Shown here one piece after another: positions 1 to 64,000 of a stretch of DNA of 64,000 nt. The number at the start of each line of letters is the position of its first letter. The first letter of the stretch is position 1. The notes below the pieces were generated by a model. That model did no database searches and had not been told where the DNA came from. It saw nothing but the letters and a program-made list of their open reading frames with translations. Position numbers and translations under genes: made by a program. Source of the stretch: a bacterium (lineage in GTDB: Bacteria; SZUA-79; Acidulodesulfobacterales; Acidulodesulfobacteraceae); contig JAKAQA010000001.1 in the NCBI GenBank assembly GCA_021811805.1, positions 533-64,532 on the forward strand. The letters run 5' to 3'.

Positions 1-2338
1 TTTCGCGGACAAACTTATCTTTATGAAGAATGGGTGTGCCGTCCGGATTTTCGGCATTAACCGGCCACTGTGCCGAACCGTTTTTTTCTAATAAATCATA
101 GCTAACCCCCGCAAACTGAGGCGTTGTAAGGGCGATTTCGTTCATTATTTCGGAAGGATGTCCGTAAGGCATTTCATACCCCATAGCGCCTGAAATTCCT
201 GCAATTACCTGCCAGTCCTGCAACCCGGCAATAGGTTCTATAACCATCCTTACCCTCTGCATCCGCCTCTCCCAGTTAGTAAAAGTCCCGTCTTTTTCAA
301 GAAAAGACGAACCCGGAAGCAAAACATGCGCATACTCGGCGGTTGAAGTTTTAAATAAATCGTGCACCACAACCGTTTCCATATTGCTTAAAGATTCGAT
401 AATCCTGTTGGAATCAGGGTCTGTCTGAACTATATCTTCCCCCATTATATATATTCCCTTAAATCTGCCGTCTAAGCCGCCTCGCAACATATCCGGAAGC
501 CTCATGCCCGGAGCTCTGTCTAATTTTACGCTCCATATTTTTTCAAATACCGCCCTCGCCTTTTCGTCGGAAATATGTCTGTAGCCGGGCAGGGAAGAAG
601 GTTCCGCCCCCATATCCGCCGCTCCCTGCACGTTATTCTGCCCTCTCAAAGGGCTGACGCCTACGCCTTTTTTGCCGATATTTCCGCAAACCATAGCTAA
701 ATTTGCTATGGCAAGAACTCCGGTAGAACCCTGCAAATGTTCGGTTACGCCAAGACCGTAAAATATCGAAGCCTTGCCTGCTTTAGCATAAAGGCCGGCT
801 GCGCACTCTATGTCTTCTTTTGGGATGCCGCTGATTTTTGATGCTGCTTCCGGCGAGTTTGTTTCATTTATTATAAAATCCTTCCATAACCTGAAGGATT
901 CCTCGTCGCATCTTTTTTCTATAAAATCTTTTTTAATTAAATTTTCTTTTAAAATATAATGGGCCATTGCATTAAGAAGTATCACGTTTGTGCCGGGAAG
1001 CGGCCTTAAGTGGTAACGCGCGGCTATATGAGGCGATTTTGAAACCTCGGTTTTTCTGGGATCTATTACTATAATCTCTGCCCCCAGACGCGCCGTTTTT
1101 CTAATGAACGAACCGACTACCGGATGAGCTTCCGTGGGGTTTGAGCCGATAACCATTATAACGTCGGATTCAAACGCCGAACTTAAATCCTGCGTTCCCG
1201 CTCCGGCGCCGAATGCAACTCCAAGTCCGTAACCTGTAGGCTGATGGCAAACCCTCGCACACGTATCGATGTTGTTGTTACGAAAAACTGCTCTTACAAG
1301 TTTCTGCATTAAATAATTTTCTTCATTTGTACACCTCGAAGAACTTATTGCACCTATCGCATTCATTCCATATTTTTCCTGAATTCCCTTAAACTTTTTC
1401 GCAACAAAAACAAAAGCTTCTTCCCATGAAACCTCCTTAAAAGGCAAACCTAAATTTTCCCTTATAAGAGGATATTTAAGCCTCTCGCCGCTCTTGGCAT
1501 AGCCGAAGGAAAATCTGCCTTTAATGCAGGAATGTCCATAGTTTGAAAGGCTTTTGTCGACGGGAACCGCTATTATGATGTTATCTCCTTTTGTTTCCAC
1601 GTTAAACGAACATCCTACCCCGCAGTAGCCGCAGGTCGTTCTTGTTTTTTTAAAAGGCTTGCCGTATTCCACAACGCCTTTCTCGATAAAAGCCCCCGTA
1701 GGACAGGCTTTTACGCACGCGCCGCAGGAAACGCATTCTGAATTGAAAAAACTGTTTTCTTTGCTCCAGCCTGCTTTTATAACGGAATTAAAGCCTCTCC
1801 CTGTAACGGTAAGGGCAAAATTACCCTGAATTTCTGCGCAAGCCCTGACGCATCTTGCGCAGACTATGCACCTTTTGGGGTCGAATAAAAAATACGGGTT
1901 GGAATTGTCAACCGTAAGATTTAAATGGCTTTTTCCTCTGAATCTTATGCCGCTTAAGCCGAAATAAGAAGCCGCGGTCTGAAGTTCGCATATTCCGTTT
2001 TTAAAACAGGTAAGGCAGTCGTTTGGATGGTCGGAAAGGTATAACTCCATTAAAGTTTTTTTATGAGAAAAAAGTTCGTCCGAAAAGGTTTTTATTTTCA
2101 TTCCGCTTTCCGCATATAAGGAACATGACGGCAAGTATCCTTTTTTTCCTTCGACGATAACGCCGCAAAGCCTGCATGAACCGTAAGGAAGCAATCCGCT
2201 GTAATCGCAAAGGGTAGGAATGTAAATGCCGTTTTGTTTCGCGGCTTGCAATACCGTACTGCCATGCTCGGTATTAATGATATTGCCGTCTATTTCAATT
2301 CTTACCCTGTCTTTACAAATTTCGTTTTCGTCGTTCAT
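1..2338 (-). CDS. fdhA: Formate dehydrogenase catalytic subunit, NAD-linked FdsA/FdhA type with NuoG-like Fe-S N-terminus (C-terminal end runs off the window)
   Basis: Absent from the ORF track because it touches the window edge. My translation from ATG 2338 reads MNDENEICKDRVRIEIDGNIINTEHGSTVLQAAKQNGIYIPTLCDYSGLLPYGSCRLCGV (2Fe-2S). It continues with HPNDCLTCFKNGICEL, CIVCARCVRAC and CVSCGACVKACP (4Fe-4S), TTCGYCGVGCSF (MopB Fe-S) and NIDTCARVCHQPTGYG. The last motif has Cys-His at the Mo-ligand position, codon TGC, not TGA. The ATG is 4 nt after the stop of the upstream gene. Confidence 0.85.
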   Translation of the reverse strand, partial: MNDENEICKDRVRIEIDGNIINTEHGSTVLQAAKQNGIYIPTLCDYSGLLPYGSCRLCGVIVEGKKGYLPSCSLYAESGMKIKTFSDELFSHKKTLMELYLSDHPNDCLTCFKNGICELQTAASYFGLSGIRFRGKSHLNLTVDNSNPYFLFDPKRCIVCARCVRACAEIQGNFALTVTGRGFNSVIKAGWSKENSFFNSECVSCGACVKACPTGAFIEKGVVEYGKPFKKTRTTCGYCGVGCSFNVETKGDNIIIAVPVDKSLSNYGHSCIKGRFSFGYAKSGERLKYPLIRENLGLPFKEVSWEEAFVFVAKKFKGIQEKYGMNAIGAISSSRCTNEENYLMQKLVRAVFRNNNIDTCARVCHQPTGYGLGVAFGAGAGTQDLSSAFESDVIMVIGSNPTEAHPVVGSFIRKTARLGAEIIVIDPRKTEVSKSPHIAARYHLRPLPGTNVILLNAMAHYILKENLIKKDFIEKRCDEESFRLWKDFIINETNSPEAASKISGIPKEDIECAAGLYAKAGKASIFYGLGVTEHLQGSTGVLAIANLAMVCGNIGKKGVGVSPLRGQNNVQGAADMGAEPSSLPGYRHISDEKARAVFEKIWSVKLDRAPGMRLPDMLRGGLDGRFKGIYIMGEDIVQTDPDSNRIIESLSNMETVVVHDLFKTSTAEYAHVLLPGSSFLEKDGTFTNWERRMQRVRMVIEPIAGLQDWQVIAGISGAMGYEMPYGHPSEIMNEIALTTPQFAGVSYDLLEKNGSAQWPVNAENPDGTPILHKDKFVRE

Positions 2339-2342
2339 TTTT

Positions 2343-4154
2343 CTAAACTTCTATAATCTCATTTTTATAATAAGTCAGCAGACTTCTAACCGGAATATGC
2401 ATGCCGACTCCAAAACCGCATAAGGACAAGTATTTCATGGATTCCAGAATCTCGTCTATTATTTTTAAATTTTCTTCGGTATTTTGTTTTTTTAAAATCC
2501 TTTCGGACAGTTCTTTTACTCTCACCGTCCCTATTCTACATGGGGCGCATTTGCCGCAGGATTCGTCTATAAAAAAATCAAGGGAACTCAAAAGCCTGTA
2601 TTTAATATCCATCGAATCATCGAAAACGACGATGCCGCCATGACCTAAAATACCTCCTTTTTCGAATACGTCTTCATAGGAAAGCTTCAAATCGAGGAAC
2701 TCGCCGCTTAACGGAAAATATGCGCCGAGAGGCCCGCCTATCTGAACGGTTTTTGCAGTTTCGTCTGCCTCGGCAAGCTTTAAAAGTTCCCTCAGAGTAA
2801 CACCGAAAGGCAATTCAAAAATTCCGGGGTTTTTAACCGCTCCCGAAACCTGAAAAGGCATCGTGCCCTTAGAATTTTCCGTACCTAAAGATAGAAAATA
2901 TTTTAAATTTGAATTATTGTTAAAAATATAAACGGCATAAGCAAACGTCAACACATTATTAAGAACGGTAGGCTTCCCGTATAAACCGCTTACCGCCGGA
3001 ACCGGAGGTCTCTGCCTTACCATTCCCCTTCTGTTCTCGATGCTTTCCATCAATGCTGTTTCTTCTCCGCAAACATAGCTGCCTCCGCCGACTATTAAAT
3101 TAATATCGAATTCCAAGCCGGAACCTAAAATATCTTTGCCGAGATAACCAGCCTTTCTTAATAAATCGATAGCGCTCTCGACTATAAACTTAGCCGTTGC
3201 ATATTCCGCCCTTAAATAAATAAAACCTGATTTAGCTCCTGCTATTAAGCCTGCAATAACCATCCCCTCCATAACCGAGAGCGGGTCGTTTTCCAACAAA
3301 ATTCTGTCGGCATAGGCTCCCGAATCACCTTCGTCGGCATTGCATATTATATATTTATCTTTGGATTGTTCTTTGAAAACAGTTTCCCACTTAATGCCCG
3401 TTGGAAATCCAGCCCCGCCCCTGCCTCTGAGTTTAGAACGTTTCAGTTCATTAATAAATAAAATTTTACCTTCGTCTCCTGCGCTTTTAATTTCATCTAT
3501 GACTCTTTTTAATGCGCTAAACCCGCCTGCGTTTACGTAATCAAAGGAGGATAATGGATTTATATTACCGCACCTTTTAAATACAAGCAGTTCGCCATTC
3601 TTTACTATTTCGGACACATTCGCATCTATATAATTTTCCGGTTTTTTAAAATCGGCGGGATTAACGGAAACTAAATTCTTAATAGGCACGGAAATCATTT
3701 TTATTATTTCGTCGAATACTTCGGACGTAACTTTTTCATATAACAACCCGTCCACCATAACTGCCGGAGAGGCGGCGCAATGTCCGAAACAATAAACGTA
3801 ATCTAAAAAATATTTTCCGTCGGGACTGTATTTGCCGAAATCCAGATTTAAGCTTGTTTTTATATGTTCCAATAATTGTTTTGAACCAGCCGCTTCACAG
3901 CTTTCAGACTTGCAGACGACAATTTTATGATAAATCTTATTATCTGCGGCATCCGTTTTATAATTTCTAAAAAAACTTAGAAAACCGTAAACTTCAGCCT
4001 TAGAGATATTAAGGCTTTCGGCTACCTGCGATACGGCATCTTCGGGTATATAACCAATCTCTTCATTTATACCGTTCAATATATAAAACAAAGAGCCCTG
4101 CCCGCCTTTAGCTTCTTCGGTCAAACGCAAAATCAATTTGCCCTGCTTTTCCAT
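2343..4154 (-). CDS. NuoE-NuoF fusion flavoprotein (FdsG/FdsB-like NAD(H)-FMN-FeS diaphorase module)
   Basis: ORF track gives 2343..4175 from a TTG; the ATG at 4154 (MEKQGKLILRL...) is the more plausible start. The N-terminal part has a NuoE-type 2Fe-2S pattern (CKSESCEAAG ... CFGHCAASPAV). NuoF motifs GRGGAGFPTG (FMN/NADH site) and SCGKCAPCR (4Fe-4S) are present. Confidence 0.85.
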   Translation of the reverse strand: MEKQGKLILRLTEEAKGGQGSLFYILNGINEEIGYIPEDAVSQVAESLNISKAEVYGFLSFFRNYKTDAADNKIYHKIVVCKSESCEAAGSKQLLEHIKTSLNLDFGKYSPDGKYFLDYVYCFGHCAASPAVMVDGLLYEKVTSEVFDEIIKMISVPIKNLVSVNPADFKKPENYIDANVSEIVKNGELLVFKRCGNINPLSSFDYVNAGGFSALKRVIDEIKSAGDEGKILFINELKRSKLRGRGGAGFPTGIKWETVFKEQSKDKYIICNADEGDSGAYADRILLENDPLSVMEGMVIAGLIAGAKSGFIYLRAEYATAKFIVESAIDLLRKAGYLGKDILGSGLEFDINLIVGGGSYVCGEETALMESIENRRGMVRQRPPVPAVSGLYGKPTVLNNVLTFAYAVYIFNNNSNLKYFLSLGTENSKGTMPFQVSGAVKNPGIFELPFGVTLRELLKLAEADETAKTVQIGGPLGAYFPLSGEFLDLKLSYEDVFEKGGILGHGGIVVFDDSMDIKYRLLSSLDFFIDESCGKCAPCRIGTVRVKELSERILKKQNTEENLKIIDEILESMKYLSLCGFGVGMHIPVRSLLTYYKNEIIEV

Positions 4155-4194
4155 TGCGCTATATAATATTTCCAATTTTATATTATTTATATAA

Positions 4195-4205
4195 ATTATA
4201 GCACA
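4195..4205 (-). promoter_or_regulatory. Candidate extended -10 promoter (TGcTATAAT) for the nuoEF-fdhA pair
   Basis: The minus strand reads TGTGCTATAAT in the 178-bp gap between the small-subunit stop (4354) and the nuoEF start. No good -35 hexamer. Confidence 0.3.
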
Positions 4206-4353
4206 TAAACAGGCATAAATTCAGAAATCAAAACGGTACCCGGCGATAAATTTAATGAGGAAATTATTTGCTGACGGGTGCTATGCGGAAACTTGCAATT
4301 TTTCGACAAGGATAAACGAAAGGACAAAAAAGAAGCGCCAATTCAGTATGAAT

Positions 4354-4869
4354 TTAAGAAGTTTTCAGCATATCCATAAATTTTAAAAATCCTGATATTA
4401 TAGCTTCCGGTTCGGGCGGACACCCTTTTATATTCATCGCGACCGTTAAATATTTTGAAACCGGACCGCATACCGAATAGGAATCTTTAAATGGTCCGCC
4501 GGTTTCGGGACAATCTCCCGCCGTAATCACAAATTTGGGCGCCGGAATATTTTCATAAGTCTTTAACAGCGGATTAAGCATATTTCTTGTTATACAGCCG
4601 GTTACCATAATAACATCCGCATGCTTCGGAGAAGCGACAAACTTTATGCCGAATCTTTCTAAATCGTAATAAGGGTTGGAAAGGGCGGCAAGCTCGTTTT
4701 CACAGGCATTGCAGGAGCCGCTGTCCACAAGCCTTACGAATAAACTTCTTCCAAATACCTCGTCAACAGAGCGCTTTAATTCATCTCCTTTTATTAAGAC
4801 AGAATCGCTATTGCCGCTAACAATACTTTGCGTCTTATTTTTAAATAATAATTTACTTAAAAATCCCAT
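4354..4869 (-). CDS. ehrS: Group-4 hydrogenase small-subunit / NuoB-like protein (HycG/HyfI-like), 4Fe-4S ligands retained
   Basis: 171 aa. Motifs DSGSCNACE, GDCPETGG and IKGCPPEPE match the four Cys of the HycG/NuoB proximal cluster. Confidence 0.85.
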   Translation of the reverse strand: MGFLSKLLFKNKTQSIVSGNSDSVLIKGDELKRSVDEVFGRSLFVRLVDSGSCNACENELAALSNPYYDLERFGIKFVASPKHADVIMVTGCITRNMLNPLLKTYENIPAPKFVITAGDCPETGGPFKDSYSVCGPVSKYLTVAMNIKGCPPEPEAIISGFLKFMDMLKTS

Positions 4870-4907
4870 ATATTGTCACCCGTTATAAATATAGAAATTT
4901 CTTATAA

Positions 4908-6413
4908 TCACATATCGTTCCCTGAATAAGATAAATTAAGGCTTTTGTTTATCAAAGGAAAGTCGGCAATTATATTGCCCAATACGCCATATTGAATGGA
5001 CGGCCATATCCTGAACGACGGATCGATATATTTAAGCCTGAAAATTGTTCCGTCATTATCCGCCATAACATAGAAAAAAGCATTGCCCCTAGGCGTTTCA
5101 GAATTCCCCGCCGCATATTTATAAGCTTCCGGCCTATTTTCATAAGCAACGGCAATATCTCCTTTAGGTAAATTAAATAATAAATCGCCGATTATTTTCT
5201 TGGAAACGTAAATTTCTTTAATTCTTAAAGCCGTTCTTGCAAAAACATCTCCGCTTTCAAGTAAAACGGGCTTTAAATTAAACTTATCGTAAATCAGGTA
5301 TGGATACTCGATTCTAGAGTCCCGCGGCAGTCCGGATGCCCTCGCGCTTATTCCGCACAAAGAAAGCTCATCGGCCGTTTTTTTATTAATTTTTCCTGTA
5401 AATTCAAGCCTGTCTAAAACGGTCGATGAATTTACAATAAACGCTTCGCATTCTTTTATGTTTTTTTCGACTTTGTTAATCATATTATCTATGGCCTTAA
5501 GTTTTGAAGAATCAAGGTTGAAATTCACGCCCCCCACGGTTAAGACATTAAACAAAAAACGGTGTCCAGTCAAGCTTTTGTTAAGTCTCATTAATTCTTC
5601 CTGTAATGCAAATAGGCTCTGCGCAGGCAGAGCAAAACCGATATCCATAAAAATCCATGCAACATCTCTGACGTAATTCCATATTCTTTCAAGCTCTGCG
5701 AGTATTACTCTGATATATTTAGCCCTTTCGGTTACTTCAAGGTTTAAAATACTTTCGACGGCCTCAAGATAGCTTATGGTAATATTTACGTTATTGTCTC
5801 CAGAAATCTTTGCGACTAAATCCAGCGCTTCTTTGAAGTCTTTGCCTTCGCAAACTTTCTCTATTCCCCTGTGTTTCCAAAAATGTCTTATTTCAAGCTG
5901 TAAAACCGGCTCCCCCGCAAGCGAAAACCTGAAATGCCCAGGTTCTATAATTCCTGCATGCACCGGTCCGACAAGTACTTCAAAAATTCCTTCTCCCAAA
6001 ACCTTTTTAAACTTATATTCGCCGTATCTCTTCATTTCGGGAATTGAATTATTATAATCCTTTCTTAAAGGATGAAGAGAGGAATTCCAGTTTTCGGGAT
6101 ACAGCATTAAAGGTCTTAAGTCGGGATGTCCGTCTGGCGTAAGCCCGAATAAATCGTATATTTCGCGCTCATACATTTTGGCTGCCGGACAAACTCTAGA
6201 TATAGATTGAAAACTTTCGTCGACTTTGACTGAATATTCGTCTATACTGTTGTTACCGCCGAAAAAATACCTGATGCCAAATTTAGAATTTAAGCTTCTC
6301 TCGTCTGCCGCGGCGATACCAAGCAGATATTTTCCAGACCCTTTGAGATTATCCGCCGAATTTACAAAATCGTTTGATTCGATAATATGTTTGTTAATCA
6401 AAATTTTATCCAT
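4908..6413 (-). CDS. ehrL: NuoC-NuoD/HycE-like large subunit lacking all [NiFe]-binding cysteines (Ehr-type)
   Basis: 501 aa. NuoC-like YEREIYDLFGLTPDGHPDLRPL and hydrogenase-like GPVHAGIIEPGHFRF and HRGIEK are present. The N-terminal CxxC motif is AKISGDNNVNI (nt 5781-5813). The C-terminal DPCxxC motif is SLNLSYSGNDM followed directly by the stop (nt 4908-4943). Confidence 0.85.
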   Translation of the reverse strand: MDKILINKHIIESNDFVNSADNLKGSGKYLLGIAAADERSLNSKFGIRYFFGGNNSIDEYSVKVDESFQSISRVCPAAKMYEREIYDLFGLTPDGHPDLRPLMLYPENWNSSLHPLRKDYNNSIPEMKRYGEYKFKKVLGEGIFEVLVGPVHAGIIEPGHFRFSLAGEPVLQLEIRHFWKHRGIEKVCEGKDFKEALDLVAKISGDNNVNITISYLEAVESILNLEVTERAKYIRVILAELERIWNYVRDVAWIFMDIGFALPAQSLFALQEELMRLNKSLTGHRFLFNVLTVGGVNFNLDSSKLKAIDNMINKVEKNIKECEAFIVNSSTVLDRLEFTGKINKKTADELSLCGISARASGLPRDSRIEYPYLIYDKFNLKPVLLESGDVFARTALRIKEIYVSKKIIGDLLFNLPKGDIAVAYENRPEAYKYAAGNSETPRGNAFFYVMADNDGTIFRLKYIDPSFRIWPSIQYGVLGNIIADFPLINKSLNLSYSGNDM

Positions 6414-7883
6414 TTAAAAAATTATCTTGCCTCCGAATTCATAAGATGCCGATTTTACAATATTTAAAAATTGGGAAGGAATATAAAATAACAATAAAGA
6501 AGAAACCAATAAGAGAATTAACGGGACATATATCATAAAAGGGTGCGCCGCATTTTCGCTTTGGAGTTCATCTGCTCTTTCGTCGCTATCGTTGTTCCCC
6601 GCGTACATTTTAAGAATCTTGCCGAAAAGTCCTATAAAAATAAAAATCAATAGGATAAAAACTAAAAATCCCAATATTATATTGCTTCTAAACACGCCGG
6701 TCATAATGTAAATTTCCCCCAGAAACATTGCAAAAGGGGGCATTCCGCTGATTCCCATAACTCCAAAAAGAAGCACGAGTCCGGTAATAGGAAAATTCTT
6801 AGACAAATTTCTTATTTTTTCGATTTTCCTTTCATGGGTGACCGCAAGAACGTTTCCGGAGGATAAAAACAATAATCCCTTATTCAAAGCATGAAAAAAT
6901 ATCTGGAGGAGGCTTCCTATAACGGCAATTCCTCCTATGCCGAAACCTAATGCGATAATACCCATGTTTTCCATCGAAGAAAATGCGAAAAGCCTCTTAT
7001 AATCGGTCTGTTTTATTATTGAAAAAGCTGAAACCAGAATAGTAAAAAATCCAAAACCTATTAAAAAATACCTTGGGTAATATATGCCTGCCGCCCCGTT
7101 TATCTGATAAAATCTTAAAATGCCCAAAAGCGCCGTATTAAGCAAAACCCCCGACAGTAAAGCGCTGACCGGACTTGGACCCTGCGAATGGGCATCCGGG
7201 AGCCAATTATGCATGGGAGCAAACCCGACTTTCGTCCCAAACCCAACAAGCGCAAGAATAAATGCAAGCATGAGAAAATTTTTGTCTAATTTCGAACCGG
7301 CATGCATAATATTTATAAAAGATAGGGATTTTAAGCTTTCGCCGTAAACCTGCGAAGTCGTGAAATATAGAATAACTATCGCAAAAAGCCCTATCGCTAT
7401 GCCCACCGAACACATAATGACATATTTCCACGTAGCTTCAAAAGATTCTTTGGTCCTATTGAAAGAAACCAATAAAGCCGTGGCCAATGTCGTAGCTTCA
7501 AGGCCTGTCCAGTAGATGCCTAAATTATTCGACAATATCGAAACCATCATACTGAAAACAAATAAATTTTTCCAGAAATAATAAAATTTGAATTTTCTTT
7601 TCGATATGCCGCCCGCTATTTCGGTTCTGACATATCCGAACGAATAAAATGCCACAAACAGTTCAAGGGTCGAAACCGTTATAAGTATGACTAAATTAAT
7701 ATAATCCATAAAGAAAAAACCGCCCAAAAAAATCGTAATGGAATTAAAAGACAGAGCGATTGCTACAACAGCGCAAAATACCAGAACGGATACCGCCAAC
7801 TGCAGATAAGCCATCCATAAAACATCGGCAAAAATTGAAACGATTAAAGCGGCGGCCGGAAGTATCAGTATTAATTCATACAT
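6414..7883 (-). CDS. Antiporter-like membrane subunit (HyfF / NuoN-M-like)
   Basis: 489 aa polytopic protein with the NuoL/M/N signature HNWLPDAHSQGPSPVSALLSGVLL. Abuts the large-subunit gene (its stop at 6414 directly follows that gene's start at 6413). Confidence 0.8.
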   Translation of the reverse strand: MYELILILPAAALIVSIFADVLWMAYLQLAVSVLVFCAVVAIALSFNSITIFLGGFFFMDYINLVILITVSTLELFVAFYSFGYVRTEIAGGISKRKFKFYYFWKNLFVFSMMVSILSNNLGIYWTGLEATTLATALLVSFNRTKESFEATWKYVIMCSVGIAIGLFAIVILYFTTSQVYGESLKSLSFINIMHAGSKLDKNFLMLAFILALVGFGTKVGFAPMHNWLPDAHSQGPSPVSALLSGVLLNTALLGILRFYQINGAAGIYYPRYFLIGFGFFTILVSAFSIIKQTDYKRLFAFSSMENMGIIALGFGIGGIAVIGSLLQIFFHALNKGLLFLSSGNVLAVTHERKIEKIRNLSKNFPITGLVLLFGVMGISGMPPFAMFLGEIYIMTGVFRSNIILGFLVFILLIFIFIGLFGKILKMYAGNNDSDERADELQSENAAHPFMIYVPLILLLVSSLLLFYIPSQFLNIVKSASYEFGGKIIF

Positions 7884-7909
7884 TTTTTGTTTTAATCCTA
7901 TTTAAAAGT

Positions 7910-8527
7910 TTATACGGCAACATTTCTTCTCAGATTTAATATAAGAACGGACAATATAAGTATGCTTACAAAAAGGTCGAAAAGCACGCCTAATTCAACC
8001 AAAAGAGGCATTCCGTGGGTAATGCTGTTAGCCGCCAAAAAAATCGCGTTATCTATCGTCAAAAATCCTATAATCTGAGAAAATAAGGTTTTTCTTGTTA
8101 CCATAAGCATTGCCCCTATTAAAAATGTCGCAAGCGATATAGTAAACACAAAGGAGCCGAACGTTATACCGGTATTGATAATTTTTTGAGCTATCAAATT
8201 GGAAAGCAAAGTTAAAGAGCCTGCGAAAACAACCGCCTCCGGTATGCCTATATACATATCTATTTCTTTATCTATTTTAACCTTTTTAAGCGTTTTAAAT
8301 AAGAAATAAGGTATTAAAATAACTTTAAAAATTACCGTAATAACAAAAGACCCGTATAAATTTATCGAATTAAAATGAACGGCGCCCATTAAAATATAAA
8401 ATGCCAGCATAAGAGACTGAAAAGAATAAAGCTTTATTGCAAATTTTATAAAAGGCGAGCTTACGTTTAATACAACCGAAACAAGTATTAAAATAATAAA
8501 AAGTTCGGCTATTTTTTCCATTATCAT
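7910..8527 (-). CDS. Small polytopic membrane subunit (HyfE-like)
   Basis: 205 aa and very hydrophobic. It lies between the NuoH-like and NuoN-like genes, as hyfE does in hyf operons. The call rests on position and hydrophobicity only. Confidence 0.55.
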   Translation of the reverse strand: MIMEKIAELFIILILVSVVLNVSSPFIKFAIKLYSFQSLMLAFYILMGAVHFNSINLYGSFVITVIFKVILIPYFLFKTLKKVKIDKEIDMYIGIPEAVVFAGSLTLLSNLIAQKIINTGITFGSFVFTISLATFLIGAMLMVTRKTLFSQIIGFLTIDNAIFLAANSITHGMPLLVELGVLFDLFVSILILSVLILNLRRNVAV

Positions 8528-8563
8528 TTTTGAAATTTCCCGCTTATCGAATTAAAAAATAAA

Positions 8564-9544
8564 TTAAAATCCCCTTATCGATAAAATCATCGCTATTAAA
8601 GACAGCATAAAAGAAACCGAAAGCAGGTTCGGCACCCTGAACACCCGCATTTTAGGGCTAACTATTTCGACTCCGGCAATAAGAATGCACAAAATTATCA
8701 TCTTTAGAATGTAAACTATTAAAGACAAGGGGATTTGATAAATATTTACCGCCATATAAGGAAACAATATAAGGGACATTACGGTTAAAAAAACGGTAAG
8801 TTTCAAATAACTCCCGTATTCAAATAAACCAAGATGTTTTCCGCTTGCCTCTAAAATATTTGCTTCATGAAACATCGTAAGTTCAAGATGGGTTTCGGGG
8901 TTATCTACCGGAATCCTTGCGTTTTCGGATATGCCCACTATAAAAAGCGAGATAAACAGCAAAAAGGGAATAGCTATGGATACGGCGTCCGAATTAACGC
9001 CCAATAAAAATGCGTCTGCGGCTCCTTTCTGAATAAAATAAAAAATATCGGTTATTCTGCCCTGCTTTGTATAAATAGCAAGGGATATAAAAATAAATAT
9101 TAAAGATGGCTCCGAAAGAACGGTTAAAAACCATTCTCTGCTCGCCCCCAACCCACCGAAAGCGCTGCCCTGGTCCATTGCGTAAAGGGTCATAAAAAAC
9201 GTCGCGAGCGCAAGAGAATACGCTATTAATATTACGTCGGAGGATACGCCGAGTAAAGAATATCTGTAAAATGCCGGCAACATTAATAAAATAACAAGGT
9301 AGGAAACAAAAACGATATAAGGCGCAATCTCTGATATAAAAGTTGCATCTTTAGATAAAACAATCTCTTTTTTTAATAATTTATTAAAATTTATATAAAA
9401 CTGAAATATATTAATTCCTTTCTGTCCCCTTGCCCGCTGTTTCAATTTATGAATAAAACCCGCAAAAAAGGGTGCAAGAAGGATTATTGTAAAAAATTGA
9501 ATAATTCCTATTATCAAATGTTGAATATTATAATTATAAGTCAT
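8564..9544 (-). CDS. NuoH / HycD / HyfC-like membrane subunit
   Basis: 326 aa polytopic protein with PVDNPETHLELTMFHEANILEASG, the acidic loop typical of HycD/NuoH. Confidence 0.8.
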   Translation of the reverse strand: MTYNYNIQHLIIGIIQFFTIILLAPFFAGFIHKLKQRARGQKGINIFQFYINFNKLLKKEIVLSKDATFISEIAPYIVFVSYLVILLMLPAFYRYSLLGVSSDVILIAYSLALATFFMTLYAMDQGSAFGGLGASREWFLTVLSEPSLIFIFISLAIYTKQGRITDIFYFIQKGAADAFLLGVNSDAVSIAIPFLLFISLFIVGISENARIPVDNPETHLELTMFHEANILEASGKHLGLFEYGSYLKLTVFLTVMSLILFPYMAVNIYQIPLSLIVYILKMIILCILIAGVEIVSPKMRVFRVPNLLSVSFMLSLIAMILSIRGF

Positions 9545-9565
9545 ATCGTTTATATGTACTCTTTA

Positions 9566-11515
9566 TTACCTTATTATGAATATGTATATAATGAAGCAAA
9601 CAATTAACGATAAAAATAAATACCCTAAAGAAACATTTATATTTTGTGAATTAGCCGCTTTATTAAAAATTTCCGATACTTTTAAATATAATTTTTCTGC
9701 AGGAATATAAATATATTTTTCAAAAATATCATTAATTTCTTCGGTATAAACAGATTTAGACCTGAAATACTTTTTTACGTCTTTTTCAAAGTTAATCTCG
9801 GAAACTGAGGAATAAAAAGAGGAAAAAACTTTCATTATGCTTGACGAAAATCCGCCGCCGGAATACTGGGCTTTTGAATTTTTTTCGTCAAGTCCGCATG
9901 CCCATGTTTCGAATATTCTTTTTTTATCGGAAGAAAATAACTTGAGATAGAAAAATACTATCAATAAAACTGCCGCCAAAGCAATTGCTATTAAAGCCGG
10001 GGCATACAAAGAAAACGGGCGAGCGCTTATAATATGTACAGCCGAAAACGGATTTGAGTTTACCGTTCCACCCGTTAAATAAAATATAACGGCATTTAAA
10101 TTTGAAATTATTTGATAAGGATAAATTCCGATATAAATACACAAAAAAACCGGTATCGCGATTCCTATTCTTTCAATAATATTAGGTTCTATAGCATTTT
10201 CTGCATGAACCGTTCTCGGTTTACCTAAAAATGTAATCCCGAACAATTTTGTAAAAGCGGCTCCCGCTGCGGCTCCGCTTAAGGACAGAAGCGCAATGGC
10301 TATAATTGAAAAATACACCATATACAGGTTTCCCGTAAAGACCGAGCCTATCAATGAAATATATAAATACCACTCGCTTAAAAAGCCGTTTAAGGGGGGC
10401 ATGGCGGAAATGGACATTATGCCGATGAGGAACAAGATGGACAACTGCCGCATTTTTTTTGAAAGGCCGCCGAGTTTTTCCATATTTCTGGTATGCGTAT
10501 ATTTATCTATCAATCCCGAGCCCATAAACAGCGAACTTTTGCTTAAACCGTGATTTATTATATGAAGCAAAACCGCCAGCATTGCAAAGTATTCTATGGA
10601 TTTAAAATTCTCTGCCTTTGCCCAGTAGGAAATGCCAATCCCCATAAAAATTATGCCCATATTTTCAATAGTGGAAAATGCCAGCAATTTTTTTATATCC
10701 TTTTGCGCCATTGCATACATAATGCCAAGGAGCGCGGATAAAGCGCCTAAGACGAGAAGTATGATTCCAAGAAAAGGGGCGGATCCTGAACTAAAGACGA
10801 ATAAAAATTTTAAAATACCGTATATAGCCATATTTACCATAATGCCGGACATAATAGCGGATATATTGGCCGGCGCCACCGGATGGGCATAAGGGAGCCA
10901 CGTATGAAACGGCATAATGCCTGCTTTAATGGAAAATCCCGTTATTGCCGCCGCTAATATCATAATCCCGGCGGCGCCTTTATAATAGTCGAAAGAAAAG
11001 GATGAGGTTTTTAAATACAGCATAATAAAACCCGCCGTTATGAGAATAGTTCCTATATGCGTCATCAAAAAATACAAAAAACCCGCCTTCCTTGATTCCT
11101 CGCCTCCTTCATAAATAACCAAAAGAAAAGAAAAAATCGACATTAATTCCCAGAATATTAAAAAAGTCAGCATATCGTTGCTTATAGCAAGGATTATCAT
11201 AGACATTACAAAGAAAAAAGAATAGATAAACAGGGATGGTTTTTTATCGTATTTCTCTCCGTATTTTATTGAAAAAATAGAAATAAATATGGATATAGAC
11301 GATATAAATATTACGAAAAATAGGGAGAGAGCGTCAAATTTGAAAGAAAAATTTATAAAAGAGGATTGTATAATTAATTCGTTTTTAAAACCGTAAATGC
11401 TTAAAACCGTAAAAAATGCGGCGGACAAAATAGACAGACAATTAAAAAAATATCTATATATTCCTTTAAACTTAACCCACCCCCTTAATAAAAATACTCC
11501 GGCAAATAAAGTCAA
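9566..11515 (-). CDS. Antiporter-like membrane subunit (HyfB/HycC / NuoL-like), first gene of the cluster
   Basis: 649 aa with FHTWLPYAHPVAPANISAIMSGIMV. The only in-frame start is TTG at 11515, with no Shine-Dalgarno sequence. Confidence 0.8.
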   Translation of the reverse strand: MTLFAGVFLLRGWVKFKGIYRYFFNCLSILSAAFFTVLSIYGFKNELIIQSSFINFSFKFDALSLFFVIFISSISIFISIFSIKYGEKYDKKPSLFIYSFFFVMSMIILAISNDMLTFLIFWELMSIFSFLLVIYEGGEESRKAGFLYFLMTHIGTILITAGFIMLYLKTSSFSFDYYKGAAGIMILAAAITGFSIKAGIMPFHTWLPYAHPVAPANISAIMSGIMVNMAIYGILKFLFVFSSGSAPFLGIILLVLGALSALLGIMYAMAQKDIKKLLAFSTIENMGIIFMGIGISYWAKAENFKSIEYFAMLAVLLHIINHGLSKSSLFMGSGLIDKYTHTRNMEKLGGLSKKMRQLSILFLIGIMSISAMPPLNGFLSEWYLYISLIGSVFTGNLYMVYFSIIAIALLSLSGAAAGAAFTKLFGITFLGKPRTVHAENAIEPNIIERIGIAIPVFLCIYIGIYPYQIISNLNAVIFYLTGGTVNSNPFSAVHIISARPFSLYAPALIAIALAAVLLIVFFYLKLFSSDKKRIFETWACGLDEKNSKAQYSGGGFSSSIMKVFSSFYSSVSEINFEKDVKKYFRSKSVYTEEINDIFEKYIYIPAEKLYLKVSEIFNKAANSQNINVSLGYLFLSLIVCFIIYIFIIR

Positions 11516-11524
11516 AACTTTTTG

Positions 11525-11552
11525 ATTATAACAAATGTTTGAAAAATAGCAA
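11525..11552 (-). promoter_or_regulatory. Candidate sigma70-type promoter TTGCTA-16-TGtTATAAT for the membrane-complex operon
   Basis: On the minus strand the -35 TTGCTA is at 11552-11547 and the -10 TATAAT, with an upstream TG, is at 11530-11525. The -10 ends 9 nt before the TTG start. Confidence 0.35.
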
Positions 11553-11564
11553 GAAAAATTTTTA

Positions 11565-13197
11565 CCCCAAAATTGCCGATAGAAATTATTTGCTCCTATC
11601 CTGACCCCTGTTTAAGAGATTTTTTTAGGTAAAATTAATTTTTGGGACTAAAAAAAATAATTTTACTTTTTCCAAAAATTATCTTTTTAAAAAAGGGTCA
11701 TAATTCCACAATTTTATCAAAAAATAGTAGTTTTAAGACATAGTCTTCCCGCCGTTTTTCGAATATGCTAAAAATTGATACCGAAATCTATGCAAATATA
11801 AAACAGTTATCCCTCATACGTTCATAGAGTATAAGTTTATCCACGGTAGAAGCAATAAGAAGGACTAACCGCCTTCCGTGGTTTATCAGCCTGCCCGCTA
11901 TGTTAACAACGGACCATCTGATAGTTTCTATGGTTTTATTTCTAAATTCTTCGGGTAAGAGATGCAGTTTCATTATTACCGTAGTGTTATAGACTAAAAC
12001 TCCTACGGCAAAGAACAGGGCGTTTGCAAAATAATCTCCCGTAGGAATATCTTCCATGCCGAATCCTATTTTTAGCTCTTTTATTGCGTTTTCTATGGAT
12101 ACCCTTTTATTGTATTCATAGATTACTTCTTCTTTCGGGGTGTCTTGGTTAGTCGCTATAACGTGGTAGCAATAAGTATCTTGTTCAAAAAGCCCCGCCT
12201 CTTTTTTAATCCATTTAAGCGCGACTATTCTGAACGGATCTGATTTTTCCATGCAGTATATACTTTCCCCTATTAATCTGTCCGTAACAATGCCGTCCGA
12301 GGTTTTAAATTCCGACCAGTTATCTATTCTTTTAACCTGTTCTTTCATAGAAGAGGTTTTGTCGGCGGATATCGTAAAAGTAACTTTTTTTGACGTTAAA
12401 TATTCTATAACGCAGGAAGAATAGAATTCCGAATCTATGGACACGTGGGTTATTTTTTTACCGGAAAGATTTATGATATTAAATATCTCTTCTAAAACTC
12501 CTACCGTTGCGCCGGATATATTACCGTCTCTGAACTCGTGGAACAATATAATGGGAATTTCGTTTAAAGCGGCTATTATCGGTCTATAGCCTTTAAAACC
12601 CGTATACGATTTTACCGCATCGAATTTGTTTGCTTCTATCATCGTAGGATCTATAAAAAGGGTGTATTCCATATTTTTGTCTAAAGATAAAAGCCTTTTG
12701 TTTATTTCGTATATTACCTTTTTAAATCCGTTAAGACCCGTTTTGCCGAGTCTTCTTAGCCAGTCTCCGTATGTAGAAGAAGACGGGATTTTAATGCCGG
12801 CAAGCTCTGTAATGGTCGTATCGTTTATCAATTCTTTTAAATCTTCAATATGCCTGCCGCCCGAAAATAACATAAGCATTAACGGTATTATATAGAAGGA
12901 AGGCTTGTAGCCCCTGTTGGAAGCAGGAAGAGGCATATATTTGTCTATCAGTAAATCAACGTTTAGTTTTTTTAGCATTTCCGCATAAACTGCAACGCCA
13001 GACCTCGGAGTTATTTTTTCTTTCGTAATTCCCAATTTGAAATTTAATTGCATTTGTTGTAACATATTTATTAACCTCCTTTTTTATTTGTTTTTCACCT
13101 GACGGGTGAATATAATTAGCAATAATTATATCACTGAAAGACAGATAAATAAAGGAGTTTTTTAGTTTTTGGTTAAGTTTCTATCGGCAAATTACAG
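11565..13197 (-). mobile_element. Insertion sequence, IS4 superfamily (IS1380/IS701-like), about 1.63 kb
   Basis: A single transposase ORF is flanked by imperfect inverted repeats: AATTGCCGATAGAAA (11571-11585) and the reverse complement of TTTCTATCGGCAAATT (13178-13193). Exact tips are uncertain and no short target duplication was found. Confidence 0.7.
11788..13065 (-). CDS. DDE transposase (IS4 superfamily)
   Basis: 425 aa. Y-x2-R-x3-E-x6-K signature in YEYNKRVSIENAIKELK. DDE-region blocks TLFIDPTMIEA and VSIDSEFYS. Confidence 0.8.
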   Translation of the reverse strand: MLQQMQLNFKLGITKEKITPRSGVAVYAEMLKKLNVDLLIDKYMPLPASNRGYKPSFYIIPLMLMLFSGGRHIEDLKELINDTTITELAGIKIPSSSTYGDWLRRLGKTGLNGFKKVIYEINKRLLSLDKNMEYTLFIDPTMIEANKFDAVKSYTGFKGYRPIIAALNEIPIILFHEFRDGNISGATVGVLEEIFNIINLSGKKITHVSIDSEFYSSCVIEYLTSKKVTFTISADKTSSMKEQVKRIDNWSEFKTSDGIVTDRLIGESIYCMEKSDPFRIVALKWIKKEAGLFEQDTYCYHVIATNQDTPKEEVIYEYNKRVSIENAIKELKIGFGMEDIPTGDYFANALFFAVGVLVYNTTVIMKLHLLPEEFRNKTIETIRWSVVNIAGRLINHGRRLVLLIASTVDKLILYERMRDNCFIFA

Positions 13198-13217
13198 TTT
13201 ACAGAAAAATTTTTATA

Positions 13218-13387
13218 CCCAAATCCCGATTTAGGAAATATTTAATAAATTCTAATATTTCGTCATTGCGAGCGCAGCTAACCAATCTAAAACGAGATTG
13301 GTTAGCTGCGCTGGACTTCGTCCGCTGCGCTCGCAATGACATTATTAAGTAATCATATATAAATATTTTCAAAATCGGGATTTGGGG
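13218..13387. mobile_element. MITE-like palindromic element, copy A (GTCATTGCGAGCGCAGC hairpin cargo)
   Basis: Terminal inverted repeats CCCAAATCCCGATTTAGGAAATATTTA and TAAATATTTTCAAAATCGGGATTTGGGG. Nested internal hairpins at 13262-13340. Flanked by TTATA at 13213-13217 and 13388-13392. Confidence 0.75.
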
Positions 13388-15445
13388 TTATATTTTTTTA
13401 ACTTCTACCGAAGTCGAGAAAAATGTGGCGCCGCCGCCGATATCCGATAAATCGTCCGGCGTCAAAGCATTTACTCCCGAACCGTTTATATAATCGTCTT
13501 TCCACCATAAACCTGCAGAAACGACCACGCCGGGCAGTATGGAATCCAAAACCTTTGCTTTTATAGATACGCAACCGCGCTCGTTTTCAATCTTTACCGA
13601 ATCTCCATCGCTTATTTCCCTGTCTTCGGCATCCTTCGGATTAATTTCCAGAAAAGGCTCATGCGCTTTGACTTTTAGAGAGGAAACCCCTGCAAAAGAA
13701 GAATTTAAAAAATAGTGATTTGGCGGCGTAACGAGGATTAACGGAAAATCGGTTTCAGGCCGTGAACCCCCGTTTACATTGCCATGACTTAATATGCGCT
13801 CTTTTATAGGCTTGTAATCCGGTATATTTAAAAGTCCGCATAATGCGGCTTTTTCGCTCTTAAACTCGATTTGGCCTGAAGGCGTTGAGAGTTTCCTCCA
13901 TTCAAACGGGCAATCCCCCGTATTTATCATAATAAATCTTTCTTTTTTGAGCCTATCTAACGTTATCCCCTTTTCTTTCCAGTAAGGAATGTCTAATGCC
14001 TGACGCGCAATATCTTCTTCCGTATCTAAAAAACATTCGTCGGCGTAACCTAAAGAACGGGCAATGAGCTTAAATACGTCTATATTCGGTTTGGCTTCGC
14101 CTGCTCTCGGAATTACGGGGTCTGCCCATTGAAGCGAGGTATGCCAGTAGCTTACGTAAAGATCTGCATGTTCAAAACTCACGGTAGCGGGAAGTATAAT
14201 ATCCGCCCATTTTGCGGTATCGGTCATAGCCTGTTCATGAACTACGGTAAAAAGGTCTTCCCTTGCAAGCCCTTTAATGACCAAGTTTTGATTAGGAGCT
14301 ACTACGGCAGGGTTGCTGTTGTAAACATAGAGCGACCTTAAAGGAGGTTCAAGTTCGCACAGAGCTTTTCCAAGCTGAACCATATTTACCGTTCTGACCG
14401 GATTTTTAATTAAATCCGGTCTTTTTAAAGCATCCTCGTTTAAAGGGAAATATCCCGAATTAGATTTTAACGCCCCTCCGCCTTTGTCCAACCATGCTCC
14501 TGTTAATGCCGGCAATAAAGAAATCAACCATGTATTTACGCCGCCGTTTTTATGGTGCTGAAGACCGTTTCCTATTCTTAAAAAACTCGGCTTTGTTTCG
14601 GCGTAAAGCTTTGCCATGCCTTCTATGCGCTCTTTTGAAAGACCTGTAAGACCTGCAACTCTTTCGGGCGGATATTCCATTGCTTTTTTACGAAATTCGT
14701 CAAACCCGTATGAATATTTCTCTAAAAATGCTTTATCTGCCAAATGATCCCTTGATATAATATAAGCTATGCCCAAAGCCAGCGCGCCATCCGAACCGGG
14801 TAGAATCATGTAAAAATCGTCCGCCCACTTTGCCGTTTTATTCCGGTGAACATCTATGGCTATGATTTTAGCTCCGTTTTTGCGGGCCGCATCCGCCAAA
14901 ACAGCATGGTGCATATTTGTTTCTAACGCATTTATCCCCCAGAATATAATTAATTTAGAATTAGCCGTATCTAAAGGATTTACGCCTTTAGACGCGCCGT
15001 AAGCCAGCTGATAGCCTAAACTTCCTGCCGCCGAACAGATAGTGCGGTCAAGAGCCGTAGCGCCTATTTTATTAAAAAGACGCCTGTCCATACTAGATTT
15101 GTTAATTATTCCTTCCGTTCCGCCGTAAGAATAAGGCATAATGCTTTCGGAACCATATTTCGAAATAAGCTCTCTCCAGCGCCCGGCAATTTCATCTATA
15201 GCGCCGTCCCAGCTTATTCTCTCAAATTTACCGCTCCCTTTTTTTCCGGTTCTGCGCATAGGATAAAGTATCCGGTTTTCGCAAATACGTTCGGGATATG
15301 CCCTGACTTTTTCGCAAATGATCCCGCGGGTTACGGGATGCGAAGAATCGCCTCCTACTTTAACTATCATCCCATTTTCTACCTCTACTTTCAAAGCACA
15401 GGTATCGGGACAGTCGTGCGGGCAGACGGAATATTTTACTTCCAT
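13388..15445 (-). CDS. Molybdopterin-dependent oxidoreductase, MopB superfamily, cytoplasmic (no Tat signal); substrate unknown
   Basis: 685 aa. N-terminal 4Fe-4S pattern CPHDCPDTC...C. Typical MopB blocks (IIFWGINALETN, IIAIDVHRN). C-terminal beta-barrel domain (GDSVKIENERG). Confidence 0.75.
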   Translation of the reverse strand: MEVKYSVCPHDCPDTCALKVEVENGMIVKVGGDSSHPVTRGIICEKVRAYPERICENRILYPMRRTGKKGSGKFERISWDGAIDEIAGRWRELISKYGSESIMPYSYGGTEGIINKSSMDRRLFNKIGATALDRTICSAAGSLGYQLAYGASKGVNPLDTANSKLIIFWGINALETNMHHAVLADAARKNGAKIIAIDVHRNKTAKWADDFYMILPGSDGALALGIAYIISRDHLADKAFLEKYSYGFDEFRKKAMEYPPERVAGLTGLSKERIEGMAKLYAETKPSFLRIGNGLQHHKNGGVNTWLISLLPALTGAWLDKGGGALKSNSGYFPLNEDALKRPDLIKNPVRTVNMVQLGKALCELEPPLRSLYVYNSNPAVVAPNQNLVIKGLAREDLFTVVHEQAMTDTAKWADIILPATVSFEHADLYVSYWHTSLQWADPVIPRAGEAKPNIDVFKLIARSLGYADECFLDTEEDIARQALDIPYWKEKGITLDRLKKERFIMINTGDCPFEWRKLSTPSGQIEFKSEKAALCGLLNIPDYKPIKERILSHGNVNGGSRPETDFPLILVTPPNHYFLNSSFAGVSSLKVKAHEPFLEINPKDAEDREISDGDSVKIENERGCVSIKAKVLDSILPGVVVSAGLWWKDDYINGSGVNALTPDDLSDIGGGATFFSTSVEVKKI

Positions 15446-15464
15446 TTATTTAAACCCTCTTGCC

Positions 15465-15674
15465 TTAATGGATCCTTGAAAACCCGATAATTACCAATAT
15501 AATCATGGCAAGTATATAAATTCTCAAAAACCAGAAAGCTATTTGAATCCATCCTTTAACGCTGGCTCTTTCTACGGGAATTTTGTTATAATCTACCAAA
15601 CCTTCTTCTTTGATAAAATCTTCCCAGTCCTCGTCGAGATTTACCTTTTTTGAAATCTTATCTTCTATTTTCAT
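15465..15674 (-). CDS. Small protein with an acidic N-terminus and one C-terminal TM helix; function unknown
   Basis: 69-aa ORF packed between the Nramp-like and MopB genes on the same strand. TM segment IQIAFWFLRIYILAMIILVIIGF. No family recognised. Confidence 0.4.
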   Translation of the reverse strand: MKIEDKISKKVNLDEDWEDFIKEEGLVDYNKIPVERASVKGWIQIAFWFLRIYILAMIILVIIGFSRIH

Positions 15675-15706
15675 TTTTTTTTGCCCCGCATAATTTAAGA
15701 ATTATA

Positions 15707-17053
15707 TTATCCGAATATATGCGGAAAAACCACAGTCAATCCGTATATTCCGTTCATAATTATCAAAAATCCTACTATGGTAAACGCGGATATATTCTGC
15801 CACGGTTTATTCACATGGACTCCCATTATCTCTTTATCGTTTAAAAGCAGCAGTAAAAACATCATTGCCGCAGGCATAAAAATAGTGGCGACGACCTGAA
15901 CGGTTAAATTTAAAAACCCGAGCGGGGCATTCGGAATCAAAACTATTCCTCCGGCTATCAACAGGCTTATAATTCCCGGCAGGTAAAACTTCCAGCCCTG
16001 CAAAGGCGGCATATTAATGCTCTTAGGCCATCCGAACGCTTCGCCCATAGCCCATGAGGTGCTTGCCGAAATTGCAATGGCCGCAATAAGTCCGCCTTCT
16101 ACGAGACCTATGGCAAAAAGCCTCATTGCCAGCGGTCCCATTTTTGCCGATACGGCAGAAAGTATAGTCTGTATATCTAAATTAGGAGTATGGGTAAAAC
16201 CGAAAACCGTTCCCGCCGCAATCAGGATAATCGCTATGGCAACGACTACCATAAAAAAAGAACCTATAAATGTATCTATCTGTCCGTCTCTTATATCCTT
16301 TACGGTAAGTCCTTTATCTACAACGGACGACTGCTGGAAAAAAAGCATCCACGGCGCTATCGTGGTTCCCAAATTTGCCAAAACTACATATATAAAAAGG
16401 GAATTTACTCCCCCCGGTATATGCCACGATACAAAACTTCTCGCAACAGCTCCCCAGTGAAGATGGGGAATAAAAAATACTAAAGGAACGAATATTAAAT
16501 TAAATGCCGCAATACTTAAACTAATCCATTCCCATGTAAAATAGCGCAAAAAAAGCTGGATAGAAGCTATAACGGCAATTGCGGTTACGGATGAAACTAT
16601 AGAAGATATTCCGAAAACCTGCATCCCAAGGGTTATTCCGATAAACTCGGTTATTAAGGTCAGCACGTTTGCGACAACAAGGTCTATCAAAGAAAATGCG
16701 CCCCAGAATTTTCCGTATCTTTTCCATATCATTTCGGCATGCCCTCTGTGCGTGACGGCGCCGAGCCTCACCGTCATCTCCTGAACGATATATGCGACCG
16801 GAAGCATTATTATCATAAAAGGTATAAAAAAACCGATACCGAATATCGAGCCTGTCTGCGCATACGTCATAACGCCGCCGGCATCGTTATCGGCAATCAT
16901 AACGAGTATTCCCGGGCCTATCAGCGCCATTAAAAGGCACAGGCGCGAAAAATACCCGTATTTCTGCCTCATAAGATGGATTTTAAGCCTGTCCGCGGCT
17001 CTTAGTTTTATATCTACGGGAAGATTTTCAAGCTTATCTTTATAATCTTGCAT
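15707..17053 (-). CDS. Nramp/SLC11-family transporter, Nramp-related Mg-type (NRMT-like) motif variant
   Basis: 448 aa polytopic protein. TM1 motif is DAGG (ADNDAGGV, nt 16874-16885) instead of DPGN. TM6 motif is GTTIAPW instead of G-A-x-x-M-P-H. SD AAGGAG precedes the ATG. Confidence 0.75.
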   Translation of the reverse strand: MQDYKDKLENLPVDIKLRAADRLKIHLMRQKYGYFSRLCLLMALIGPGILVMIADNDAGGVMTYAQTGSIFGIGFFIPFMIIMLPVAYIVQEMTVRLGAVTHRGHAEMIWKRYGKFWGAFSLIDLVVANVLTLITEFIGITLGMQVFGISSIVSSVTAIAVIASIQLFLRYFTWEWISLSIAAFNLIFVPLVFFIPHLHWGAVARSFVSWHIPGGVNSLFIYVVLANLGTTIAPWMLFFQQSSVVDKGLTVKDIRDGQIDTFIGSFFMVVVAIAIILIAAGTVFGFTHTPNLDIQTILSAVSAKMGPLAMRLFAIGLVEGGLIAAIAISASTSWAMGEAFGWPKSINMPPLQGWKFYLPGIISLLIAGGIVLIPNAPLGFLNLTVQVVATIFMPAAMMFLLLLLNDKEIMGVHVNKPWQNISAFTIVGFLIIMNGIYGLTVVFPHIFG

Positions 17054-17287
17054 TTTCTGTCTCCTTCTTAATAAATAGCTTTAACTATTTATCGGAAAGA
17101 GAAGAATATTAAAAAGGCTATATGAAGAGGGAATTATCGGCGGAGAATTTGTTTGCTTTATTTAATATTAAACTCTTTAATAATGAGTTAAAGCTGTCTT
17201 CGGTTTTTGTTAAATAATAGTTGCTACTGTCCGGTTCACTTCGCATAAATAATCTCCTGTTAAATTTAAATTAAATATATTAATAAA

Positions 17288-17316
17288 AGTATGCTATTTT
17301 AAAAAAAATATGTCAA
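17288..17316 (-). promoter_or_regulatory. Candidate promoter TTGACA-17-CATACT upstream of the Nramp-like gene (about 230-nt leader)
   Basis: Perfect -35 TTGACA (minus strand, 17316-17311). After a 17-nt spacer, a 4/6 -10 at 17293-17288. Confidence 0.4.
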
Positions 17317-17318
17317 GG

Positions 17319-17342
17319 AAAATGTTTCACGGGAAACATTTT
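17319..17342 (-). terminator. Perfect 10-bp stem / 4-nt loop hairpin just downstream of mnmG (candidate intrinsic terminator)
   Basis: AAAATGTTTC-ACGG-GAAACATTTT, 10 nt after the mnmG stop. The U-run is part of the stem and no further U-tract follows. Confidence 0.45.
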
Positions 17343-17351
17343 TAAATTTAG

Positions 17352-19166
17352 CTAATTGCGGCATTTCATTAATAAAATGGAAACGGCGGCGGGAGTAATA
17401 CCCGAAATTCGTCCCGCTTCCGCAATAGTCCCGGGTCTGATTTTATTAAGTTTTTCGACTACTTCGAGCGATAAGCCGGGTATTACGTTAAAATCAATAT
17501 CGCCGTCTAGCTTAACGTCCTCGAATTTTTTTAACCTGCCTATCTCTTCTTTCTGCCTGCTGATGTAGCCTTCATATTTAATAAAAAGCTGAGCTCTGTT
17601 AACAATATCCCTATCGAATTTATCAATTTCCTTTCTAAATTCCGGCATAATATTATTATCTATGGAAAAATCCGGCCGTTTTAACAGACTGTAATACTTT
17701 CCGTTTTCATAAGTTTTCAAAAAACCAGTTAATTCGTTAAATTGCGCCAGTCTGTAATTATATACAGAGTATCTTTCTTCATCGAGCAATCCAATACTTT
17801 TTCCATATTCGCAAAGCCTGAAGTCCGCATTGTCTTCCCTCAATAAAAGCCTGTATTCGGCGCGGGACGTAAACATTCTATAAGGTTCGCTTGTTCCAAG
17901 CATAATCAAATCGTCGATTAAAACCCCTATATATGCCTCATCTCTTCTAAGCATCAAAGAATTTTCGCCCCTAATTTTCATAACCGCGTTAATTCCGGCA
18001 ATAATGCCCTGCGCCGCCGCTTCTTCATAACCTGAAGTGCCGTTAATCTGCCCCGCCAAAAAAAGACCGTCTATTTTTTTAGTTTCCAAGGAATGTTTAA
18101 GCTGGTCGGACAAAACGTAATCGTATTCTATGGCATACCCCGGTCTCATGATTTTTACTTTTTCAAGCCCTTTAATCGTTCTTAAAAATTTAAGCTGCGT
18201 CTCCAAAGGCAGGCTCGTCGAAAGCCCGTTGGGATAGTATTCCACGGAATCAAGGCTTTCCCTTTCTAAAAATATCTGATGTCTTTCTTTATCTTTAAAC
18301 CTGACGACTTTATCTTCTATGGAAGGGCAGTATCTCGGACCGACTCCTTTAATAACTCCGCAGTATAAGGGGGACTTGTCCAGATCGTTTAAAATTATAT
18401 TATGCGTATTTTTATTTGTATATGTTATATAACAGCTTATTTCATTAGTTATATTTTTATCGGCAATAGAAAAAGGGATAAAATCCTCTTCTCCTTTTTG
18501 TTCTTCAAGCTCGTAAAAATCGATGGTTCTGCCGTCTAATCTCGGGGTGGTGCCCGTTTTAAGCCTTCCAAGCTCAAGACCGTTTTCAAGCAGGCTTAAA
18601 GAAAGGTTATTTGAAGCAAAATCCCCGGCTCTTCCCGCATTATAATTAAAAAGACCGATATGCACAAGCCCTCTTAAAAAAGTTCCCGTAGTTAAAATAA
18701 CGGCACTGGAATAAAGATTTTCGCCCGTCCATAAAACGACTCCCGCGGCTTTGCCATTTTTGACGATCAACGAATCGACCATAGATTGAATTATGGTCAA
18801 ATTTTCGGCAGACTCCAGAACGGTTTTCATATAAGTTTTATATTTAAACATATCGGCTTGCGCGCGGGACGACCTGACCGCTGGACCCTTTTTTGTATTA
18901 AGGGTTCGGAACTGAATGCCGGTTTTGTCTATAGCCTTTCCCATTTCTCCGCCGAGCGCATCGACTTCGCGCACGAGATGCCCTTTAGCAAGCCCCCCTA
19001 TCGCAGGGTTGCAGGACATCTGTCCGATATTGTCTAAATTAATCGTAATGACGGCGGCATTCAAGCCCATTCTTGCGGCGGCAAGGGAAGCCTCTATACC
19101 GGCATGCCCTGCGCCTACCACGATTACGTCAAAATTATTTGTTTCATTATCATTTTTGTTCTTCAT
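17352..19166 (-). CDS. mnmG: tRNA uridine 5-carboxymethylaminomethyl modification enzyme MnmG (GidA)
   Basis: 604 aa. FAD motif DVIVVGAGHAGIEA, then QMSCNPAIGGLAKGHLVREVDALGG, with colinear family similarity over the full length. Confidence 0.97.
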   Translation of the reverse strand: MKNKNDNETNNFDVIVVGAGHAGIEASLAAARMGLNAAVITINLDNIGQMSCNPAIGGLAKGHLVREVDALGGEMGKAIDKTGIQFRTLNTKKGPAVRSSRAQADMFKYKTYMKTVLESAENLTIIQSMVDSLIVKNGKAAGVVLWTGENLYSSAVILTTGTFLRGLVHIGLFNYNAGRAGDFASNNLSLSLLENGLELGRLKTGTTPRLDGRTIDFYELEEQKGEEDFIPFSIADKNITNEISCYITYTNKNTHNIILNDLDKSPLYCGVIKGVGPRYCPSIEDKVVRFKDKERHQIFLERESLDSVEYYPNGLSTSLPLETQLKFLRTIKGLEKVKIMRPGYAIEYDYVLSDQLKHSLETKKIDGLFLAGQINGTSGYEEAAAQGIIAGINAVMKIRGENSLMLRRDEAYIGVLIDDLIMLGTSEPYRMFTSRAEYRLLLREDNADFRLCEYGKSIGLLDEERYSVYNYRLAQFNELTGFLKTYENGKYYSLLKRPDFSIDNNIMPEFRKEIDKFDRDIVNRAQLFIKYEGYISRQKEEIGRLKKFEDVKLDGDIDFNVIPGLSLEVVEKLNKIRPGTIAEAGRISGITPAAVSILLMKCRN

Positions 19167-19185
19167 CGCTGGATTCGATTCTCCT

Positions 19186-22100
19186 CTATATAACGCTTAA
19201 GAACTCGGCAATCACTCTAAAATCCGTTTCCGGCGCATTTTCTATGATTATCGGCTCAAATTCCTTGTTATCCGGAGATAAAACAATCCGTTTGTTCCGG
19301 CATGTTCCATCATCTAAATATTCTTTCTCGCTGTGATATCTTTTTACGGTATATTTCTGATTTGTTTCCCTATCGGCAACTTGTCTCGATTCTACCAAAA
19401 CGACGGCCCCGTTTCGGGAACCCCCTTTGTCAAATCTGAACGCACAATAGCTGCCGTCTGGAATAGCAGGCTCCATAGAACGACCCACGACTTTTGCAAT
19501 AAACATATCTTTATTAAGTTTCCTTCCTGTAATTTCAGCCCTCATCCAGCCCGAATTCTCGACATATTCTTCCTTTCCAAAAGCCGTGGCGGCGGCTTCT
19601 AAGGAATAAACAGGCAGGTATAGAGTGAACTTCTCGGCTTCATCAATTTCATAGCGCAAATTTAAATTTAATTGGTTGTAAAATTCTTTTACAAATATAT
19701 TTTTTTTATTATCATTGTAAAAAGGCATACCTATGAGTTTATACTCTTTGTTCTCGCTAAACAGCATATCCTCAGAGCTTAATTTATATTTTGCTCTAAT
19801 TTCTTTCAAAAAATCCTCTTTCCATTGGTCTTTAGGAATTAAGTGTTCTCCTTTAGATTCAATAAACAACTGGTATTGTTCTAATTTATCGGTACTGTCC
19901 TTTTTTAAAAATAATACAAAATCCGGTTCAGTCGGTCTCCCATCGGAAAAGTTATATATACTGAATAAACTTTCATTTCTTAAAAGATAAATGCCGGAAT
20001 AGTTTTTTTTCTTTAATTCATTTATGACTCCGTCAATAAAACGTATTAGCTGTTTTTCTTCAGAAGTTCCGTAATTTTCATTATATATATACCATTCTTT
20101 ATCCATTAATCTTAAATTTAACGATTGGGGGCTTTCGCTCATAGGCTTGCCATATTCCGCTTCGGAATATTCTCCTACATTTATTTTCAGATTTTTATCT
20201 TTCACGATTTCCTTAACCAAATTTCCCTTGAATAACTCTGTTCCTTTATATTCGGTAAATTCGTTTTTGATTTCTTTTTCTAATTGGCTTAAAACATATA
20301 TACAAATGTTTAGTTTTTCAAATGTTTCAATCTTATTAGATTTAGCCTCTGCCGCCGTTATAGTAACGCTTATCTCTTTTAAGGATTCAATAAAATCAGT
20401 CGAATTATTCAGGGAAGGAAAATATTCTTTTAGATTATTGAATCTATAAAAATCAAGTTTTGCCATTGTCTTTCTTATAACGGCATCCCCAAAGATTTTC
20501 AGTTTAATCGGCGGATTCGTAACAGTTTGAAATACACCGGGGGGTTCATATTCGGCTAAAACGGTAAATTCCCGAGTCATACCTGTCGCTAAATTATATT
20601 TATATGCTTTTGATATATTTATATCTTGCAATGTTCTTAATTTAGAGCGATCTTGTTTCTCCCTTTTGTTTATAAATATAAATGCATTATTCCAAAAATC
20701 CGATTTTTTTATCTCATCTTTAACTCTTAATTCAAGTTCCTTCGTTTCGTGAGGCATAATTCCGGCTTCTTTTAAGGCTATAGTTAATTCCTGAATATAC
20801 CTTGGGTTATTTACGCTATGATAATAAAGCTCTTCTATAATTTTAAGTTCATCTTCAGGCAGGTTATCAAATTTTCTTTTAAACGGGTCACCGGCGCTTT
20901 CAGATTTAAATGGATAATATCTCGCGCCCCTGCCGATTAATTGAGCTTCGGCTATTGTTGTTTTACCGGGCTTATTGCCCTTGGCATCTCTGGTATCATA
21001 TAGCCTGACAATATCAAATAGATTTAGTACATCCCACCCCTCATTTAACATATTTACTACAAATATTGCTCTTATTTCATTGTCTTCATTTTCAAGGGTG
21101 TTTAATTTTAACTGCTTATCTTTATTTATATTTTCAGAATCAAGAACAATGCACTTTTCTGAAGAAAAATCCTCTTTCAACTCCAAAATTAAATTTTGAA
21201 TAGCGATATTGTTCCTATTAAAATATTGAAAAACTTTCTCCAAAATCGTATTATTTGAATATTGCTCTATATTTTCAATATCTGCCGCTTTTAAGCCGTT
21301 AATTTTGTCCCTAAATAACTCATAATTTTCTTTTGATTCTTCAATGCTTCTGGATTTAAAAAGTATTACGGGCTTTAAATGCAGTCCGTTTTTTTCGGCA
21401 ATTTTCCTTCTATATTGGCTTAAAATCACGGCTTTTAACATTCTTTTCAACGCTTCCGAGTCTGACTCTAACACCTTTACTTCTTTAGAGTAGCCGTCAA
21501 TTCTAAATTGTTTAAGATCGTACTCGAAAATTATCTTCTCTTTGTATTTTTCAAAAATATTTGCATTGTTTATGTCAACCGTAGCGGTGTATTCAAGTAT
21601 AATATTATCCGAATTGCTGTTAAGAATGCTCGAAACGGAACCCTCCCATGTATCTTTCAGCTCCACTTCTTTTTTTCCTATAGAATGATTTCTTGTCCAT
21701 GTATTTATATGATGGGCTTCATCGGAAATCAGTGCAATCTTTTTATCGGCAAAATCCTCTATGGTGATAGAATTTTCCTTAAAAAGATTTAACTGGCTAT
21801 GGAGACCTTGAATTGTGGTAAAGATTATGTTTATATCATTTTCATTGGTAGCCTCAAAGTTTACGGCCTCATTAATGCCGACATTCCTGCCCTCGAATTG
21901 TATCTTATTGTTAAAAAGATATTTTGACGAAAGAGGATTTAAAAAGTTATCCCTGGTCTTTTCTATTATATTTACGCTGTTTACGAAAAATAAAAAATGC
22001 CTGTAACCAATGCTGTATAAATACAATATATTTGCGGCCATAAGAAGCGTTTTTCCCGAACCGGTCGCCATGTTAAACAATAACTGGATAGGCATGGATT

Positions 22101-22275
22101 TATTCGGGTGCTTTTCAAGATAGTAAATAAAGCGGGTTATTGCTTCAACCTGATACTCTCTTAAACTAAAGCTACTATTAAGGTTATTGGTCAAGTAATC
22201 AGGGATTGTTTTTTCGATATACCCTATTTTAGAAATTACATCATATTCCCGACTTAATCTTTGCATTTCCGGCAT
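19186..22275 (-). CDS. res: Type III restriction enzyme Res subunit (SF2 helicase + PD-(D/E)xK nuclease) with C-terminal LexA/S24 peptidase-like domain
   Basis: Helicase motifs MATGSGKT, SDEAHH, QLIGRGARY. Nuclease motif EPDFVLF...IESKG. The last ~145 aa carry VVGRSMEPAIPDG ... RNGAVVLV ... YTVKRY ... LSPDNKEFEPIII, an S24 Ser-Lys fold. The track starts at 22290; ATG 22275 has a GGAG SD 9 nt upstream and lies 1 nt after the mod stop. Confidence 0.85.
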   Translation of the reverse strand: MPEMQRLSREYDVISKIGYIEKTIPDYLTNNLNSSFSLREYQVEAITRFIYYLEKHPNKSMPIQLLFNMATGSGKTLLMAANILYLYSIGYRHFLFFVNSVNIIEKTRDNFLNPLSSKYLFNNKIQFEGRNVGINEAVNFEATNENDINIIFTTIQGLHSQLNLFKENSITIEDFADKKIALISDEAHHINTWTRNHSIGKKEVELKDTWEGSVSSILNSNSDNIILEYTATVDINNANIFEKYKEKIIFEYDLKQFRIDGYSKEVKVLESDSEALKRMLKAVILSQYRRKIAEKNGLHLKPVILFKSRSIEESKENYELFRDKINGLKAADIENIEQYSNNTILEKVFQYFNRNNIAIQNLILELKEDFSSEKCIVLDSENINKDKQLKLNTLENEDNEIRAIFVVNMLNEGWDVLNLFDIVRLYDTRDAKGNKPGKTTIAEAQLIGRGARYYPFKSESAGDPFKRKFDNLPEDELKIIEELYYHSVNNPRYIQELTIALKEAGIMPHETKELELRVKDEIKKSDFWNNAFIFINKREKQDRSKLRTLQDINISKAYKYNLATGMTREFTVLAEYEPPGVFQTVTNPPIKLKIFGDAVIRKTMAKLDFYRFNNLKEYFPSLNNSTDFIESLKEISVTITAAEAKSNKIETFEKLNICIYVLSQLEKEIKNEFTEYKGTELFKGNLVKEIVKDKNLKINVGEYSEAEYGKPMSESPQSLNLRLMDKEWYIYNENYGTSEEKQLIRFIDGVINELKKKNYSGIYLLRNESLFSIYNFSDGRPTEPDFVLFLKKDSTDKLEQYQLFIESKGEHLIPKDQWKEDFLKEIRAKYKLSSEDMLFSENKEYKLIGMPFYNDNKKNIFVKEFYNQLNLNLRYEIDEAEKFTLYLPVYSLEAAATAFGKEEYVENSGWMRAEITGRKLNKDMFIAKVVGRSMEPAIPDGSYCAFRFDKGGSRNGAVVLVESRQVADRETNQKYTVKRYHSEKEYLDDGTCRNKRIVLSPDNKEFEPIIIENAPETDFRVIAEFLSVI

Positions 22276-22276
22276 T

Positions 22277-24250
22277 TTAAAAATCTCCATAGAATTCTCT
22301 GTTGAGTTTTTTATCCTCGTCGTCTATTTTATAAATACCGTCGTCTATTTCGCTGTAATTAACGTATAAATCATTTTTATCAAGCGTTTCGATAAGCAAT
22401 TTCTTTTGCTCTTCAAAACTTAACTTTTTAAATTCTTCTATGTTTTCATCAAATAAACTTGGATTTACTCTATAACTCAAAAATCCTTTAATTTTCATTT
22501 CATCCCAAACAATTAGAAGTTCGCTTTTATTATTTGCATCTTGAATCATATTTATAAAAGATTCGTTTAATTTTGCCAACTCCATATAAACAAAATCACT
22601 GCCGCCCTGCCAATTTACAGCCCTTGAAATTCCACTTTGCTCACCTTTAATTGTATTAGCCAATCTCGCAACGCTGTCATTATTTCCATAATCTAATTGT
22701 TCGATACCAATATAATGTCTGTCCATTTTATGTGCTACAGCAGCGGTCGTTCCACTTCCTAAATGATAATCTAAAACAATATCGCCGGATTCAGTTGCTA
22801 TCTCAAAAATTTGCTTAATTAATTTTTCGGGCTTTTTCCCGTTTTTTAATTTTACACCACCTTCATTGGCAATGCCTGCCCATGATATATGATCCCAAAA
22901 ATTAGATAATAATTCGGTAACTTTTACTTCACCATCTATTTCTTTGATTTTACTGGAATAAAATGCTAACGAACCTCCATTATATAAAAACATTGGTGAA
23001 TCGTCTTTTTTTTTATAAATAAAAATCTTGCCTCTTTCTCTTTTAGATTTTTCTTGTAAATTTCTAACGGTTTCTGTTGGTTTATGGAGATCTCTGACGC
23101 TTACCACAAATTCTGAATTTTCAAACGCAAATTTAGCAAGCATATCTTTTAAAATGATGTTGTATGTATCGCCATATTTATCTTTGAATTGTTTTTCATT
23201 ACTATAACCATGCCCTATTAATACCTTTTCTTTTAATGAAATTAATTTCCATTTATCTACATCATTGCTATTGTTTTTTTCTAAATATAAATTATAATTT
23301 TCGTGATAATCTGCTTCTATATAGTTTTTTTTAAACTTAAATTCATCTTTATTCTTAGCATAAAATAAAATAAATTCTGTTATATCAATAGGTCCCGGAT
23401 TAACAGCTTTAAATCCTGAAGCAGATGCCGTTTTAACTGCTATAATTTGAATTTTATTTTCAATACCAAATATTTCATCTAATAAAATATTAATATAGGC
23501 AACTTCGTGATGATCAATTTGGATAAATATACACCCCGTTTCGCTCAATAATTGCTTAGCTATTGATAGCCTGTTTTTCATAAAAGTCAGCCACGTAGAA
23601 TGATTAAAATTATCATTATATTTAAAACTATCGGAGCCAGTATTATATGGCGGGTCAATATAAATTAGTTTTACTTTTCCTGCAAATTTTTTCCTTAACG
23701 AATGGAGAACTAAAAGATTATTCCCTCTAATTAATAAATTATCCGTTTCTTTTATCTCACCTATTTCGTGTTCCCCGTTCTTGTCAATTCTCTTAAATTT
23801 TGTGAAAACTTTTGGAGCTAACAATCTGTCGATTTCATCCGAAGCTAAAATCTCGTTATGAAAAACTTCTTTCCTCTTTTCATCGGATTTTTCCTGTCCC
23901 CCTTCCAAAATGCAATCTTTATATGGCCACGCTAAAACTACTTCTTTATTTTGGGATATATAACTACCGCTTGCGGTTAATCCTATTTTATTTTTAAAAG
24001 AGGTATAGGAATCAGGTAAGAACTCTTTATTATCCACAAATTTCATAAATTTTTCTTTGTCAAAAATTAAAGTTTCGTCAACATCGATAAAAAAATGCTC
24101 TTTGATTATTTCATTGCTTAAAAGTAACTTTATTAAATCTTTGTCCAATTTTAATGCCAATTCAACTACTTTATTCTTTAAAATTTTCCCGTCAGAAACA
24201 AATTTTTTATTGTTACTTAATAATTCTTTAAGCTCTTCCATCAATCGCAT
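22277..24250 (-). CDS. mod: Type III R-M Mod subunit (beta-class N6-adenine/N4-cytosine DNA methyltransferase)
   Basis: 657 aa. Motif IV LIYIDPPYNTGSD precedes motif I VLDYHLGSGTTAAVAH. It lies immediately upstream of res and overlaps the longer res ORF by 14 nt. Confidence 0.9.
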   Translation of the reverse strand: MRLMEELKELLSNNKKFVSDGKILKNKVVELALKLDKDLIKLLLSNEIIKEHFFIDVDETLIFDKEKFMKFVDNKEFLPDSYTSFKNKIGLTASGSYISQNKEVVLAWPYKDCILEGGQEKSDEKRKEVFHNEILASDEIDRLLAPKVFTKFKRIDKNGEHEIGEIKETDNLLIRGNNLLVLHSLRKKFAGKVKLIYIDPPYNTGSDSFKYNDNFNHSTWLTFMKNRLSIAKQLLSETGCIFIQIDHHEVAYINILLDEIFGIENKIQIIAVKTASASGFKAVNPGPIDITEFILFYAKNKDEFKFKKNYIEADYHENYNLYLEKNNSNDVDKWKLISLKEKVLIGHGYSNEKQFKDKYGDTYNIILKDMLAKFAFENSEFVVSVRDLHKPTETVRNLQEKSKRERGKIFIYKKKDDSPMFLYNGGSLAFYSSKIKEIDGEVKVTELLSNFWDHISWAGIANEGGVKLKNGKKPEKLIKQIFEIATESGDIVLDYHLGSGTTAAVAHKMDRHYIGIEQLDYGNNDSVARLANTIKGEQSGISRAVNWQGGSDFVYMELAKLNESFINMIQDANNKSELLIVWDEMKIKGFLSYRVNPSLFDENIEEFKKLSFEEQKKLLIETLDKNDLYVNYSEIDDGIYKIDDEDKKLNREFYGDF

Positions 24251-24351
24251 TTTTTAATATACCTTTTTAAAATTAATTTAAAAATAAATAATGATTAAAT
24301 TTTTTAATTATACATATTGTAAGTAAAAAATTAATTAGATACCAATTTTCA

Positions 24352-25374
24352 TTATAATTTTTTATATTTTTTTAATAATTTCTTTACTTCACGGTCAAAA
24401 TCAGACTCAATCGGCTGAATTTTATTATATTCTCGATATTCTCCTATGGCTTTTTTATCGGCCTTTTCTTTTGAAATTTGCCCTTTGCCGTCAAGTATCC
24501 TGAATTCATTGAAATCTAAAAATTTATTAACGCTCCCCGCAAACTCCGACATAGTGAAAGTCTTGCGGTTTTCTATAATGTTTTCTATATAATCAAAGAA
24601 GCCTGAAACAGCCCTCTCAAGTTTCTTAATCTCTGTTTCTTGTAAATAATTTTTAGCGATAGTTACATCGTAGGGAAGAATCCTGCCTTTTGGCGCATTC
24701 TTCCATGTCGCAAGCCCCATATAAGGCTTGTTTTTATCGGCTTTTGAGTGAATAATTTCGGCGGCTGTCATGCCTGTAATAGCAAAATGAAACTTATTCT
24801 GAATCGTCGCAAAAAACTCTTTAGTTATATCCGAATGGGGGTCGTAATCGATGCTGCACTCTGCAAAAATATCGGTAATCTGTTGATATATTCGCCTTTC
24901 GCTTGCCCGTATAGAGCGGACTCTTTCCAGTAACTCTTTAAAATAATCCCTGCCAAAAACCCGTTCGCCCTGCTTAAGCCGTTCATCGTCAACGGCAAAG
25001 CCCTTTACGATATATTCCTTTAAAACTTTGGTAGCCCATATTCTAAACTGCGTGGCCATTCTAGAATTGACTCGATAACCGACGGCTATAATGGCATCAA
25101 GGTTGTAAAAAGCAACTTCACGTTCAATTTCCCTTTCTCCTTCTCTTTGAACTATCCGGATTTTCCGGATAGTTGATATCTCATCCAATTCTCCGCTTTT
25201 AAAGATATTCTTAATATGCTCATTAATAGTCCTTACATCTACTCCGAACAATTCCGCCATCATTTTTTGCGTAAGCCATAAGGTTTCATCCAGTAAAAAA
25301 ACCTCTAATTTTACATCGCCGGACGGCGTGGTATAAAGGATAAAATTCCCTGATTTTTGTAGTTTATTATCCAT
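24352..25374 (-). CDS. RhuM-family protein (so-called virulence protein RhuM; frequent companion of R-M loci)
   Basis: 340 aa. N-terminal block LWLTQKMMAELFGVDVRTINEHIKNIF ... FYNLDAIIAVGYRVNSRMATQFRIWATKVLKEYIVKGF is characteristic of the family. Confidence 0.8.
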   Translation of the reverse strand: MDNKLQKSGNFILYTTPSGDVKLEVFLLDETLWLTQKMMAELFGVDVRTINEHIKNIFKSGELDEISTIRKIRIVQREGEREIEREVAFYNLDAIIAVGYRVNSRMATQFRIWATKVLKEYIVKGFAVDDERLKQGERVFGRDYFKELLERVRSIRASERRIYQQITDIFAECSIDYDPHSDITKEFFATIQNKFHFAITGMTAAEIIHSKADKNKPYMGLATWKNAPKGRILPYDVTIAKNYLQETEIKKLERAVSGFFDYIENIIENRKTFTMSEFAGSVNKFLDFNEFRILDGKGQISKEKADKKAIGEYREYNKIQPIESDFDREVKKLLKKYKKL

Positions 25375-25421
25375 GAATATTTTTAATTTAATCGACTTAT
25401 TAATCCGCCGGTCTATCGGTA

Positions 25422-25450
25422 ATTATATGCAATAATCGTCTTTTTATCAA
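25422..25450 (-). promoter_or_regulatory. Near-consensus sigma70 promoter TTGATA-17-TATAAT upstream of the RhuM-family gene
   Basis: On the minus strand the -35 is at 25450-25445 and the -10 at 25427-25422, with an exactly 17-nt spacer. It lies about 48 nt upstream of ATG 25374. Confidence 0.55.
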
Positions 25451-25514
25451 CAGGCATTATTCTCCGATATTGGACGGCATTCATATCGGATGGACGGTTA
25501 AATAAGGAAGGATT

Positions 25515-26921
25515 TTATTTGCCTATACAGAATTCTTTGAAAAGTATGTCCAGAACGTCTTCGTTGGTTACTCCCCCGACAATCTCGCCAAGAGCGTTAA
25601 TGCCGTCCCTTAAATCTATGGATATTAATTCGAGGGGCTGTCCTTCTTTAAATTTATCTTTTGCATTCTCTAATAAATTTAAAGATTTTACTAATAAATT
25701 TTTCTGCCTCAGAGTGGTAATGCCGACGTCGTCTTTGACCCCGCCTTCAATTTTTAAAATAATGTCGTGCGCCGCTTTTTTCATCGCTTCAAAACCGGTG
25801 CCCGTCTTAGCGCTGATAAAAACCGGATTATTCGTAAATCCAAACGCCTGCATAACGTTTTTTCCTATTACGCTTAAGTCTTTTCCGTCAGATATATCAA
25901 CCTTATTTATAACAGGAATTAAACTATCTCTTTTCCCCTCTAATATATCTCTTAAAATTTCATTTTCCGCTAAATCGTTTATATCAAAAACGTATAAAAC
26001 GGCATCCGCGCTTTTAATTTGATTGCGGCTCTGTTTTATGCCCTCATACTCTAATGTTTCGCCTGTTTCTCTCAAGCCTGCGGTATCGATTATTTTAACG
26101 GGTTTATTAGATAAGAACAGGTTTTCTTCGATATAATCCCTTGTAGTGCCTGCCGTATCCGAAACTATTGCCCTGTTTTTATCGACGAGCCTGTTTAATA
26201 TGCTCGACTTGCCGACGTTCGGAGCTCCGGCTATTACCACGCTGAAACCATGCTTGTTCAGCTCGTAATTTTCGTAAGATGCCATAAGTCCGCCGATTAA
26301 TTCTGCCGTTTCCTCAGTCTTTTTTAAAAAATCGGCATTAATATTTTCAAAAATTTCCTCTGGAAAATCGATTAAAGCTTCTACGGAGGCAAGCAGATAA
26401 ATATAATCTTCTTTTATTTTATTTATCCTTTCTTCCAAGAGACCGTTCAACTCGTTATTTGCGATAACAAGGGTTTTCAACGAATTTGCCTTAATGATTT
26501 CAAGGATTGATTCGGCTTTTATAAGATTTATCTTATTGTTTAAATAAGCTCTTTTTGTGAATTCTCCGTTGTGCGCAAGCCTTGTTCCGGATTTTAGGAT
26601 AATTTCGAGGATATATTTTGTATTAAATACCCCTCCGTGAGGATATATTTCAAACATATCTTCTCCGGTATAGGAATCGGGGCCTTTTATGAAAACGCAT
26701 ACCGCTTCATCGACGTACGATTCTGTTTGAAAATCAAAAATGCGTCCTGTATATAAAAAACGGGGTTTTATATCTGAAAAATCTTTACGGTAAGGTTTAA
26801 AAACTTTTTGCAGTATATATATACAGTCTTTGCCTGATGCCCTGATAATGCTAATCGCTCCTTCCCCCGAGGGAGAAGAAATAGCGCAAATCGTGTCTAT
26901 TTCGTATGTTAAAGAGGACAT
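25515..26921 (-). CDS. mnmE: tRNA modification GTPase MnmE (TrmE)
   Basis: 468 aa. G1 motif GAPNVGKSS, G3 motif DTAGLR, and the diagnostic C-terminal FCIGK. Confidence 0.97.
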   Translation of the reverse strand: MSSLTYEIDTICAISSPSGEGAISIIRASGKDCIYILQKVFKPYRKDFSDIKPRFLYTGRIFDFQTESYVDEAVCVFIKGPDSYTGEDMFEIYPHGGVFNTKYILEIILKSGTRLAHNGEFTKRAYLNNKINLIKAESILEIIKANSLKTLVIANNELNGLLEERINKIKEDYIYLLASVEALIDFPEEIFENINADFLKKTEETAELIGGLMASYENYELNKHGFSVVIAGAPNVGKSSILNRLVDKNRAIVSDTAGTTRDYIEENLFLSNKPVKIIDTAGLRETGETLEYEGIKQSRNQIKSADAVLYVFDINDLAENEILRDILEGKRDSLIPVINKVDISDGKDLSVIGKNVMQAFGFTNNPVFISAKTGTGFEAMKKAAHDIILKIEGGVKDDVGITTLRQKNLLVKSLNLLENAKDKFKEGQPLELISIDLRDGINALGEIVGGVTNEDVLDILFKEFCIGK

Positions 26922-26938
26922 AACGGCATAAAGCTGAA

Positions 26939-28492
26939 TTATGCAAATTTTCTATTAATAATATACTGCTGCGCAATGGTCAGAAGATTGTTGACCGTCC
27001 AGTACAAAAGAAGCCCCGCGGGGAAATGAATAAAAATAAAAGTAAAAACGACCGGAAGAATAAGCATTATTTTAGCCTGAGCAGGGTCTCCCACCATAGG
27101 GTTCATTTTTTGCGAAATTAACATGGATATACCCATTAATACAGGCAGGATATAATAAGGGTCCTGCATCGAAAGATTATGTATCCAGAATATGAACGGC
27201 GCGTTTCTGAGCTGTATGGACATTAACAGCGTCTGATATAACCCGTAAAAGACGGGAATTTGGAGCAGCATGGGCAGGCAGCCGCCGAACGGATTTACTT
27301 TGCTTTCTTTATAAAGCTCCATAATTTTTTTATTCAATTCGGCTTTATTGTCTTTATATTTTTCCCGCATTTCGTTAATTTTAGGGGTTAATTTCTGCAT
27401 CTGTTTCATCGATTTAAATCCGGTATAAGTAAGGGGATAAAATACTATCCTTATGCCTAAAACGAGAAGTATTATGGCAAGGCCGTAATTGTGGACAAAA
27501 CCGTAAAAAAACTCAAGTATGTGCAGCAGAATTATAGAAAAAAATCCGAAAAATCCGAAACTTAAAGTAGAGTTAAGATTGTGGTTTAAAGGCGTAAGCA
27601 GGGACAGCTTTTTCGGGCCCCCGTAAATTTTCAAAGAGGTTCCGGCGGTTTTTCCGGAAGGAACGGATAATGTTTTAGGTATTATAAAAGAAATAACACC
27701 GCCGTTTTTTTTGACGGATATATCGGTTCCGGGAGATACTGCCGAAAGCAGGAAATATTTAGAGTTAAAGCCTGCAAACGAAATATTTCCGCTGTATTTT
27801 GTTGTATTATTAATAACCGGGGTAATCAAACTTTTGTTTAGATAAACCGCGGGAGTGAAATTAACATAATTCAAACTCTTGGCAGAGGCAGGCTTTAAGG
27901 CGGCTGAAACAGTAAAATAACCTTTAAACGCAATTGGTTTATCGGTAAGGTTTTTAATATAAACCGCATCGGTAAAAAGATAATTTCCATCCGAGAATTT
28001 ATATTCTTTCGTTAAAATTAACTTATTGCCGATGCTATAAATAAATTTTATGATGCCGCTTTCTTTAGCTATTTTTATAAGCTTTATAGGCAGGTCTGTA
28101 TTTTTAGGAATAAAGTTAATCATTTCGGAAATATTTTTTGAATTGCCGAGATTGACTTTATTTTTTAAATCTTTTTCCGTATATGAATAGTTTAAAAGAT
28201 TTAAACTTGAAATTGCTCCGGTAGATTTATTGAAGCCAGCATAAATTTTTTTTCCCTCATACGATACGTTTTTAATATTTTGAACGGATTTTGATACCGT
28301 AATTAAATTTATCGGCCTTGCCGGAATATTTTTTTTTGCATTTGGCTCCGGTTTTTTAGCCGATGCGGCGGCTGAAACGACGGCCTGTTTTTTAACTGCA
28401 GCATGTTTTAGGGGGGCGTGAGGCATAAAATAGCCCCATGCTAAAATCAAAACTACCGATATGATAGAAGCGACTATAATTCTTTTTTCCAA
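26939..28492 (-). CDS. yidC: Membrane protein insertase YidC
   Basis: The track ORF extends to 28624 and overlaps yidD. TTG at 28492 follows an AAGGAG SD and gives LEKRIIVASIISVVL..., a typical N-terminal TM. The C-terminal conserved core includes KVNPFGGCLPMLLQIPVF. Confidence 0.9.
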   Translation of the reverse strand: MEKRIIVASIISVVLILAWGYFMPHAPLKHAAVKKQAVVSAAASAKKPEPNAKKNIPARPINLITVSKSVQNIKNVSYEGKKIYAGFNKSTGAISSLNLLNYSYTEKDLKNKVNLGNSKNISEMINFIPKNTDLPIKLIKIAKESGIIKFIYSIGNKLILTKEYKFSDGNYLFTDAVYIKNLTDKPIAFKGYFTVSAALKPASAKSLNYVNFTPAVYLNKSLITPVINNTTKYSGNISFAGFNSKYFLLSAVSPGTDISVKKNGGVISFIIPKTLSVPSGKTAGTSLKIYGGPKKLSLLTPLNHNLNSTLSFGFFGFFSIILLHILEFFYGFVHNYGLAIILLVLGIRIVFYPLTYTGFKSMKQMQKLTPKINEMREKYKDNKAELNKKIMELYKESKVNPFGGCLPMLLQIPVFYGLYQTLLMSIQLRNAPFIFWIHNLSMQDPYYILPVLMGISMLISQKMNPMVGDPAQAKIMLILPVVFTFIFIHFPAGLLLYWTVNNLLTIAQQYIINRKFA

Positions 28493-28514
28493 AAAGTCTC
28501 CTTTTTTATGAAAA

Positions 28515-28745
28515 TTAATATAGATGTTTGTGAACAGGGTCAAATCCGCCTTTAGAGAGCGGATTACACCTGATAATCCTATAAATAGACATGTATAGGG
28601 CCTTAATAAAACCGAACGACTCAAAGCATTCGACCGCGTATTCGGAACAGGTAGGATAAAACCTGCAGCTTTGGGGCAATAACGGAGATAAAAACTTTTT
28701 ATAAGAAATTATCAGCAGTATAAAAAATTTATTTAACATCTTCAT
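28515..28745 (-). CDS. yidD: Membrane protein insertion efficiency factor YidD
   Basis: 76 aa with CRFYPTCSEYA and the conserved position between rnpA and yidC. Confidence 0.9.
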   Translation of the reverse strand: MKMLNKFFILLIISYKKFLSPLLPQSCRFYPTCSEYAVECFESFGFIKALYMSIYRIIRCNPLSKGGFDPVHKHLY

Positions 28746-29068
28746 ATCGTTAATAGGAATTCAAGTTCTTTTAATAATTGAATTTTAGAAGCAGGAATTT
28801 TTACGATTAATATTGCGCAATCTATCTCTTTAAGATTATACTGATTAAGCCTTATAAATTCTTTAATCTGCCTTTTTAATTTATTGCGCCTTACCGAATT
28901 TAAGAGTTTTTTTTTAAAAGTAATTAAAAATTTAAACCGGGGGGATTCGACGTAAAATATGATTGAAACTTTTTGAGGTTTTTTATTTCCCTGCTTAAAA
29001 ATATAATTTATAAATTCTTTATCTTTTAATTTAAAAAGTTCACTCGATTTAAAATTTATTTTAGGCAT
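28742..29068 (-). CDS. rnpA: RNase P protein component
   Basis: 108 aa basic protein with an RNR-like motif (VRRNKLKRQIKE), located between rpmH and yidD. Confidence 0.9.
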   Translation of the reverse strand: MPKINFKSSELFKLKDKEFINYIFKQGNKKPQKVSIIFYVESPRFKFLITFKKKLLNSVRRNKLKRQIKEFIRLNQYNLKEIDCAILIVKIPASKIQLLKELEFLLTI

Positions 29069-29087
29069 CTTAACGCATAAAACTTAT

Positions 29088-29237
29088 TTATTTAGAACTA
29101 ATTACCGGGACCAGTATTTTGCGCCCCTTTCTCCTGCGTCTCGATAAAACCAATCTTCCGTTCTTTGTGCTCATTCTGCTCAAAAAACCGTGGGTTCTTT
29201 TTCTCTTTAATTTACTTGGCTGAAATGTGCGTTTCAT
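29088..29237 (-). CDS. rpmH: 50S ribosomal protein L34
   Basis: Below the track length cutoff. My translation is [49 protein letters not shown], a textbook L34. Confidence 0.93.
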
Positions 29238-29634
29238 AAGATTTGCTCCAAACTAAATATTATATTGAAATTATGACAAATTTTTATTAAAGCAAATTAG
29301 TATTAAGATGTCAAGTTTTTTTATTTTCAATTTAACCCGTAACTTATGATAATATATGGACGAATGCAGACTTTCATTAATTAACATATTGATTTTACAA
29401 GAAATAATTTGATAAAATTTAATTGAAATATATTTAAAAATTTGATAATGTTGATTTGTCTAATTTTATTTATAATTTAAATCTAAAAAATAATAGGAAA
29501 ATTAGGCAGATTTATTATAAAATGGTTGGCCTAAGTTCTTGTAATTATTATACTATTTGAGTTATCAACAATTGTTGGCAACTCTGTTTAATTTTAATAT
29601 TCCTATCTTTAATAAAAAATTTCAAATATATTTT
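29238..29634. other. Candidate oriC part 1 / dnaA control region (very AT-rich rpmH-dnaA spacer)
   Basis: 397-bp AT-rich spacer at the point where gene orientation switches from minus (rpmH) to plus (dnaA). It contains the DnaA-box-like palindrome listed separately. Confidence 0.45.
29562..29581. promoter_or_regulatory. Inverted pair of DnaA-box-like 9-mers around a perfect 12-bp palindrome
   Basis: TTATCAACA (29562-29570) has 1 mismatch to TTATCCACA. It overlaps the palindrome CAACAATTGTTG (29566-29577). The inverted partner TTGCCAACA has 3 mismatches. The pair sits about 60 nt upstream of the dnaA ATG. Confidence 0.4.
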
Positions 29635-31008
29635 ATGGATAAAGTCGAACCTTTACTTGAAGAATTAAAAAAAGAAATCGGCGCCAGTAATTTCAATATA
29701 TGGTTTAATCCTACCGATATATGTTTAAATAATAATACTTTAATATTTTCCGTTCCCAATAAATTTTTTAAAGACATCATTAATGAATCGTATAAAGAAA
29801 CTATTGTAAATATCTGGAAAAATTTAGATAACCAAGAAGAACTTAATTTTATTTATAATATCAATGAAAGCCCCGAAGCGGCCAATGCCGGAGAAAACAA
29901 TATCCGCATTCAGGGCATAGAAAATAATAATTTAAATAAATCTACGGGCATAGAAAAAATTGCAGAAAATAAAAAAAATCTAAAAAAAATCTACCTCAAC
30001 GTAAATTCAAAATATACTTTTGAAAATTTTGTTATAGGCTCTGGCAACCAATTTGCCCACGCTGCAAGTTTTGCGGTCGCCAATCTGCCGGGACAGACAT
30101 ATAATCCTATGTTTATTTACAGCGACGTCGGACTCGGCAAAACGCACCTGCTTAATGCTATTGCAAATAAGATAATAAAAGAAAAAAATTTAACCGTATA
30201 TCTCGTTTCCTCCGAAAAATTTACCAACGAAATGATTACGTCTATCAGGGACGATAAAATGGTTGAATTCAGAAACAGATATAGAAACGTAGATGTTCTG
30301 CTTATTGACGATATACAATTTATTGCTGGAAAAGAAAGAACTCAGGAAGAATTTTTTTATACTTTTAACGCTTTATATGAAAATCAAAAACAGATAGTCG
30401 TATCAAGCGATAAAATACCTAAAGATATAGTAAGCCTAGAGGAAAGGATAAGGTCAAGATTTGAATGGGGATTAATAGCCGATATTCAGCCTCCTGATTT
30501 TGAAACCCGCGTTGCCATTCTTAAGAAAAAAGCCTTATTAAATAATATTAATTTCCCTGATGATGTTTTAAACCTTTTAGCTAATAAAATCAGTTCCAAT
30601 ATAAGGGAATTAGAAGGGGCGATGATTAAAATATCTGCATATTCGTCTTTTACCGGAAAACCTATTACCATCGACCTTGCAATTGAAGCGACGTCAAATT
30701 TACTTAAGGAAAATGAAAAAGTTATAACGGCGGAAAATGTTATAAAATCCGTATGTAATTATTTTAATATTAAAATCGGCGATATTAAATCAAATAAAAA
30801 ATTAAAAGAATTTGTGGAACCCCGTCAAATCGCCATGTATTTAATAAGAAATTATACAGAATTATCGTTTCCCGAAATAGGCGATAAATTCGGCGGTAAA
30901 GATCATTCTTCTATAATTTATGCGGTAAATAAAGTTAAAAAGAATTTAGAAAACAATGAAGGGTTAGAAAAAATATTAAGTAATATTATTAAAATGATAA
31001 AAAAATAA
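29635..31008 (+). CDS. dnaA: Chromosomal replication initiator DnaA
   Basis: Walker A GLGKTHL, the VLLIDDIQF box, sensor and arginine-finger region, and the C-terminal DNA-binding helix GGKDHSSIIYA. The ATG at 29635 (MDKVEPLLEEL...) is preferred over the track TTG at 29557. Confidence 0.95.
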   Translation: MDKVEPLLEELKKEIGASNFNIWFNPTDICLNNNTLIFSVPNKFFKDIINESYKETIVNIWKNLDNQEELNFIYNINESPEAANAGENNIRIQGIENNNLNKSTGIEKIAENKKNLKKIYLNVNSKYTFENFVIGSGNQFAHAASFAVANLPGQTYNPMFIYSDVGLGKTHLLNAIANKIIKEKNLTVYLVSSEKFTNEMITSIRDDKMVEFRNRYRNVDVLLIDDIQFIAGKERTQEEFFYTFNALYENQKQIVVSSDKIPKDIVSLEERIRSRFEWGLIADIQPPDFETRVAILKKKALLNNINFPDDVLNLLANKISSNIRELEGAMIKISAYSSFTGKPITIDLAIEATSNLLKENEKVITAENVIKSVCNYFNIKIGDIKSNKKLKEFVEPRQIAMYLIRNYTELSFPEIGDKFGGKDHSSIIYAVNKVKKNLENNEGLEKILSNIIKMIKK

Positions 31009-31219
31009 TATATAACTATGTTTAATTTATGTTTAATTTTTTTATGTAAAAAATATTAAACAATTTTATTAAAAATATATAGTAAAATTACACAGGTTTA
31101 TAAGTATTAATATGTTTATAATTATAATTACTTAAGTATTTATAAACTTTTTAAACGCTACTATTACTATTAATGTTTTTTAAATTAATTAATAAAAATA
31201 ATAAAAGGCTCGGCTAATT
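31009..31219. other. Candidate oriC part 2 (dnaA-dnaN spacer with unwinding-element features)
   Basis: 211-bp spacer of extreme AT content. It has a tandem 11-mer ATGTTTAATTT x2 (31018-31039), three GTTTATAA motifs, and the trio-like triplets listed separately. Confidence 0.4.
31158..31172. promoter_or_regulatory. Five consecutive DnaA-trio-like triplets
   Basis: The top strand reads CTA CTA TTA CTA TTA, so the bottom strand reads 3'-GAT GAT AAT GAT AAT-5'. A CG dinucleotide precedes them and a long A/T tract follows. Confidence 0.35.
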
Positions 31220-32476
31220 ATGTTGAATTTTAAAATTAAAAAGCAAATTTTTTTAAATTGTCTGTCGGCGGTTCAGGGAGCTTCCGAGAAAAAAGGCTCA
31301 ATGCCCATAATTTCTAATTTGCTTATAGAAAGCATAGAAAATAATTTAATTAAAGTAAGCGCGACCGATTTGGAAATCAGCATTGTAACATACTGTAACG
31401 CCGAAATTATATCTGAAGGTAAAACAACGGTAAATTCAAAAAAAATATATAATATTATAAAAGAATTTCCGGAAAGTAAAGAAAAAAAAGATAAAGATGA
31501 GGATTTATTTATAAAATTTATTGAAAATGAAGCGGGAGTAGTTACTATAAGCTATAAAAAAACGGTTTTTAAATTAACTACCGTTCCGGCAAGTGATTAT
31601 CCTACTATTATAAATTTCGAGTCCGAGGATAATTTTAATATCGAATTAAAAACTTTTAAAACGCTTATTAGTAAAGTAATACTTTCTACCGCGGCATCGG
31701 AAGATACAAAAAGAAATCTTACTGGGGTTTATTTTGTTTTAGAAGAAGCGGACGGTAAAGATTATCTTAGATTAGTTGCAACCGACGGGCATAGATTATC
31801 TTTAGCCCAATCCGAAATTAATTATAACGGAAAAAAAGACGGCGGGATTTATGATTTACTAAAAACAGGCGTTATAATCCCAAGAAAAATTTTAACCGAA
31901 GTTTTAAAATTAGACAAAGAAGGTTTTATTAAAATTTTAATAAATTCCAATAATGTAATTTTTGAATTTGAAAAACAATCCGATAACTTAAATAAAAATA
32001 CTAAGCTTATATCTAGGCTTATAGAAGGAAAATTTCCGGATTATAATACTGTTCTTCCTAAAGATGGCTATAAAACTTCAATAATTAACACGAAAAATTT
32101 TTATAATTCTATTAAAATGGTTTCGCTGCTTGCCGAAGAAAAAAGTCATTCGATAGAGTTGAGTTTTAGCGAAAATAATCTATTAATTAAAACGGTTAAT
32201 ACAAATATAGGAGAAGGAAGCGACGAATTGGAAATTAATTATAAAGGCGAACCGATAAGTATTAAATTAAATTCGAGATATATTATGGATTTTATTTCAA
32301 ATATTAACGAAAATAATTTAAGCGTTAAGTTTAATACTATTTATACCCCTTTTGTTATCGAACCGTATATAATATCGGAACATGCGTCCGACAGTAACGA
32401 TAATACCGGTAAAACGAATAATAATGCGGTTAAGCCAATGCAGGTTATAGGTATATTTATGCCGATGAGATATTAA
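31220..32476 (+). CDS. dnaN: DNA polymerase III beta sliding clamp
   Basis: 418 aa. Block LVATDGHRLS and C-terminal FMPMRY are present. It carries low-complexity insertions relative to ~370-aa clamps. Confidence 0.93.
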   Translation: MLNFKIKKQIFLNCLSAVQGASEKKGSMPIISNLLIESIENNLIKVSATDLEISIVTYCNAEIISEGKTTVNSKKIYNIIKEFPESKEKKDKDEDLFIKFIENEAGVVTISYKKTVFKLTTVPASDYPTIINFESEDNFNIELKTFKTLISKVILSTAASEDTKRNLTGVYFVLEEADGKDYLRLVATDGHRLSLAQSEINYNGKKDGGIYDLLKTGVIIPRKILTEVLKLDKEGFIKILINSNNVIFEFEKQSDNLNKNTKLISRLIEGKFPDYNTVLPKDGYKTSIINTKNFYNSIKMVSLLAEEKSHSIELSFSENNLLIKTVNTNIGEGSDELEINYKGEPISIKLNSRYIMDFISNINENNLSVKFNTIYTPFVIEPYIISEHASDSNDNTGKTNNNAVKPMQVIGIFMPMRY

Positions 32477-32480
32477 TTAA

Positions 32481-35317
<2,837 letters not shown>

Positions 35318-35377
35318 TTTTACCTCTCTCTTTAGATCGATTATATAATAATTTATTAAAATATTCAAATTTCTTTT

Positions 35378-36016
35378 ATGCTATACGTAAACGATATTTT
35401 TTACAGCATTCAAGGAGAATCCTCTTTTGCAGGGTATCCGTGCAAGTTTGTAAGGCTTGCCGGATGCAACCTTAGATGCGGCTATTGCGATACTAAAGAG
35501 GCCTTGGATATTAAAAATTCCAGACTGTTAAGCATCGGCGAAATAATAAGCGCTTTATATTCTATCGGGGGCGGCAATAATATAAGGCTTATAGAAATAA
35601 CGGGCGGCGAACCACTGCTTCAGGAAGAGACATTTGACCTATTCGGCGAACTTATTAAATTAAATTATTTCGTTTTGTTAGAAACCAACGGAACGATAAG
35701 TTTAAAAAAAGTACATAAAAAAGTCGTTAAGATTATCGACGTTAAATGTCCTTCCAGCGGTTTTTCAAAAGAATTTAACTACGAAAATTTAAAATATATA
35801 GGCATGTCCGACGAGGTAAAGTTTGTTATGGGGACGGAGGAAGATTACGATTTTGCAAAAGATTTTTTAAAGATAAATAAAATTAATACTAATAAATTAA
35901 TATTTTCTGCTGTTGAAGGCTCTATGCCTTCAAAAGAACTGGCGGAAAAAATTTTAAAAGACTGTTTAAACGTTAGATTAGGAATACAACTGCATAAGGT
36001 CTTGCGACTTAAATAG
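35378..36016 (+). CDS. queE: 7-carboxy-7-deazaguanine synthase (radical SAM)
   Basis: 212 aa with IQGES, CNLRCGYCDT (CxxxCxxC) and GGEPLLQ. Confidence 0.88.
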   Translation: MLYVNDIFYSIQGESSFAGYPCKFVRLAGCNLRCGYCDTKEALDIKNSRLLSIGEIISALYSIGGGNNIRLIEITGGEPLLQEETFDLFGELIKLNYFVLLETNGTISLKKVHKKVVKIIDVKCPSSGFSKEFNYENLKYIGMSDEVKFVMGTEEDYDFAKDFLKINKINTNKLIFSAVEGSMPSKELAEKILKDCLNVRLGIQLHKVLRLK

Positions 36017-36037
36017 CGCAATGGCGCCGATGATGCA

Positions 36038-36460
36038 TTAAGGCGTCATTTTTCCGCCCTTACCCGATAAAGTCATAATATTATTAAAAACGAAGATGCA
36101 AATTCCTATAAACTCCATAGAAGCAAATAAGCCAAGAATTAAAACCGGATAAAATCCCGATATAATATCGTTAAAAACAATCCAGGTTAAAGCCATTCCG
36201 ATTAAGCCGACATTAGTCAGGTAAAATTGAACGGTTACAAGGAACCCGCTGTATAGATTAAACCCGCTGAATCTCGGCAGAACATGGTAGCCGACCGAAT
36301 AAATCATCATAGCGATAAATCCGAGCAAAAGAAAATGAACATGCGCTAAAAGCAGATATCCTATCGATTGCGGATATACCGCCATAATTAAGCCTAAACC
36401 CGTTCCTATTACCAGATAAAGCAGGGAAGCTACCGTAAAATATCTTATTATAGGACTCAT
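36038..36460 (-). CDS. Small 4-TM membrane protein with heme-copper-oxidase subunit I-like His motif; function unknown
   Basis: 140 aa. AHVHFLLLGFIAMMIYSVGYHVLPRFSG resembles helix VII/VIII of oxidase subunit I. This is a weak, pattern-level call only. Confidence 0.4.
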   Translation of the reverse strand: MSPIIRYFTVASLLYLVIGTGLGLIMAVYPQSIGYLLLAHVHFLLLGFIAMMIYSVGYHVLPRFSGFNLYSGFLVTVQFYLTNVGLIGMALTWIVFNDIISGFYPVLILGLFASMEFIGICIFVFNNIMTLSGKGGKMTP

Positions 36461-36517
36461 AATGATAATATTCTATCAAATAAATTTATAAGTTTTTATG
36501 ATTAATGTCACATTTAT

Positions 36518-37153
36518 TTACGTTTTTAAATTTTTATAATATTTGCAGTAGTTTTTTAAAAAACAATCGGGGCATTTCGGGTTTCTTGCGGTGCAGTAAG
36601 TTCGTCCGTGGCAGATCAGCCACCGGTGCATTTTCATCCACAGGCTTGAAGGTATTATTTTGATCAGGTCGTCCTCGGTTTTTTCCGGCGTATTGGAATC
36701 TGCCAAGCCTATACGGTTTGTAACCCGAAAAACATGGGTATCCACCGGAAACCGGGCTTCATTAAAATATGTACCGAGTATAACGTTTGCCGATTTTCTT
36801 CCCACGCCCGGAAGAGATACTAGGGCGCCAAAATTTTCGGGAACGGCATCGTTGTATTTTTCGGCAAGGATTTTTGAAGCTCCTATGATATTTTTAGCCT
36901 TATTATGAAACATACCGCAGGTTTTAATTTCTTTTTCGAATTCTTCTATTTTTTTCCCTGCAAGGTCGGAGGGTTTAGCGTATAGTTTGAAAAGTTTATC
37001 CGTTATTATATTAACCCTTTTATCGGTGCACTGGGCGGAAAGAACGACGGCGATTAAAAGCTGAAAAGCATTGCTGAAGTTTAAAAACGGTTTTAAATCG
37101 CCGTAATTTTTTTCTAGCAGATTTATAATAGAAGCAGTATCTTTATTTTTCAA
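36518..37153 (-). CDS. nth: Endonuclease III
   Basis: 211 aa. HhH-GPD motif LVSLPGVGRKSANVILG and C-terminal 4Fe-4S loop CTARNPKCPDCFLKNYC. Confidence 0.93.
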   Translation of the reverse strand: MKNKDTASIINLLEKNYGDLKPFLNFSNAFQLLIAVVLSAQCTDKRVNIITDKLFKLYAKPSDLAGKKIEEFEKEIKTCGMFHNKAKNIIGASKILAEKYNDAVPENFGALVSLPGVGRKSANVILGTYFNEARFPVDTHVFRVTNRIGLADSNTPEKTEDDLIKIIPSSLWMKMHRWLICHGRTYCTARNPKCPDCFLKNYCKYYKNLKT

Positions 37154-37168
37154 TATTTTTTTACAATC

Positions 37169-37585
37169 TTACAATATTTCAAAAACATTAAAAAAGTATG
37201 GAATTTCAAATTTCGCGGATTCTAACGAATCCGACCCATGGACGACATTTCTTTCGATGCTTTCGGCAAACATTTTTCTAATAGTGCCGTCTTTCGCGTC
37301 CTTAGGATTTGTAGCGCCCATAATGTCCCTATTTTTCAATATAGCGTTTTCGCAGGATAAAACCATCGGCATAATCGGACCTTCGGTCATAAAAGCAACT
37401 AAACTGTTAAAAAACGGCCTTTCTTTATGAATACAATAAAAACCTTCAGCCTGTTTTTTAGTAAGATGAACTTTTTTTAAGGCTTTAATTTCAAAGCCGT
37501 TTTCTTCGAATATCGAAATAATTTTTCCCGACAGTCCTTTTTTGACCCCATCCGGTTTAATAATTGAAAGCGTCTGCTCCATCAT
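37169..37585 (-). CDS. ndk: Nucleoside diphosphate kinase
   Basis: 138 aa with [10 protein letters not shown] and the active-site NVVHGSDS. Confidence 0.95.
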
Positions 37586-37604
37586 TGGATATGCCCCTTT
37601 TTAT

Positions 37605-38159
37605 TTATTTGTTATTTTTGATTTCTTTTCCTAATCTAAAACCAATTTCAAGGGCTTTTTTGTTATAATCTTCAAATCCCTTAGGCACTCTTTTCATTAA
37701 GGCTTTTTCAATGGAATCACGTGATACCGCACCTGATATTTCGACTAATATGCCAAGGGCAATAATGTTTAATCCTAAAAGCTTGCCCAGCTCTTCCCTT
37801 GCGGATTTTACCATATCCAGCATATACAGCTTTCCTTTTGCCTTCGATAAATCGGTTACGAGTTCTTTATCGGCTATAACGATGCCATCGTCTTTGACGT
37901 CGTTTATATATTTGTTAAAGGATTCCTGAGTCAACGAAACCATATAATCAACTTTTGTAGCTTTTGGATACTCTATCGGGGCGTCCGATATGATTACTTC
38001 GGATTTGCTTGAGCCCCCTCTTGCTTCAGGACCGTAAGACTGGGTTTGAACCGCATTTTTATTTTCATAAATTGCCGCGGCGTCGGCCAGTATAATTCCG
38101 GCCAGTATTAATCCCTGGCCTCCGGAACCTGAAAACCTGAATTCAATTCTGTCGCTCAT
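37605..38159 (-). CDS. oorC: 2-oxoglutarate:ferredoxin oxidoreductase gamma subunit
   Basis: 184 aa with GSGGQGLILAG. It is the last gene of a delta-alpha-beta-gamma set whose subunit sizes match OorDABC. Confidence 0.8.
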   Translation of the reverse strand: MSDRIEFRFSGSGGQGLILAGIILADAAAIYENKNAVQTQSYGPEARGGSSKSEVIISDAPIEYPKATKVDYMVSLTQESFNKYINDVKDDGIVIADKELVTDLSKAKGKLYMLDMVKSAREELGKLLGLNIIALGILVEISGAVSRDSIEKALMKRVPKGFEDYNKKALEIGFRLGKEIKNNK

Positions 38160-38181
38160 ATTTTAATTACCCTCTTTTAAA

Positions 38182-39009
38182 TTATTTTGTTTTTATAGAT
38201 TCCAATTTTTTATAATATTCCGAGCTAAATTCCGGTTTATCGGTTTTTTCAAACAAAACCCCGGTTTTAAATCTTCCTGCCAGCTCTTCGGCAGACATAT
38301 TTTCGGCCGAACGCGCGGCTATGGCTTTTTCTTTCTGATATTTAACCATATCTACCGGAGATTTCATTTTATTTCTCCTTCCGTATGAAATATGACAGTT
38401 AGTAATAACGTCGAGTACCGAAAAACCTGTATGGTTCAGCGCGTTTACCATAAATTTTTCAAGCTGAACGGCATGATATGAAGTTGAACGGCCGACCCAT
38501 GTAGCTCCGGCGGCCTGCGCCAAATTACACACGTCGAAAGGAGATTCTATATTCCCGAAAGGCGTAGTAGTAGAATAGCTGTCTAAAGGCTGAGTGGGGG
38601 AATACTGTCCGCCCGTCATTCCGTAAGTGTAGTTGTTAAAAACGATTAAAGTCATGTCTATATTTCTTCTCGCTGCATGGATAAAATGGTTTCCTCCTAT
38701 CGCTAATGCATCGCCGTCGCCCGAAATAGTAATGACTTTAAGTTTAGGCTTATACATCTTGATTCCGATCGCAAATGTCAGTGCTCTTCCGTGTGTAGTG
38801 TGAATCGTGTTAAAATCTACATATCCGGGAAGCCTTGAAGCGCATCCGATGCCGGAGGTTATAACTACCTCGTCCTTTGGATATCCACATTTATGTATTG
38901 CTCTTAACAGCGCCTTAAGAATAATCCCGTCTCCGCAACCCGGACACCAGATATGCGGCAGTGTATTTTTTCGCAGATAATAATCATAATTGAATTTTGT
39001 TTTTATCAT
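38182..39009 (-). CDS. oorB: 2-oxoglutarate:ferredoxin oxidoreductase beta subunit (TPP-binding)
   Basis: 275 aa with WCPGCGDG and the GDGD...GGNH TPP motif. Confidence 0.85.
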   Translation of the reverse strand: MIKTKFNYDYYLRKNTLPHIWCPGCGDGIILKALLRAIHKCGYPKDEVVITSGIGCASRLPGYVDFNTIHTTHGRALTFAIGIKMYKPKLKVITISGDGDALAIGGNHFIHAARRNIDMTLIVFNNYTYGMTGGQYSPTQPLDSYSTTTPFGNIESPFDVCNLAQAAGATWVGRSTSYHAVQLEKFMVNALNHTGFSVLDVITNCHISYGRRNKMKSPVDMVKYQKEKAIAARSAENMSAEELAGRFKTGVLFEKTDKPEFSSEYYKKLESIKTK

Positions 39010-39042
39010 TTTAAAATCTCCCGACTCAAGTTAAAAAAATAA

Positions 39043-40179
39043 TTAAAGTTCCGATACTTCTTTAATTTTAGCATAAATCTGATCCGGCGTAATAGGTTCG
39101 CCGTTAACGATATTCAATCCGTAAATTTCAGCTCCACAGGCATTTCTCTGAACTTCTAAAATTACCTGCCCCATATTCATTTCCGGAACCAAAATTTTTT
39201 TTATTCTTTTTGAAAGTTTTGAAATTTGTTCTTCCGGGAACGGCCAGATAGTTATTGGTCTGAACATCCCTGCTTTAATGCCCGCGGCCCGCGCCATCGT
39301 TATAGCCTGTCTTGCCGACCTTGAAGTAGAGCCGTAAGCGACTATAAGAATATCGGCATCCCCCGTTTGAAATTCTTCGAATTTTTCGATGTCTTTAATA
39401 TTTTTATAAATTTTATCTATAAGCCAGTTTTCCGCATTTTGTATAACATCGGTTTTTTGGGAAGGGAATCCGGTTTCTCCGTGAATAAGACCGGTAACGT
39501 GATAACGGTATCCTTCGCCCATAGGGGCAAGCGGGGTTACCTTGCCCGAAGTAAAGTTATACGGGTTATATTTTTCCGGCGGTACGTCCGGAAGTTTAAC
39601 ATCTATTATCTCGACCTCGTTTTTATCGGGAATGACGACCTTTTCTCTCATATGTCCGATAATTTCGTCTGTTAAAATCATAACGGGCGTTCTGTATTTT
39701 ACGGCAAGATTGAATGCCCTTATAGTTTCGTAAAGAGATTCGTTTACGCCGGAAGGGGTAATTGCAATAATAGCGTGGTCGCCGTGAGTCCCCCATCTTG
39801 CCTGCATAATGTCGCTTTGAGCCGGAAGCGTCGGCAGTCCGGTAGAGGGTCCGCCCCTCATAACGTTAATAATTACGCACGGTATTTCGCACATAGAAGC
39901 ATAGCCGATATGTTCCAGTTTAAGAGATATTCCGGGTCCAGATGAAGCGGTAATAGCCTTTGCTCCACCGAGAGCGGCGCCGAGAACCGCACCCAATGCG
40001 GCAATTTCGTCTTCCATCTGGAGGAATACTTTTCCGATTTTAGGAAGTTTATTCGACAAAATTTCCGCTACTTCGGAAGAAGGCGTTATAGGGTATCCGG
40101 CAAAAAAATCGCATCCTGCTATAAGAGCCCCTTCGGCAATCGCTTCATTACCCTGCATTAATTTTATATTTTTACTCAT
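39043..40179 (-). CDS. oorA: 2-oxoglutarate:ferredoxin oxidoreductase alpha subunit
   Basis: 378 aa with MQGNEAIAEGALIAGCDFFAGYPITPSSE, typical of the 2-oxoacid:ferredoxin oxidoreductase alpha family. Confidence 0.85.
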   Translation of the reverse strand: MSKNIKLMQGNEAIAEGALIAGCDFFAGYPITPSSEVAEILSNKLPKIGKVFLQMEDEIAALGAVLGAALGGAKAITASSGPGISLKLEHIGYASMCEIPCVIINVMRGGPSTGLPTLPAQSDIMQARWGTHGDHAIIAITPSGVNESLYETIRAFNLAVKYRTPVMILTDEIIGHMREKVVIPDKNEVEIIDVKLPDVPPEKYNPYNFTSGKVTPLAPMGEGYRYHVTGLIHGETGFPSQKTDVIQNAENWLIDKIYKNIKDIEKFEEFQTGDADILIVAYGSTSRSARQAITMARAAGIKAGMFRPITIWPFPEEQISKLSKRIKKILVPEMNMGQVILEVQRNACGAEIYGLNIVNGEPITPDQIYAKIKEVSEL

Positions 40180-40209
40180 AGTTTTATAATTCCTCCGTTA
40201 TTAACTATT

Positions 40210-40536
40210 TTATTCTACGCTAATCGAAAAATCTGGACATAGATATTCACAAATATTGCATTTAGTGCATTTTGATATATCGACGACTTCGGCTACCTCT
40301 TTATTCATTATAAGCACGCCTTCAGGGCAAAATGCGACGCATATTTCGCATCCTTTGCAATAATTAATTATAATATCGATTTTAACGTCTTCCTTTTTAC
40401 CTTTTCCGGTAGCTTCTTTTATCGTAAGATTGTTTTTTGTCTTAATTTCGGTTTCTATGACTTCGCAAACCTTGTAGTTAGCCGGTGCAATATCAACCGC
40501 TGAATTATTTGAATTTTTATTTTCTTTTTCAGGCAC
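40210..40536 (-). CDS. oorD: 2-oxoacid:ferredoxin oxidoreductase delta subunit (2x4Fe-4S ferredoxin)
   Basis: 108 aa with two CxxCxxCxxxCP motifs (CKGCEICVAFCPE, CTKCNICEYLCPD). Confidence 0.85.
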   Translation of the reverse strand: MPEKENKNSNNSAVDIAPANYKVCEVIETEIKTKNNLTIKEATGKGKKEDVKIDIIINYCKGCEICVAFCPEGVLIMNKEVAEVVDISKCTKCNICEYLCPDFSISVE

Positions 40537-40580
40537 GTTAGCCTCCTGCTAAAATATTAAAATTAAAGTAAACGATATTT

Positions 40581-41456
40581 TTATAAGTTTAAAGCTTTTT
40601 TTGCAGTTTCCGCAATAACCGAAGGGTTATCGGCTATATGGATTCCGTTTTTTTCCATTGTTTTAAGTTTTTCCGACGCAGTTCCTTTCCCTCCAGATAT
40701 TATGGCTCCTGCGTGCCCCATTCGTTTGCCCGCAGGCGCAGTTTTGCCGGCTATAAATCCTATTACCGGTTTTTTCATATTGTTCTTAATAAATTCGGAT
40801 GCTTCTTCTTCAGCGGTTCCGCCGATTTCCCCTATCATGACTACGGCTTTTGTTTCGGGGTCGTCCTCGAACTTTTTTAAAAACGTTATAAAAGGAGAAC
40901 CTATTATCGGGTCGCCGCCTATACCTATGCAGGTAGTTTCTCCTAAACCGGCTTTGGTCAGCTGATTAACCGCTTCATACGTTAGCGTGCCGCTTCTCGA
41001 TAAGACCCCGACGCTCCCTTTTTTGTGAATAAACCCGGGCATTATGCCTATTTTACATTCATCAGCGGTAATAATTCCGGGACAGTTAGGACCTATCATA
41101 ATAGAGTTTGAGCAATTAAGGGCCGCCTTGACGTTAAGCATATCCATAACCGGTATTCCTTCCGTGATACATACTATTAAAGGAATTTCGGCTTCTACGG
41201 CTTCGATGACGCTTGCCGCCGCAAAACTTGCGGGAACGAATATCATTGTGGCGTCTATCCTGCGTTCCTTTTTTGCCTCTTTTATCGTATTGTAAACAGG
41301 AACGGAATCGTTAAATAACGTTTTGCCTTTAAAAGGCGTTACGCCCGCCACGACTTTAGTGTCGTATTCGATGCACTTTTGGGTATGAAACGAACCTTCT
41401 TTTCCGGTTATTCCCTGAACAAGAACGTTGGTATTTTTATTTACGAGAATACTCAT
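40581..41456 (-). CDS. sucD: Succinyl-CoA synthetase alpha subunit
   Basis: 291 aa with SRSGTLTYE and the phosphohistidine loop GHAGAII. Confidence 0.95.
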
Positions 41457-41481
41457 AAAATTAATCCTTTAATAAATTAAA

Positions 41482-42645
41482 TTAGCCGTTAACGATTTTT
41501 GAAATCTTTTGCGCTCCGTCTGCAAGACTGTTTGCAGAAACGAAATTCATCCCGGAATTTTCGATTATTTTAGCGGCTATATCGGCGTTGGTGCCTTCAA
41601 GCCTTACGACCACGGGAAGTTTTAATCCGATATTTTTTGCCGCCGATACTACGCCTTCCGCTACCATATCGCATTTAACTATTCCGCCGAAAATATTTAT
41701 GAATATTCCTTTTACGTTTTTGTCCGACAAAAGAATGTTGAATGCCGTTTCTACCCTTTTACTGTCGGCAGTTCCTCCGACGTCTAAAAAGTTTGCCGGA
41801 GTCGCGCCGAACTCTTTGATAGTATCCATAGTAGCCATTGCAAGACCGGCTCCGTTTACCATGCACCCGACGTTTCCGTCCAGCTTGATATAATTTAAAC
41901 CTACGCTTTTGGCTTGCACTTCAAGCGGTTCCTCTTCGTTTTCGTCGATTAAATCTTTAAAGGCGGGATGCCTGAAATCCGCATTATCGTCTAAAATTAT
42001 TTTTGCGTCAAGCGGTATAAATTCGCCGGAACCGGTCAGTATTAAAGGGTTAATTTCCAGCATCGACATATCTTCGCCCATAAAAGCGCCGTATAAAAGA
42101 TTGATAAGTTTGGAGAATCCGCCGTGAAGATTTTTATCTATTCCTAAGAATAAAGATATTTCAAGTATATGGTAGGGTTTTAATCCGTATAAAGGATTAA
42201 TCGAAACAGTCAAAATTTTTTCGGGATTGTTTTTGGAAACTTCCTCTATTTCCATTCCGCCCTCGGCACTGACAACAAAGGCTATTCCCGCATTTTTCCT
42301 GTCTATCGTAAGGGATAAATAAAATTCTTTTATTATTTCGGCACCTTCTTCAACCAAAACCTTTCTAACCGTCTTGCCTTCTTTTCCCGTCTGGGCAGTG
42401 ACCAAATTCATTCCGAGCATTTTTTCGGCTATAGATTTAGCTTCATCCGCCGATTTGGCAATTTTAACTCCGCCTCCCTTACCTCTGCCGCCGGCATGAA
42501 CCTGAGCCTTTACGACGGCTACCGTAGAAAGCAAGCTTTTATAAGCATCGTAAACTTCTTCCGGTTTATGGCATAAAATAGACCGCAGAGTTTTTACCCC
42601 GCGTTTGCTTAAAAGTTCTTTAGCCTGGTATTCGTGAATATCCAT
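41482..42645 (-). CDS. sucC: Succinyl-CoA synthetase beta subunit
   Basis: 387 aa with MDIHEYQAKELL and an ATP-grasp domain, immediately upstream of sucD. Confidence 0.95.
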   Translation of the reverse strand: MDIHEYQAKELLSKRGVKTLRSILCHKPEEVYDAYKSLLSTVAVVKAQVHAGGRGKGGGVKIAKSADEAKSIAEKMLGMNLVTAQTGKEGKTVRKVLVEEGAEIIKEFYLSLTIDRKNAGIAFVVSAEGGMEIEEVSKNNPEKILTVSINPLYGLKPYHILEISLFLGIDKNLHGGFSKLINLLYGAFMGEDMSMLEINPLILTGSGEFIPLDAKIILDDNADFRHPAFKDLIDENEEEPLEVQAKSVGLNYIKLDGNVGCMVNGAGLAMATMDTIKEFGATPANFLDVGGTADSKRVETAFNILLSDKNVKGIFINIFGGIVKCDMVAEGVVSAAKNIGLKLPVVVRLEGTNADIAAKIIENSGMNFVSANSLADGAQKISKIVNG

Positions 42646-42666
42646 AACAGTTCCCGTTTTATTGTA

Positions 42667-43230
42667 TTACTTATTATATTTGTTTTCGTATTTTTGCCTT
42701 CCTTCTTCGTAAAGGTCGCCGCCGTAAACGTCGTTAACGACGATAGCCGGAAAATCTTCTACGGTAAGCCGGCGGACAGCTTCGGAAAGAAGGTCGTCGT
42801 ATGCGATTACCATGCTTGATTTAATGGCTTTCGATATTAACGCTCCCGCCCCGCCTATCGCTCCAAAATATACGGCTTTATATTTTTTAATAGCCTCTTT
42901 TACTTCAGCGGACCTTTTACCTTTTCCTATCATGCCTTTTAAGCCGTTTTTTATAAGAATAGGCGCATATTTATCCATTCTATAACTTGTTGTTGGACCT
43001 GCCGAGCCGATAACCTCCCCTGGTTTTTCCGGAGTAGGCCCGACGTAATAAATAATCTGTCCTTGAAGATTAAAAGGCAGAGGTTTATTATCTTCTATCA
43101 GTTTAACCAACCTGAAGTGCGCCTGGTCCCTTGCGGTATATATTGTTCCGCTGATTAAAACTTCATCGCCGGTTTTAAGTTTTAATATAATATCATCCGA
43201 TAGCGGGGCAGTTATTTTTATTTTGTCCAT
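42667..43230 (-). CDS. Class I (Fe-S) fumarate hydratase, beta (C-terminal domain) subunit
   Basis: 187 aa with GTIYTARDQAHFRL and GKGKRS. It pairs with the alpha-subunit gene 4 nt upstream. The L-tartrate dehydratase family cannot be excluded from sequence alone. Confidence 0.8.
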   Translation of the reverse strand: MDKIKITAPLSDDIILKLKTGDEVLISGTIYTARDQAHFRLVKLIEDNKPLPFNLQGQIIYYVGPTPEKPGEVIGSAGPTTSYRMDKYAPILIKNGLKGMIGKGKRSAEVKEAIKKYKAVYFGAIGGAGALISKAIKSSMVIAYDDLLSEAVRRLTVEDFPAIVVNDVYGGDLYEEGRQKYENKYNK

Positions 43231-43234
43231 GGTA

Positions 43235-44074
43235 TTATATCGTAATTTCGGAATGCCTGTGCGAATGGCATTCGATATTAACCGCTACTGGAAAACTGGC
43301 AATATGGCACGGTTCTTTAATTATGTGAACCCCGAGAACGGTGCAGATTCCGCCGAAACCCATCGGACCGGTGCCTATATTATTTACTTTTTCAAAGATA
43401 ATACTTTCCATTTCGGCTAATTCGGGGTCGCCGTTTTTTACTCCCAATTTTCTAAAAAGAGCTTTTTTCGCAATAATGGCAGACCTTTCAAAATTGCCTC
43501 CTATACCGACGCCTACGATATTCGGGGGGCATGGGTTGGGTCCTGCTTCACGCATTGTTTCGACGACAAAATCTATGACCCCGTCTTTTCCGTCGGAAGG
43601 GCGCATCATTTTTAATCTGCTCATATTTTCGCTGCCGCCGCCCTTTGCCGCATACATTATCTTAATTTTGTCTCCATCCGTAAATTCATAATGTATTATA
43701 GCGGGAGTATTGTTGCCGATATTTTTTCTTGAAAGCGGGTCGCAGGTCGATTTTCTTAAAAAGCCTTCCGCATAACCCGTTCTTGTTCCGTCGTTTATTG
43801 CATCGGTTAAATTTTTACCGCCGACCGCAACGTCTTTTCCGACCTCGACAAAAAACACTGCAAGTCCGGTATCTTGACATAGAGGCTTTAATTCGGTTTT
43901 CGCAACCTCGGCATTTAACAATATTTGACTTAGAACTGTTTTTCCCGAACCTGAAATCTCTTTTTCAAAAGCCTGTTTTAGACTTTTATAAGTGTCCTCA
44001 GGCAAGTTAACGCTTGAATTAATTATTAAATTTTTAACGGCGTTTGAAATTTCTTCGGATGCTATAACCCTCAT
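43235..44074 (-). CDS. Class I (Fe-S) fumarate hydratase, alpha (N-terminal domain) subunit
   Basis: 279 aa with PLCQDTGLAVFFVEVG and AKGGGSEN. Confidence 0.8.
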   Translation of the reverse strand: MRVIASEEISNAVKNLIINSSVNLPEDTYKSLKQAFEKEISGSGKTVLSQILLNAEVAKTELKPLCQDTGLAVFFVEVGKDVAVGGKNLTDAINDGTRTGYAEGFLRKSTCDPLSRKNIGNNTPAIIHYEFTDGDKIKIMYAAKGGGSENMSRLKMMRPSDGKDGVIDFVVETMREAGPNPCPPNIVGVGIGGNFERSAIIAKKALFRKLGVKNGDPELAEMESIIFEKVNNIGTGPMGFGGICTVLGVHIIKEPCHIASFPVAVNIECHSHRHSEITI

Positions 44075-44114
44075 CTGTAATGTATTCTATGTTAAGTTTT
44101 TATATGTTATAGAT

Positions 44115-44142
44115 ATTTTACATATTTATAAAATAAATTCAA
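44115..44142 (-). promoter_or_regulatory. Candidate promoter TTGAAT-16-TAAAAT for the fumarase-sucCD-oor cluster
   Basis: On the minus strand the -35 is at 44142-44137 and the -10 at 44120-44115, about 40 nt upstream of ATG 44074. Confidence 0.35.
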
Positions 44143-44160
44143 GCAAAAAATAAACCGTGA

Positions 44161-45102
44161 TTATAAATTTTTATGAATGCAAAAACCGTCAGCCATACTG
44201 CAAACAGCTAATTCCGGCTGAATCACAACATGGTTTATGTTAAATTTTTCAGCGAGGATTTCCTGAATATTATTTATAATACAACATATATCGGATGATT
44301 TAACCGCTGTTTCTTCTACAAGAATATGTGCGCTTAACAGTTTAAAAGATTTTGACATGCTCCATATGTGAAGGTCGTGGACGTTTTTTACGCCGGGCGT
44401 TTTAAGTATTTCGTCCTTTACCGAAGTAAAATCGATTTCTTTCGGGACGCCTTCCAGCAGTATGTTTATCGTTTCGTTTATTACGGAAAATGCCCCTATC
44501 GCGATAAGAGGCGATATTATTAAGCCGATGACCGGGTCTATATAATAAATTCCCGTGAAATATATAATTATTCCGCCCGCTATAATAGAAACAGAAACTA
44601 AAGAGTCGCCAAGTATATGGAAAAAGGAGCTTTTAAGATTTAAATTATGTTCGATGCCTTTGTGAATTTTTATGCCTATGACGGCGTTTATTAAAAGGCT
44701 TATAAACGGGAAAATAACCATAATGCCGGAATTAATTTTTTCGGGATGCACAAGCCTTAGATAACTTTCATAAATCAATATGAAAGACAATATAAGAAGC
44801 AAAAGCGAATTTAAGAGCGCGGCGAGTATTCCAATCCTGTGGTAGCCGTAAGTATTTTTTTCCGAAGGACTTTTTCTAACCTGAGTTTGCGCGAACCACG
44901 CCAAAAGAAGCGAGGACGCATCGACTAAAACATGTCCTGATTCCGAATACAGAGCCATGCTTTTTGATATTAAAGCTCCGCTAAATTCAATAATCAGTAT
45001 AACGAGAGTAAGCAAAAAAGCGAATTTTAAGCTCTTTTCGGTTTTAAAAGATTCGCCGTTTAAATTTAACGGGCGGTCATGGGAATGAGTATGATGTTCC
45101 AT
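44161..45102 (-). CDS. Cation diffusion facilitator family metal exporter (CzcD/ZitB-like)
   Basis: 313 aa with a His-rich N-terminus (MEHHTHSHD), the metal-site motifs HVLVD and HILGD, and a C-terminal cytoplasmic domain. Confidence 0.85.
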   Translation of the reverse strand: MEHHTHSHDRPLNLNGESFKTEKSLKFAFLLTLVILIIEFSGALISKSMALYSESGHVLVDASSLLLAWFAQTQVRKSPSEKNTYGYHRIGILAALLNSLLLLILSFILIYESYLRLVHPEKINSGIMVIFPFISLLINAVIGIKIHKGIEHNLNLKSSFFHILGDSLVSVSIIAGGIIIYFTGIYYIDPVIGLIISPLIAIGAFSVINETINILLEGVPKEIDFTSVKDEILKTPGVKNVHDLHIWSMSKSFKLLSAHILVEETAVKSSDICCIINNIQEILAEKFNINHVVIQPELAVCSMADGFCIHKNL

Positions 45103-45154
45103 ATTAAGAAAATTATAGCATATTGCGTTATTATTTTGAAATCAAATTAATTGC

Positions 45155-45329
45155 CCCAAATCCCGATTTAGAAAATATTTATAAGTTCTAATACTAAATA
45201 ACGCTGGATTCCCGCTTTCGCGGGAATGACACCCGTTGGGTGAAATCTTAAATTCCGGAATTGTCATTCCTGCGTAGGCAGGAATCCAGAAAATAAATTT
45301 CTAAATCGGGATTTGGGTCGGGATTGGGG
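45155..45329. mobile_element. MITE-like palindromic element, copy B (GTCATTCC-GCGGGAATCC type hairpin cargo)
   Basis: Same terminal repeats as copy A. The right tip is duplicated (AATCGGGATTTGGG TCGGGATTGGGG). ATTGC flanks both sides (45150-45154 and 45330-45334). Confidence 0.7.
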
Positions 45330-45330
45330 A

Positions 45331-45359
45331 TTGCCTAAAATGTTGAAATTCTGTAGAAT
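45331..45359 (+). promoter_or_regulatory. Candidate promoter TTGCCT-17-TAGAAT for the MFS gene, beginning in the MITE B target duplication
   Basis: The -35 is at 45331-45336 and the -10 at 45354-45359. The -10 ends 9 nt before ATG 45369 and no SD is present. Confidence 0.35.
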
Positions 45360-45368
45360 GTTAGGACA

Positions 45369-46583
45369 ATGGAAAAAAAAGAAAAAGAAACGGTCGCGCT
45401 TTTAAGTTTGTCCCATTTTTTTTGCCATGTAGCAATACTAACGTATCCCGCAATTTTAATACTTATTAAAGATAGATTTCATGTTGATTACGAAACGCTG
45501 GGAACGGTTGCGGGTATTTATCTTTTTTTATTCGGCGCAGGCTCTCTCCCCGTCGGTTTTATTGCCGATAAAATCAAAAAGAAACATATTTTAAGGATTT
45601 ATCTAGCCGGTATGTCGCTTTTTTCTTTCGCCGCGTCGGCATCGGCAAATTTTTACGCTTTTTCCTTATCCATAATTTTTATGGGGCTTATCGGAAGTAT
45701 TTATCATCCGGTAGGTTTAAGCATGATGTCGTTTATCGGAAGCGATAAATTAAGGGCGTTTGCGATTCACGGCATAGCTGGAACCCTCGGCGTTGCTTTG
45801 AGCGCGGGTTTTGCCGGAATATTAGGCTATTTTTTAGGATATAATTTTCCTTATTTAATCCTCGGCATTATATTCCTGTCGCTGTTTGTTTTGTCCTATA
45901 TATTTAAATTGCAAATCGATACCGGAGATACCGCGGCATCCGCCGTAAAGGACCAAGCAAAAGAAAAGCCTGCTTCGGCAAGCGCCTTTAGCGGTTTTAT
46001 AAAAGAATTTTTTCACTTAAATCTCGTCTTAATTTTTATTGCCGAGTTTATGAACGGATTTGTTTTTCAGGGGGTATTTTCATTTTTGCCGGCCTACGTC
46101 GGTACGGAACTGAAAAATTATATATTTTTTCATAATCAAGCCGCCGCGGCAGGCGGGTTTTTTGTTACTATAGCTCTTATGGTCGGAGTATTTTTTCAGT
46201 ATAACAGCACAAGGATTACAAAAAATTATAAGTCGAACAGGGCTTTCGCTTTTTTGGTGCTTGCGAGCGGAATATTTCTTTTGATATCCGGTTTTACGCA
46301 TAATATTTTACTTTTTATTTCCGTTCTTGCATTTTCGGCTTTCAATTTTTCCATAAACCCGATTTCAAATCTGATGATAAGCCAGAACGCCCATGAAAAA
46401 TACAGGGCTACCGCTTACGGCGTTTTTTTCTTTTCGGGTTTCGGCATAGGTTCCGTTGCCGCCCCAATAGGAGGTATAATTGCCCAGAAATTTGCGCTTC
46501 ATTGGATATTTGTAATGTTCGGTCTGGTATTACTGGCGTCTTTTGCAATATCTTCCGCAATTAAAGAAGGTAAATATAGATAA
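45369..46583 (+). CDS. MFS transporter
   Basis: 404 aa with about 12 predicted TM segments in two halves separated by a hydrophilic loop (DTGDTAASAVKDQAKEKPASASA). Confidence 0.75.
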   Translation: MEKKEKETVALLSLSHFFCHVAILTYPAILILIKDRFHVDYETLGTVAGIYLFLFGAGSLPVGFIADKIKKKHILRIYLAGMSLFSFAASASANFYAFSLSIIFMGLIGSIYHPVGLSMMSFIGSDKLRAFAIHGIAGTLGVALSAGFAGILGYFLGYNFPYLILGIIFLSLFVLSYIFKLQIDTGDTAASAVKDQAKEKPASASAFSGFIKEFFHLNLVLIFIAEFMNGFVFQGVFSFLPAYVGTELKNYIFFHNQAAAAGGFFVTIALMVGVFFQYNSTRITKNYKSNRAFAFLVLASGIFLLISGFTHNILLFISVLAFSAFNFSINPISNLMISQNAHEKYRATAYGVFFFSGFGIGSVAAPIGGIIAQKFALHWIFVMFGLVLLASFAISSAIKEGKYR

Positions 46584-46653
46584 AGGTGTAATTTCATATT
46601 TGCGTTCTATTGTTATATAATATATTTAAGTTAAGCAATAATAAGGAGGCAGT

Positions 46654-47508
46654 ATGGCGTCAAAGAAAACAGCGGTAGGCTTTATAGGTGCAGGCAATAT
46701 GGCTTACGGACTTATTAAGGGCATGACAGGCGTAAACCGTGCCGATATAAAAATTTTTATTTACGATGCCGACCCTTCGAGAGCCGATTTCGTAAGAGAT
46801 ACTTTAGGAGTAAATTCGCTTAACAGCATAGGAGAGGTCATCGAAAACTGCGGTATAGTCTTTATCGCGGTTAAACCTTATTCTGTGGAAAGCGTGCTTG
46901 AAGTTGCCGCCGGAGTGTTAAATAATATTAAAAATCATAAGAACATTCCGCTGTTTATTTCTATTGCGGGGGGCGTTAAGGTCGGTTTTATGGAAGAAGT
47001 TTTAAACAAAATACTTAAAAACAAGCTTCCGTTAAAAATATTTAGAGTTATGCCTAATATAAATTCTTTAGCGGGAAAAGGGATGAGTGCAATGTGCTAT
47101 AATAGCAATGTTTCTCAAAAAGATATAGAAACCGCTTCGGAAATATTAGAAATGTCCTCCATAGTTTTAAATATGGACGAAAAATATTTTGATGCCGTAA
47201 CCGCTTTAAGCGGGAGCGGTCCAGCCTATATTTTCTTAATTGCGGAAGGGCTTATAGAAGCCGGCGTAAAGCTGGGTCTTCCTCGGGAAACCGCAAGAGC
47301 ATTAACCGTTCAGACGATTCTGGGCTCTGCCGAACTGTTAAACAGCCCTGAATTTTCTAAAACATCGACAAAAGACCTTAAAGACATGGTGACTTCACCG
47401 GGTGGAACGACGGCGTACGGACTTGCAAAATTAGAAGAAGGGAGAATTAAGCATATTCTTGATTCAGCGGTAAACGCCGCATATTTAAGGGCAAAAGGAC
47501 TAGTTTAA
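46654..47508 (+). CDS. proC: Pyrroline-5-carboxylate reductase
   Basis: 284 aa with VGFIGAGNMA, SGSGPAYIF and VTSPGGTT. A strong AAGGAGG SD precedes the start. Confidence 0.93.
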   Translation: MASKKTAVGFIGAGNMAYGLIKGMTGVNRADIKIFIYDADPSRADFVRDTLGVNSLNSIGEVIENCGIVFIAVKPYSVESVLEVAAGVLNNIKNHKNIPLFISIAGGVKVGFMEEVLNKILKNKLPLKIFRVMPNINSLAGKGMSAMCYNSNVSQKDIETASEILEMSSIVLNMDEKYFDAVTALSGSGPAYIFLIAEGLIEAGVKLGLPRETARALTVQTILGSAELLNSPEFSKTSTKDLKDMVTSPGGTTAYGLAKLEEGRIKHILDSAVNAAYLRAKGLV

Positions 47509-47527
47509 GCAGTACCTGCTTAATAAC

Positions 47528-47584
47528 TTTTTTTGTCATTGCGAGCGCAGCGGACGGACGAAGTCCAGCGCAGCTAACCAATCT
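47528..47584. repeat. Solo fragment of the copy-A hairpin module, flanked by a 38-bp direct duplication
   Basis: GTCATTGCGAGCGCAGCGGACGGACGAAGTCCAGCGCAGCTAACCAATCT matches the reverse complement of 13280-13340 apart from a 3-4-nt insertion. Direct repeats at 47490-47527 and 47585-47622 are 35/38 identical. Confidence 0.7.
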
Positions 47585-47594
47585 GGCAAAAGGA

Positions 47595-48182
47595 CTATTT
47601 TAAGCCGTACTTGCTTAATAACGGAAAAAGTTTTTGAACCGGCAATCCCAATACGTTTTCGAACGAGCCTTCGTATGATTCGACGATGCCTTTTTCATCC
47701 TGAATTCCGTAGCTTCCGGCTTTATCGAACGGAGGATACCCCGACAGATAGTCGGTTATTTCCTTATCGTTCAGCAGCTTTATTTTAACGGCGGTTTTAT
47801 CGTAATCCGCTCTATAAATATTTTTAGATTTATTAATTAAGCTTATCCCCGTGTAAACTATATGTATTTTGCCGGAAAGTTCTTTTAGCATATTAAAAGC
47901 ATCGCTTAAGTCTTTTGGTTTTCCGTAAACCGTTCCGTTCATATATATAAGGGTATCCGAGCCTATTATCCAGTTTTCGGGATAGTCGTCCTGCAGGCTT
48001 TCTGCCTTCGTTAAAGCTAAATTTTGGACAAAATCGCCGATTGAAACCGGCGTATTTCCTTTAGATTCCTCAAACCGCGGTTCGCTTTCAAGTTTATGGT
48101 TTGCGGCAATAAAATTTATGCCCGATTTTTTTAATAAGTATATCCTTCTTTCCGAAGACGATGCCAGTATAAGCGGTATCAT
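47595..48182 (-). CDS. maf: Maf-like nucleoside triphosphate pyrophosphatase
   Basis: 195 aa with LILASSSERR and GKAGSYGIQ-like DKAGSYGIQD. Confidence 0.9.
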   Translation of the reverse strand: MIPLILASSSERRIYLLKKSGINFIAANHKLESEPRFEESKGNTPVSIGDFVQNLALTKAESLQDDYPENWIIGSDTLIYMNGTVYGKPKDLSDAFNMLKELSGKIHIVYTGISLINKSKNIYRADYDKTAVKIKLLNDKEITDYLSGYPPFDKAGSYGIQDEKGIVESYEGSFENVLGLPVQKLFPLLSKYGLK

Positions 48183-48883
48183 TTATTTAATTTCGCCGGC
48201 CTGTTTCCGAATATTGCGGTTCCAAGCCGTATTATAGTCGCCCCTTCTTCTATAGCGGTTTCAAAATCGTCCGAAGTGCCCATGGAAAGGACTGAAAGCT
48301 CTTCTTTATAAATGCTTTTAATATTTATATCCAGAAGAAGTTCTTTTAAGAGTTTAAAATATTTTCTATTTTCCGTCCCCTGCGGGGGCATCGCCATAAA
48401 ACCCTTAAGTTTTAAGGCTTCAAGCCTGTTTAGTTCGATAATCAAATTATGCAAATAATCTATAGAAATGCCGTTTTTGGTTTTTTCGCCGGCAAGATTG
48501 ACTTCTATTAAGATATTAGTAATCGTATTTTTGGCAATGGAATATTTTTCAATAATTTTAGCGAGTTCTATGTCGCCTACGGAGTGGATTAAACCTACGT
48601 TTCCGATTATATATTTAACCTTATTTTTTTGCAACCGTCCGATTATATGCCAGCTAATGTCCTTATTTTTACTAAGCCGTCCAAATTTAGACAAAAATTC
48701 CTGAACGTAGTTTTCTCCGAAAATTTTTATGCCGCCGTTATATGCTTCGATTATTTCTTCGAGGGTTCTTGTTTTAGAAGCCGCCAGTATAGTAATATCG
48801 GAGAAATTACGGCCGCTTTCTTCGGCAGCTGTTTTGACCCTTTTATTTATATTTTTTATATTGTCTGATATTATGATATTTAT
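48179..48883 (-). CDS. yggS: PLP-homeostasis protein YggS (alanine racemase N-domain fold); start codon non-canonical
   Basis: The track ORF (48179..48694, TTG) lacks the N-terminal third. The same frame stays open upstream and encodes NIIISDNIKNINKRVKTAAEESGRNFSDITILAASKTRTLEEIIEAYNGGIKIFGENYVQE, which includes the PLP lysine (AASK). There is no in-frame ATG/GTG/TTG. Candidate starts are ATA 48883, ATC 48877 and ATA 48874. Confidence 0.75.
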   Translation of the reverse strand: MNIIISDNIKNINKRVKTAAEESGRNFSDITILAASKTRTLEEIIEAYNGGIKIFGENYVQEFLSKFGRLSKNKDISWHIIGRLQKNKVKYIIGNVGLIHSVGDIELAKIIEKYSIAKNTITNILIEVNLAGEKTKNGISIDYLHNLIIELNRLEALKLKGFMAMPPQGTENRKYFKLLKELLLDINIKSIYKEELSVLSMGTSDDFETAIEEGATIIRLGTAIFGNRPAKLNK

Positions 48884-49713
48884 TCCCTGCCCCGCTTTAA
48901 AAGTTCCATAGCTTTTTTTAGACTTATCTGCATTCGGTTGAAAGATTTTGCAAGAGAACCTATTTCGTCGTTTCTAGGATGAGTAATTTCTTCTTCAAAA
49001 TGACCCTTAGATATTTCGTCCGCAAGTTTCGACATTTTTGCTATGGGTTTGATTATTGCACTTTTTATAATGAAATATAAGAATAAGATTATAAGGACTA
49101 TAAAAATTAAGGCGATGACCGCTGTCTCTTTAGTGAAAATTTTTTGAGAATTCCTTAACGGTTTCAGGGAGTAGATTAATTTAACGCCGCCGAGAATATC
49201 GCCGGACGAAGCTTTTGTATGGCACATAAGACAGTTTATGCCTCTAGAATTTGTTTTTGCCACAAAAGGCACGCCCACTATAAGTTCGTAAGGTACCCCG
49301 TTTTTAGAAACAATCTCGGTTTTGGTTTTTTTTGACTTTAATATTTTATCGTCAAATGGAGAATTAGGCATTTCTTCTCTAAGCCCTTTGCCGAATTCCA
49401 TGTTCACGATGTTTCCCCTGATAACCTTAAATCCCTTTATCCCTTTAATTTTTTTATAAATAGAAAAAAGCTGTCTTCTATCTCTTTTTTTCATTATAGT
49501 TCCGTTCAACATCATTGCATTGATGCTCGAAAGCGTGGTTTTTGCCGTAACTATAGCGTCGTGTTTCGTTAAAGATATAGTTAGCTGCTTTTGAAGATTG
49601 TAAGTGTTGTAGGCGATTAAGGCAATAGGAATGATGACTAATAATAAGAGCGGAATGATAATTTTTGTTTCAATAGATACGTCCTTAATAGACTGAAAAA
49701 GGCCTTTCGGCAT
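48880..49713 (-). CDS. Membrane sensor-like protein: periplasmic CxxCH heme-type domain + TM + HAMP, no output domain
   Basis: 277 aa with an N-terminal TM, NCLMCH in the periplasmic part, a second TM, then the HAMP-like IKPIAKMSKLADEISKGHFEEEI...NDEIGSLAKSFNRM. The protein ends about 15 aa later. Confidence 0.65.
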   Translation of the reverse strand: MPKGLFQSIKDVSIETKIIIPLLLLVIIPIALIAYNTYNLQKQLTISLTKHDAIVTAKTTLSSINAMMLNGTIMKKRDRRQLFSIYKKIKGIKGFKVIRGNIVNMEFGKGLREEMPNSPFDDKILKSKKTKTEIVSKNGVPYELIVGVPFVAKTNSRGINCLMCHTKASSGDILGGVKLIYSLKPLRNSQKIFTKETAVIALIFIVLIILFLYFIIKSAIIKPIAKMSKLADEISKGHFEEEITHPRNDEIGSLAKSFNRMQISLKKAMELLKRGRE

Positions 49714-49782
49714 AATAACACCCCTTTAATTCATATTAATTAATTTAACATTTAATAATAATATTTTAAATTAAATCAATCG

Positions 49783-52113
49783 TTATTTTGCCTTTTCCGG
49801 CTGTAACGTCCATGCGGCGTAATCGCATTTAGGGTAGCTGGAGCATCCGAAAAACCTTCTACCCTTTTTCGTTCTTTTTTCCACAAGGTAGCCGCCGCAT
49901 CCCGTCGGGCACGGAATTTTGGATTTATTTAATTTGACCGGTATGGGTTTTATGTTTTTGCACTCCGGATATCCGCTGCATGAAAGAAACTTGCCGTATC
50001 TGCCGGCTTTTATTATCATGGGTTTTCCGCATTTTTCGCAAATCTCGCCGGTTTCTTCCGTGTCTGCGGTATTACCTTCGTTATTCGCATTGTCTTTTGG
50101 AAGTTCTTTCGTATTTTTGCACTCCGGATATCCGCTGCATGCAAGAAATTTCCCAAATCTGCCCATTTTTATCACCATGGGTTTTCCGCATTTTTCGCAA
50201 ATTATATCGGTCGGTTCAGACGAGCCTTTTATGTTTTTAATATTAACCTTAGCGTCTTTAAAGCTTTTCATAAATTTATCGTAAAAATCGGTCAACAGGT
50301 CGTTTTTGTTAATCAATCCGTTTTCGATATTATCTAATCCGACTTCCATATTTGCCGTAAACTTTAAATTTATTATATCTGAAAATCCTGCCTTTAATAT
50401 ATCCGAAACGGTCATTCCCAATTCGGTAGGTTTAAATTTTTGGGTGGCGCCGCCTTTTTTTGATACATCCGCCGATTCAGTAGTCATAGCAACGTAATCT
50501 TTTGTTTTTATGTTTGCTATTATGCTCTGATATGTCGAAGGCCTGCCTATGCCGTTTTCGTCCAAGGCTTTGACCAAGCTTGCTTCGGTGTATCTGGGAG
50601 GGGGGGAAGTAAAATGCTGAAGGGTATCGACTTTTTTTACCGAGGCAGGGTCGCCTTTTGAAAGAAGTTCGAATATTTTTATTATTGATGAAGAAGATGT
50701 TTCCGGCGGCGTTTCATTTTCGTCACCAGAATCCTCTTTATTCTTAAGGTTTTCGTTTATAACTTTTTGGAATCCGTCGAATTTCAAAATACTTTCCGTT
50801 GTTTTAAAACCGTATTCGGTTTTTTTGGTATTTTTCGGCTCTTCGTATAGCCCTTTTACGGTTAGGCTATACTGGTCGTAAATGCTTTCGCTCATCAAAG
50901 AAGCGGTAAAATAAGTCCATATAAGGTTATAAAGCTTATATTCGTCTGGGGTCAGATAGCTTTTAATTTTTCTGGGCGTCAGCAATATATCGGTGGGTCT
51001 TATCGCTTCATGGGCGTCCTGCACCTTTTTCGCTTCGGCTGCAACCTTCCCTTTTCTTTTAATGCCCGATTTATCATAAAGATAATCGGAACCGTAAGTA
51101 TTATTTATAAATTCTTTTGCATGTCCTTCGGATTCGGCGGAAATTCTTGTAGAATCGGTTCTCATATATGTAATAAGGCCTAAAGGCCCCATAGGTTTAT
51201 TGCTGACGCCTTCCACGGAACCGAGTTCTATTCCTTCATATAGTTTTTGGGCGACGGACATTGTTTTTTTAACGGGAAACCGCAATATTTTTGCGGCCTC
51301 CTGCTGGAGAGTACTTGTTATGAAAGGAAGAGGCGCTTTTCTCGCCGCCTGTTTTTTAATTATATCGCCTATTGCATAACCGCCCGCTATCTTAAGAAGG
51401 ATTTCTTTTAATTCGCCCGCTTCTTTTTCTGTTTTTATTGCCGGTTCTTTGCCGTTTATTTTAACAAGTTCTCCTTCAATGTTTGCCGAATAATTATTAT
51501 CTTTGTTTTTTATATCGAAAAGAGCTTTAAACGTCCAAAATTCTTCTTTTACGAAAGCATTTATTTCCTTCTCTCTTTCTACTATAAGGTATAATGCTAT
51601 AGATTGAACTCTTCCGGCAGAAAGGCCCCTTCTGATTTTTTCCCATAAAAAGGGACTGAGATTATAGCCGACGAGCCTGTCTAAAATTCTACGAGCTTTT
51701 TGGGATTCATACATTGATTTATTTAAAACGGTAGGATTTTCAATTGCATTTATAACTTTATCTTTGGTTATTTCGTGAAAAAGCACCCTCTTTATTTCAG
51801 GTTTTTTGCCCTTAATTTCATCGATAATTTCTTTTATGTTCCATGCTATCGCCTCTCCTTCTCTATCGGGGTCGGGAGCCAGATAGACCGTGTCCGCGTT
51901 TTTTGCAAGTTTTTTAATTTCTTCGACGGCCTTTTCTTTTCCTTTTATGATTTCATATTTAGGTTCGAACCCGTTTTCTATATCCACGCCGATAGAACTT
52001 TTAGGCAAATTTTTAATATGTCCTACGGTAGCTTTAACGATATAATCAGACCCTAAGTATTTATTTATAGTGTTGGCTTTAGACGGAGATTCGACAAGAA
52101 CAAGATTTTTCAT
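49783..52113 (-). CDS. topA: DNA topoisomerase I with three C-terminal C4 zinc ribbons
   Basis: 776 aa. TOPRIM MKNLVLVESPSKA, DPDREGE, the active-site region GLITYMRTDS, and three CxxC...CxxxxxC ribbons. Confidence 0.96.
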   Translation of the reverse strand: MKNLVLVESPSKANTINKYLGSDYIVKATVGHIKNLPKSSIGVDIENGFEPKYEIIKGKEKAVEEIKKLAKNADTVYLAPDPDREGEAIAWNIKEIIDEIKGKKPEIKRVLFHEITKDKVINAIENPTVLNKSMYESQKARRILDRLVGYNLSPFLWEKIRRGLSAGRVQSIALYLIVEREKEINAFVKEEFWTFKALFDIKNKDNNYSANIEGELVKINGKEPAIKTEKEAGELKEILLKIAGGYAIGDIIKKQAARKAPLPFITSTLQQEAAKILRFPVKKTMSVAQKLYEGIELGSVEGVSNKPMGPLGLITYMRTDSTRISAESEGHAKEFINNTYGSDYLYDKSGIKRKGKVAAEAKKVQDAHEAIRPTDILLTPRKIKSYLTPDEYKLYNLIWTYFTASLMSESIYDQYSLTVKGLYEEPKNTKKTEYGFKTTESILKFDGFQKVINENLKNKEDSGDENETPPETSSSSIIKIFELLSKGDPASVKKVDTLQHFTSPPPRYTEASLVKALDENGIGRPSTYQSIIANIKTKDYVAMTTESADVSKKGGATQKFKPTELGMTVSDILKAGFSDIINLKFTANMEVGLDNIENGLINKNDLLTDFYDKFMKSFKDAKVNIKNIKGSSEPTDIICEKCGKPMVIKMGRFGKFLACSGYPECKNTKELPKDNANNEGNTADTEETGEICEKCGKPMIIKAGRYGKFLSCSGYPECKNIKPIPVKLNKSKIPCPTGCGGYLVEKRTKKGRRFFGCSSYPKCDYAAWTLQPEKAK

Positions 52114-53108
52114 ATTTTTTTTATAATCCCTCCAGGGCGCCTTTCTATTTCAGAATTCATTTCAAGTATCGAAATTGCCTTTATGATTTCTTTTTCGTCC
52201 ACGTTTAATTTAATATTGCTTAGTTTTAATAAATTGTCAATAGTAATATTTTCTTTTTCCAAAGAATTTATTATAAATTTTTGGATAGAATTATATTCTT
52301 TTTTAATTACCGTAATGCTTATATCAGGTTTCTTATCGGGCGCCATAGTATATTTCGAATATTTCCGCTCAAAAATATTTACCGGTTTGCCGGCGTTTTC
52401 AAATTTTTTTATGATTGACGACAAAGAGCTTTTTTCGGACAAATATAGAACAACCATTTTTTGAGATAAATGAAAAGCAAGGCTGTTTCTTAAGGCAAAA
52501 CCGTATTTTGAATTTTTAGAAAAAGGGTCTATTGCAGAAATATGCAAAAAATTGGGCTTTGTTTTATTTAAGGCGGTTAAATCCGGCAGAGGGTTTGACG
52601 GCAGAATTATTAATGAAGTATTTCCCGAAAATTTTTTAATAAATTCCATTTCGGCTTCGCTGTTTGTTCCGACGCAGATAAAATCAAATTTTGGCTTGTC
52701 GGCGGCATTGGAAAGATATAAATCTAAATTGTTAAAAATATCGGCGCCCGGTTTATAAATTTTTGCGCCCTTGAATCTTGACGACGTTAAAAAAATACCG
52801 TTAGCCGACCTTATTTTCGATTCCAAAGAGCCGCCCGCATCAAATACATCGGCATTGTCGTATATATGTAAAAATTGCGGCAAAGCGGGAGAAAGGGATT
52901 TCTTTCCGTAATAATTTATTAACCGGCTTGTTTTTACGGGTTTTATTTTAAATTTATACAATAAATTAATTTCATCTTCCACCTCGGCTTTAAATATTGC
53001 GTAAAAATCGTTATTTTCAAAACTACCTCCGGCAACCCCCTTTTGTTTAGAGGCGGTTTTTAAAATAATCCTGTAATTAAAGTATAATCTATAATCTTCT
53101 ATATCCAT
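52110..53108 (-). CDS. Divergent DprA/Smf-like protein
   Basis: 332 aa in the conserved position immediately upstream of topA (4-nt overlap). There is a residual Rossmann-core pattern (FALRNSLAFHLSQKMVVLYLSEKSSLSSIIKKFENAGKPVNIF) and a C-terminal winged-helix-like tail. Canonical DprA motifs are degenerate. Confidence 0.45.
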   Translation of the reverse strand: MDIEDYRLYFNYRIILKTASKQKGVAGGSFENNDFYAIFKAEVEDEINLLYKFKIKPVKTSRLINYYGKKSLSPALPQFLHIYDNADVFDAGGSLESKIRSANGIFLTSSRFKGAKIYKPGADIFNNLDLYLSNAADKPKFDFICVGTNSEAEMEFIKKFSGNTSLIILPSNPLPDLTALNKTKPNFLHISAIDPFSKNSKYGFALRNSLAFHLSQKMVVLYLSEKSSLSSIIKKFENAGKPVNIFERKYSKYTMAPDKKPDISITVIKKEYNSIQKFIINSLEKENITIDNLLKLSNIKLNVDEKEIIKAISILEMNSEIERRPGGIIKKI

Positions 53109-53176
53109 ACGAATAATAATAAGATAAAATAAAAAAAAATAAAATAATTATTTTGCTTCCGAATATTCCGATTGAC

Positions 53177-53185
53177 TGTTATAAT
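53177..53185 (+). promoter_or_regulatory. Candidate extended -10 promoter (TGtTATAAT)
   Basis: CTGTTATAAT lies 57 nt upstream of ATG 53242. No clear -35 hexamer. Confidence 0.3.
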
Positions 53186-53241
53186 GATTAGCTGTATAAA
53201 AAAAATAAAATATTGTTAACGCGAGTTAAATTTAAAAAATT

Positions 53242-54585
53242 ATGGCCGGAACGACCGGAACGAAAATTTATTTTGCCTGTATAGCATTTTTTCTTGCCGT
53301 TTTTTTATCCCCTTCGCTATCTATAGGAAGAACTTTCGGAAATGAAAACGGCCAAAATAAAGGCAATGTGTTAAGAATAGCGTTGGCGCTTCCAACCCAA
53401 GGAAGATTTGCATTCTTCACCAAGCAGTTTATAAACGGACTTCTCCTTAGTCTTAATAAGCGGGGCGGTTTAAATATAAAATATTCAATAGTCAACCTGC
53501 CTGTAAGCGCCGACGGCAGAAGCATCGGTAATATGTTTGATTCTTTATCTAAAAAAAGGGTAAGCGCCGTGATAGGGCCTCTCTTCGGAGGTCAGTTAAA
53601 ATACTTCGCGTCCGATTCGGTTAAATTTAAAATTCCGGTGATAACCCCGTCGCCGATTGTCGCCAAAGAAGATTTATCCCCCTTTGTTTTTAGTTACGGT
53701 ATGACTTTAAAGCAGGAGATAAGAACGGAAATGAAATATGCCGCATATGCAGGCATAAGGTCTATTTCCGCGATATATCCGGATAGCGGTTACGGTTTAA
53801 AAATTATGTCTTATATAAACTTATTTTCAAAAAAGTACGGCGTAAACGTCTTGAATACAACAGGATATAGCGGGAAAACCGTCGATTTTTTTTATAATTT
53901 TAATTCGATAGTCAAGTTTAACAATGTAGGCAATACTCATGTATCGAAGGCGGAACAGGCTCAGCTCGGTATTACTCCTTACAACCTTATGCACGGCATA
54001 ACAAAGTCTAAGCCGGATATACCGTTTAACGGTCTTTTCGTAATCGGCAGTCCTTCCAAACTCGAACTGATTTTAACCCAGCTTGCTTATTACAATATCA
54101 CAGGGTTTCCTATATTCGGGCTAAGTTCTTTAGATTCAAGGTCTTTTATGGAAAAGTACGGTTTTTATATGCAAAACGCAATTTTTCCGGACGGATTTTT
54201 CAAGCATGACGATAATAAAATAGTAAAAAAATTCAGTTCGGATTACAAAGATACATATGGAGAAATGCCAAATATACTCAGCGCCGAAGGATACGATATC
54301 GGAGGAATAATAATTAAGGCGGCGGAGAAGGCGAGCATTTCCGATTATGCCGCAGTTTCCGAAAGTCCGTATAATTATCCGAATTCAAGCGGCGTGCGGT
54401 CAAAAAACGTTTCGGCTTTTTCGGGAAAAGGCAACGGAGTAAAATTTTACCGCGCCCTTCTAAAAGTTAAAACGTTTAAGGGGGTCTGCGGAATCAGCAA
54501 ATTAACCGGCGGCAGATTTAAAAAGCCGCTTTATCTGTTTAAATATAAAAATAATAAGATTTATATCCTCGAAAGTCCTTTTTAA
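53242..54585 (+). CDS. Secreted periplasmic-binding-protein type 1 fold protein (LivK / LpoA C-domain-like)
   Basis: 447 aa with an N-terminal signal-like hydrophobic segment, then LRIALALPTQGRFA...VSAVIGPLFG, a pattern typical of the Leu/Ile/Val-binding fold. Confidence 0.5.
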   Translation: MAGTTGTKIYFACIAFFLAVFLSPSLSIGRTFGNENGQNKGNVLRIALALPTQGRFAFFTKQFINGLLLSLNKRGGLNIKYSIVNLPVSADGRSIGNMFDSLSKKRVSAVIGPLFGGQLKYFASDSVKFKIPVITPSPIVAKEDLSPFVFSYGMTLKQEIRTEMKYAAYAGIRSISAIYPDSGYGLKIMSYINLFSKKYGVNVLNTTGYSGKTVDFFYNFNSIVKFNNVGNTHVSKAEQAQLGITPYNLMHGITKSKPDIPFNGLFVIGSPSKLELILTQLAYYNITGFPIFGLSSLDSRSFMEKYGFYMQNAIFPDGFFKHDDNKIVKKFSSDYKDTYGEMPNILSAEGYDIGGIIIKAAEKASISDYAAVSESPYNYPNSSGVRSKNVSAFSGKGNGVKFYRALLKVKTFKGVCGISKLTGGRFKKPLYLFKYKNNKIYILESPF

Positions 54586-54602
54586 TTCTAAAATCCGTTT
54601 GC

Positions 54603-54986
54603 CTATTTTAATATAAATTCTTTAAGTACGGAGGCATTATTGTTTATTTCGTCTTTTAGTCCGTATAATAATGTTATATTTTTGCCGTCGGTTTTTAATA
54701 ATCCGGATATTTCCGCAATAGAATTTTTATGACCCGTATTGCTGGACGTGTCATAGTTACGGCTGTATTCGGAAAGTTCCCGCAAGTATCTTTTTTTAAA
54801 TTCCTTAAAATCTATTGCCGCCTTATGAAATGTTTTCCTTAATTCGTTAGAAGGGGCTATGTCTTTAAACCAGAAGTCTAATTTTGCCTTTTCTTTGCTT
54901 ATGCCTCTCGGCCATAGCCTGTCCACCAATATTCTTATGCCGTCTTTAGCCGCAGGCTCGTCGTAAATTCTTTTTATATCGAGCAT
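54603..54986 (-). CDS. DUF488 (YeaO-like) family protein
   Basis: 127 aa with KRIYDEPAAKDGIRILVDRLWPRGISKEKAKLDFWFKDIAPSNELRKTFH, which closely matches the YeaO pattern. Confidence 0.85.
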   Translation of the reverse strand: MLDIKRIYDEPAAKDGIRILVDRLWPRGISKEKAKLDFWFKDIAPSNELRKTFHKAAIDFKEFKKRYLRELSEYSRNYDTSSNTGHKNSIAEISGLLKTDGKNITLLYGLKDEINNNASVLKEFILK

Positions 54987-55026
54987 AATATTTTACTCCC
55001 CGTGTTTAATTAAATTATATCTCATA

Positions 55027-55234
55027 CCCTAATCCCGATTTAGGAATTTATTTTCTGGCATTTCCATCCGTATCAAAGACATGCTTCGATAAACACGGAT
55101 GGAAATATCGCTTTCGCGGGAATGACAATATGGGGATTTAAGATTTCACCCAACGGGTGTCATTCCCGCGGAAGCGGGAATCCAGCGTTATTTAGCATTA
55201 GAACTTATAAATATTTTCTAAATCGGGATTTGGG
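55027..55234. mobile_element. MITE-like palindromic element, copy C (inverted relative to B, one hairpin module exchanged)
   Basis: Terminal repeats CCCTAATCCCGATTTAGGAA ... TTCTAAATCGGGATTTGGG. A perfect 6-bp target duplication CTCATA flanks it (55021-55026 and 55235-55240). Confidence 0.8.
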
Positions 55235-55317
55235 CTCATATATAACTATAGAAAAAATTTTAAGATATAATTAAAATAGAATAATTAAAATTTTGTTAAT
55301 TTACATTTGAAGACAAA

Positions 55318-55845
55318 ATGACCGAAAATGAATTTATAAATATTCTTAAAACCGGCGATTTCAAAGAGCGTTTCGATGCCGTAAGCAGGGCTGAAACCTT
55401 TTATCTCATACATGCCTTAACCGATAAAGACGAAAACGTAAGATATAAAGTCGCTTCGAGAATACCGTCGGAAAATTTGACAGCCCTAATAAACGATCCG
55501 TACAAAGAAGTTCGTTTAATCGTTGCAAAAAGAATAGACGCAAAAGAACTGCCTAAAATGCTAAATGATAAATCTTTCTGGGTAAGGCATGCCGCGGCGG
55601 AAAGAATAGACGAATCTTTCCTGCCTTCATTAATAGGCGACAAAGAACCTATAGTCAGAATTAAAGTCGCTGAGAGAATAAATCCAAAATATTTAAAAGA
55701 TATGGCAAAAGACGGCGAAGCATTAGTGAGGAAAGCCGTAGCGAAAAGAATCCCCGAAGAATACCTTTCTTTGATGCAAAACGACGAAAGCGAAAGCGTG
55801 AGAAATATAGTATCTGAAAGACTAACTTATATAACGACAAAATGA
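55318..55845 (+). CDS. Leucine-rich-variant (LRV)/HEAT-like repeat protein, six 24-residue repeats
   Basis: 175 aa with the exactly 24-aa periodic unit D-x4-VR-x2-VA-x-RI-x4-L-x2-L, repeated from DKDENVRYKVASRIPSENLTALIN onward. Confidence 0.7.
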   Translation: MTENEFINILKTGDFKERFDAVSRAETFYLIHALTDKDENVRYKVASRIPSENLTALINDPYKEVRLIVAKRIDAKELPKMLNDKSFWVRHAAAERIDESFLPSLIGDKEPIVRIKVAERINPKYLKDMAKDGEALVRKAVAKRIPEEYLSLMQNDESESVRNIVSERLTYITTK

Positions 55846-56435
55846 AGACCGTTCTTATTACCGGTTCTACCGACGGCATGGGCAAACAGACCGCCATTAT
55901 TCTGGATAGAGGCTACGCTTCAGATAAATCATCTTTCCATGTTTTTCTTACTTTAAATCTGCTTTCCGTTATCAAACCGGTAAATGCGGAACCCGCCCGC
56001 ATAATTAACGTAAGCTCTATGGCGCATGCTTCAAAAATGGATTTCGACAATCTTATTAAACCTGCAAAATACGACGGACACAGAGCCTACAGTCTTTCCA
56101 GGCTGTGCAGCATTTATTTTACGATTGAGTTAAGCGAAGGGCTTAAATATAAAAATATCACCGTAAACTGCCTGCATCCCGGAGTTATAAACACAAAACT
56201 TTTAAGGGCAGGATGGGGCGGAATAGGCGGATTTTTCGGCAGCGGTTTATCTAAAGGAGCTAAAACCTCTGTTTATCTGGCCGTTTCCAAAGAAGTAGAA
56301 AGTATTACCGGAAAATATTTCAGTGATTCAAAAATAGCAAAACCGCGCGACATAGCCTATGATAAAGATGCAAGGGCAAAACTATGGAGGCTGAGCGAAG
56401 AATTAATAAATAGAAATATTTATGAAATTGTATGA
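55842..56435 (+). CDS. Short-chain dehydrogenase/reductase remnant (large internal deletion, catalytic Lys replaced); possible pseudogene
   Basis: 197 aa. TVLITGSTDGMGKQTA (TGxxxGxG) is joined after about 15 aa to ...HVFLTLNLL...ARIINVSS. The catalytic motif YSLSR has Arg in place of the YxxxK lysine. Confidence 0.6.
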   Translation: MKTVLITGSTDGMGKQTAIILDRGYASDKSSFHVFLTLNLLSVIKPVNAEPARIINVSSMAHASKMDFDNLIKPAKYDGHRAYSLSRLCSIYFTIELSEGLKYKNITVNCLHPGVINTKLLRAGWGGIGGFFGSGLSKGAKTSVYLAVSKEVESITGKYFSDSKIAKPRDIAYDKDARAKLWRLSEELINRNIYEIV

Positions 56436-56459
56436 TATTAATTATTTTTAGGAGATCCT

Positions 56460-57098
56460 ATGAAAATAGCAAATGGCATTGAAATCTATGAAAATTTAAA
56501 AGAGATAATAAACCCCGAACATTCCTGTCTCGTCGTGTGGGACGTTCAAAACGTATTAGTTTCCAGAATATATAATAAAACGGAATTTATCGCTAATATA
56601 AAATATTTAGTAAACGCTTTAAGGGGCAAAATTCCCGTGGTATATACTCTTATAACTCCGGCGGCAAAAGAGTTTAGGTCTTCGTGGTCGTATTACGCTA
56701 TGATGAAGCGCTTCGGAGTTAACGATCCTGCGAAACTTCCCGATTTTATGGCGAAGGGTTCAAGCGACAGAAATATTCTTGAAGATATAGCGCCGCAGGA
56801 GGGCGATATATTGCTTGAAAAACCGGCGGCAAGCATATTTATCGGGACATATTTTGAACAGATGATGAAAAATAGAAATATAAATACTCTTATTTTTACG
56901 GGTATAGCAACCGAGATAGGAGTGGAATCGTCCGCAAGGGATGCCGCTAACAGGGGATTTTATCCCGTAATCGCCGAAGACTGCGTATCTTCTATGGATA
57001 AAGACGCCCACGGCAGGTCGCTGGAAAATATGAGAAAAATGTTTATATGCGAAAATTCCAAGACCATTATAGAAAATATTCTTATGCCGTCTTTATAA
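56460..57098 (+). CDS. Isochorismatase-family hydrolase (Gly at the usual Cys nucleophile position)
   Basis: 212 aa with CLVVWDVQN and LIFTGIATEIGVESSARDAANRGFYPVIAEDC. Confidence 0.75.
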   Translation: MKIANGIEIYENLKEIINPEHSCLVVWDVQNVLVSRIYNKTEFIANIKYLVNALRGKIPVVYTLITPAAKEFRSSWSYYAMMKRFGVNDPAKLPDFMAKGSSDRNILEDIAPQEGDILLEKPAASIFIGTYFEQMMKNRNINTLIFTGIATEIGVESSARDAANRGFYPVIAEDCVSSMDKDAHGRSLENMRKMFICENSKTIIENILMPSL

Positions 57099-57121
57099 AT
57101 TTAAAGTACCGGTAAAATTAT

Positions 57122-57670
57122 ATGATTCCGCCGAATCAAAACAAAGTAGAAGATTTAATTCAACTTGACTTAGGATATGTTCCGGATGTCGGCATCGCGG
57201 ATTACAGACTTACTATAAAAGGCCTGGTTGATAATCCGGCGGTTTTGACCTACGAAGATATCGTAAAAATAGGAAACGATAAAGTCATAGACGACTTTCA
57301 CTGCGTCACCGGCTGGACGAAAGAATCAGTCGAATGGGAGGGTGTTTTGTCAAAAAAGCTCGCCGCTATAGTTAAACCCCATAAAAATGCAAAATATGTC
57401 CTGATAGGTTCCTACGACGGCTATACGACAAACATAGATACGGACTTCCTGCTTAAAGACAACTCGATAATTGCTGTAAAATACGGCGGGAAAGTTTTAA
57501 CCCCGGAACACGGCTTTCCGGCGCGCCTCGTTATTCCCGATAAATACGCATATAAAAGCGCGAAATGGGTAAAAACGATTACCTTTTTAGACAAAGAAGA
57601 GCTTGGATACTGGGAGCAAAGAGGATATTCAAACGGCGCAGACCCGTTTAAAGAAGAAAGATACGCTTAA
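57122..57670 (+). CDS. Sulfite-oxidase-fold molybdopterin-binding domain protein (small stand-alone form)
   Basis: 182 aa with DFHCVTGWTKESVEWEGV and HGFPARLVIPDKYAYKSAKWV, typical of the SUOX/YedY fold. Confidence 0.75.
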   Translation: MIPPNQNKVEDLIQLDLGYVPDVGIADYRLTIKGLVDNPAVLTYEDIVKIGNDKVIDDFHCVTGWTKESVEWEGVLSKKLAAIVKPHKNAKYVLIGSYDGYTTNIDTDFLLKDNSIIAVKYGGKVLTPEHGFPARLVIPDKYAYKSAKWVKTITFLDKEELGYWEQRGYSNGADPFKEERYA

Positions 57671-58067
57671 ACAACCTTTTCTTTGCCGGTTTTACAATAG
57701 GCTTGTAAGATTCCAAATCGGCTATGTCTTCCGGTTTTTCCTTTGAAACGATAATCCATGGGGGAGGCGTCGTTAAAGAACAGCCGCCGCCGGACATTCT
57801 CGGATGATAAATTTTTATTATCGAGGGCTCGTCTTTAGTGTGGACGTAAAACCATCCGCAAATCTTGTCAAGATTTTTTATTTCATTCATTCTTTCCTTT
57901 AAAAATCCGGCAGCCCGGTCTGCGTCCATTTCGCCTTTTTCGTCGTCAACCTGGGTATATACGTAATGCCATTGCGCCCCTGAATTTTTAACGTCCTCTA
58001 TAAGTTTTTCGACGTCTTCCCACCGCAAAAGACCGGAAAAAGAAACCATATCGGCTTTATAAGGCAT
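57648..58067 (-). CDS. Hypothetical protein
   Basis: 139-aa ORF with no recognised family. Its 3' end overlaps the convergent gene by 23 nt. Confidence 0.4.
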   Translation of the reverse strand: MPYKADMVSFSGLLRWEDVEKLIEDVKNSGAQWHYVYTQVDDEKGEMDADRAAGFLKERMNEIKNLDKICGWFYVHTKDEPSIIKIYHPRMSGGGCSLTTPPPWIIVSKEKPEDIADLESYKPIVKPAKKRLFKRIFLL

Positions 58068-58239
58068 ATTCCTTCTCCATTTTATTTATATAAAATTATA
58101 ACATAATGTAGCATATATTGGAGTATATAAAAAAAATTTTATATTTTATTGCCGCCAACTTTTAAACTTAAAATTAATATTGTATAATATAAAAATGTGC
58201 AAAAATTTAATTTATACTATCAATTAATTTCTAAAACTT

Positions 58240-60624
58240 ATGCCGACAAATAATAGAACAGCTAATAAAAATAACGCAAATAAACCAAAAAAAGGGAAGA
58301 ATAAATTAGTCAAAATAATTTTTGCCGGACTTTTTATCTTAATTTTTGCCCCTATAGTAATTTTTGCCGTATTATATTATCTGCTCGCTTCTTCCGTTCC
58401 CAATATTGTTTCCCTTAAAGACTATCATCCTAAAGAAGTCAATTATGTTTACTCGTCAAGCGGAAAACTCGTAGGCTACTTAGGTTCGGTAAACAGGGAG
58501 GTTGTTCCGTTTTCGGATATTCCCCTGCAGGTAAGGGAGGCTTTTTTAGCGGCGGAAGATAAAAATTTTTATAATCAGGGTCCGCTTGATTATAAAGCTA
58601 TCGCAAGAGCTTTTATAGTTAACCTTATGTCTGGACACATCGTAGAAGGCGGTTCGACGATAACCCAGCAGGTTGCAAAAACCCTCCTCGTTCCTTATGA
58701 AAGGTCGTATATCTGGAAACTGCGGGAGGCTATTTTGGCTTACAGGGTTGCCGATAATTTATCCAAAAACGATATTTTAGATATTTATCTTAATCAAATT
58801 TATCTTGGCAACAATGCCTATGGAATACAGGCGGCTTCCCTTACGTATTTCGGAGTTCCCGTATGGAAACTAAACCTCGCGCAGGCGGCTATGCTCGGGG
58901 GGCTTCCGCAGGCGCCGTCGTTTTTAGACCCATATATTCATTTTAAAGATGCAAAAAGAAGGCAGAAATATGTTCTGGAACAGATGGCAAACGACGGTTT
59001 TATAACAAAAGCGCAGGCTAAAACGGCATACGATACAAAGCTTGTTTTTCATAATTTCTTTAAATATTACGGCGTCGCCCCGTATTACCTTGCTTATATT
59101 AAACAGGATATTATAAATAAATACGGCAAAGCCGTTTATAAAGAAGGTGGACTCAAGATATACGCCGCTTTAAGCGCAAGGGCTCAGCGGTATGCCGATG
59201 AAGCGGTAAAAACCGGCTTAACCAATCTTTCCCATGAATACGGCTATACAGGACCTTTAAAAAAGCTTAGTTACGGGGAGATGCTGAATAAAATTAACGG
59301 CGAAAAAGGCCCTATAAATTATTTATACGAAGGCGGCATCTATAAAGGCTTTGTTACCGGAATTTCTAAAGACGGTCAGACCGCTTTTATTTCGGTCGGG
59401 AAGTTCAGAGGCGTTCTGCCTGTGTCCAATATGAAGTGGGCTTCGCATTTCCAGCGTTATGTTTATTTTACATACAGGACTATTGGCAACGCCAATCAGG
59501 TTTTAAAACCCGGGTATGAAATACTCGTTAAATTCGACGGTTACGTTAATAAAAGGACGCCGGTTTTTTCTTTAGAGGAAAAAAATGTTATAGAAGGGGC
59601 TTTGATTTCTATCGACCCGCAAAACGGCTTTGTAAAAGCTATGGTCGGCGGGCACAGCTTCAGCCAGACCCAGTTTAACAGGGCTCTTTACGCAAAAAGG
59701 CAGACCGGTTCGGCTTTTAAACCCATAGTTTATGCGGAGGCCCTGACCATAGGTTATACCCCTTCTTCAATTATAAACAATACTCCCGTAATATATCCTA
59801 CCGGAGTGCCCGGAAAATATTACAAGCCCCACAATTTTTCCCGCAGATTTACCGGACCTACGACCCTGCTTATAGGACTTGCTCATTCCATAGACGTCGT
59901 AGCCGTCAAACTTCTGCAAAAAGTCGGCGTAGATAAAGTAGCGCATTTAGCCGATGAAATGGGGATTCATCACGTAGTAAAAAATTTAACTATGGCTTTG
60001 GGGTCTTCAAGCGTCAGGCTTATCGATTTGACTGCGGCTTACAGTTCTTTTGCCAACGGCGGAATTGAATGTAAGCCCGTTTTTATTATTAAAATTTTAA
60101 CGCCGGGAGGCAAAAGCCTCTATAACTATAAATCCGAATGCAGGCAGGTTTTATCTCCTCAAGTTGCTTACGTGCTTACAAATATGCTGGAAAGAGTTAT
60201 TACGAACGGTACCGGAGTTACCATTTCTAATATAAGGAAGATCACCCCTTACGTAGCCGGAAAAACCGGTTCGTCAAGCCAGTACAGGGACGGAATATTT
60301 ATGGGGTACACTTCTTCTTTGGTAACAGGGGTCTGGACCGGACGGGACGATTTTCATTCAATGGGCAGGTTTATGGTCGGCGCTATAACCGCCGCGCCGA
60401 TATGGGATTCTTATATGGCAAATGCGCTGAATATTTACCCGCCGGAGGCGTTTGCTATACCGAAGGGGGTTGTTTTTGCCGAAATTAACCCTCATACCGG
60501 TCTGATTGCCGATTCAAGCTATAAAGACCCGGTTCTTATGCCTTATGTCGCCGGAACGGAGCCTACGACCGTAAAAAAGCAAAAAAAGATTAAAAATCCG
60601 CAGTCGTTTTTCGGATTATTTTAG
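58240..60624 (+). CDS. mrcA: Class A penicillin-binding protein (PBP1A: glycosyltransferase + transpeptidase)
   Basis: 794 aa. GT51 motifs EDKNFY and GGSTITQQ, and transpeptidase motifs SAFKP (SxxK) and KTGSS. Confidence 0.93.
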   Translation: MPTNNRTANKNNANKPKKGKNKLVKIIFAGLFILIFAPIVIFAVLYYLLASSVPNIVSLKDYHPKEVNYVYSSSGKLVGYLGSVNREVVPFSDIPLQVREAFLAAEDKNFYNQGPLDYKAIARAFIVNLMSGHIVEGGSTITQQVAKTLLVPYERSYIWKLREAILAYRVADNLSKNDILDIYLNQIYLGNNAYGIQAASLTYFGVPVWKLNLAQAAMLGGLPQAPSFLDPYIHFKDAKRRQKYVLEQMANDGFITKAQAKTAYDTKLVFHNFFKYYGVAPYYLAYIKQDIINKYGKAVYKEGGLKIYAALSARAQRYADEAVKTGLTNLSHEYGYTGPLKKLSYGEMLNKINGEKGPINYLYEGGIYKGFVTGISKDGQTAFISVGKFRGVLPVSNMKWASHFQRYVYFTYRTIGNANQVLKPGYEILVKFDGYVNKRTPVFSLEEKNVIEGALISIDPQNGFVKAMVGGHSFSQTQFNRALYAKRQTGSAFKPIVYAEALTIGYTPSSIINNTPVIYPTGVPGKYYKPHNFSRRFTGPTTLLIGLAHSIDVVAVKLLQKVGVDKVAHLADEMGIHHVVKNLTMALGSSSVRLIDLTAAYSSFANGGIECKPVFIIKILTPGGKSLYNYKSECRQVLSPQVAYVLTNMLERVITNGTGVTISNIRKITPYVAGKTGSSSQYRDGIFMGYTSSLVTGVWTGRDDFHSMGRFMVGAITAAPIWDSYMANALNIYPPEAFAIPKGVVFAEINPHTGLIADSSYKDPVLMPYVAGTEPTTVKKQKKIKNPQSFFGLF

Positions 60625-60636
60625 GATGATGTGAAA

Positions 60637-61668
60637 ATGGGCAACTTAAAACCTTTAACGGACAATTTCGGCAGGCAGATAACATATTTAAGAATAAGCG
60701 TAACGGACAGGTGTAATTTAAGATGCGTTTACTGTATGCCGGAAAGCGGTATCTCCCTGTTGAATCACAACGAGGTAATTTCTTATGAAGATATTTTAAG
60801 ATTGACCGGTATTCTTTCAAAACACGGAGTGAATAAAATAAGGATTACCGGCGGAGAGCCTTTAGTAAGAAAAGGTTTGACCGGCCTTATAGAAAATATG
60901 AGCCGCATAAAAGGCATAGAAGATATTTCTATGACCACAAACGGGATTCTTTTGGAAAAATATGCTTCCGAACTTTATAATGCCGGACTTAAAAGAATTA
61001 ATATAAGTCTTGATTCTTTAAAGGAAGAAAGATTTTGCAAGATTACAAGGATGGGCAGTTTAAAAGATGTTTTGACCGGTATAAAACTTGTAAAAAAAAC
61101 GGGTTTTAAACCGGTAAAAATAAATACCGTTTTAATTAGGGGAATAAACGATGACGAGATAATAGATTTTGTGAATTTTGCGAAAGAATTCGAGCTTAAT
61201 TTAAGATTTATCGAATATATGCCTATAGGCGGAAACATTGCCGAATCGGTATTGTCTAAAGAAATAGAAGAAAAAATCAGGTCTGAATTCGACGATTTCG
61301 GTTTGATGATAGGCAATCAAGCTGAAAATAATGCTTATAATGCCGATGTCTATAGCGGAGTCAGCCGTTCTTTCGGGTTCAAAGACGGCAAAGCGGTAAT
61401 CGGTTTTATAAGTCCTTTGTCGGAGCATTTTTGCGGAAACTGCAACAGGCTGAGGCTGACGGCGTCCGGCAATTTAAGACCATGCCTTTTTTACGATAAC
61501 GAGTATAATATTAAAGATATTCTAAAAGAAAACGACGACGAAGCCGTTTTTGAAAAGGTTTCCGGTATTATTAAATTAAAACGTTTTAAACACAATTTTA
61601 ACGATAAAGCCGAGAAAAAGGAATCTTTATTATGGGCTAACGATTTTATGAACGGGATAGGCGGATAA
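60637..61668 (+). CDS. moaA: GTP 3',8-cyclase MoaA (radical SAM)
   Basis: CNLRCVYCMP, GGEPL, the second cluster CGNCNRLRLTASGNLRPC, and the C-terminal GG. The track start is GTG 60631; ATG 60637 is preferred. Confidence 0.93.
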   Translation: MGNLKPLTDNFGRQITYLRISVTDRCNLRCVYCMPESGISLLNHNEVISYEDILRLTGILSKHGVNKIRITGGEPLVRKGLTGLIENMSRIKGIEDISMTTNGILLEKYASELYNAGLKRINISLDSLKEERFCKITRMGSLKDVLTGIKLVKKTGFKPVKINTVLIRGINDDEIIDFVNFAKEFELNLRFIEYMPIGGNIAESVLSKEIEEKIRSEFDDFGLMIGNQAENNAYNADVYSGVSRSFGFKDGKAVIGFISPLSEHFCGNCNRLRLTASGNLRPCLFYDNEYNIKDILKENDDEAVFEKVSGIIKLKRFKHNFNDKAEKKESLLWANDFMNGIGG

Positions 61669-61712
61669 TAAGCAATATAATAAGCAAAACATAACAAGAC
61701 GAGGAGAAAATT

Positions 61713-64000
61713 TTGGATCAGAAGAGTATTATTAACATTAATATCGAAGACGAAATGAGGCAGTCGTATTTAGATTACGCAATGAGCGTTATCATAGGCA
61801 GGGCGCTTCCCGAGGTTAAAGACGGGTTAAAGCCCGTTCATAGAAGAATCCTTTTTGCTATGAACGACCTCGGCAACGATTTTAACAAGCCTTATAAGAA
61901 ATCGGCAAGAGTCGTCGGCGACGTAATAGGTAAGTATCACCCACACGGCGATTCGGCGGTTTATGACGCGACTGTCAGAATGGCGCAGGATTTTTCCTTA
62001 AGATATCCCCTTGTGGACGGACAGGGAAATTTCGGCTCGATAGACGGCGACCCGCCTGCGGCAATGAGATACACCGAAATCAGGATGACTAAGCTTTCCT
62101 CGTTTTTATTGGACGATATAGATTTTGAAACGGTCGATTTCACGCCCAACTACGACGGTTCGCTAAAAGAACCCTCCGTTTTACCCGCAAAGTTTCCAAA
62201 CCTGCTTGTCAACGGCTCATCCGGCATAGCCGTAGGAATGTCCTCCAATATACCTCCGCATAACCTTACCGAATCTATAGACGCAACCCTTCATTTCATA
62301 GATAATTCGGACTGCGGTATAGACGAATTAAAATCGATAATAAAAGGGCCTGATTTTCCGACAGGCGGAATAATTTACGGCTATTCCGGAATAAATAACT
62401 ATTTTAATACCGGAAGAGGGCTCGTTAAGGTAAGAGCTAAGCATCACTTCGAAAAAGCAAAAATAATAATCACGGAGATACCTTATCAGGTCAACAAGTC
62501 TAAAATACTAGAACGTATAGCCGAACTCGTCAAGGAAAAAAAGATAGAAGGCATATCCGACCTTCGCGACGAATCCGATAGGGAAGGGATGAGAATGGTT
62601 ATAGAATTGAAGAGAGATGCAAACGAAACGGTCGTAATGAACAATCTCTTCAAGCATACCCAGCTCGAAGAAACATTCGGGGTAATCTTCCTTGCAATAG
62701 TGAATAATCAGCCAAAAATATTAAATATAAAGGATATGCTGTCCCTCTTTGTGGATTTTCGTAAAGAAGTAGTTATAAAAAGGACGGTATTCGAATTAAA
62801 AAAAGCCGAAGCGCGTCTTCATATATTGGAAGCTTTCAGGATTGTGGCTCAAAATATCGACGAGGTCATAGAGCTGATAAAGACCTCCGAATCTCCGTCC
62901 GTAGCAAAAGAAAGACTTATGCAAAAATACGGTTTTTCGGAAATTCAAGCGCGCGCCGTTCTTGATTTAAAATTGGAAAAGATTACCAATCTGGAGAGAG
63001 AGCATATAATTAAGGAATATGAAGAGATACTCGATAAAGTAAAAAAATTAAGAGAACTTCTCGCCAGCGAAAAACTGATAAAAGGCGTAATAAAAGAAGA
63101 GCTTAAACTTATCAGGGATAAGTTCGGAGATGCAAGAAAGACCGAAATAGTGCAGGAAGAAAACGAAACGGCGCTCATCGACCTTATCCCTAATGAAGCT
63201 ATGATAGTTATGATGACCGAAAACGGATATATTAAAAGAACCAAGCTCTCGACGTTTAGAGCCCAGAACAGGGGCGGCAAAGGACAAACAGGCATAAAAT
63301 CCAAAGAAGAAGATTTTGTCGCAAATTCGTTTTGCGCAAATACCCACGATAATATTCTGTTTATTACAAATTTCGGAAGCGCCTATAAATTAAACGTTTA
63401 CGATATTCCGGAAACCCTTAAAACTTCGAAAGGAAAACCCATAATAAATCTTCTTAATTTAAAAGAAAAAGAGACTATTTCATCGGTGTTTCCCATTGAA
63501 AATTTTGATAAAAACTACTCGATATTTATATCGACGAAAAACGGACAGATTATAAAGACTTCTTTGGATAAGTTTGCAAATATAAGAAAAAATGGCTTAA
63601 TAGCCATAAAGCTTAAAGACGGCGACGAGGTTATAAGCACCCGGATTGCCGATAATAACGTAAAAAATCAGCTTATAACAATAGCTACAAAAACGGGTAA
63701 ATCGATTTGCGCCGATATAGAAGGTTTTAGAACGCTTGGGAGGGGGGCGATGGGAGTCAGGGGGATAAGGCTTTCCAAAAACGACGCGGTCGTCTCTATG
63801 GACCTGCTTTCTTCCGAAAACGATTATCTTATAGCTATCACGGAAAAAGGCTACGGTAAAAAAACTATAATGACGGAATTCAGGAAGCAAAGCAGGGGCG
63901 GCAAAGGCATAATCGCCATTAAAACCGGCCAGAGAAACGGTTTTGTAGTTTCGGTGCTTAAAGCTTCCGGAGATAATGATATAATATTAATAACGTCTAA
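61713..64000 (+). CDS. gyrA: DNA gyrase subunit A (3' end runs off the window)
   Basis: Absent from the track because it touches the window edge. TTG at 61713 follows a GAGGAG SD. The translation [50 protein letters not shown]...[14 protein letters not shown]...AAMRYTE is canonical GyrA. Confidence 0.95.

Follow-up and report, generated by a model that had tools for sequence, protein, structure and literature searches.

Ehr membrane genes beside an Fds-type formate dehydrogenase in a clade of acid-mine bacteria: probably two neighboring systems

Organization of the locus

The window analyzed here is a 64,000 nt stretch of contig JAKAQA010000001.1 (assembly GCA_021811805.1). It begins with eight co-directional genes on the minus strand (Table 1), and the identities given to all eight by the initial annotation are supported by Pfam and NCBIfam matches. 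The coordinates also agree with the internal gaps of 0–38 nt described for the Ehr block and with the 4 nt between the nuoEF stop codon and the fdhA start. The gene next after fdhA encodes a hemerythrin and is on the opposite strand. The TTG start of ehrL at position 11515 is uncertain, as gene calls in relatives (L088, L001) are 10–29 codons shorter.

Table 1. Genes and other features at the Ehr-Fds locus (positions in the window)
Feature	Position	Strand	Remarks
fdhA (fdsA)	1–2338	minus	779 of 995 codons; cut by window edge
nuoE-nuoF fusion (fdsG-fdsB)	2343–4154	minus	603 aa from ATG at 4154; alternative start at 4175
Inter-module junction	4155–4353	minus	199 nt
ehrB, NuoB-like small subunit	4354–4869	minus	171 aa; Pfam Oxidored_q6; NCBIfam NuoB subfamily, 119.7 bits
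ehrCD, NuoC-NuoD/hydrogenase large-subunit homologue	4908–6413	minus	Pfam Complex1_30kDa and Complex1_49kDa
ehrN, HyfF/NuoN-like antiporter-like subunit	6414–7883	minus	Proton_antipo_M and hydrogenase 4 subunit F models, ~350 bits
ehrE, HyfE-like membrane subunit	7910–8527	minus	NCBIfam PRK11492, E = 2e-19, under curated cut-off
ehrH, NuoH-like membrane subunit	8564–9544	minus	Pfam NADHdh, 105 bits
ehrL, HyfB/NuoL-like antiporter-like subunit	9566–11515	minus	NCBIfam hydrogenase 4 subunit B, 524 bits; Pfam Proton_antipo_M
Promoter-like site	11525–11552	minus	TTGCTA, 16 nt, TATAAT, preceded by TG; consensus scan
IS1380-family element	11564–13388	minus	transposase ORF 11788–13065; ends ACCCCAAA / TTTGGGGT; inverted repeat I10
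Cytoplasmic Mo/W-bisPGD oxidoreductase	13388–15445	minus	Pfam Molybdop_Fe4S4, Molybdopterin, Molydop_binding

The Ehr membrane module

Ehr complexes are Ech/energy-converting hydrogenase-related complexes, e.g. GSU0739-45 of Geobacter sulfurreducens. They have reportedly been surveyed by Marreiros and co-workers in 2013. The upstream block of six genes is typical of Ehr, with HyfB-, NuoH-, HyfE-, HyfF-, NuoCD- and NuoB-like products. Shared with known Ehr complexes are the same six subunits, a large subunit that lacks both CxxC NiFe motifs, and a gene order that matches dozens of Ehr loci. The HyfE-like gene has a conserved position across Ehr clusters, and among the best 80 loci of more than 600 matches the six-gene core is found in the same order in many phyla with no recurrent neighbor family.

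The best solved match of EhrCD is E. coli HycE (7Z0S, 202 bits). Alignment with HycE shows that all four NiFe cysteines are replaced (S204, N207, S495 and G498). The remodelled pocket displays the motifs SGD and LSY(S/A)GND, which are invariant in the family (family alignment A1). The module had been described as cofactor-less. Its NiFe site is indeed lost, however it is not devoid of cofactors since EhrB retains the four cysteines of an N2-type [4Fe-4S] cluster, C53, C56, C120 and C150 (cysteine census of Ehr loci). Both antiporter-like subunits have their key charged residues intact; those of EhrN are the TM5 Glu, TM7 Lys, TM8 His/Lys and TM12 Glu (alignment with E. coli NuoL).

As noted initially, there is no NuoI- or HycB/F-type gene in the cluster or beyond fdhA. 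EhrB has no fused NuoI-like domain (length and ferredoxin-motif census), and no electron-input module is encoded within the Ehr cluster itself. The absence of NuoI is nevertheless not a peculiarity of this locus but a general Ehr trait, a NuoI-like module being missing in about 60 of 68 Ehr loci (among the best 80 of more than 600 matches). Ehr complexes of Firmicutes and Margulisbacteria differ in having a NuoI-like domain fused to NuoB. The cluster of this clade also differs from known Ehr in its flanks, with a molybdoenzyme gene on one side and an Fds-type formate dehydrogenase on the other.

The Fds-type formate dehydrogenase

The two downstream genes are predicted to encode a complete Fds-type NAD-dependent formate dehydrogenase in which FdsG is fused to FdsB and FdsA to FdsD. 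FdhA displays a NuoG-like Fe-S N-terminus, with a His-ligated cluster motif, and a Mo-bisPGD catalytic domain (TIGR01591, 695 bits versus a cut-off of 666; Pfam Fer2_4, NADH-G_4Fe-4S_3, Molybdop_Fe4S4 and Molybdopterin). It matches Rhodobacter capsulatus FdsA (6TG9) with 1040 bits over residues 12–914, and the active-site Cys-His, Arg and Lys positions are conserved. The sequence CARVCHQPTG aligns with CARVCHSPTG of the R. capsulatus protein, in agreement with the initial assignment to the Cys type. The C-terminal FdsD domain of the full-length gene is outside of the window and is seen in the relative L088.

The nuoEF fusion has a [2Fe-2S] domain, an FMN/NAD(H) site and an N3-type [4Fe-4S] cluster (Pfam 2Fe-2S_thioredx, Complex1_51K and NADH_4Fe-4S; NCBIfam formate dehydrogenase gamma subunit and NuoF). 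Its matches to FdsB of Cupriavidus necator (6VW7) and of R. capsulatus score 380 and 342 bits, respectively. A database protein (P0121) is 100% identical from the Met encoded at position 4154, and relatives begin there too. The gap before nuoEF is thus 199 nt and not 178 nt as originally given.

All domains and cofactor motifs of R. capsulatus FdsGBAD (6TG9/6TGA) and C. necator FdsABG (6VW7) are present, i.e. the NuoG-like Fe-S N-terminus, the Cys-His-Arg Mo site, the FMN/NAD module, the [2Fe-2S] FdsG and FdsD. The two fusions distinguish the locus from the solved enzymes; they are found in stand-alone homologues too. No fdsC or fdhD was seen beside the fds genes. The formate dehydrogenase lacks nothing that the solved soluble enzymes possess, FdsD and the FMN/NAD site included, and appears to be self-sufficient.

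The eight genes had been proposed to encode a single formate-/NADH-linked ion-translocating complex. FdsGB/FdsAD would dock on EhrB/EhrCD in the manner of NuoEFG on the complex I Q-module, and electrons from formate or NADH would pass to the EhrB [4Fe-4S] cluster and then to an acceptor in the remodelled pocket, driving ion translocation. The missing input module of Ehr, the retained EhrB cluster and antiporter residues, and the NuoG-like, His-ligated N-terminus of FdsA are in keeping with such a complex. There is however no NuoI-type bridge, the route to the N2 cluster in every solved relative. As in free soluble enzymes, FdsD and a full NAD/FMN site are retained, and no indels peculiar to the Ehr-adjacent copies were found in FdsA or FdsGB. 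A physical complex is considered unlikely.

The junction and the upstream flank

Positions 4185–4350 of the junction are a 166 nt segment that is unique to this organism and absent from its closest relative, L178 (blastn of the gap). An extended -10 box, TGCTATAAT, which had been cited for independence of the modules, is present at positions 4195–4203 as first described, however it is inside this lineage-specific insert. L178 has about 33 nt between the modules and no promoter box. In other relatives the same slot is occupied by merA, or in one case by hgcAB. The gap (4155–4353) shows no terminator-like hairpin and a fold z-score of -0.1. Since L178 has so short a spacer and no terminator-like structure separates the modules, an operon is plausible and the Ehr and Fds units may be co-transcribed by read-through.

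The short spacer and lack of a terminator would suit a physical complex, although the unrelated genes inserted at the junction argue against it. The short spacer and the missing terminator would also suit a functional pair that forms no stable complex. Here the genes would be co-transcribed or co-regulated for a shared physiology, e.g. formate, CO2 and pH handling at low pH; NADH would be produced or used by the formate dehydrogenase, and Ehr would handle ion balance or a diffusible carrier. Gene order across the clade has survived the junction insertions, which favors such a pairing, but the neighborhood is a flexible one. A functional pair is possible, if doubtful.

The promoter-like site upstream of ehrL is putative, being a consensus match only; it is conserved in L178, where it lies between the molybdoenzyme gene and ehrL. 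The IS1380 element (NCBIfam transpos_IS1380, 228 bits versus a cut-off of 180) is located between the molybdoenzyme stop codon and this site. The same spacer is uninterrupted in relatives and is about 90–100 nt. Only in the clade is the molybdoenzyme gene found immediately ahead of Ehr. Its ligand motif is Cys-Ser, in contrast to the Cys/Sec-His of formate dehydrogenases (PDB alignments), and every NCBIfam match of the protein is under its cut-off. The surrounding region contains restriction-modification and metal-resistance genes in addition to the IS element.

Distribution of the Ehr-Fds adjacency

Ehr-type and Fds-type loci were scanned separately; each scan gave more than 600 matches, of which the best 80 loci were covered. 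At least six distinct genomes carry the two modules next to each other and in the same direction. These genomes belong to one clade of acid-mine bacteria, probably Ca. Acidulodesulfobacterales going by the source names of two homologues, and among the loci examined the adjacency is confined to this clade. No formate dehydrogenase or NuoF-like gene is present within 10 kb of any of the approximately 66 Ehr-type loci outside of the clade (best 80 of more than 600 matches). Likewise, no EhrB, CD, H or E gene is present at any of the 84 Fds-type loci covered (the best of more than 600 matches); about 45 of the 84 have a full fdhA directly downstream. In the loci examined, conservation of Ehr plus FdsGBA synteny across genomes, by which the proposed linkage was to be judged, thus fails beyond one clade.

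The clade member L177 has nuoEF-fdhA beside an Nramp gene and without molybdoenzyme or Ehr genes; it is within the divergence range of the clade (FdhA 81%, NuoEF 70%, Nramp 90%). Among the matches listed, the nearest outgroups have Ehr alone (L084, 67%; L086, 54%) or Fds alone (L093, 56%; L095). This distribution counts against both a physical complex and a functional pair, the modules being unlinked in L177 and in the loci examined outside of the clade; L084 and L093 count against the complex too. Clade-wide adjacency favors both, however the clade is shallow (70%–100% identity) and therefore its shared gene order may reflect descent alone.

Comparison with related complexes

The locus resembles E. 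coli formate hydrogenlyase (FHL-1 Hyc, 7Z0S, and Hyf) in the HycE-like EhrCD, the Hyf-like membrane subunits and the nearby formate dehydrogenase gene. It differs in lacking the NiFe site and a HycB or HycF ferredoxin subunit, and its formate dehydrogenase appears to be of the NAD-linked Fds type and not the monomeric FdhF.

Homologues of NuoE, F, G, B, C, D, H, L and N in one co-directional run are reminiscent of complex I. NuoI, A, J and M are however missing. EhrCD does not conserve the Tyr and His that NuoD has at its quinone site, its G205 and I156 being aligned with Nqo4 Y87 and H38, and the NuoG homologue is predicted to be an active-type formate dehydrogenase. Nuo clusters without nuoE, nuoF and nuoG have been reported in Ca. 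Acidulodesulfobacterales (Tan et al. 2019, PMC6776010), and FdsGB/FdsA, being homologous to NuoEFG, might supply the missing N-module of that 11-subunit complex, with Ehr unrelated. This is very improbable, for no nuo cluster is found in the window or beside the fds genes in any locus examined, and the formate-oxidizing site and FdsD are intact as in free enzymes.

An FDH-Ehr complex has been proposed for Riflemargulisbacteria and Saganbacteria (Matheus Carnevali et al. 2019, PMC6349859), where the candidate for electron input to Ehr is likewise an FdhA associated with NuoE/NuoF. That proposal apparently rests on co-occurrence in separate genomic regions (Supplementary Note 4, Supplementary Figs 3a, 3b) and concerns an Ehr with NuoI fused to NuoB, whereas here the genes are adjacent and the NuoI-like part is absent.

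Two probably separate systems side by side

The best explanation, favored with moderate confidence, is that two separate and already known kinds of system lie side by side and are possibly co-transcribed. As each gene set is found alone in every other genome examined, they are most likely neighbors and not one machine. A single complex is not borne out outside of one clade, and the fallback reading of independent modules is the better supported. It gains from the conserved promoter-like box (a consensus match) that ehrL has of its own, and from the unrelated cargo that the junction accepts (merA, hgcAB and the 166 nt insert). Counting against it are the homology of FdsGBA to the complex I N-module, the proposal already in print in 2019 (PMC6349859) and the greater abundance of G. 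sulfurreducens Ehr subunits on formate (PMC7894505); the last two lend support to a physical complex, and the formate response also to a functional pair.

As separate systems, FdsGB and FdsAD would form an NAD+-dependent Mo/W formate dehydrogenase that is cytoplasmic and self-contained. Formate would be oxidized at the Cys-ligated bis-PGD site, and its electrons would follow the NuoG-like Fe-S clusters to the FMN in FdsB and reduce NAD+, with the reverse direction possible. The six ehr genes would encode a stand-alone membrane complex in which EhrB has one N2-type [4Fe-4S] cluster and EhrCD the remodelled pocket that once housed NiFe. With its two antiporter-like subunits, this complex presumably couples a redox reaction to ion translocation. 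Its soluble carrier is probably encoded separately and may dock at the place taken by NuoI in complex I. The adjacency of the two systems would be specific to the lineage, in a flexible region close to oriC.

In an acidophile, such a formate dehydrogenase would remove formic acid and yield NADH. Although it shows no conserved linkage, the locus adds direct synteny to the published FDH-Ehr idea.

Gene organization

Eight open reading frames, all co-directional on the minus strand, occupy the first 11.5 kb of the window. Their boundaries are as placed in the initial annotation, and the spacing claimed there also holds, i.e. 0–38 nt inside the Ehr block and 4 nt from the nuoEF stop to the fdhA start. 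Pfam and NCBIfam identify the six open reading frames outside the Fds pair as NuoB-like (ehrB), NuoC-NuoD/hydrogenase large-subunit (ehrCD), HyfF/NuoN-like (ehrN), HyfE-like (ehrE), NuoH-like (ehrH) and HyfB/NuoL-like (ehrL). The NuoB-like, NuoH-like and HyfE-like subunits and two antiporter-like membrane subunits are found in one cluster, which is the make-up of an Ehr complex. The start of nuoEF is the ATG at position 4154, the methionine from which a database protein matches with 100% identity and at which the relatives also begin. The junction between ehrB and nuoEF is therefore 199 nt in length.

The fdhA gene is truncated by the window edge. The complete sequence is present in L088, a 15-kb contig of the same organism that is 100% identical to the window, and here FdhA is 995 aa in length with a C-terminal FdsD domain. 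The gene after fdhA in L088 encodes a hemerythrin and has the opposite strand, thus the run ends at fdhA.

Positions of features at the locus and in homologous loci
Feature	Sequence	Position (nt)	Remarks
fdhA (fdsA)	window	1–2338	cut by window edge
nuoEF (fdsG-fdsB)	window	2343–4154	fusion
junction	window	4155–4353	
window-specific segment	window	4185–4350	166 nt
ehrB to ehrL	window	4354–11515	
IS1380-family element	window	11564–13388	transposase 11788–13065; ends ACCCCAAA/TTTGGGGT
cytoplasmic Mo/W-bisPGD enzyme	window	13388–15445	N-terminal [4Fe-4S] motif; Cys-Ser ligand motif (TICSAAG)
chromosomal origin region	window	17352–34955	mnmG, mnmE, yidC, dnaA (29557–31008), dnaN, gyrB
type III restriction-modification pair and RhuM-family gene	window	19186–25374	inserted between mnmE and mnmG
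2-oxoacid:ferredoxin oxidoreductase subunits, succinyl-CoA synthetase genes, MoaA gene	window	37169–42645 and 60631–61668	
merA (mercuric reductase)	L089, clade locus	8033–9733	in junction
merA	L090–92, clade loci	8197–9897	in junction
merA	L179, clade locus	8465–9742	in junction
hgcA-hgcB (mercury methylation)	L001 (also L002), clade loci	12157–13514 (L001)	in junction
hgcB-hgcA	L039, Bacillota MAG JAEWQC010000214.1	9000–10560	convergent, directly after ehrB

The formate dehydrogenase module

The truncated FdhA scores 695 bits with TIGR01591 (cut-off 666) and displays a NuoG-like Fe-S N-terminus. Alignment of the full-length sequence with Rhodobacter capsulatus FdsA (6TG9) gives 1040 bits over residues 12–914 and shows conservation of the active-site Cys-His, Arg and Lys together with the motifs CARVCH, PLRGQNNVQG and GHSCxKGRF. 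The NuoF part of the fusion scores 380 bits with C. necator FdsB (6VW7) and 342 bits with R. capsulatus FdsB, and the NuoE part matches the NCBIfam model of the formate dehydrogenase gamma subunit. One fused protein holds Complex1_51K, NADH_4Fe-4S and 2Fe-2S_thioredx domains (FMN/NAD(H), [4Fe-4S] and [2Fe-2S], respectively), and its motifs GRGGAGFPTG and ESCGKCxPCR are invariant. FdsD (PF11390) is at the C-terminus of FdhA in L088, in L089 and L090, and in the more distant Fds locus L093, and lies outside the window.

Between them, and counting the fused FdsD, the two genes supply all the components known from the solved soluble NAD+-dependent enzymes. Homology suggests that the Fds enzyme is soluble and reduces NAD+ with formate. 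Nuo clusters lacking nuoEFG have been reported in Ca. Acidulodesulfobacterales (PMC6776010), and a role of the Fds proteins as the N-module of an 11-subunit Nuo would be one reading of the gene pair; it is highly improbable. The same two fusions (NuoE to NuoF, and FdsD to FdhA) are also found in stand-alone homologues, and no indels were seen that set the Ehr-adjacent FdhA and NuoEF apart from the stand-alone copies.

The Ehr module

[quoted passage not shown] The best solved match is Escherichia coli HycE (7Z0S, 202 bits), with MbhL (6CFW) at 137 bits. Both CxxC motifs of the NiFe site are absent; the four HycE cysteines align to S204, N207, S495 and G498, and G205 and I156 stand at the positions of the quinone-site Tyr87 and His38 of Thermus thermophilus Nqo4. 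The motifs SGD and LSY(S/A)GND show little or no variation across 14 aligned relatives, down to 41% identity, and the same motifs are found in about 66 Ehr loci of species-representative (GTDB) genomes among the best 80 of more than 600 matches. The replacements of the NiFe ligands are not random decay.

The initial annotation described the Ehr module as cofactor-less, which is wrong for this locus because EhrB retains all four N2-type [4Fe-4S] cysteines. These cysteines are kept in about 45–49 of roughly 70 Ehr-type EhrB sequences among the matches listed. EhrN retains the antiporter-like TM5 Glu, TM7 Lys, TM8 His/Lys and TM12 Glu. The N2-type cysteines and the retained antiporter-like Lys/Glu residues are indirect evidence for redox-driven ion translocation, which the complex may carry out without hydrogenase activity.

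About 10–15 of the roughly 70 Ehr-type small subunits (alignment L005–L083, matches listed) lack the N2-type cysteines and have D, E or N instead. Such complexes would be without any predicted redox cofactor, and one may ask whether every Ehr complex is a redox enzyme.

The absence of NuoI, which the initial annotation had noted, is real: neither a NuoI homologue nor a NuoI-like 2x[4Fe-4S] part was detected at the window locus by Pfam, NCBIfam or a survey of cysteine motifs. It is not peculiar to this locus: among the matches listed, about 60 of 68 Ehr loci have no NuoI-like part either. Four Firmicutes loci of the 68 have it fused to EhrB and four have a small separate ferredoxin. Lack of NuoI is a trait of the Ehr family rather than a loss for which the window locus compensates. 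The only sequence with a CxxCxxCxxxC motif in or beside the window cluster is FdhA itself. The 2-oxoacid:ferredoxin oxidoreductase and succinyl-CoA synthetase genes elsewhere in the window may provide reduced ferredoxin, and the window also has a gene for MoaA (molybdenum cofactor synthesis).

The locus differs from the known systems it resembles. Formate hydrogenlyase (Hyc/Hyf) has a [NiFe] catalytic large subunit, whereas EhrCD has no NiFe site, and the HycB/HycF-type poly-ferredoxins that link FdhF to the hydrogenase have no counterpart in the window cluster. Respiratory complex I has NuoI and the quinone-site Tyr and His of NuoD; the window locus has neither.

The junction between ehrB and nuoEF

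Only about 33 nt separate the ehrB stop from the nuoEF ATG in L178, which is the closest of the relatives on long contigs (Ehr proteins 95–100% identical). In the window, a 166-nt segment is inserted exactly at this point, with the ehrB stop on one side and, on the other, the 44 nt before nuoEF that the window and L178 have in common. It shows no match in the other loci compared and is found only in the window organism and its duplicate contig L088. The extended -10 box TGCTATAAT, cited in the initial annotation as a sign that the modules might be independent, is present, but it lies within this organism-specific segment.

No terminator-like hairpin was found in the window gap, and its RNA fold is no stronger than that of shuffled sequences (z = -0.1). 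Read-through from ehr to fds is thus plausible in the window; in L178 it is likely. Alignment of the regions upstream of nuoEF from four relatives shows AT-rich sequence with conservation too poor for a shared promoter, and an Rfam scan of the whole window gave no riboswitch or RNA gene, Moco riboswitch included.

In other members of the clade the junction holds mercury genes. The merA product exceeds the TIGR02053 cut-off (512 against 454 bits), as do HgcA (390 against 275) and HgcB (116 against 99) for their models. The 97-aa ferredoxin in the L001 junction is ruled out as a substitute for NuoI, as it is HgcB paired with HgcA. In L178, merR, an HMA protein gene and merA are downstream of fdhA rather than in the junction. 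L039 is an unrelated Ehr cluster with its own hgcB-hgcA pair, and a 146-aa open reading frame ending in Cys-Cys lies between ehrB and that pair. With about 70 loci listed, a rough estimate puts two independent occurrences of hgcAB beside Ehr far above chance. We know of no link between Ehr and hgcAB.

The region upstream of ehrL

A promoter-like TTGCTA-16-TATAAT box adjoining ehrL is conserved between the window and L178. The promoter scan gave 58 boxes with 53 expected, which is chance level, and individual boxes are therefore leads only. The IS1380-family element is situated between this box and the molybdoenzyme gene, directly after the stop codon of the latter. The L088 contig breaks within the element.

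The molybdoenzyme falls below the cut-offs of all curated family models. Among solved proteins, HDCR FdhF and acetylene hydratase come nearest to it; only its N-terminal ~320 residues align well. It is immediately upstream of Ehr throughout the clade and is never found in other Ehr loci among the matches listed. A role as an FdhF-like partner, in a layout resembling formate hydrogenlyase, is ruled out: the ligand motif is Cys-Ser and not Cys/Sec-His, and scores with the formate dehydrogenase models are far below cut-off. The enzyme is not a formate dehydrogenase.

The wider neighbourhood is flexible, as seen in the restriction-modification block, the IS element and the metal genes of the relatives, where MerR, heavy-metal-associated proteins and ars genes are near the loci. 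In L084, an Ehr locus outside the clade, mnmE and mnmG are about 1 kb apart with only a 90-aa open reading frame and a nitroreductase gene between them.

Distribution of the linkage

Adjacency of Ehr and Fds is found in at least six distinct loci of the clade (window/L088, L178, L001/L002, L089, L090–92 and L179), whose NuoEF sequences are 73–100% identical to that of the window. The source names attached to two homologues point to Ca. Acidulodesulfobacterales of acid mine drainage.

Linkage was surveyed from both sides; both surveys are samples of the nearest relatives and not censuses. From the EhrCD side, the best 80 of more than 600 matches in species-representative genomes were taken with 10-kb flanks; 13 have the CxxC motifs of true hydrogenases, and about 66 are Ehr-type loci. 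Homologues of FdhA, NuoEF or molybdopterin enzymes are within 10 kb in none of these ~66 Ehr loci outside the clade, and clustering of the flanking open reading frames in the same sample shows no recurrent neighbour family besides the six core genes. The NuoEF side comprises the best 80 of more than 600 metagenome matches and four other loci. A complete fdhA is immediately downstream of nuoEF in about 45 of these 84 Fds-type loci; EhrB, EhrCD, EhrH and EhrE are found in none. Conservation of the synteny across genomes, proposed as a check on the initial annotation, is thus not borne out beyond the clade among the matches listed.

Three loci illustrate the separation. L177 (FdhA 81%, NuoEF 70% and Nramp 90%) is as near as several of the adjacent loci; its nuoEF-fdhA pair adjoins Nramp, and neither the molybdoenzyme nor Ehr is present there. 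In the next Ehr relative, L084 (EhrCD 67%), the six genes are beside mnmG without a formate dehydrogenase. The neighbours of the Fds genes in L093, the next Fds relative (NuoEF 56%, from the same sequencing project), are genes for glyoxalase and carbonic anhydrase.

Relation of the two modules

The initial annotation proposed one formate- or NADH-linked ion-translocating complex built from both modules. The idea is not new, as an FDH-Ehr complex was proposed in 2019 for Riflemargulisbacteria and Saganbacteria, on the grounds that an electron donor is required by Ehr and that their genomes also contain fdhA-nuoEF regions (PMC6349859), and a link with formate in Geobacter sulfurreducens has also been published. 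By our reading, the supplementary note to the 2019 paper places Ehr and fdhA-nuoEF in separate regions, and NuoI is fused to NuoB in that Ehr (PMC6349859). The window likewise has Ehr and a NuoEF-associated FdhA in one genome, here adjacent, as do at least five further clade loci; linkage beyond the clade is not found, however, in any of the ~66 Ehr or 84 Fds loci sampled, and the modules stand apart in L177, L084 and L093. The direct adjacency adds one new case in favour of the idea, confined to a single shallow clade. The expectation of a physical FDH-Ehr complex is lowered because the linkage is not conserved, the lack of NuoI is Ehr-wide and the formate dehydrogenase resembles the free NAD-linked enzyme. 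Such a complex is quite unlikely.

Ehr subunits of G. sulfurreducens are of higher abundance on formate than with hydrogen, and a functional link was suggested by the authors (PMC7894505). At the present locus, a functional pairing of Fds and Ehr without a stable complex is unlikely, a little less so than physical association. The two modules are probably independent systems of known kinds: on one side a soluble NAD-dependent formate dehydrogenase of the Fds type, on the other an Ehr complex that stands alone. In one lineage they lie next to each other and may be co-transcribed. If so, the locus is ordinary annotation and adds one Ehr and one Fds to those known.

Direct docking of Fds on EhrB/EhrCD with no NuoI-type bridge in this acidophilic clade is quite unlikely. 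It would give a formate- or NADH-driven ion pump resembling complex I minus the connecting ferredoxin subunit. If true, the evolution of complex I would have here a living analogue of one of its intermediates, and an electron donor would be assigned to an Ehr complex for the first time.

Ehr complexes are known from many bacterial and archaeal phyla, and their function, still termed unknown in a 2023 paper (PMC10284858), and their electron partner are still sought. Co-occurrence in genomes, together with a single proteomics study, has led to the suggestion of formate dehydrogenase as the partner. This clade provides direct gene adjacency, about 33 nt in one member, and the locus, that of L178 especially, is a concrete site for a test of the FDH-Ehr idea.

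Follow-up and report, generated by a model that had tools for sequence, protein, structure and literature searches.

The six-gene ehr cluster of the window (the whole 64,000 nt stretch of bacterial DNA that was analyzed) is supported by its motifs, its gene content and published Ehr descriptions as a putative energy-converting hydrogenase-related (Ehr) complex, comprising HyfB, HyfC, HyfE and HyfF counterparts, EhrL and EhrS (Table 1). Its large subunit EhrL has lost all four cysteine ligands of the [NiFe] site. EhrL probably works in a six-subunit complex of four membrane subunits and an EhrL/EhrS head, which would neither make nor consume H2 and would still be a redox-linked ion translocator. 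The family has already been described; the Acidulodesulfobacterales locus adds a member to it and differs in nothing of kind. The first-pass annotation, which was made from the sequence alone, had called the protein Ehr-type and cofactor-less, and this call held, as the group 4 homology, the cysteine loss, the intact cluster of EhrS and the membrane genes in the same operon all agree. It had overlooked two genes directly downstream, for a NuoE-NuoF fusion and an FdsA-type formate dehydrogenase (FDH), which correspond to the proposed FDH-Ehr layout.

Table 1. Features of the ehr region (positions in the window; aa, amino acids).
Feature	Position (nt)	Strand	Remarks
FdsA-type Mo/W formate dehydrogenase alpha	1..2338	-	ORF; first 779 aa, runs off the window start; 910 bits to 6tg9_A
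NuoE-NuoF fusion, FdsG/FdsB-like diaphorase	2343..4175	-	610 aa; neighbour of the cassette, possible complex member; Pfam 2Fe-2S_thioredx, Complex1_51K, SLBB, NADH_4Fe-4S
EhrS, NuoB/HycG-like small subunit	4354..4869	-	171 aa; Pfam Oxidored_q6 8.7e-27; no NuoI-like/ferredoxin domain
EhrL, fused NuoC + NuoD/HycE-like large subunit without [NiFe] ligands	4908..6413	-	501 aa; from ATG to a TGA stop (4908-4910)
Former L2 motif and C-terminus SLNLSYSGNDM	4911..4943	-	Residues 491-501, then stop; former Cys positions are Ser495 and Gly498, former canopy Asp is Asn493
Former L1 motif AKISGDNNVNI	5781..5813	-	Residues 201-211; Asn207 variable; Ile211 in place of the L1 His
EhrD, HyfF-like second antiporter-like subunit	6414..7883	-	489 aa; Pfam Proton_antipo_M 2.7e-54
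EhrC, HyfE-like small membrane subunit	7910..8527	-	205 aa; NCBIfam hydrogenase 4 membrane subunit 2.1e-19, below cut-off
EhrB, HyfC/NuoH-like membrane subunit with E-channel	8564..9544	-	326 aa; Pfam NADHdh 4.8e-30
EhrA, HyfB-like antiporter-like membrane subunit	9566..11515	-	649 aa as listed; Pfam Proton_antipo_M 3.4e-53
Insertion sequence separating the Mo-oxidoreductase gene from ehrA	11570..13193	.	Not part of the system; interrupts the upstream region
Mo-oxidoreductase, generic Mo-bisPGD enzyme	13388-15445		Upstream of ehr; RTICSAAG with Cys ligand, no following His

The initial description of EhrL as a fused NuoC/NuoD-HycE homologue was borne out by its motifs (the translation includes YEREIYDLFGL, GPVHAGIIEPGHFRF and HRGIEK), by the Pfam domains Complex1_49kDa, Complex1_30kDa and NiFeSe_Hases and by the best match among PDB chains, which was E. 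coli HycE (7z0s_E; phmmer, E=1.7e-58). HycE scored 202 bits in this search, compared with 137 bits for Aquifex NuoCD2, the top complex I chain, and 119 bits for T. thermophilus Nqo4. A family profile of 29 sequences matched HycE with E=2.4e-113 in the same register as the single sequence. The single-chain AF2 model of EhrL reached a mean pLDDT of 83, and its top Foldseek match was again HycE 7z0s_E (TM 0.90/0.85), with E. coli NuoCD behind (0.85/0.74); the pLDDT falls below 50 in the pocket-forming loops 131-181 and 495-501, so that the pocket cannot be seen in this model. EhrL is thus clearly nearer HycE than NuoD by sequence and by fold. The notion of Ehr as an intermediate between group 4 hydrogenases and complex I, which the first reading had adopted, was proposed by Marreiros 2013 (cited in PMC4758237) and is not established.

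Loss of the four ligands was confirmed by phmmer, by the family profile and by an explicit residue map, in which HycE C241, C244, C531 and C534 correspond to EhrL S204, N207, S495 and G498. In the phmmer alignment RVCGICGFAH of HycE pairs with KISGDNNVNI of EhrL, and SLDPCYSC-TD with SLNLSYSG-ND; the group 4 hydrogenase patterns R-x-C-G-x-C-x3-H (L1) and D-P-C-x2-C-x2-[HR] (L2) are accordingly absent from EhrL, which reads KISGDNNVNI and NLSYSGNDM in their place. The L1 and L2 columns of the profile alignment are non-Cys against HycE, and the L1 register also covers MbhL (RMCGICSFSH) and Nqo4 (RMDYLHSFAH). The nucleotide ranges originally assigned to both motifs were correct, including the stop directly after SLNLSYSGNDM. 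Met501, the last residue of EhrL, occupies the position of Arg537, the last residue of mature HycE (construct numbering, native +12), and for this reason EhrL lacks a protease-cleaved extension, as had been proposed. EhrL contains four cysteines only (75, 188, 322 and 353), none of them in a CxxC and none conserved in the family. This rules out displaced Ni-site cysteine motifs. A tblastn search of EhrL against the six-frame translation of the window returned only its own gene and thereby ruled out a second or frameshifted large subunit within the window; both outcomes would have spoken against the original call. Judged from the sequence, the [NiFe] site is gone and not rebuildable, with three of the four ligand positions invariant as Ser, Ser and Gly and the fourth variable. 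In line with the first reading, no hyp/hyc maturation gene and no member of the HycI family was found in the window by a Pfam scan of the 40 other gene-like ORFs of at least 110 aa, with 11 long ORFs set aside as overlapping a longer gene in antisense.

The replacement residues are conserved in the family. The best 120 homologues (42-97% identity), which come from Aquificota, Nitrospira, an ANME-2 archaeon and acid-mine MAGs, share S-G-D and N/S-L-S-Y-x-G-N-D (120/120), the family motifs being [RK]-[IV]-S-G-D and N-L-S-Y-x-G-N-D-[LM]-stop. The ligand cysteines are absent from all of them, except for one with Cys at the first position. Among the listed matches the nearest homologues outside the order belong to Aquificota (Hydrogenobacter, Thermocrinis, Venenivibrio) and Nitrospira, the latter carrying the same replacement motifs at 43-45% identity to EhrL. 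At least 97% invariance was found for 83 positions of EhrL, including S204, G205, D206, S495, Y496, G498, D500 and E157-R162; Asp206, two residues past the first former ligand, is a new invariant Asp. The L1 histidine is kept in 94 of 121 family members and is missing from a sub-clade that EhrL shares with Aquificaceae. At the canopy Asp position, Asn occurs in 105 and Ser in 15 of the 120 homologues reaching the C-terminus, and Asp in none. Together with dN/dS values of 0.06-0.15 against eight relatives, these data indicate that ehrL is under strong purifying selection with replacement residues invariant across phyla, and is not decaying. A decaying or misread hydrogenase, be it a pseudogene, a protein with displaced cysteine motifs or the companion of a second, intact large subunit that would be the true partner, has next to no probability: the frame is intact, pseudogene decay is ruled out by the dN/dS values and the invariant motifs, and EhrL has neither a CxxC, nor a conserved Cys, nor a paralogue in the window.

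According to the sequence comparisons, the Ehr cassette retains the elements that the structure paper on E. coli formate hydrogenlyase (FHL) connects with redox-coupled ion transfer. Besides the beta1-beta2-loop proton-relay Glu (HycE E193, EhrL E157; 121/121) and the canopy Arg (R478, R442; 117/121), this applies to the Arg/Glu proton path (R395 to R358 and E437 to E400), the roles of the HycE residues being taken from that paper (PMC9474812). The E-channel residues of HycD, assigned in the same work (PMC9474812), map onto EhrB without a change of residue (Y102/E130/E138/E189/D196/E199/E203/E206 to Y109/E137/E145/E207/D214/E217/E221/E227), and EhrB matched HycD (8.5e-21) and MbhM (2.9e-18) in the PDB. 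EhrA, whose true start may lie about 14-19 codons downstream of the listed one, matched HycC (8.4e-58) and, below the curated cut-off, hydrogenase 4 subunit B of NCBIfam (4e-157); it keeps TM5 Glu, TM7 Lys, TM11 His/His/Lys and TM12 Glu and has Asn at the TM8 Lys position. EhrD matched hydrogenase 4 subunit F of NCBIfam (1.6e-104, below cut-off), and its alignment to E. coli NuoL revealed TM5 Glu, TM7 Lys, TM11 His/Lys and TM12 Glu. The EhrC orthologue of Thermocrinis matched the NuoK-like Pfam family Oxidored_q2. EhrS, with HycG (3.6e-34) and MbhJ (4.5e-33) as PDB matches, retains the four Cys for one [4Fe-4S] cluster (CxxC...GDC...GCPP) in register with both proteins, as the first-pass annotation had noted, and these Cys were conserved in 8/8 Ehr small subunits compared from four lineages. 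The order of the first five genes is the same in Thermocrinis, Venenivibrio, Nitrospira, ANME-2 and the bacterium of L019; a small-subunit gene follows in four of these five distant loci, and none was called on the short ANME-2 contig. No 2x[4Fe-4S] ORF of the HycF/EchF/NuoI type lies between 4354 and 11515, and neither a NuoI-like gene nor a conserved redox partner was found beside the cassette in the five distant loci.

The Ehr family was named about 20 years ago. In Sulfobacillus (PMC4378227), Nitrospira (PMC10284858) and ammonia-oxidising archaea (PMC10432482) its function is called unknown, in agreement with the first reading; papers from 2014 to 2023 say the same, and our literature searches returned no biochemical or structural characterisation of any Ehr complex, no reported Ehr substrate and, in the papers searched on Ca. 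Acidulodesulfobacterales, no mention of Ehr. The present locus resembles the known Ehr complexes of these organisms and of Geobacter in its large subunit without the RxCGxCxxxH and DPCxxCxx[HR] cysteines, its NuoB-like small subunit and its NuoH-, HyfE-, HyfB- and NuoL-like membrane genes in one syntenic cluster; the Nitrospira proteins without CxxC motifs were named Ehr in PMC10284858, and the G. sulfurreducens complex consists of EhrA-D/L/S (GSU0739-45; PMC7894505).

For each Ehr subunit tested, the closest solved relative belongs to E. coli FHL (Hyd-3/Hyd-4, HycE/HyfG; 7Z0S). A fused NuoC-NuoD is common to both, as are beta1-beta2 Glu and canopy Arg, the E-channel and the antiporter TM12 Glu; unlike FHL, Ehr has no [NiFe] site, C-terminal extension, HycB/HycF relay or FdhH-type partner, and Asn in EhrL stands for the canopy Asp529 of HycE. 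The TM7 Lys, lost in HycC (Leu208), is present in the Ehr antiporter-like subunit. Two antiporter-like subunits and HyfE, as found in the Ehr cassette, are the layout of Hyf (Hyd-4). With the Q-module of complex I (NuoB/NuoCD/NuoH) Ehr shares the fold (TM 0.85 to E. coli NuoCD), one [4Fe-4S] cluster beside a metal-free pocket, the E-channel and the antiporter-like subunits. In contrast to complex I, the ehr cluster contains no NuoI, NuoA or NuoJ genes, EhrS has the hydrogenase-type C-N-A-C instead of the tandem CC of cluster N2 in NDUFS7, and the quinone ligands Tyr87 and His38 of Nqo4 are replaced by Gly205 and Glu157 of EhrL, both family-invariant. The canopy Asp (HycE D529, NDUFS2 D458), likewise missing from Ehr, is described as strictly conserved in hydrogenases and complex I, and its loss impairs quinone reduction in complex I (PMC9474812). 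P. furiosus MBS/Mbx (6U8Y) matched both EhrL and EhrS and is far more distant (3.9e-25 for MbsL versus 1.7e-58 for HycE). MBS/Mbx is a sulfane-sulfur-reducing descendant of group 4 that gave up H2 chemistry and kept the proximal cluster and the ion-translocating arm; its membrane arm is different and larger, and it kept a NuoI-like subunit. The Ehr cassette of the window has no linked gene related to sulfur.

In the redox-linked ion translocator that we favor, a low-potential cytoplasmic donor, with ferredoxin or a docked iron-sulfur enzyme as candidates, would reduce the EhrS cluster, and this would happen directly because no NuoI/HycF relay subunit is present; no electron donor is encoded within the conserved cassette. 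The electron would then leave, with proton uptake via the Glu157/Asp206/Arg442 pocket, to an acceptor at the EhrL-EhrS-NuoH interface, for which a membrane quinone is the most probable candidate. The resulting charge movement could drive H+ or Na+ transfer via the E-channel and the two antiporter-like subunits, and the reverse direction may also be possible. At the level of the order, Ca. Acidulodesulfobacterales is reported to have a cytochrome bd quinol oxidase as well as a nuo of 11 subunits (PMC6776010). Against a quinone stand the missing canonical quinone-site residues and the Asn/Ser at the canopy Asp position. EhrB is much nearer to HycD and MbhM than to any complex I ND1, so that a quinone tunnel would be hypothetical.

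The genes behind ehrS encode an FdsABG-type NAD-dependent FDH, catalytically intact by its motifs: CARVCH and LRGQNNVQG of the FdsA active site are conserved relative to the NAD-dependent FDH alpha 6tg9_A, with Cys-His and Arg present, and the NuoE-NuoF fusion matched formate dehydrogenase subunit gamma (2e-42) and the NuoF family (8.9e-112) of NCBIfam, both below cut-off. The FdsA orthologue in L005 has 994 aa. One may imagine an FDH-Ehr supercomplex, a formate-driven, complex-I-like ion pump with FdsA, NuoE and NuoF as N-module, in which FdsGB-FdsA docks on the Ehr head and electrons from formate or NADH pass along the iron-sulfur chain of FdsA to the EhrS cluster and on to quinone. FdsABG-type enzymes are, on the other hand, self-sufficient, soluble, NAD-linked FDHs. 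The supercomplex would be consistent with the catalytically intact FDH, with the co-oriented ehrS, nuoEF and fdsA at gaps of 170-200 nt in the window, L001 and L002, and with the 2x[4Fe-4S] ferredoxin-like domain of FdsA, which could substitute for the missing NuoI. The same layout underlies the published FDH-Ehr proposal for Riflemargulisbacteria and Saganbacteria (PMC6349859), and in Geobacter all Ehr subunits were more abundant on formate than under hydrogen-containing conditions (PMC7894505). Matheus Carnevali et al. 2019 (PMC6349859) described FDH-Ehr loci in Riflemargulisbacteria, Saganbacteria and Melainabacteria. These loci resemble the window in the fdhA, nuoE- and nuoF-like genes beside the cassette and in the fused NuoC-NuoD, HyfB, HyfF, NuoH-like subunit and HyfE; they differ in that NuoE and NuoF are fused in the window, and the NuoB-like gene of Margulisbacteria RA1A includes a NuoI-like domain (PMC6349859), whereas EhrS has no ferredoxin domain. 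They also differ in that the FDH linkage is visibly unstable among close relatives of the window locus. Among 10 order-level loci with enough downstream sequence, FDH genes are adjacent in two, lie at a distance of 1.5-6 kb in three and are missing from the available downstream sequence of five. The 1.5-6 kb separate ehrS from nuoEF in L005, L006 and L007; the genes identified in between in L005 and L006 are unrelated (hgcAB-like, ABC1 kinase, MerA-like and, on the opposite strand, EamA), and the interval in L007 measures 2 kb. No FDH was found in the 3-10 kb available downstream in L003, L004, L008, L009 and L011. Nor does an FDH stand beside the cassette in the six distant loci L014-L019 (Thermocrinis, Venenivibrio, Nitrospira, ANME-2, the L019 bacterium and the Aquificaceae of L014), and the 11-subunit nuo of the order, which is devoid of nuoEFG, offers an alternative docking partner (PMC6776010). 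On balance the supercomplex seems unlikely, and the comparison of relatives weakens the published idea of FDH as an obligate Ehr partner.

[quoted passage not shown] If true, Ehr would be the missing ferredoxin-reducing machine of these organisms. The nearest homologues outside the order, from Aquificota and Nitrospira, speak for it, as these lineages are rTCA autotrophs. The window itself encodes a 2-oxoacid:ferredoxin oxidoreductase, a succinyl/citryl-CoA synthetase-like pair and fumarase (37605-44074), the cassette encodes no alternative donor or acceptor, and Ca. Acidulodesulfobacterales carries and expresses rTCA genes (PMC6776010). However, the proposal rests on this taxonomic pattern, no ferredoxin gene is linked to the cassette and the quinone-site residues are missing from EhrL. 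Ehr also occurs in Geobacter, Sulfobacillus, ammonia-oxidising archaea and Margulisbacteria, which to our knowledge do not use the rTCA cycle. The lack of a donor or acceptor module in the cassette, together with the loss of both kinds of catalysis known from the superfamily (at NiFe and at the Tyr/His pair for quinone), would suit a Mrp-like cation/proton antiporter with a hydrogenase-derived head of structural or regulatory function only. Such a non-redox module is very improbable, since a head of purely structural function would hardly account for the fixation, across phyla, of all four cluster Cys, of proton-relay Glu and canopy Arg and of the new invariant Asp.

Ehr, which sits between hydrogenases and complex I in sequence, is widespread in Aquificota, Nitrospira, Geobacter, Firmicutes, nitrifying archaea and candidate phyla. 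The locus provides a clean example and a residue-level account of retention and loss in the family, which has held on to the FeS cluster, to proton-relay Glu and canopy Arg, to the E-channel and to the antiporter residues, has given up every metal ligand and the canopy Asp that is universal elsewhere, and has gained a new invariant Asp. This pattern bears on the debate whether coupling in the complex I superfamily proceeds by quinone dynamics or by charge movement alone. Since the host is an uncultured acid-mine bacterium, the locus is no more testable than cultured Ehr carriers.

A small 2x[4Fe-4S] ferredoxin between ehrS and nuoEF of L005 was considered as a NuoI-like relay and rejected; because it follows a corrinoid/transmembrane protein with NVWCAAGK, the pair looks like HgcA/HgcB of mercury methylation. 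The pair is absent from the window. Likewise, the Mo-oxidoreductase upstream of ehr was rejected as an FdhH-like partner: it is not an FDH, as no His follows the Cys ligand in RTICSAAG, and half of the related loci lack it. An Rfam scan of the window gave no matches, and promoter and terminator matches in ehr-fds were no commoner than in shuffled sequence. The insertion sequence, which is absent from the 97%-identical locus L001, carries a DDE transposase on the minus strand (11788-13065, Pfam DDE_Tnp_1_4) and is delimited by 16-nt terminal inverted repeats (11570-11585 and 13178-13193) with flanking direct repeats at 11552-11573 and 13203-13224.

The EhrL gene proved intact as the first-pass annotation had described it, extending over 501 codons from ATG to TGA and containing the sequence strings quoted there. 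AKISGDNNVNI, at the former L1 motif, corresponds to EhrL residues 201-211 (nt 5813-5781), and SLNLSYSGNDM, at the former L2 motif, to residues 491-501 (nt 4943-4911), with the stop codon immediately after. Pfam assigned Complex1_30kDa (residues 12-121), Complex1_49kDa and a short NiFeSe_Hases match. Among all PDB chains the best match was E. coli HycE (7z0s_E, E=1.7e-58), followed by P. furiosus MbhL (7.1e-39), Aquifex NuoCD2 (8.4e-39), T. thermophilus Nqo4 (1.5e-33) and MbsL (3.9e-25). The PDB alignment pairs HycE RVCGICGFAH with EhrL KISGDNNVNI and HycE SLDPCYSCTD with EhrL SLNLSYSGND. For the AlphaFold2 model of EhrL (mean pLDDT 83), HycE was the top structural match (TM 0.90/0.85), with E. 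coli NuoCD behind it (0.85/0.74).

The profile alignment proposed at first reading was carried out with a 29-member family profile, and the register remained unchanged against HycE (E=2.4e-113), MbhL and Nqo4. All four [NiFe] cysteines are lost, as had been claimed, the residue map to HycE being C241 to S204, C244 to N207, C531 to S495 and C534 to G498. EhrL is unable to ligate a NiFe centre. The C-terminal extension is missing as well, since Met501 aligns with Arg537, where processed HycE ends, leaving nothing to cleave. Displaced cysteine motifs were ruled out: EhrL contains four cysteines in total, none in a CxxC arrangement and none conserved. A second large subunit as the real partner was likewise ruled out for the window, which holds no EhrL paralogue. 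A scan of 40 further gene-like ORFs in the window, each 110 aa or longer, returned no hyp/hyc maturation family, corroborating the first reading.

Conservation was assessed with the best 120 matches to EhrL from a database of 5.8 billion proteins (identity 42-97%), which include Hydrogenobacter, Thermocrinis, Venenivibrio, Nitrospira and an ANME-2 archaeon. Common to these best 120 homologues is [RK]-[IV]-S-G-D in place of R-x-C-G-x-C, and every full-length one ends in S-x-[NS]-L-S-Y-[SA]-G-N-D-[LM]. Ser204, Gly205, Asp206, Ser495, Tyr496, Gly498 and Asp500 are each at least 97% invariant in the family, the second L1 cysteine position being the only variable one (T/N/H). The L1 histidine, kept in 94 of 121 family members, is Ile211 (window 5781-5783) in the sub-clade of the window and Aquificaceae. 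With a dN/dS of 0.06-0.15 against eight close relatives, EhrL is under strong constraint and belongs to a conserved family rather than being a broken hydrogenase. Among the matches listed, Aquificaceae (54-58% identity) stand nearest to EhrL outside the order, a hint that the cassette was transferred laterally.

Features of the Ehr locus and its flanks in the window
Feature	Position	Strand	Remark
Cytoplasmic Mo-bisPGD oxidoreductase block	13388-15674	minus	
Insertion sequence	11570-13193		DDE_Tnp_1_4 transposase 11788-13065, minus
HyfB-like antiporter subunit	9566-11515	minus	
NuoH/HyfC-like subunit	8564-9544	minus	
HyfE-like subunit	7910-8527	minus	
HyfF-like antiporter subunit	6414-7883	minus	
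EhrL	4908-6413	minus	fifth gene of tightly packed run
EhrS, NuoB/HycG-like small subunit	4354-4869	minus	
NuoE-NuoF fusion	2343-4175	minus	178-nt gap after ehrS
FdsA-type formate dehydrogenase alpha subunit	up to window start	minus	gene cut by edge

No 2x[4Fe-4S] NuoI/HycF-type gene is present in the minus-strand Ehr run of the window. The six-gene cassette recurs in unchanged order in Thermocrinis albus, Venenivibrio, Nitrospira and one further bacterium, and a short ANME-2 contig carries its first five genes, the small-subunit gene not being called; across these loci no conserved neighbour was found. In Thermocrinis albus a true [NiFe]-hydrogenase operon (L015:325-5043; large and small subunits and an HdrD-like CCG/Fer4 protein) lies divergently adjacent to the cassette, which hypF also adjoins, so that cofactor-less and cofactor-bearing relatives stand side by side.

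Each defining Ehr feature open to testing was found, in keeping with the initial Ehr-type assignment, and the tested features that define group 4 hydrogenases or the quinone module of complex I were absent from the locus. Citing papers (PMC7894505, PMC4758237, PMC4378227) credit Coppi (2005) and Marreiros et al. (2013) with naming the family. The same motif loss, within a syntenic group of six neighbouring genes, was described in 2014 for acid-mine Sulfobacillus (PMC4378227), in 2019 with formate dehydrogenase (FDH) genes adjacent (PMC6349859) and in 2023 for Nitrospira (PMC10284858) and ammonia-oxidising archaea (PMC10432482). Consequently, EhrL is a further member of an already described family. 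The papers on Sulfobacillus, Nitrospira, ammonia-oxidising archaea and FDH-Ehr (2014-2023) call Ehr function unknown, in agreement with the first-pass annotation, and literature searches yielded no biochemical or structural study of Ehr. Coming from an uncultured organism, the locus offers no better means of testing Ehr function than Geobacter, Thermocrinis or Sulfobacillus already do.

Residue roles were taken from E. coli FHL (PMC9474812). The proton donor in the beta1-beta2 loop, HycE Glu193, corresponds to EhrL Glu157 (kept in 121/121), canopy Arg478 to Arg442 (117/121), and proton-path Arg395 and Glu437 to Arg358 and Glu400; at the equivalent of proton-path His284 most family members have His, but EhrL and its clade have Tyr247. 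The canopy residue Asp529, whose conservation in hydrogenases and complex I is described as strict (PMC9474812), is Asn493 in EhrL (family: N in 105, S in 15, D never). Asp206, new and invariant in the Ehr family, is placed between both former L1 ligand positions. The four cluster cysteines of EhrS are present in all eight Ehr orthologues compared, the NuoH-like subunit has identical counterparts for HycD Tyr102, Glu130, Glu138, Glu189, Asp196, Glu199, Glu203 and Glu206, and both antiporter-like subunits carry the TM5 Glu, TM7 Lys, TM11 His/Lys and TM12 Glu. In contrast to complex I, the quinone ligands are absent from EhrL (Nqo4 Tyr87 to Gly205, His38 to Glu157), and the NuoH-like subunit resembles HycD and MbhM, not ND1.

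The complex around EhrL thus still has a single [4Fe-4S] cluster and a proton relay, along with an E-channel and two antiporter modules. We consider it fairly probable that Ehr translocates ions in a redox-linked manner and carries out no H2 chemistry, donor and acceptor route included. A low-potential cytoplasmic donor would reduce the EhrS cluster directly because the relay subunit is absent, and electrons would leave via the remodelled polar pocket, passing to an acceptor located where head and membrane meet, with a quinone as the most probable candidate. The accompanying charge and proton movement would power the membrane arm, and the process could also run backwards. What speaks most against a quinone acceptor is that neither the Tyr/His pair nor the canopy Asp is present and that the NuoH-type subunit is HycD/MbhM-like rather than ND1-like.

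Coupling of this translocator to FDH was proposed in 2019, and the gene layout of the window is that proposed for Riflemargulisbacteria and Saganbacteria (PMC6349859). Positions 1-4175 encode a complete-looking NAD-linked FDH, consisting of the NuoE-NuoF fusion and the edge-cut FdsA-type alpha subunit, which scores 910 bits against the NAD-dependent FDH alpha subunit 6tg9_A and has its active-site CARVCH and LRGQNNVQG intact (Cys-Mo/W type). FdsABG-type enzymes are soluble, self-sufficient and NAD-linked. Mapping the window proteins onto 14 related loci unveiled an identical ehr-nuoEF-fdsA layout in L001 (97% identity, without the insertion sequence) and L002. In L005, L006 and L007, however, 1.5-6 kb separates ehrS from nuoEF (2 kb in L007), the intervening genes of L005 and L006 being unrelated (an HgcA/HgcB-like pair; genes for an EamA transporter on the opposite strand, for an ABC1 kinase and for a MerA-like protein). 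No FDH was found in the 3-10 kb available downstream in L003, L004, L008, L009 and L011, nor next to the cassette in any distant lineage examined. With the linkage this unstable, the cassette itself is the conserved unit and FDH at most a facultative partner, and we regard the FDH-coupled version as unlikely. PMC6776010 reports genomes of the order with an 11-subunit nuo and without nuoEFG; the NuoE-NuoF fusion and FdsA are therefore perhaps its only NuoE/F/G-like proteins, and the complex they serve could be the 11-subunit Nuo instead of Ehr.

The remaining explanations carry still less weight. A reverse role, in which Ehr moves electrons from quinol to ferredoxin, appears improbable, and a non-redox antiporter slightly more so. 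Decay or mis-reading of a hydrogenase is practically negligible in view of the low dN/dS and the replacement motifs shared by the best 120 homologues.

Upstream of the cassette, about 55 nt before the listed start of the first ehr gene, the insertion sequence carries 16-nt terminal inverted repeats (11570-11585 and 13178-13193) and 22-nt flanking direct repeats. Its absence from the 97%-identical L001 indicates a recent insertion. It splits the ehr genes from the Mo-oxidoreductase gene and perhaps also cuts off the native ehr promoter. The Mo-bisPGD oxidoreductase (685 aa) has an N-terminal 4Fe-4S motif, no obvious Tat signal and RTICSAAG at the C/U-H position of FDHs. Its gene is preceded by those for an Nramp transporter and a conserved 69-aa protein with one hydrophobic segment, which probably spans the membrane; L005-L007 and L010 have this block in syntenic arrangement.

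The closest related loci are acid-mine-drainage MAGs, one of them labelled Candidatus Acidulodesulfobacterium and another Deltaproteobacteria. For genomes of the order, PMC6776010 reports a cytochrome bd quinol oxidase, and a reductive TCA cycle that is expressed; no mention of an Ehr complex came up when this paper and a 2025 follow-up were searched on the topics of hydrogenase, formate and complex I. Consistent with this cycle, a minus-strand cluster at 37605-44074 encodes 2-oxoacid:ferredoxin oxidoreductase (gamma, beta and alpha, with a small ORF of ferredoxin type near 40213-40395), a pair resembling succinyl-/citryl-CoA synthetase, and a class I fumarase of two subunits. The chromosomal origin region (26939-34955) comprises minus-strand yidC and mnmE and plus-strand dnaA (29557-31008), dnaN and gyrB, with a 0.9 kb AT-rich gap (GC 0.28) before dnaA and the cumulative GC-skew minimum near 26 kb. 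Next to the origin, a low-GC island (0.31-0.34) at 19186-25374, flanked by mnmG and mnmE, encodes a type III restriction enzyme fused to Peptidase_S24 (1034 aa), a type III methylase and a RhuM-family protein, and is probably a horizontally acquired defence island.

The HgcA/HgcB-like pair, absent from the window, occurs in L005 (12157-13514) and L008 (19658-21012) and partially at the ends of L002 and L004; in L006 a MerA-like gene (16204-17904) occupies the equivalent place. The HgcA-like protein has a corrinoid domain with the cap-helix motif NVWCAAGK and a transmembrane C-terminal half, and the HgcB-like protein, encoded after it, is a 2x[4Fe-4S] ferredoxin with a Cys-Cys end. Judged from these sequences, the pair suggests mercury-methylation potential in acid-mine Acidulodesulfobacterales.

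Follow-up and report, generated by a model that had tools for sequence, protein, structure and literature searches.

A LexA/UmuD-type S24 module at the C-terminus of a type III restriction subunit and on other defence enzymes: a possible self-cleaving switch

The S24 C-terminal domains of LexA, UmuD′ and lambda cI are dimerisation modules, and the P1 residues known for the cleavage sites of LexA/cI and UmuD are Ala and Cys; the LexA G85D mutant is non-cleavable. CapH/CapP of CBASS provide a known case in which an anti-phage system is controlled with the help of a protease that senses DNA damage; they act on transcription via a separate repressor and metalloprotease. DNA cleavage by type III restriction enzymes requires two cooperating complexes. 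We know of no characterised type III enzyme with an S24 tail, and no description of S24 fused to restriction-modification (R-M) or defence enzymes was found in the full-text literature, a coverage that leaves out most subscription journals.

Gly at P1′ is regarded as a family determinant of S24 self-cleaving proteins (PMC8565304). Two features of these proteins contact RecA*: an acidic patch that precedes the Lys strand, and a hydrophobic pocket that receives Phe203 of the RecA L2 loop and is formed by three positions in LexA and UmuD; S24 dimers are bound in the RecA grooves, and cleavage of UmuD is intermolecular within the dimer (PMC9926225). LexA-like proteins possess buried ClpXP C-degrons adjoining their cleavage sites, which become exposed when LexA-type cleavage takes place (PMC5742171, PMC10584840). 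In the case of the E. coli type IA and IB enzymes, ClpXP destroys the HsdR subunit after DNA damage, by which self-restriction is avoided (PMC12707154). A mechanistic account of how cells escape self-restriction once their DNA has been damaged or repaired or has lost its methylation exists only for a small number of type I enzymes, with ClpXP in E. coli as the example; type III and most of the remaining systems are not understood in this respect. Here we describe a type III Res subunit that carries an S24 tail. Our preferred reading, to which we assign a probability of roughly 0.45, is that this tail constitutes a self-cleaving switch, possibly triggered by RecA*, that would inactivate or destabilise the restriction subunit.

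A type III restriction subunit with a C-terminal S24 module

The window, i.e. the whole stretch of DNA analysed, comprises 64,000 nt of an Acidulodesulfobacteraceae bacterium (JAKAQA010000001.1, positions 533-64,532 of the forward strand; assembly GCA_021811805.1); all features given below with window coordinates are located on the minus strand. The res-S24 fusion ORF (19186..22290) is uninterrupted and encodes 1034 aa followed by a stop codon, and the public gene call begins 5 codons downstream, resulting in a protein of 1029 aa. In the arrangement typical of a type III R-M system by Pfam and PADLOC, res is adjoined in the same orientation by mod (22277..24250), encoding the type III methyltransferase (Pfam TypeIII_RM_meth, 5e-25, and N6_N4_Mtase, 1e-44; PADLOC MTase_III, 8e-201). 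The two genes overlap by 14 nt at the start of res, or, with the alternative public start, mod ends 1 nt earlier; res appears to be translationally coupled to mod. The variable island, whose first gene is of the RhuM family (24352..25374; Pfam Virulence_RhuM, 7e-107; PADLOC PDC-S05, 5e-153), is flanked by the core genes mnmG (17352..19166), which begins 19 nt past the S24 stop codon, and mnmE (25515..26921). Searches of the 64-kb window revealed neither a LexA gene nor tRNA genes.

The Res body (aa 27-875; 19666..22212) matched PADLOC REase_III over nearly the full profile (1e-119, profile positions 24-861 of 873) and Pfam ResIII (2e-28). It contains the SF2 helicase motifs I (MATGSGKT, aa 74-81; 22048-22071), II (DEAH; SDEAHH, aa 189-194; 21709-21726) and VI (QLIGRGARY, aa 450-458; 20917-20943), as well as the PD-(D/E)xK nuclease motif (EPDFVLF...IESKG, aa 788-814; 19849-19929). 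The complete Res architecture claimed in a previous sequence-only reading of this DNA was thus recovered, with each quoted motif at its place. The gene product has the look of a functional type III restriction subunit that has gained the S24 module at its normal C-terminus. The S24 tail was absent from the closest Res homologues (119/119), which end opposite aa ~878-880; the tail-less Res proteins P0002, P0012, P0025, P0027 and P0067 end there in the alignment with ...KL(G/D/T)L(T/F). Their stop codon falls in the region that forms the linker in the fusion protein (aa 878-891, NLRYEIDEAEKFTL; 19618..19659). The Res body is 57-66% identical to the ~875-aa Res proteins of Thermosipho, Kosmotoga, Hippea and Thermodesulfovibrio.

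The module itself (aa 892-1034; 19189..19617) was delineated using Pfam, hhalign to LexA, AlphaFold2 (AF2) and Foldseek. Pfam Peptidase_S24 (PF00717) matched aa 907-1029 with an E-value of 3.5e-8 and a score of 33.6 bits (cut-off 23.3), and alignment of the profile of the clade to which the module belongs with E. coli LexA (hhalign) gave a probability of 93% and an E-value of 2.4e-7, with the Ser and Lys residues aligned. A sequence search of the PDB with the clade profile returned nothing at E<=0.01, only weak LexA matches at E ~0.05, and was too weak for the purpose, so that a fold search was needed. The AF2 model of the module (pLDDT 90.4) matched in Foldseek first LexA C-terminal domains exclusively (E ~4e-6, probability 1.00), and then lambda cI, UmuD′ and signal peptidases; one of the matches, 1jhf, is the LexA G85D mutant. 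Residue conservation was counted over 187 clade modules with identities down to ~40%. The predicted nucleophile, Ser938 in GRSMEP (19477..19479), aligns with LexA Ser119, and the predicted general base, Lys983 in YTVKRY (19342..19344), aligns with LexA Lys156; each is present in 186/187 members. Together, the profile and fold searches detected the S24 similarity that the sequence-only reading had proposed, and confirm that the C-terminus of this type III Res adopts a LexA/UmuD-type S24 fold with an intact Ser-Lys dyad.

The clade has insertions of its own, DPETGG and a Trp/His hairpin, and a further motif of the module, LSPDNKEFEPIII, spans aa 1004-1016. The hairpin residues, conserved as Trp (162/187) and His (172/187), are replaced by Cys997 and Asn999 in the res-S24 protein (19294..19302), which may therefore be a weakened member of the clade.

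The GC content changes at the junction from 31.8% in the Res body to 43.1% in the tail. This step suggests separate origins but is not decisive, because host genes vary widely (GC3 24-44%). Together with the absence of the tail from all the closest Res homologues, and with the out-of-frame cargo/S24 pairs present at two other loci (L038 and Halomonas L090), it might be taken to mean that the fusion is an assembly chimera, the product of a sequencing frameshift, or a freshly captured fragment lacking function. A frameshift joining res to a separate S24 gene had been raised as a threat to the fusion in the sequence-only reading. However, both the 1029-aa ORF and the gene order recur in a second strain, as seen in each of three independent assemblies (GCA_021828255.1, ERZ27237313 and SRR13205814), with 66 differences in 3090 nt (97.9% nucleotide identity) and no indels; the tail differs by 12 substitutions, 7 of them synonymous. 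In addition, the 3′-terminal 57 nt of the S24 ORF persist as a scar in a deletion variant of the locus (L088/L089). The same in-frame junction in two strains and four assemblies, together with the scar in further assemblies, rules out a frameshift or chimera. Moreover, no catalytic or structural motif is damaged, the fold prediction is of high confidence, and hundreds of genomes show the same architecture. An artefact or decaying junk is thus largely refuted and, in our view, extremely improbable.

The cleavage-site region, the catalytic dyad and the RecA contacts

The region immediately upstream of the S24 core (aa 892-905, LPVYSLEAAATAFG; 19576..19617) corresponds to the clade consensus LPxYSLxAAA[G/T]xFG, which has the appearance of a UmuD-like cleavage site; its P+9 spacing matches that of UmuD, whose site reads FPLFSDLVQC|G. 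The scissile bond is predicted to be Ala901|Thr902 (codons GCC ACG, 19585-19590). The sequence-only reading had remarked that a canonical Ala-Gly bond is not obvious in this protein, and this is correct: the strand LPxYSLxAAA is conserved, and the pair at the site is neither Ala-Gly nor Cys-Gly but Ala-Thr. Over the 187 modules, P1 is Ala in 161 and Cys in 25, and P1′ is Gly in 129, Thr in 47 and Ser in 9. The scissile pair is therefore Ala/Cys-Gly in 129 members (Cys-Gly in 25 of them), Ala-Thr in 47 (25%) and Ala-Ser in 9. In the AF2 model the site region forms a short helix of reduced confidence (block pLDDT 71) instead of a docked strand; like the Thr at P1′ and the replaced hairpin residues, this counts against a self-cleaving switch in the res-S24 protein.

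It could be argued that the res-S24 module no longer cuts and instead serves for dimerisation, or as a tether to RecA filaments or ssDNA, thereby pairing two Res heads or recruiting the enzyme to recombination or replication intermediates. The Thr at P1′, the unique Cys997 and Asn999 substitutions at conserved positions, the dimerisation of the S24 domains of LexA, UmuD′ and cI and the need of type III enzymes for two cooperating complexes are all compatible with such a role. Nevertheless, Ser and Lys are retained in all 47 members with Thr at P1′, as in 186 of the 187 overall, which is unexpected if catalysis were dispensable; the entire site motif is conserved as well, and the only member that has lost Ser and Lys has also lost this motif. 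The near-invariant dyad argues against a purely structural role in dimerisation, and we consider a non-proteolytic function unlikely.

The same dyad would also be conserved if the tail spared its own linker and cut in trans, with a partner subunit, a LexA-like regulator of the host or a phage protein as possible substrates, and the intermolecular cleavage of UmuD provides a precedent for this. In essentially every member, however, the UmuD/LexA-like site strand is kept in cis directly upstream of the core, and a search across the partner systems for a conserved second gene alongside the tail revealed none. Action in trans is thus quite improbable.

With respect to a possible contact with RecA, two of the three Phe203-pocket positions are conserved as hydrophobic residues in the clade: Phe930 (184/187), equivalent to LexA F111, and Tyr/Phe980 (181/187), Tyr980 being equivalent to LexA V153 and UmuD F94. 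Ala932 takes the place of L113. Conserved acidic residues are also present (Asp973 and Glu975), 8-10 residues before Lys983 as against 4-6 in LexA. RecA dependence is uncertain because this patch, a RecA contact in LexA, UmuD and cI, is displaced by an insertion of ~8 aa.

Partner enzymes of the module and the proposed switch

The S24 clade is large and defence-specific. It comprises 1473 cluster representatives, and GTDB species genomes contain at least 534 of its loci. Nearly all modules of the clade form the very C-terminal end of a restriction or defence enzyme: in 80/80 GTDB loci, 0-19 aa separate the module from the stop codon, and 55/58 complete ORFs contain 100-1845 aa upstream of it. 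These partners include type I HsdR, the most common (20/55), type III Res, type ISP/IIG enzymes, DUF2075 helicases, DruE and STAND NTPases; an HTH was present in 1/55 ORFs. The tail is thus a promiscuous module of defence enzymes, and res-S24 is one host among many. The survey of Res homologues suggested in the sequence-only reading therefore had a twofold outcome: the tail is lacking in the closest relatives and present in other type III Res families. A phmmer comparison of the Res body with long S24-bearing representatives detected members of its own family in four cases only, all of them fragments; the further Res-S24 fusions belong to other REase_III families. Hence, S24 fusion to a type III enzyme holds, but is not peculiar to this type. 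No phage members were found in the phage collection at E<=1e-6, and the plasmid collection yielded one plasmid/chromid match, a Halomonas locus whose S24 ORF is not in frame. Some short matches had suggested stand-alone S24 genes; the one checked (P0166) proved to be the end of a 1199-aa HsdR ORF, and such matches come mostly from ~1-kb contigs.

The domain adjoining the module varies with the host, being the nuclease in Res, a helical C-domain in HsdR and the target-recognition domain in type ISP enzymes. This favours a cargo-independent mechanism, e.g. a degron, detachment or tethering. It also bears on the opposite polarity, in which the intact tail would keep the enzyme inactive or monomeric until ssDNA-RecA arising from infection, or another phage cue, induces self-cleavage and frees an active nuclease. 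The conserved dyad and site motif fit this equally well, and DUF2075/Nhi/AbiO-like helicases, DruE and STAND NTPases, which are not guided by methylation, would benefit from an infection trigger. Yet a specific auto-inhibitory contact is unlikely when the domain beside the tail differs between partners, the 119 closest tail-less homologues are complete standard enzymes, indicating that the Res body needs no activation, and classical R-M must attack incoming DNA at a stage when no RecA filaments have yet formed. Activation by cleavage is therefore also unlikely.

In the self-cleaving, inactivating switch that we prefer, the cleavage, its trigger and the inactivating outcome are all inferred. 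A DNA-damage-type signal, probably the RecA-ssDNA filament, would move the cleavage strand into the active site, where Ser938 and Lys983 would cut Ala901|Thr902 and release a fragment of 133 aa. Like the LexA N-terminal fragment, the Res body, left with the end ...SLEAAA-COOH, would subsequently be degraded by ClpXP-type proteases or be deprived of an oligomerisation handle. By analogy only, the predicted ...AAA-COOH end may act as a degron; 25 clade members would end in Cys instead. The outcome would be a cis-encoded restriction alleviation that protects the chromosome when it is damaged or bears unmodified sites. More tentatively, and with greater doubt, this may extend to S24 modules acting as fuses on type I, ISP, IIG, III and IV restriction enzymes and helicase/STAND defence proteins in many phyla: an SOS-type signal would cause self-removal, expose an Ala-rich C-terminal degron and shut down immunity while the chromosome is damaged or under-methylated, a general cis-encoded alleviation based on exchangeable cassettes.

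If self-cleaving, a LexA-like tail on a nuclease subunit would directly link the SOS signal to restriction. The tail occurs in hundreds of species, most of them uncultured, on enzymes of six or more defence classes, and may thus represent a general regulatory principle of bacterial immunity whose absence from model organisms would explain why it has been overlooked. Protein engineering would also gain a portable, stimulus-triggered degron or cleavage module.

Comparison with known systems

Res-S24 resembles LexA, UmuD and lambda cI (MEROPS S24) in its fold, its Ser-Lys dyad, the site strand directly preceding the core and the N-terminal position of the cargo. The resemblance to UmuD extends to the site strand and its spacing (P..9..G), and to the pair itself in the 25 Cys-Gly members. 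Unlike in LexA/UmuD, the cargo is a restriction ATPase-nuclease of ~880 aa instead of an HTH domain or the short UmuD arm; thus, where the LexA/cI repressors have an N-terminal DNA-binding domain, res-S24 has a type III Res. It also differs from all three in its Ala-Thr site, and its clade differs in having its own insertions, only a weak sequence match to PDB LexA and no phage members at the threshold given above. Its full helicase and PD-(D/E)xK architecture and adjacent Mod are those of EcoP15I/EcoP1I-type Res (PADLOC REase_III), from which it is distinguished by ~155 extra C-terminal residues forming the S24 module. The proposed proteolytic loss of a nuclease/translocase subunit parallels ClpXP-mediated alleviation, and HsdR is the commonest carrier of the tail. 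In E. coli, however, the enzyme is recognised by ClpX while it translocates, and this recognition is the signal; no S24 domain takes part, whereas the trigger proposed for res-S24 is built into the enzyme; the link with ClpXP is one of analogy only. Finally, in contrast to CapH/CapP, res-S24 combines a predicted serine autoprotease with the effector enzyme itself in a single polypeptide.

The Res-S24 fusion and its genomic setting

The minus-strand ORF at 19186..22290 encodes a Res-S24 fusion protein of 1034 aa (1029 aa in the public gene calls, which start five codons later, at a Met just past the mod stop codon). In agreement with the sequence-only reading, a complete Res architecture precedes the tail: the PADLOC type III restriction enzyme profile matched aa 27-875 almost over its full length (E 1e-119), Pfam ResIII was also matched, and helicase motifs I, II (DEAH) and VI were all found, together with the PD-(D/E)xK motif EPD...ESK. 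The type III mod gene (22277..24250, minus strand; Pfam TypeIII_RM_meth and N6_N4_Mtase; PADLOC MTase_III, 8e-201) lies upstream and overlaps res. The profile match, the helicase and nuclease motifs and the overlapping Mod make the type III R-M system in the window look complete.

The possibility that a frameshift joins res to a separate S24 gene was ruled out by a second strain, in which the fusion was found in three independent assemblies (NCBI, ENA and Logan). Its ORF differs from that of the window at 66 of 3090 nt, of which 54 fall in the Res body and the other 12, 7 of them synonymous, in the tail; there is not a single indel, and the protein length and the neighbours (RhuM-Mod-Res/S24-MnmG) are the same. 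The Res-S24 fusion is thus real. In ERZ27237044, a third population variant with ~96% identity, a 1-nt deletion right after an A7 run in res (window 20704-20710; comparison locus L004, 1226-2830) cuts Res to 534 aa; this reflects either natural inactivation or a homopolymer sequencing error.

None of the 119 closest Res relatives (57-66% identity, 857-910 aa), which include those of Thermosipho, Kosmotoga, Hippea and Thermodesulfovibrio, has an S24 tail. They end in ...KL(G/D/T)L(T/F)*, facing aa ~878-880 of the window protein, which continues past this stop position in an uninterrupted frame (LRYEIDEAEKFTLYLPVYSLEAAATAFG...). The S24 module was therefore appended where a Res of this standard kind normally ends. 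Within the fusion ORF, GC content steps from 31.8% in Res aa 1-880 (Mod, 29.2%) to 43.1% in the tail, a value resembling those of mnmG and Nramp, core genes on the flanks; the GC3 of the tail (41.6) is as high as that of the highest 154-codon window of Mod and the Res body. The GC step is compatible with separate histories of body and tail but is no proof of them.

The fusion gene belongs to an island adjoining the replication origin region, in the order dnaA-dnaN-gyrB / rnpA-yidC-mnmE-[island]-mnmG, in a host whose MnmG, at 83-84% identity, relates it to Ca. Acidulodesulfobacterium. Comparison of window 19186-24250 with loci L086, L087, L088 and L089 showed that in sister strains (MnmG 97-98% identical) the site is empty or contains RhuM only. 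Thus, mod-res/S24 is a variable island between mnmE and mnmG, polymorphic for its presence or absence. The RhuM-only strains retain, directly upstream of mnmG, the terminal 57 nt of the S24 ORF (ENAPETDFRVIAEFLSVI*), identical to the window and fused in frame with an unrelated fragment of ~70 codons; this remnant points to loss of the R-M genes that left a deletion scar of the tail. The RhuM-family gene (24352-25374; PADLOC candidate defence family PDC-S05), the first of the island, is still present in strains without R-M genes. A DDE transposase gene (DDE_Tnp_1_4, window 11788-13065) separates an antiporter-like and a molybdopterin oxidoreductase gene in this strain only; L087 and L088 have these two side by side, and at this point the contig of L001 stops. 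At window 29557-34955, the GC3 of dnaA (27%) and dnaN (24%) is far below that of adjacent gyrB (40%) and other core genes.

Extent and partners of the S24 clade

The tail that is missing from the closest relatives was found on other Res proteins and on many enzyme classes when homologues were surveyed for the fusion, as had been proposed from the sequence. A phmmer search with aa 860-1034 against 1.84 billion cluster representatives returned 1473 proteins at E<=1e-3, 62 of them at E<=1e-30, and in almost all of the best 150 the match lies at the extreme C-terminus (protein lengths 200-1878 aa). Among 68 long representatives, the Pfam partners were ResIII-type helicases (17), SLFN-g3/DUF2075 helicases (11) and type ISP specificity domains (10), and further Eco57I/MmeI methylases, MrfA-type helicases, SNF2, HNH, STAND NTPases, AlwI, LlaJI and PLD; PADLOC recognized type IIG, ISP, I, III and IV restriction enzymes, DruE, Nhi/AbiO-like and PbeA. 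A GTDB scan of one genome per species yielded at least 534 module loci. In all 80 loci retrieved, 0-19 aa separate the end of the module from the stop codon, and the module is preceded by 100-1845 residues in 55 of the 58 ORFs uncut by contig ends. The upstream cargo in these 55 ORFs was type I HsdR (20), DUF2075/Nhi-like (11-14), type III Res (about 6-8), STAND (6), type ISP/IIG (3), DruE (2) and, only once, HTH. The tail belongs to this S24 clade, which is large and defence-specific.

Full-length examples include an HsdR-S24 protein of 1199 aa from an Omnitrophota MAG and type ISP-S24 proteins of 1778 and 1827 aa, one in Ca. Acididesulfobacter, a relative of the window host. At locus L045 there is another mod-res-S24 system, with a Res of the same family (43% identity), and at six more loci a Mod homologue precedes an S24-bearing Res-like protein of ~1100 aa. 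The hosts, nearly all uncultured, belong to Omnitrophota, Bacillota, Planctomycetota, Elusimicrobiota, Nitrospirota, Acidobacteriota, Myxococcota, Proteobacteria and Actinomycetes, and include one archaeal MAG. Type ISP and HsdR proteins carry the modules nearest to that of the window (69-74% identity), and those of other type III Res proteins are only 49-58% identical to it. Evidently, the module has passed from one enzyme class to another.

In two unrelated genomes, cargo and S24 ORFs are in different frames and overlap by 50-70 nt: the cargo is a Res-like protein in L038 (3084-6432) and a DUF2075-like helicase in L090 (5986-8456; Halomonas sp. PA16-9, NZ_CP040452.1, a cultured organism). 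Sequencing error, decay of a fusion or programmed frameshifting may account for these pairs. Protein match P0121 (287 aa, on a 13.7 kb NCBI contig) carries the module twice, in tandem.

S24 identity and predicted cleavage site

The C-terminal S24 domain recognized in the sequence-only reading was borne out by profile and structure comparisons. Pfam Peptidase_S24 matched aa 907-1029 with 33.6 bits (curated cut-off 23.3; E 3.5e-8). A clade profile from 83 relatives matched E. coli LexA with 93% probability, aligning Ser938 with Ser119 and Lys983 with Lys156. Foldseek was used to match an AlphaFold2 model of aa 870-1034 (mean pLDDT 90.4) to the PDB; the best 36 entries were C-terminal domains of LexA, together with lambda cI and UmuD', and type I signal peptidases came after them. 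A plain sequence search of the PDB gave only marginal LexA matches, so that the tail represents a divergent S24 branch.

Alignment of 187 modules gave the consensus LPxYSLxAAA[G/T]xFG ...GW... MF[VI]AxVVGxSMEPxIPDGxxCxF ...GGSRxG ...DPET..[YF]T[VI]KRYxSEK...DGxWxH..I.L.P.N. Ala-Gly or Cys-Gly sites and a Ser-Lys dyad are S24 family determinants (PMC8565304). Catalytic Ser and Lys are kept in 186 of the 187 modules; P1 is Ala (161) or Cys (25), and P1' is Gly (129), Thr (47) or Ser (9). A canonical Ala-Gly bond is indeed not evident in the window protein, whose predicted site is the Thr-type Ala901|Thr902. With ACG as its codon, Thr902 lies two substitutions away from every Gly codon, more than one base-calling error could account for. 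All 47 Thr-type modules have both catalytic residues, and the sole module without Ser and Lys has lost the site motif too. This pattern indicates that selection acts on catalysis and not on a purely structural role. Cys997 and Asn999 (window 19294-19302) occur only in the window protein (others: Trp in 162/187, His in 172/187); the hairpin carrying them is a clade-specific insertion absent in LexA.

A candidate off-switch for restriction

Host enzymes differ in the domain that bears the tail, which sits on whichever one is C-terminal; its action is probably generic, without a tailored inhibitory contact. Self-cleavage of LexA-like proteins uncovers ClpXP C-degrons beside the cut (PMC5742171; PMC10584840, after Neher et al. 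2003), and in damage-induced restriction alleviation of E. coli ClpXP destroys the HsdR subunit (PMC12707154). Given these precedents and a generic tail, we favour a cis-encoded off-switch. A damage signal would provoke self-cutting at Ala901|Thr902, leaving a Res body with the new end ...SLEAAA-COOH, which would be degraded or stripped of its oligomerisation handle, so that restriction would be alleviated. Rival explanations would make the tail an on-switch, a non-cleaving dimerisation or tethering handle, or a trans-acting protease; we infer every step of the off-switch and of its rivals alike.

LexA, UmuD and cI contact the RecA filament in two ways, through a hydrophobic pocket and an acidic patch just ahead of the catalytic-Lys strand; the residues at the RecA Phe203 pocket are F111/L113/V153 in LexA and Y52/L54/F94 in UmuD (PMC9926225). 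The clade conserves the equivalents of F111 (Phe930, 184/187) and V153/F94 (Tyr/Phe980, 181/187), has Ala instead at the L113 position, and contains conserved acidic Asp973 and Glu975, shifted by insertion relative to LexA. With two pocket positions conserved and the acidic residues shifted, the module may plausibly depend on RecA.

A full-text literature search turned up no description of an S24 fusion to a restriction or defence enzyme, and S24 and LexA are both absent from a recent comprehensive review of R-M; the architecture is visible in databases as domain matches but apparently uninterpreted. The window protein appears to be a standard R-M enzyme with an added regulatory module, predicted to be autoproteolytic, and there is a fair chance that this tail reflects a general, undescribed control principle. 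The clade resembles UmuD in the spacing from its conserved Pro to P1' (P+9) and in a PxFS-like strand, the UmuD site being FPLFSDLVQC|G.
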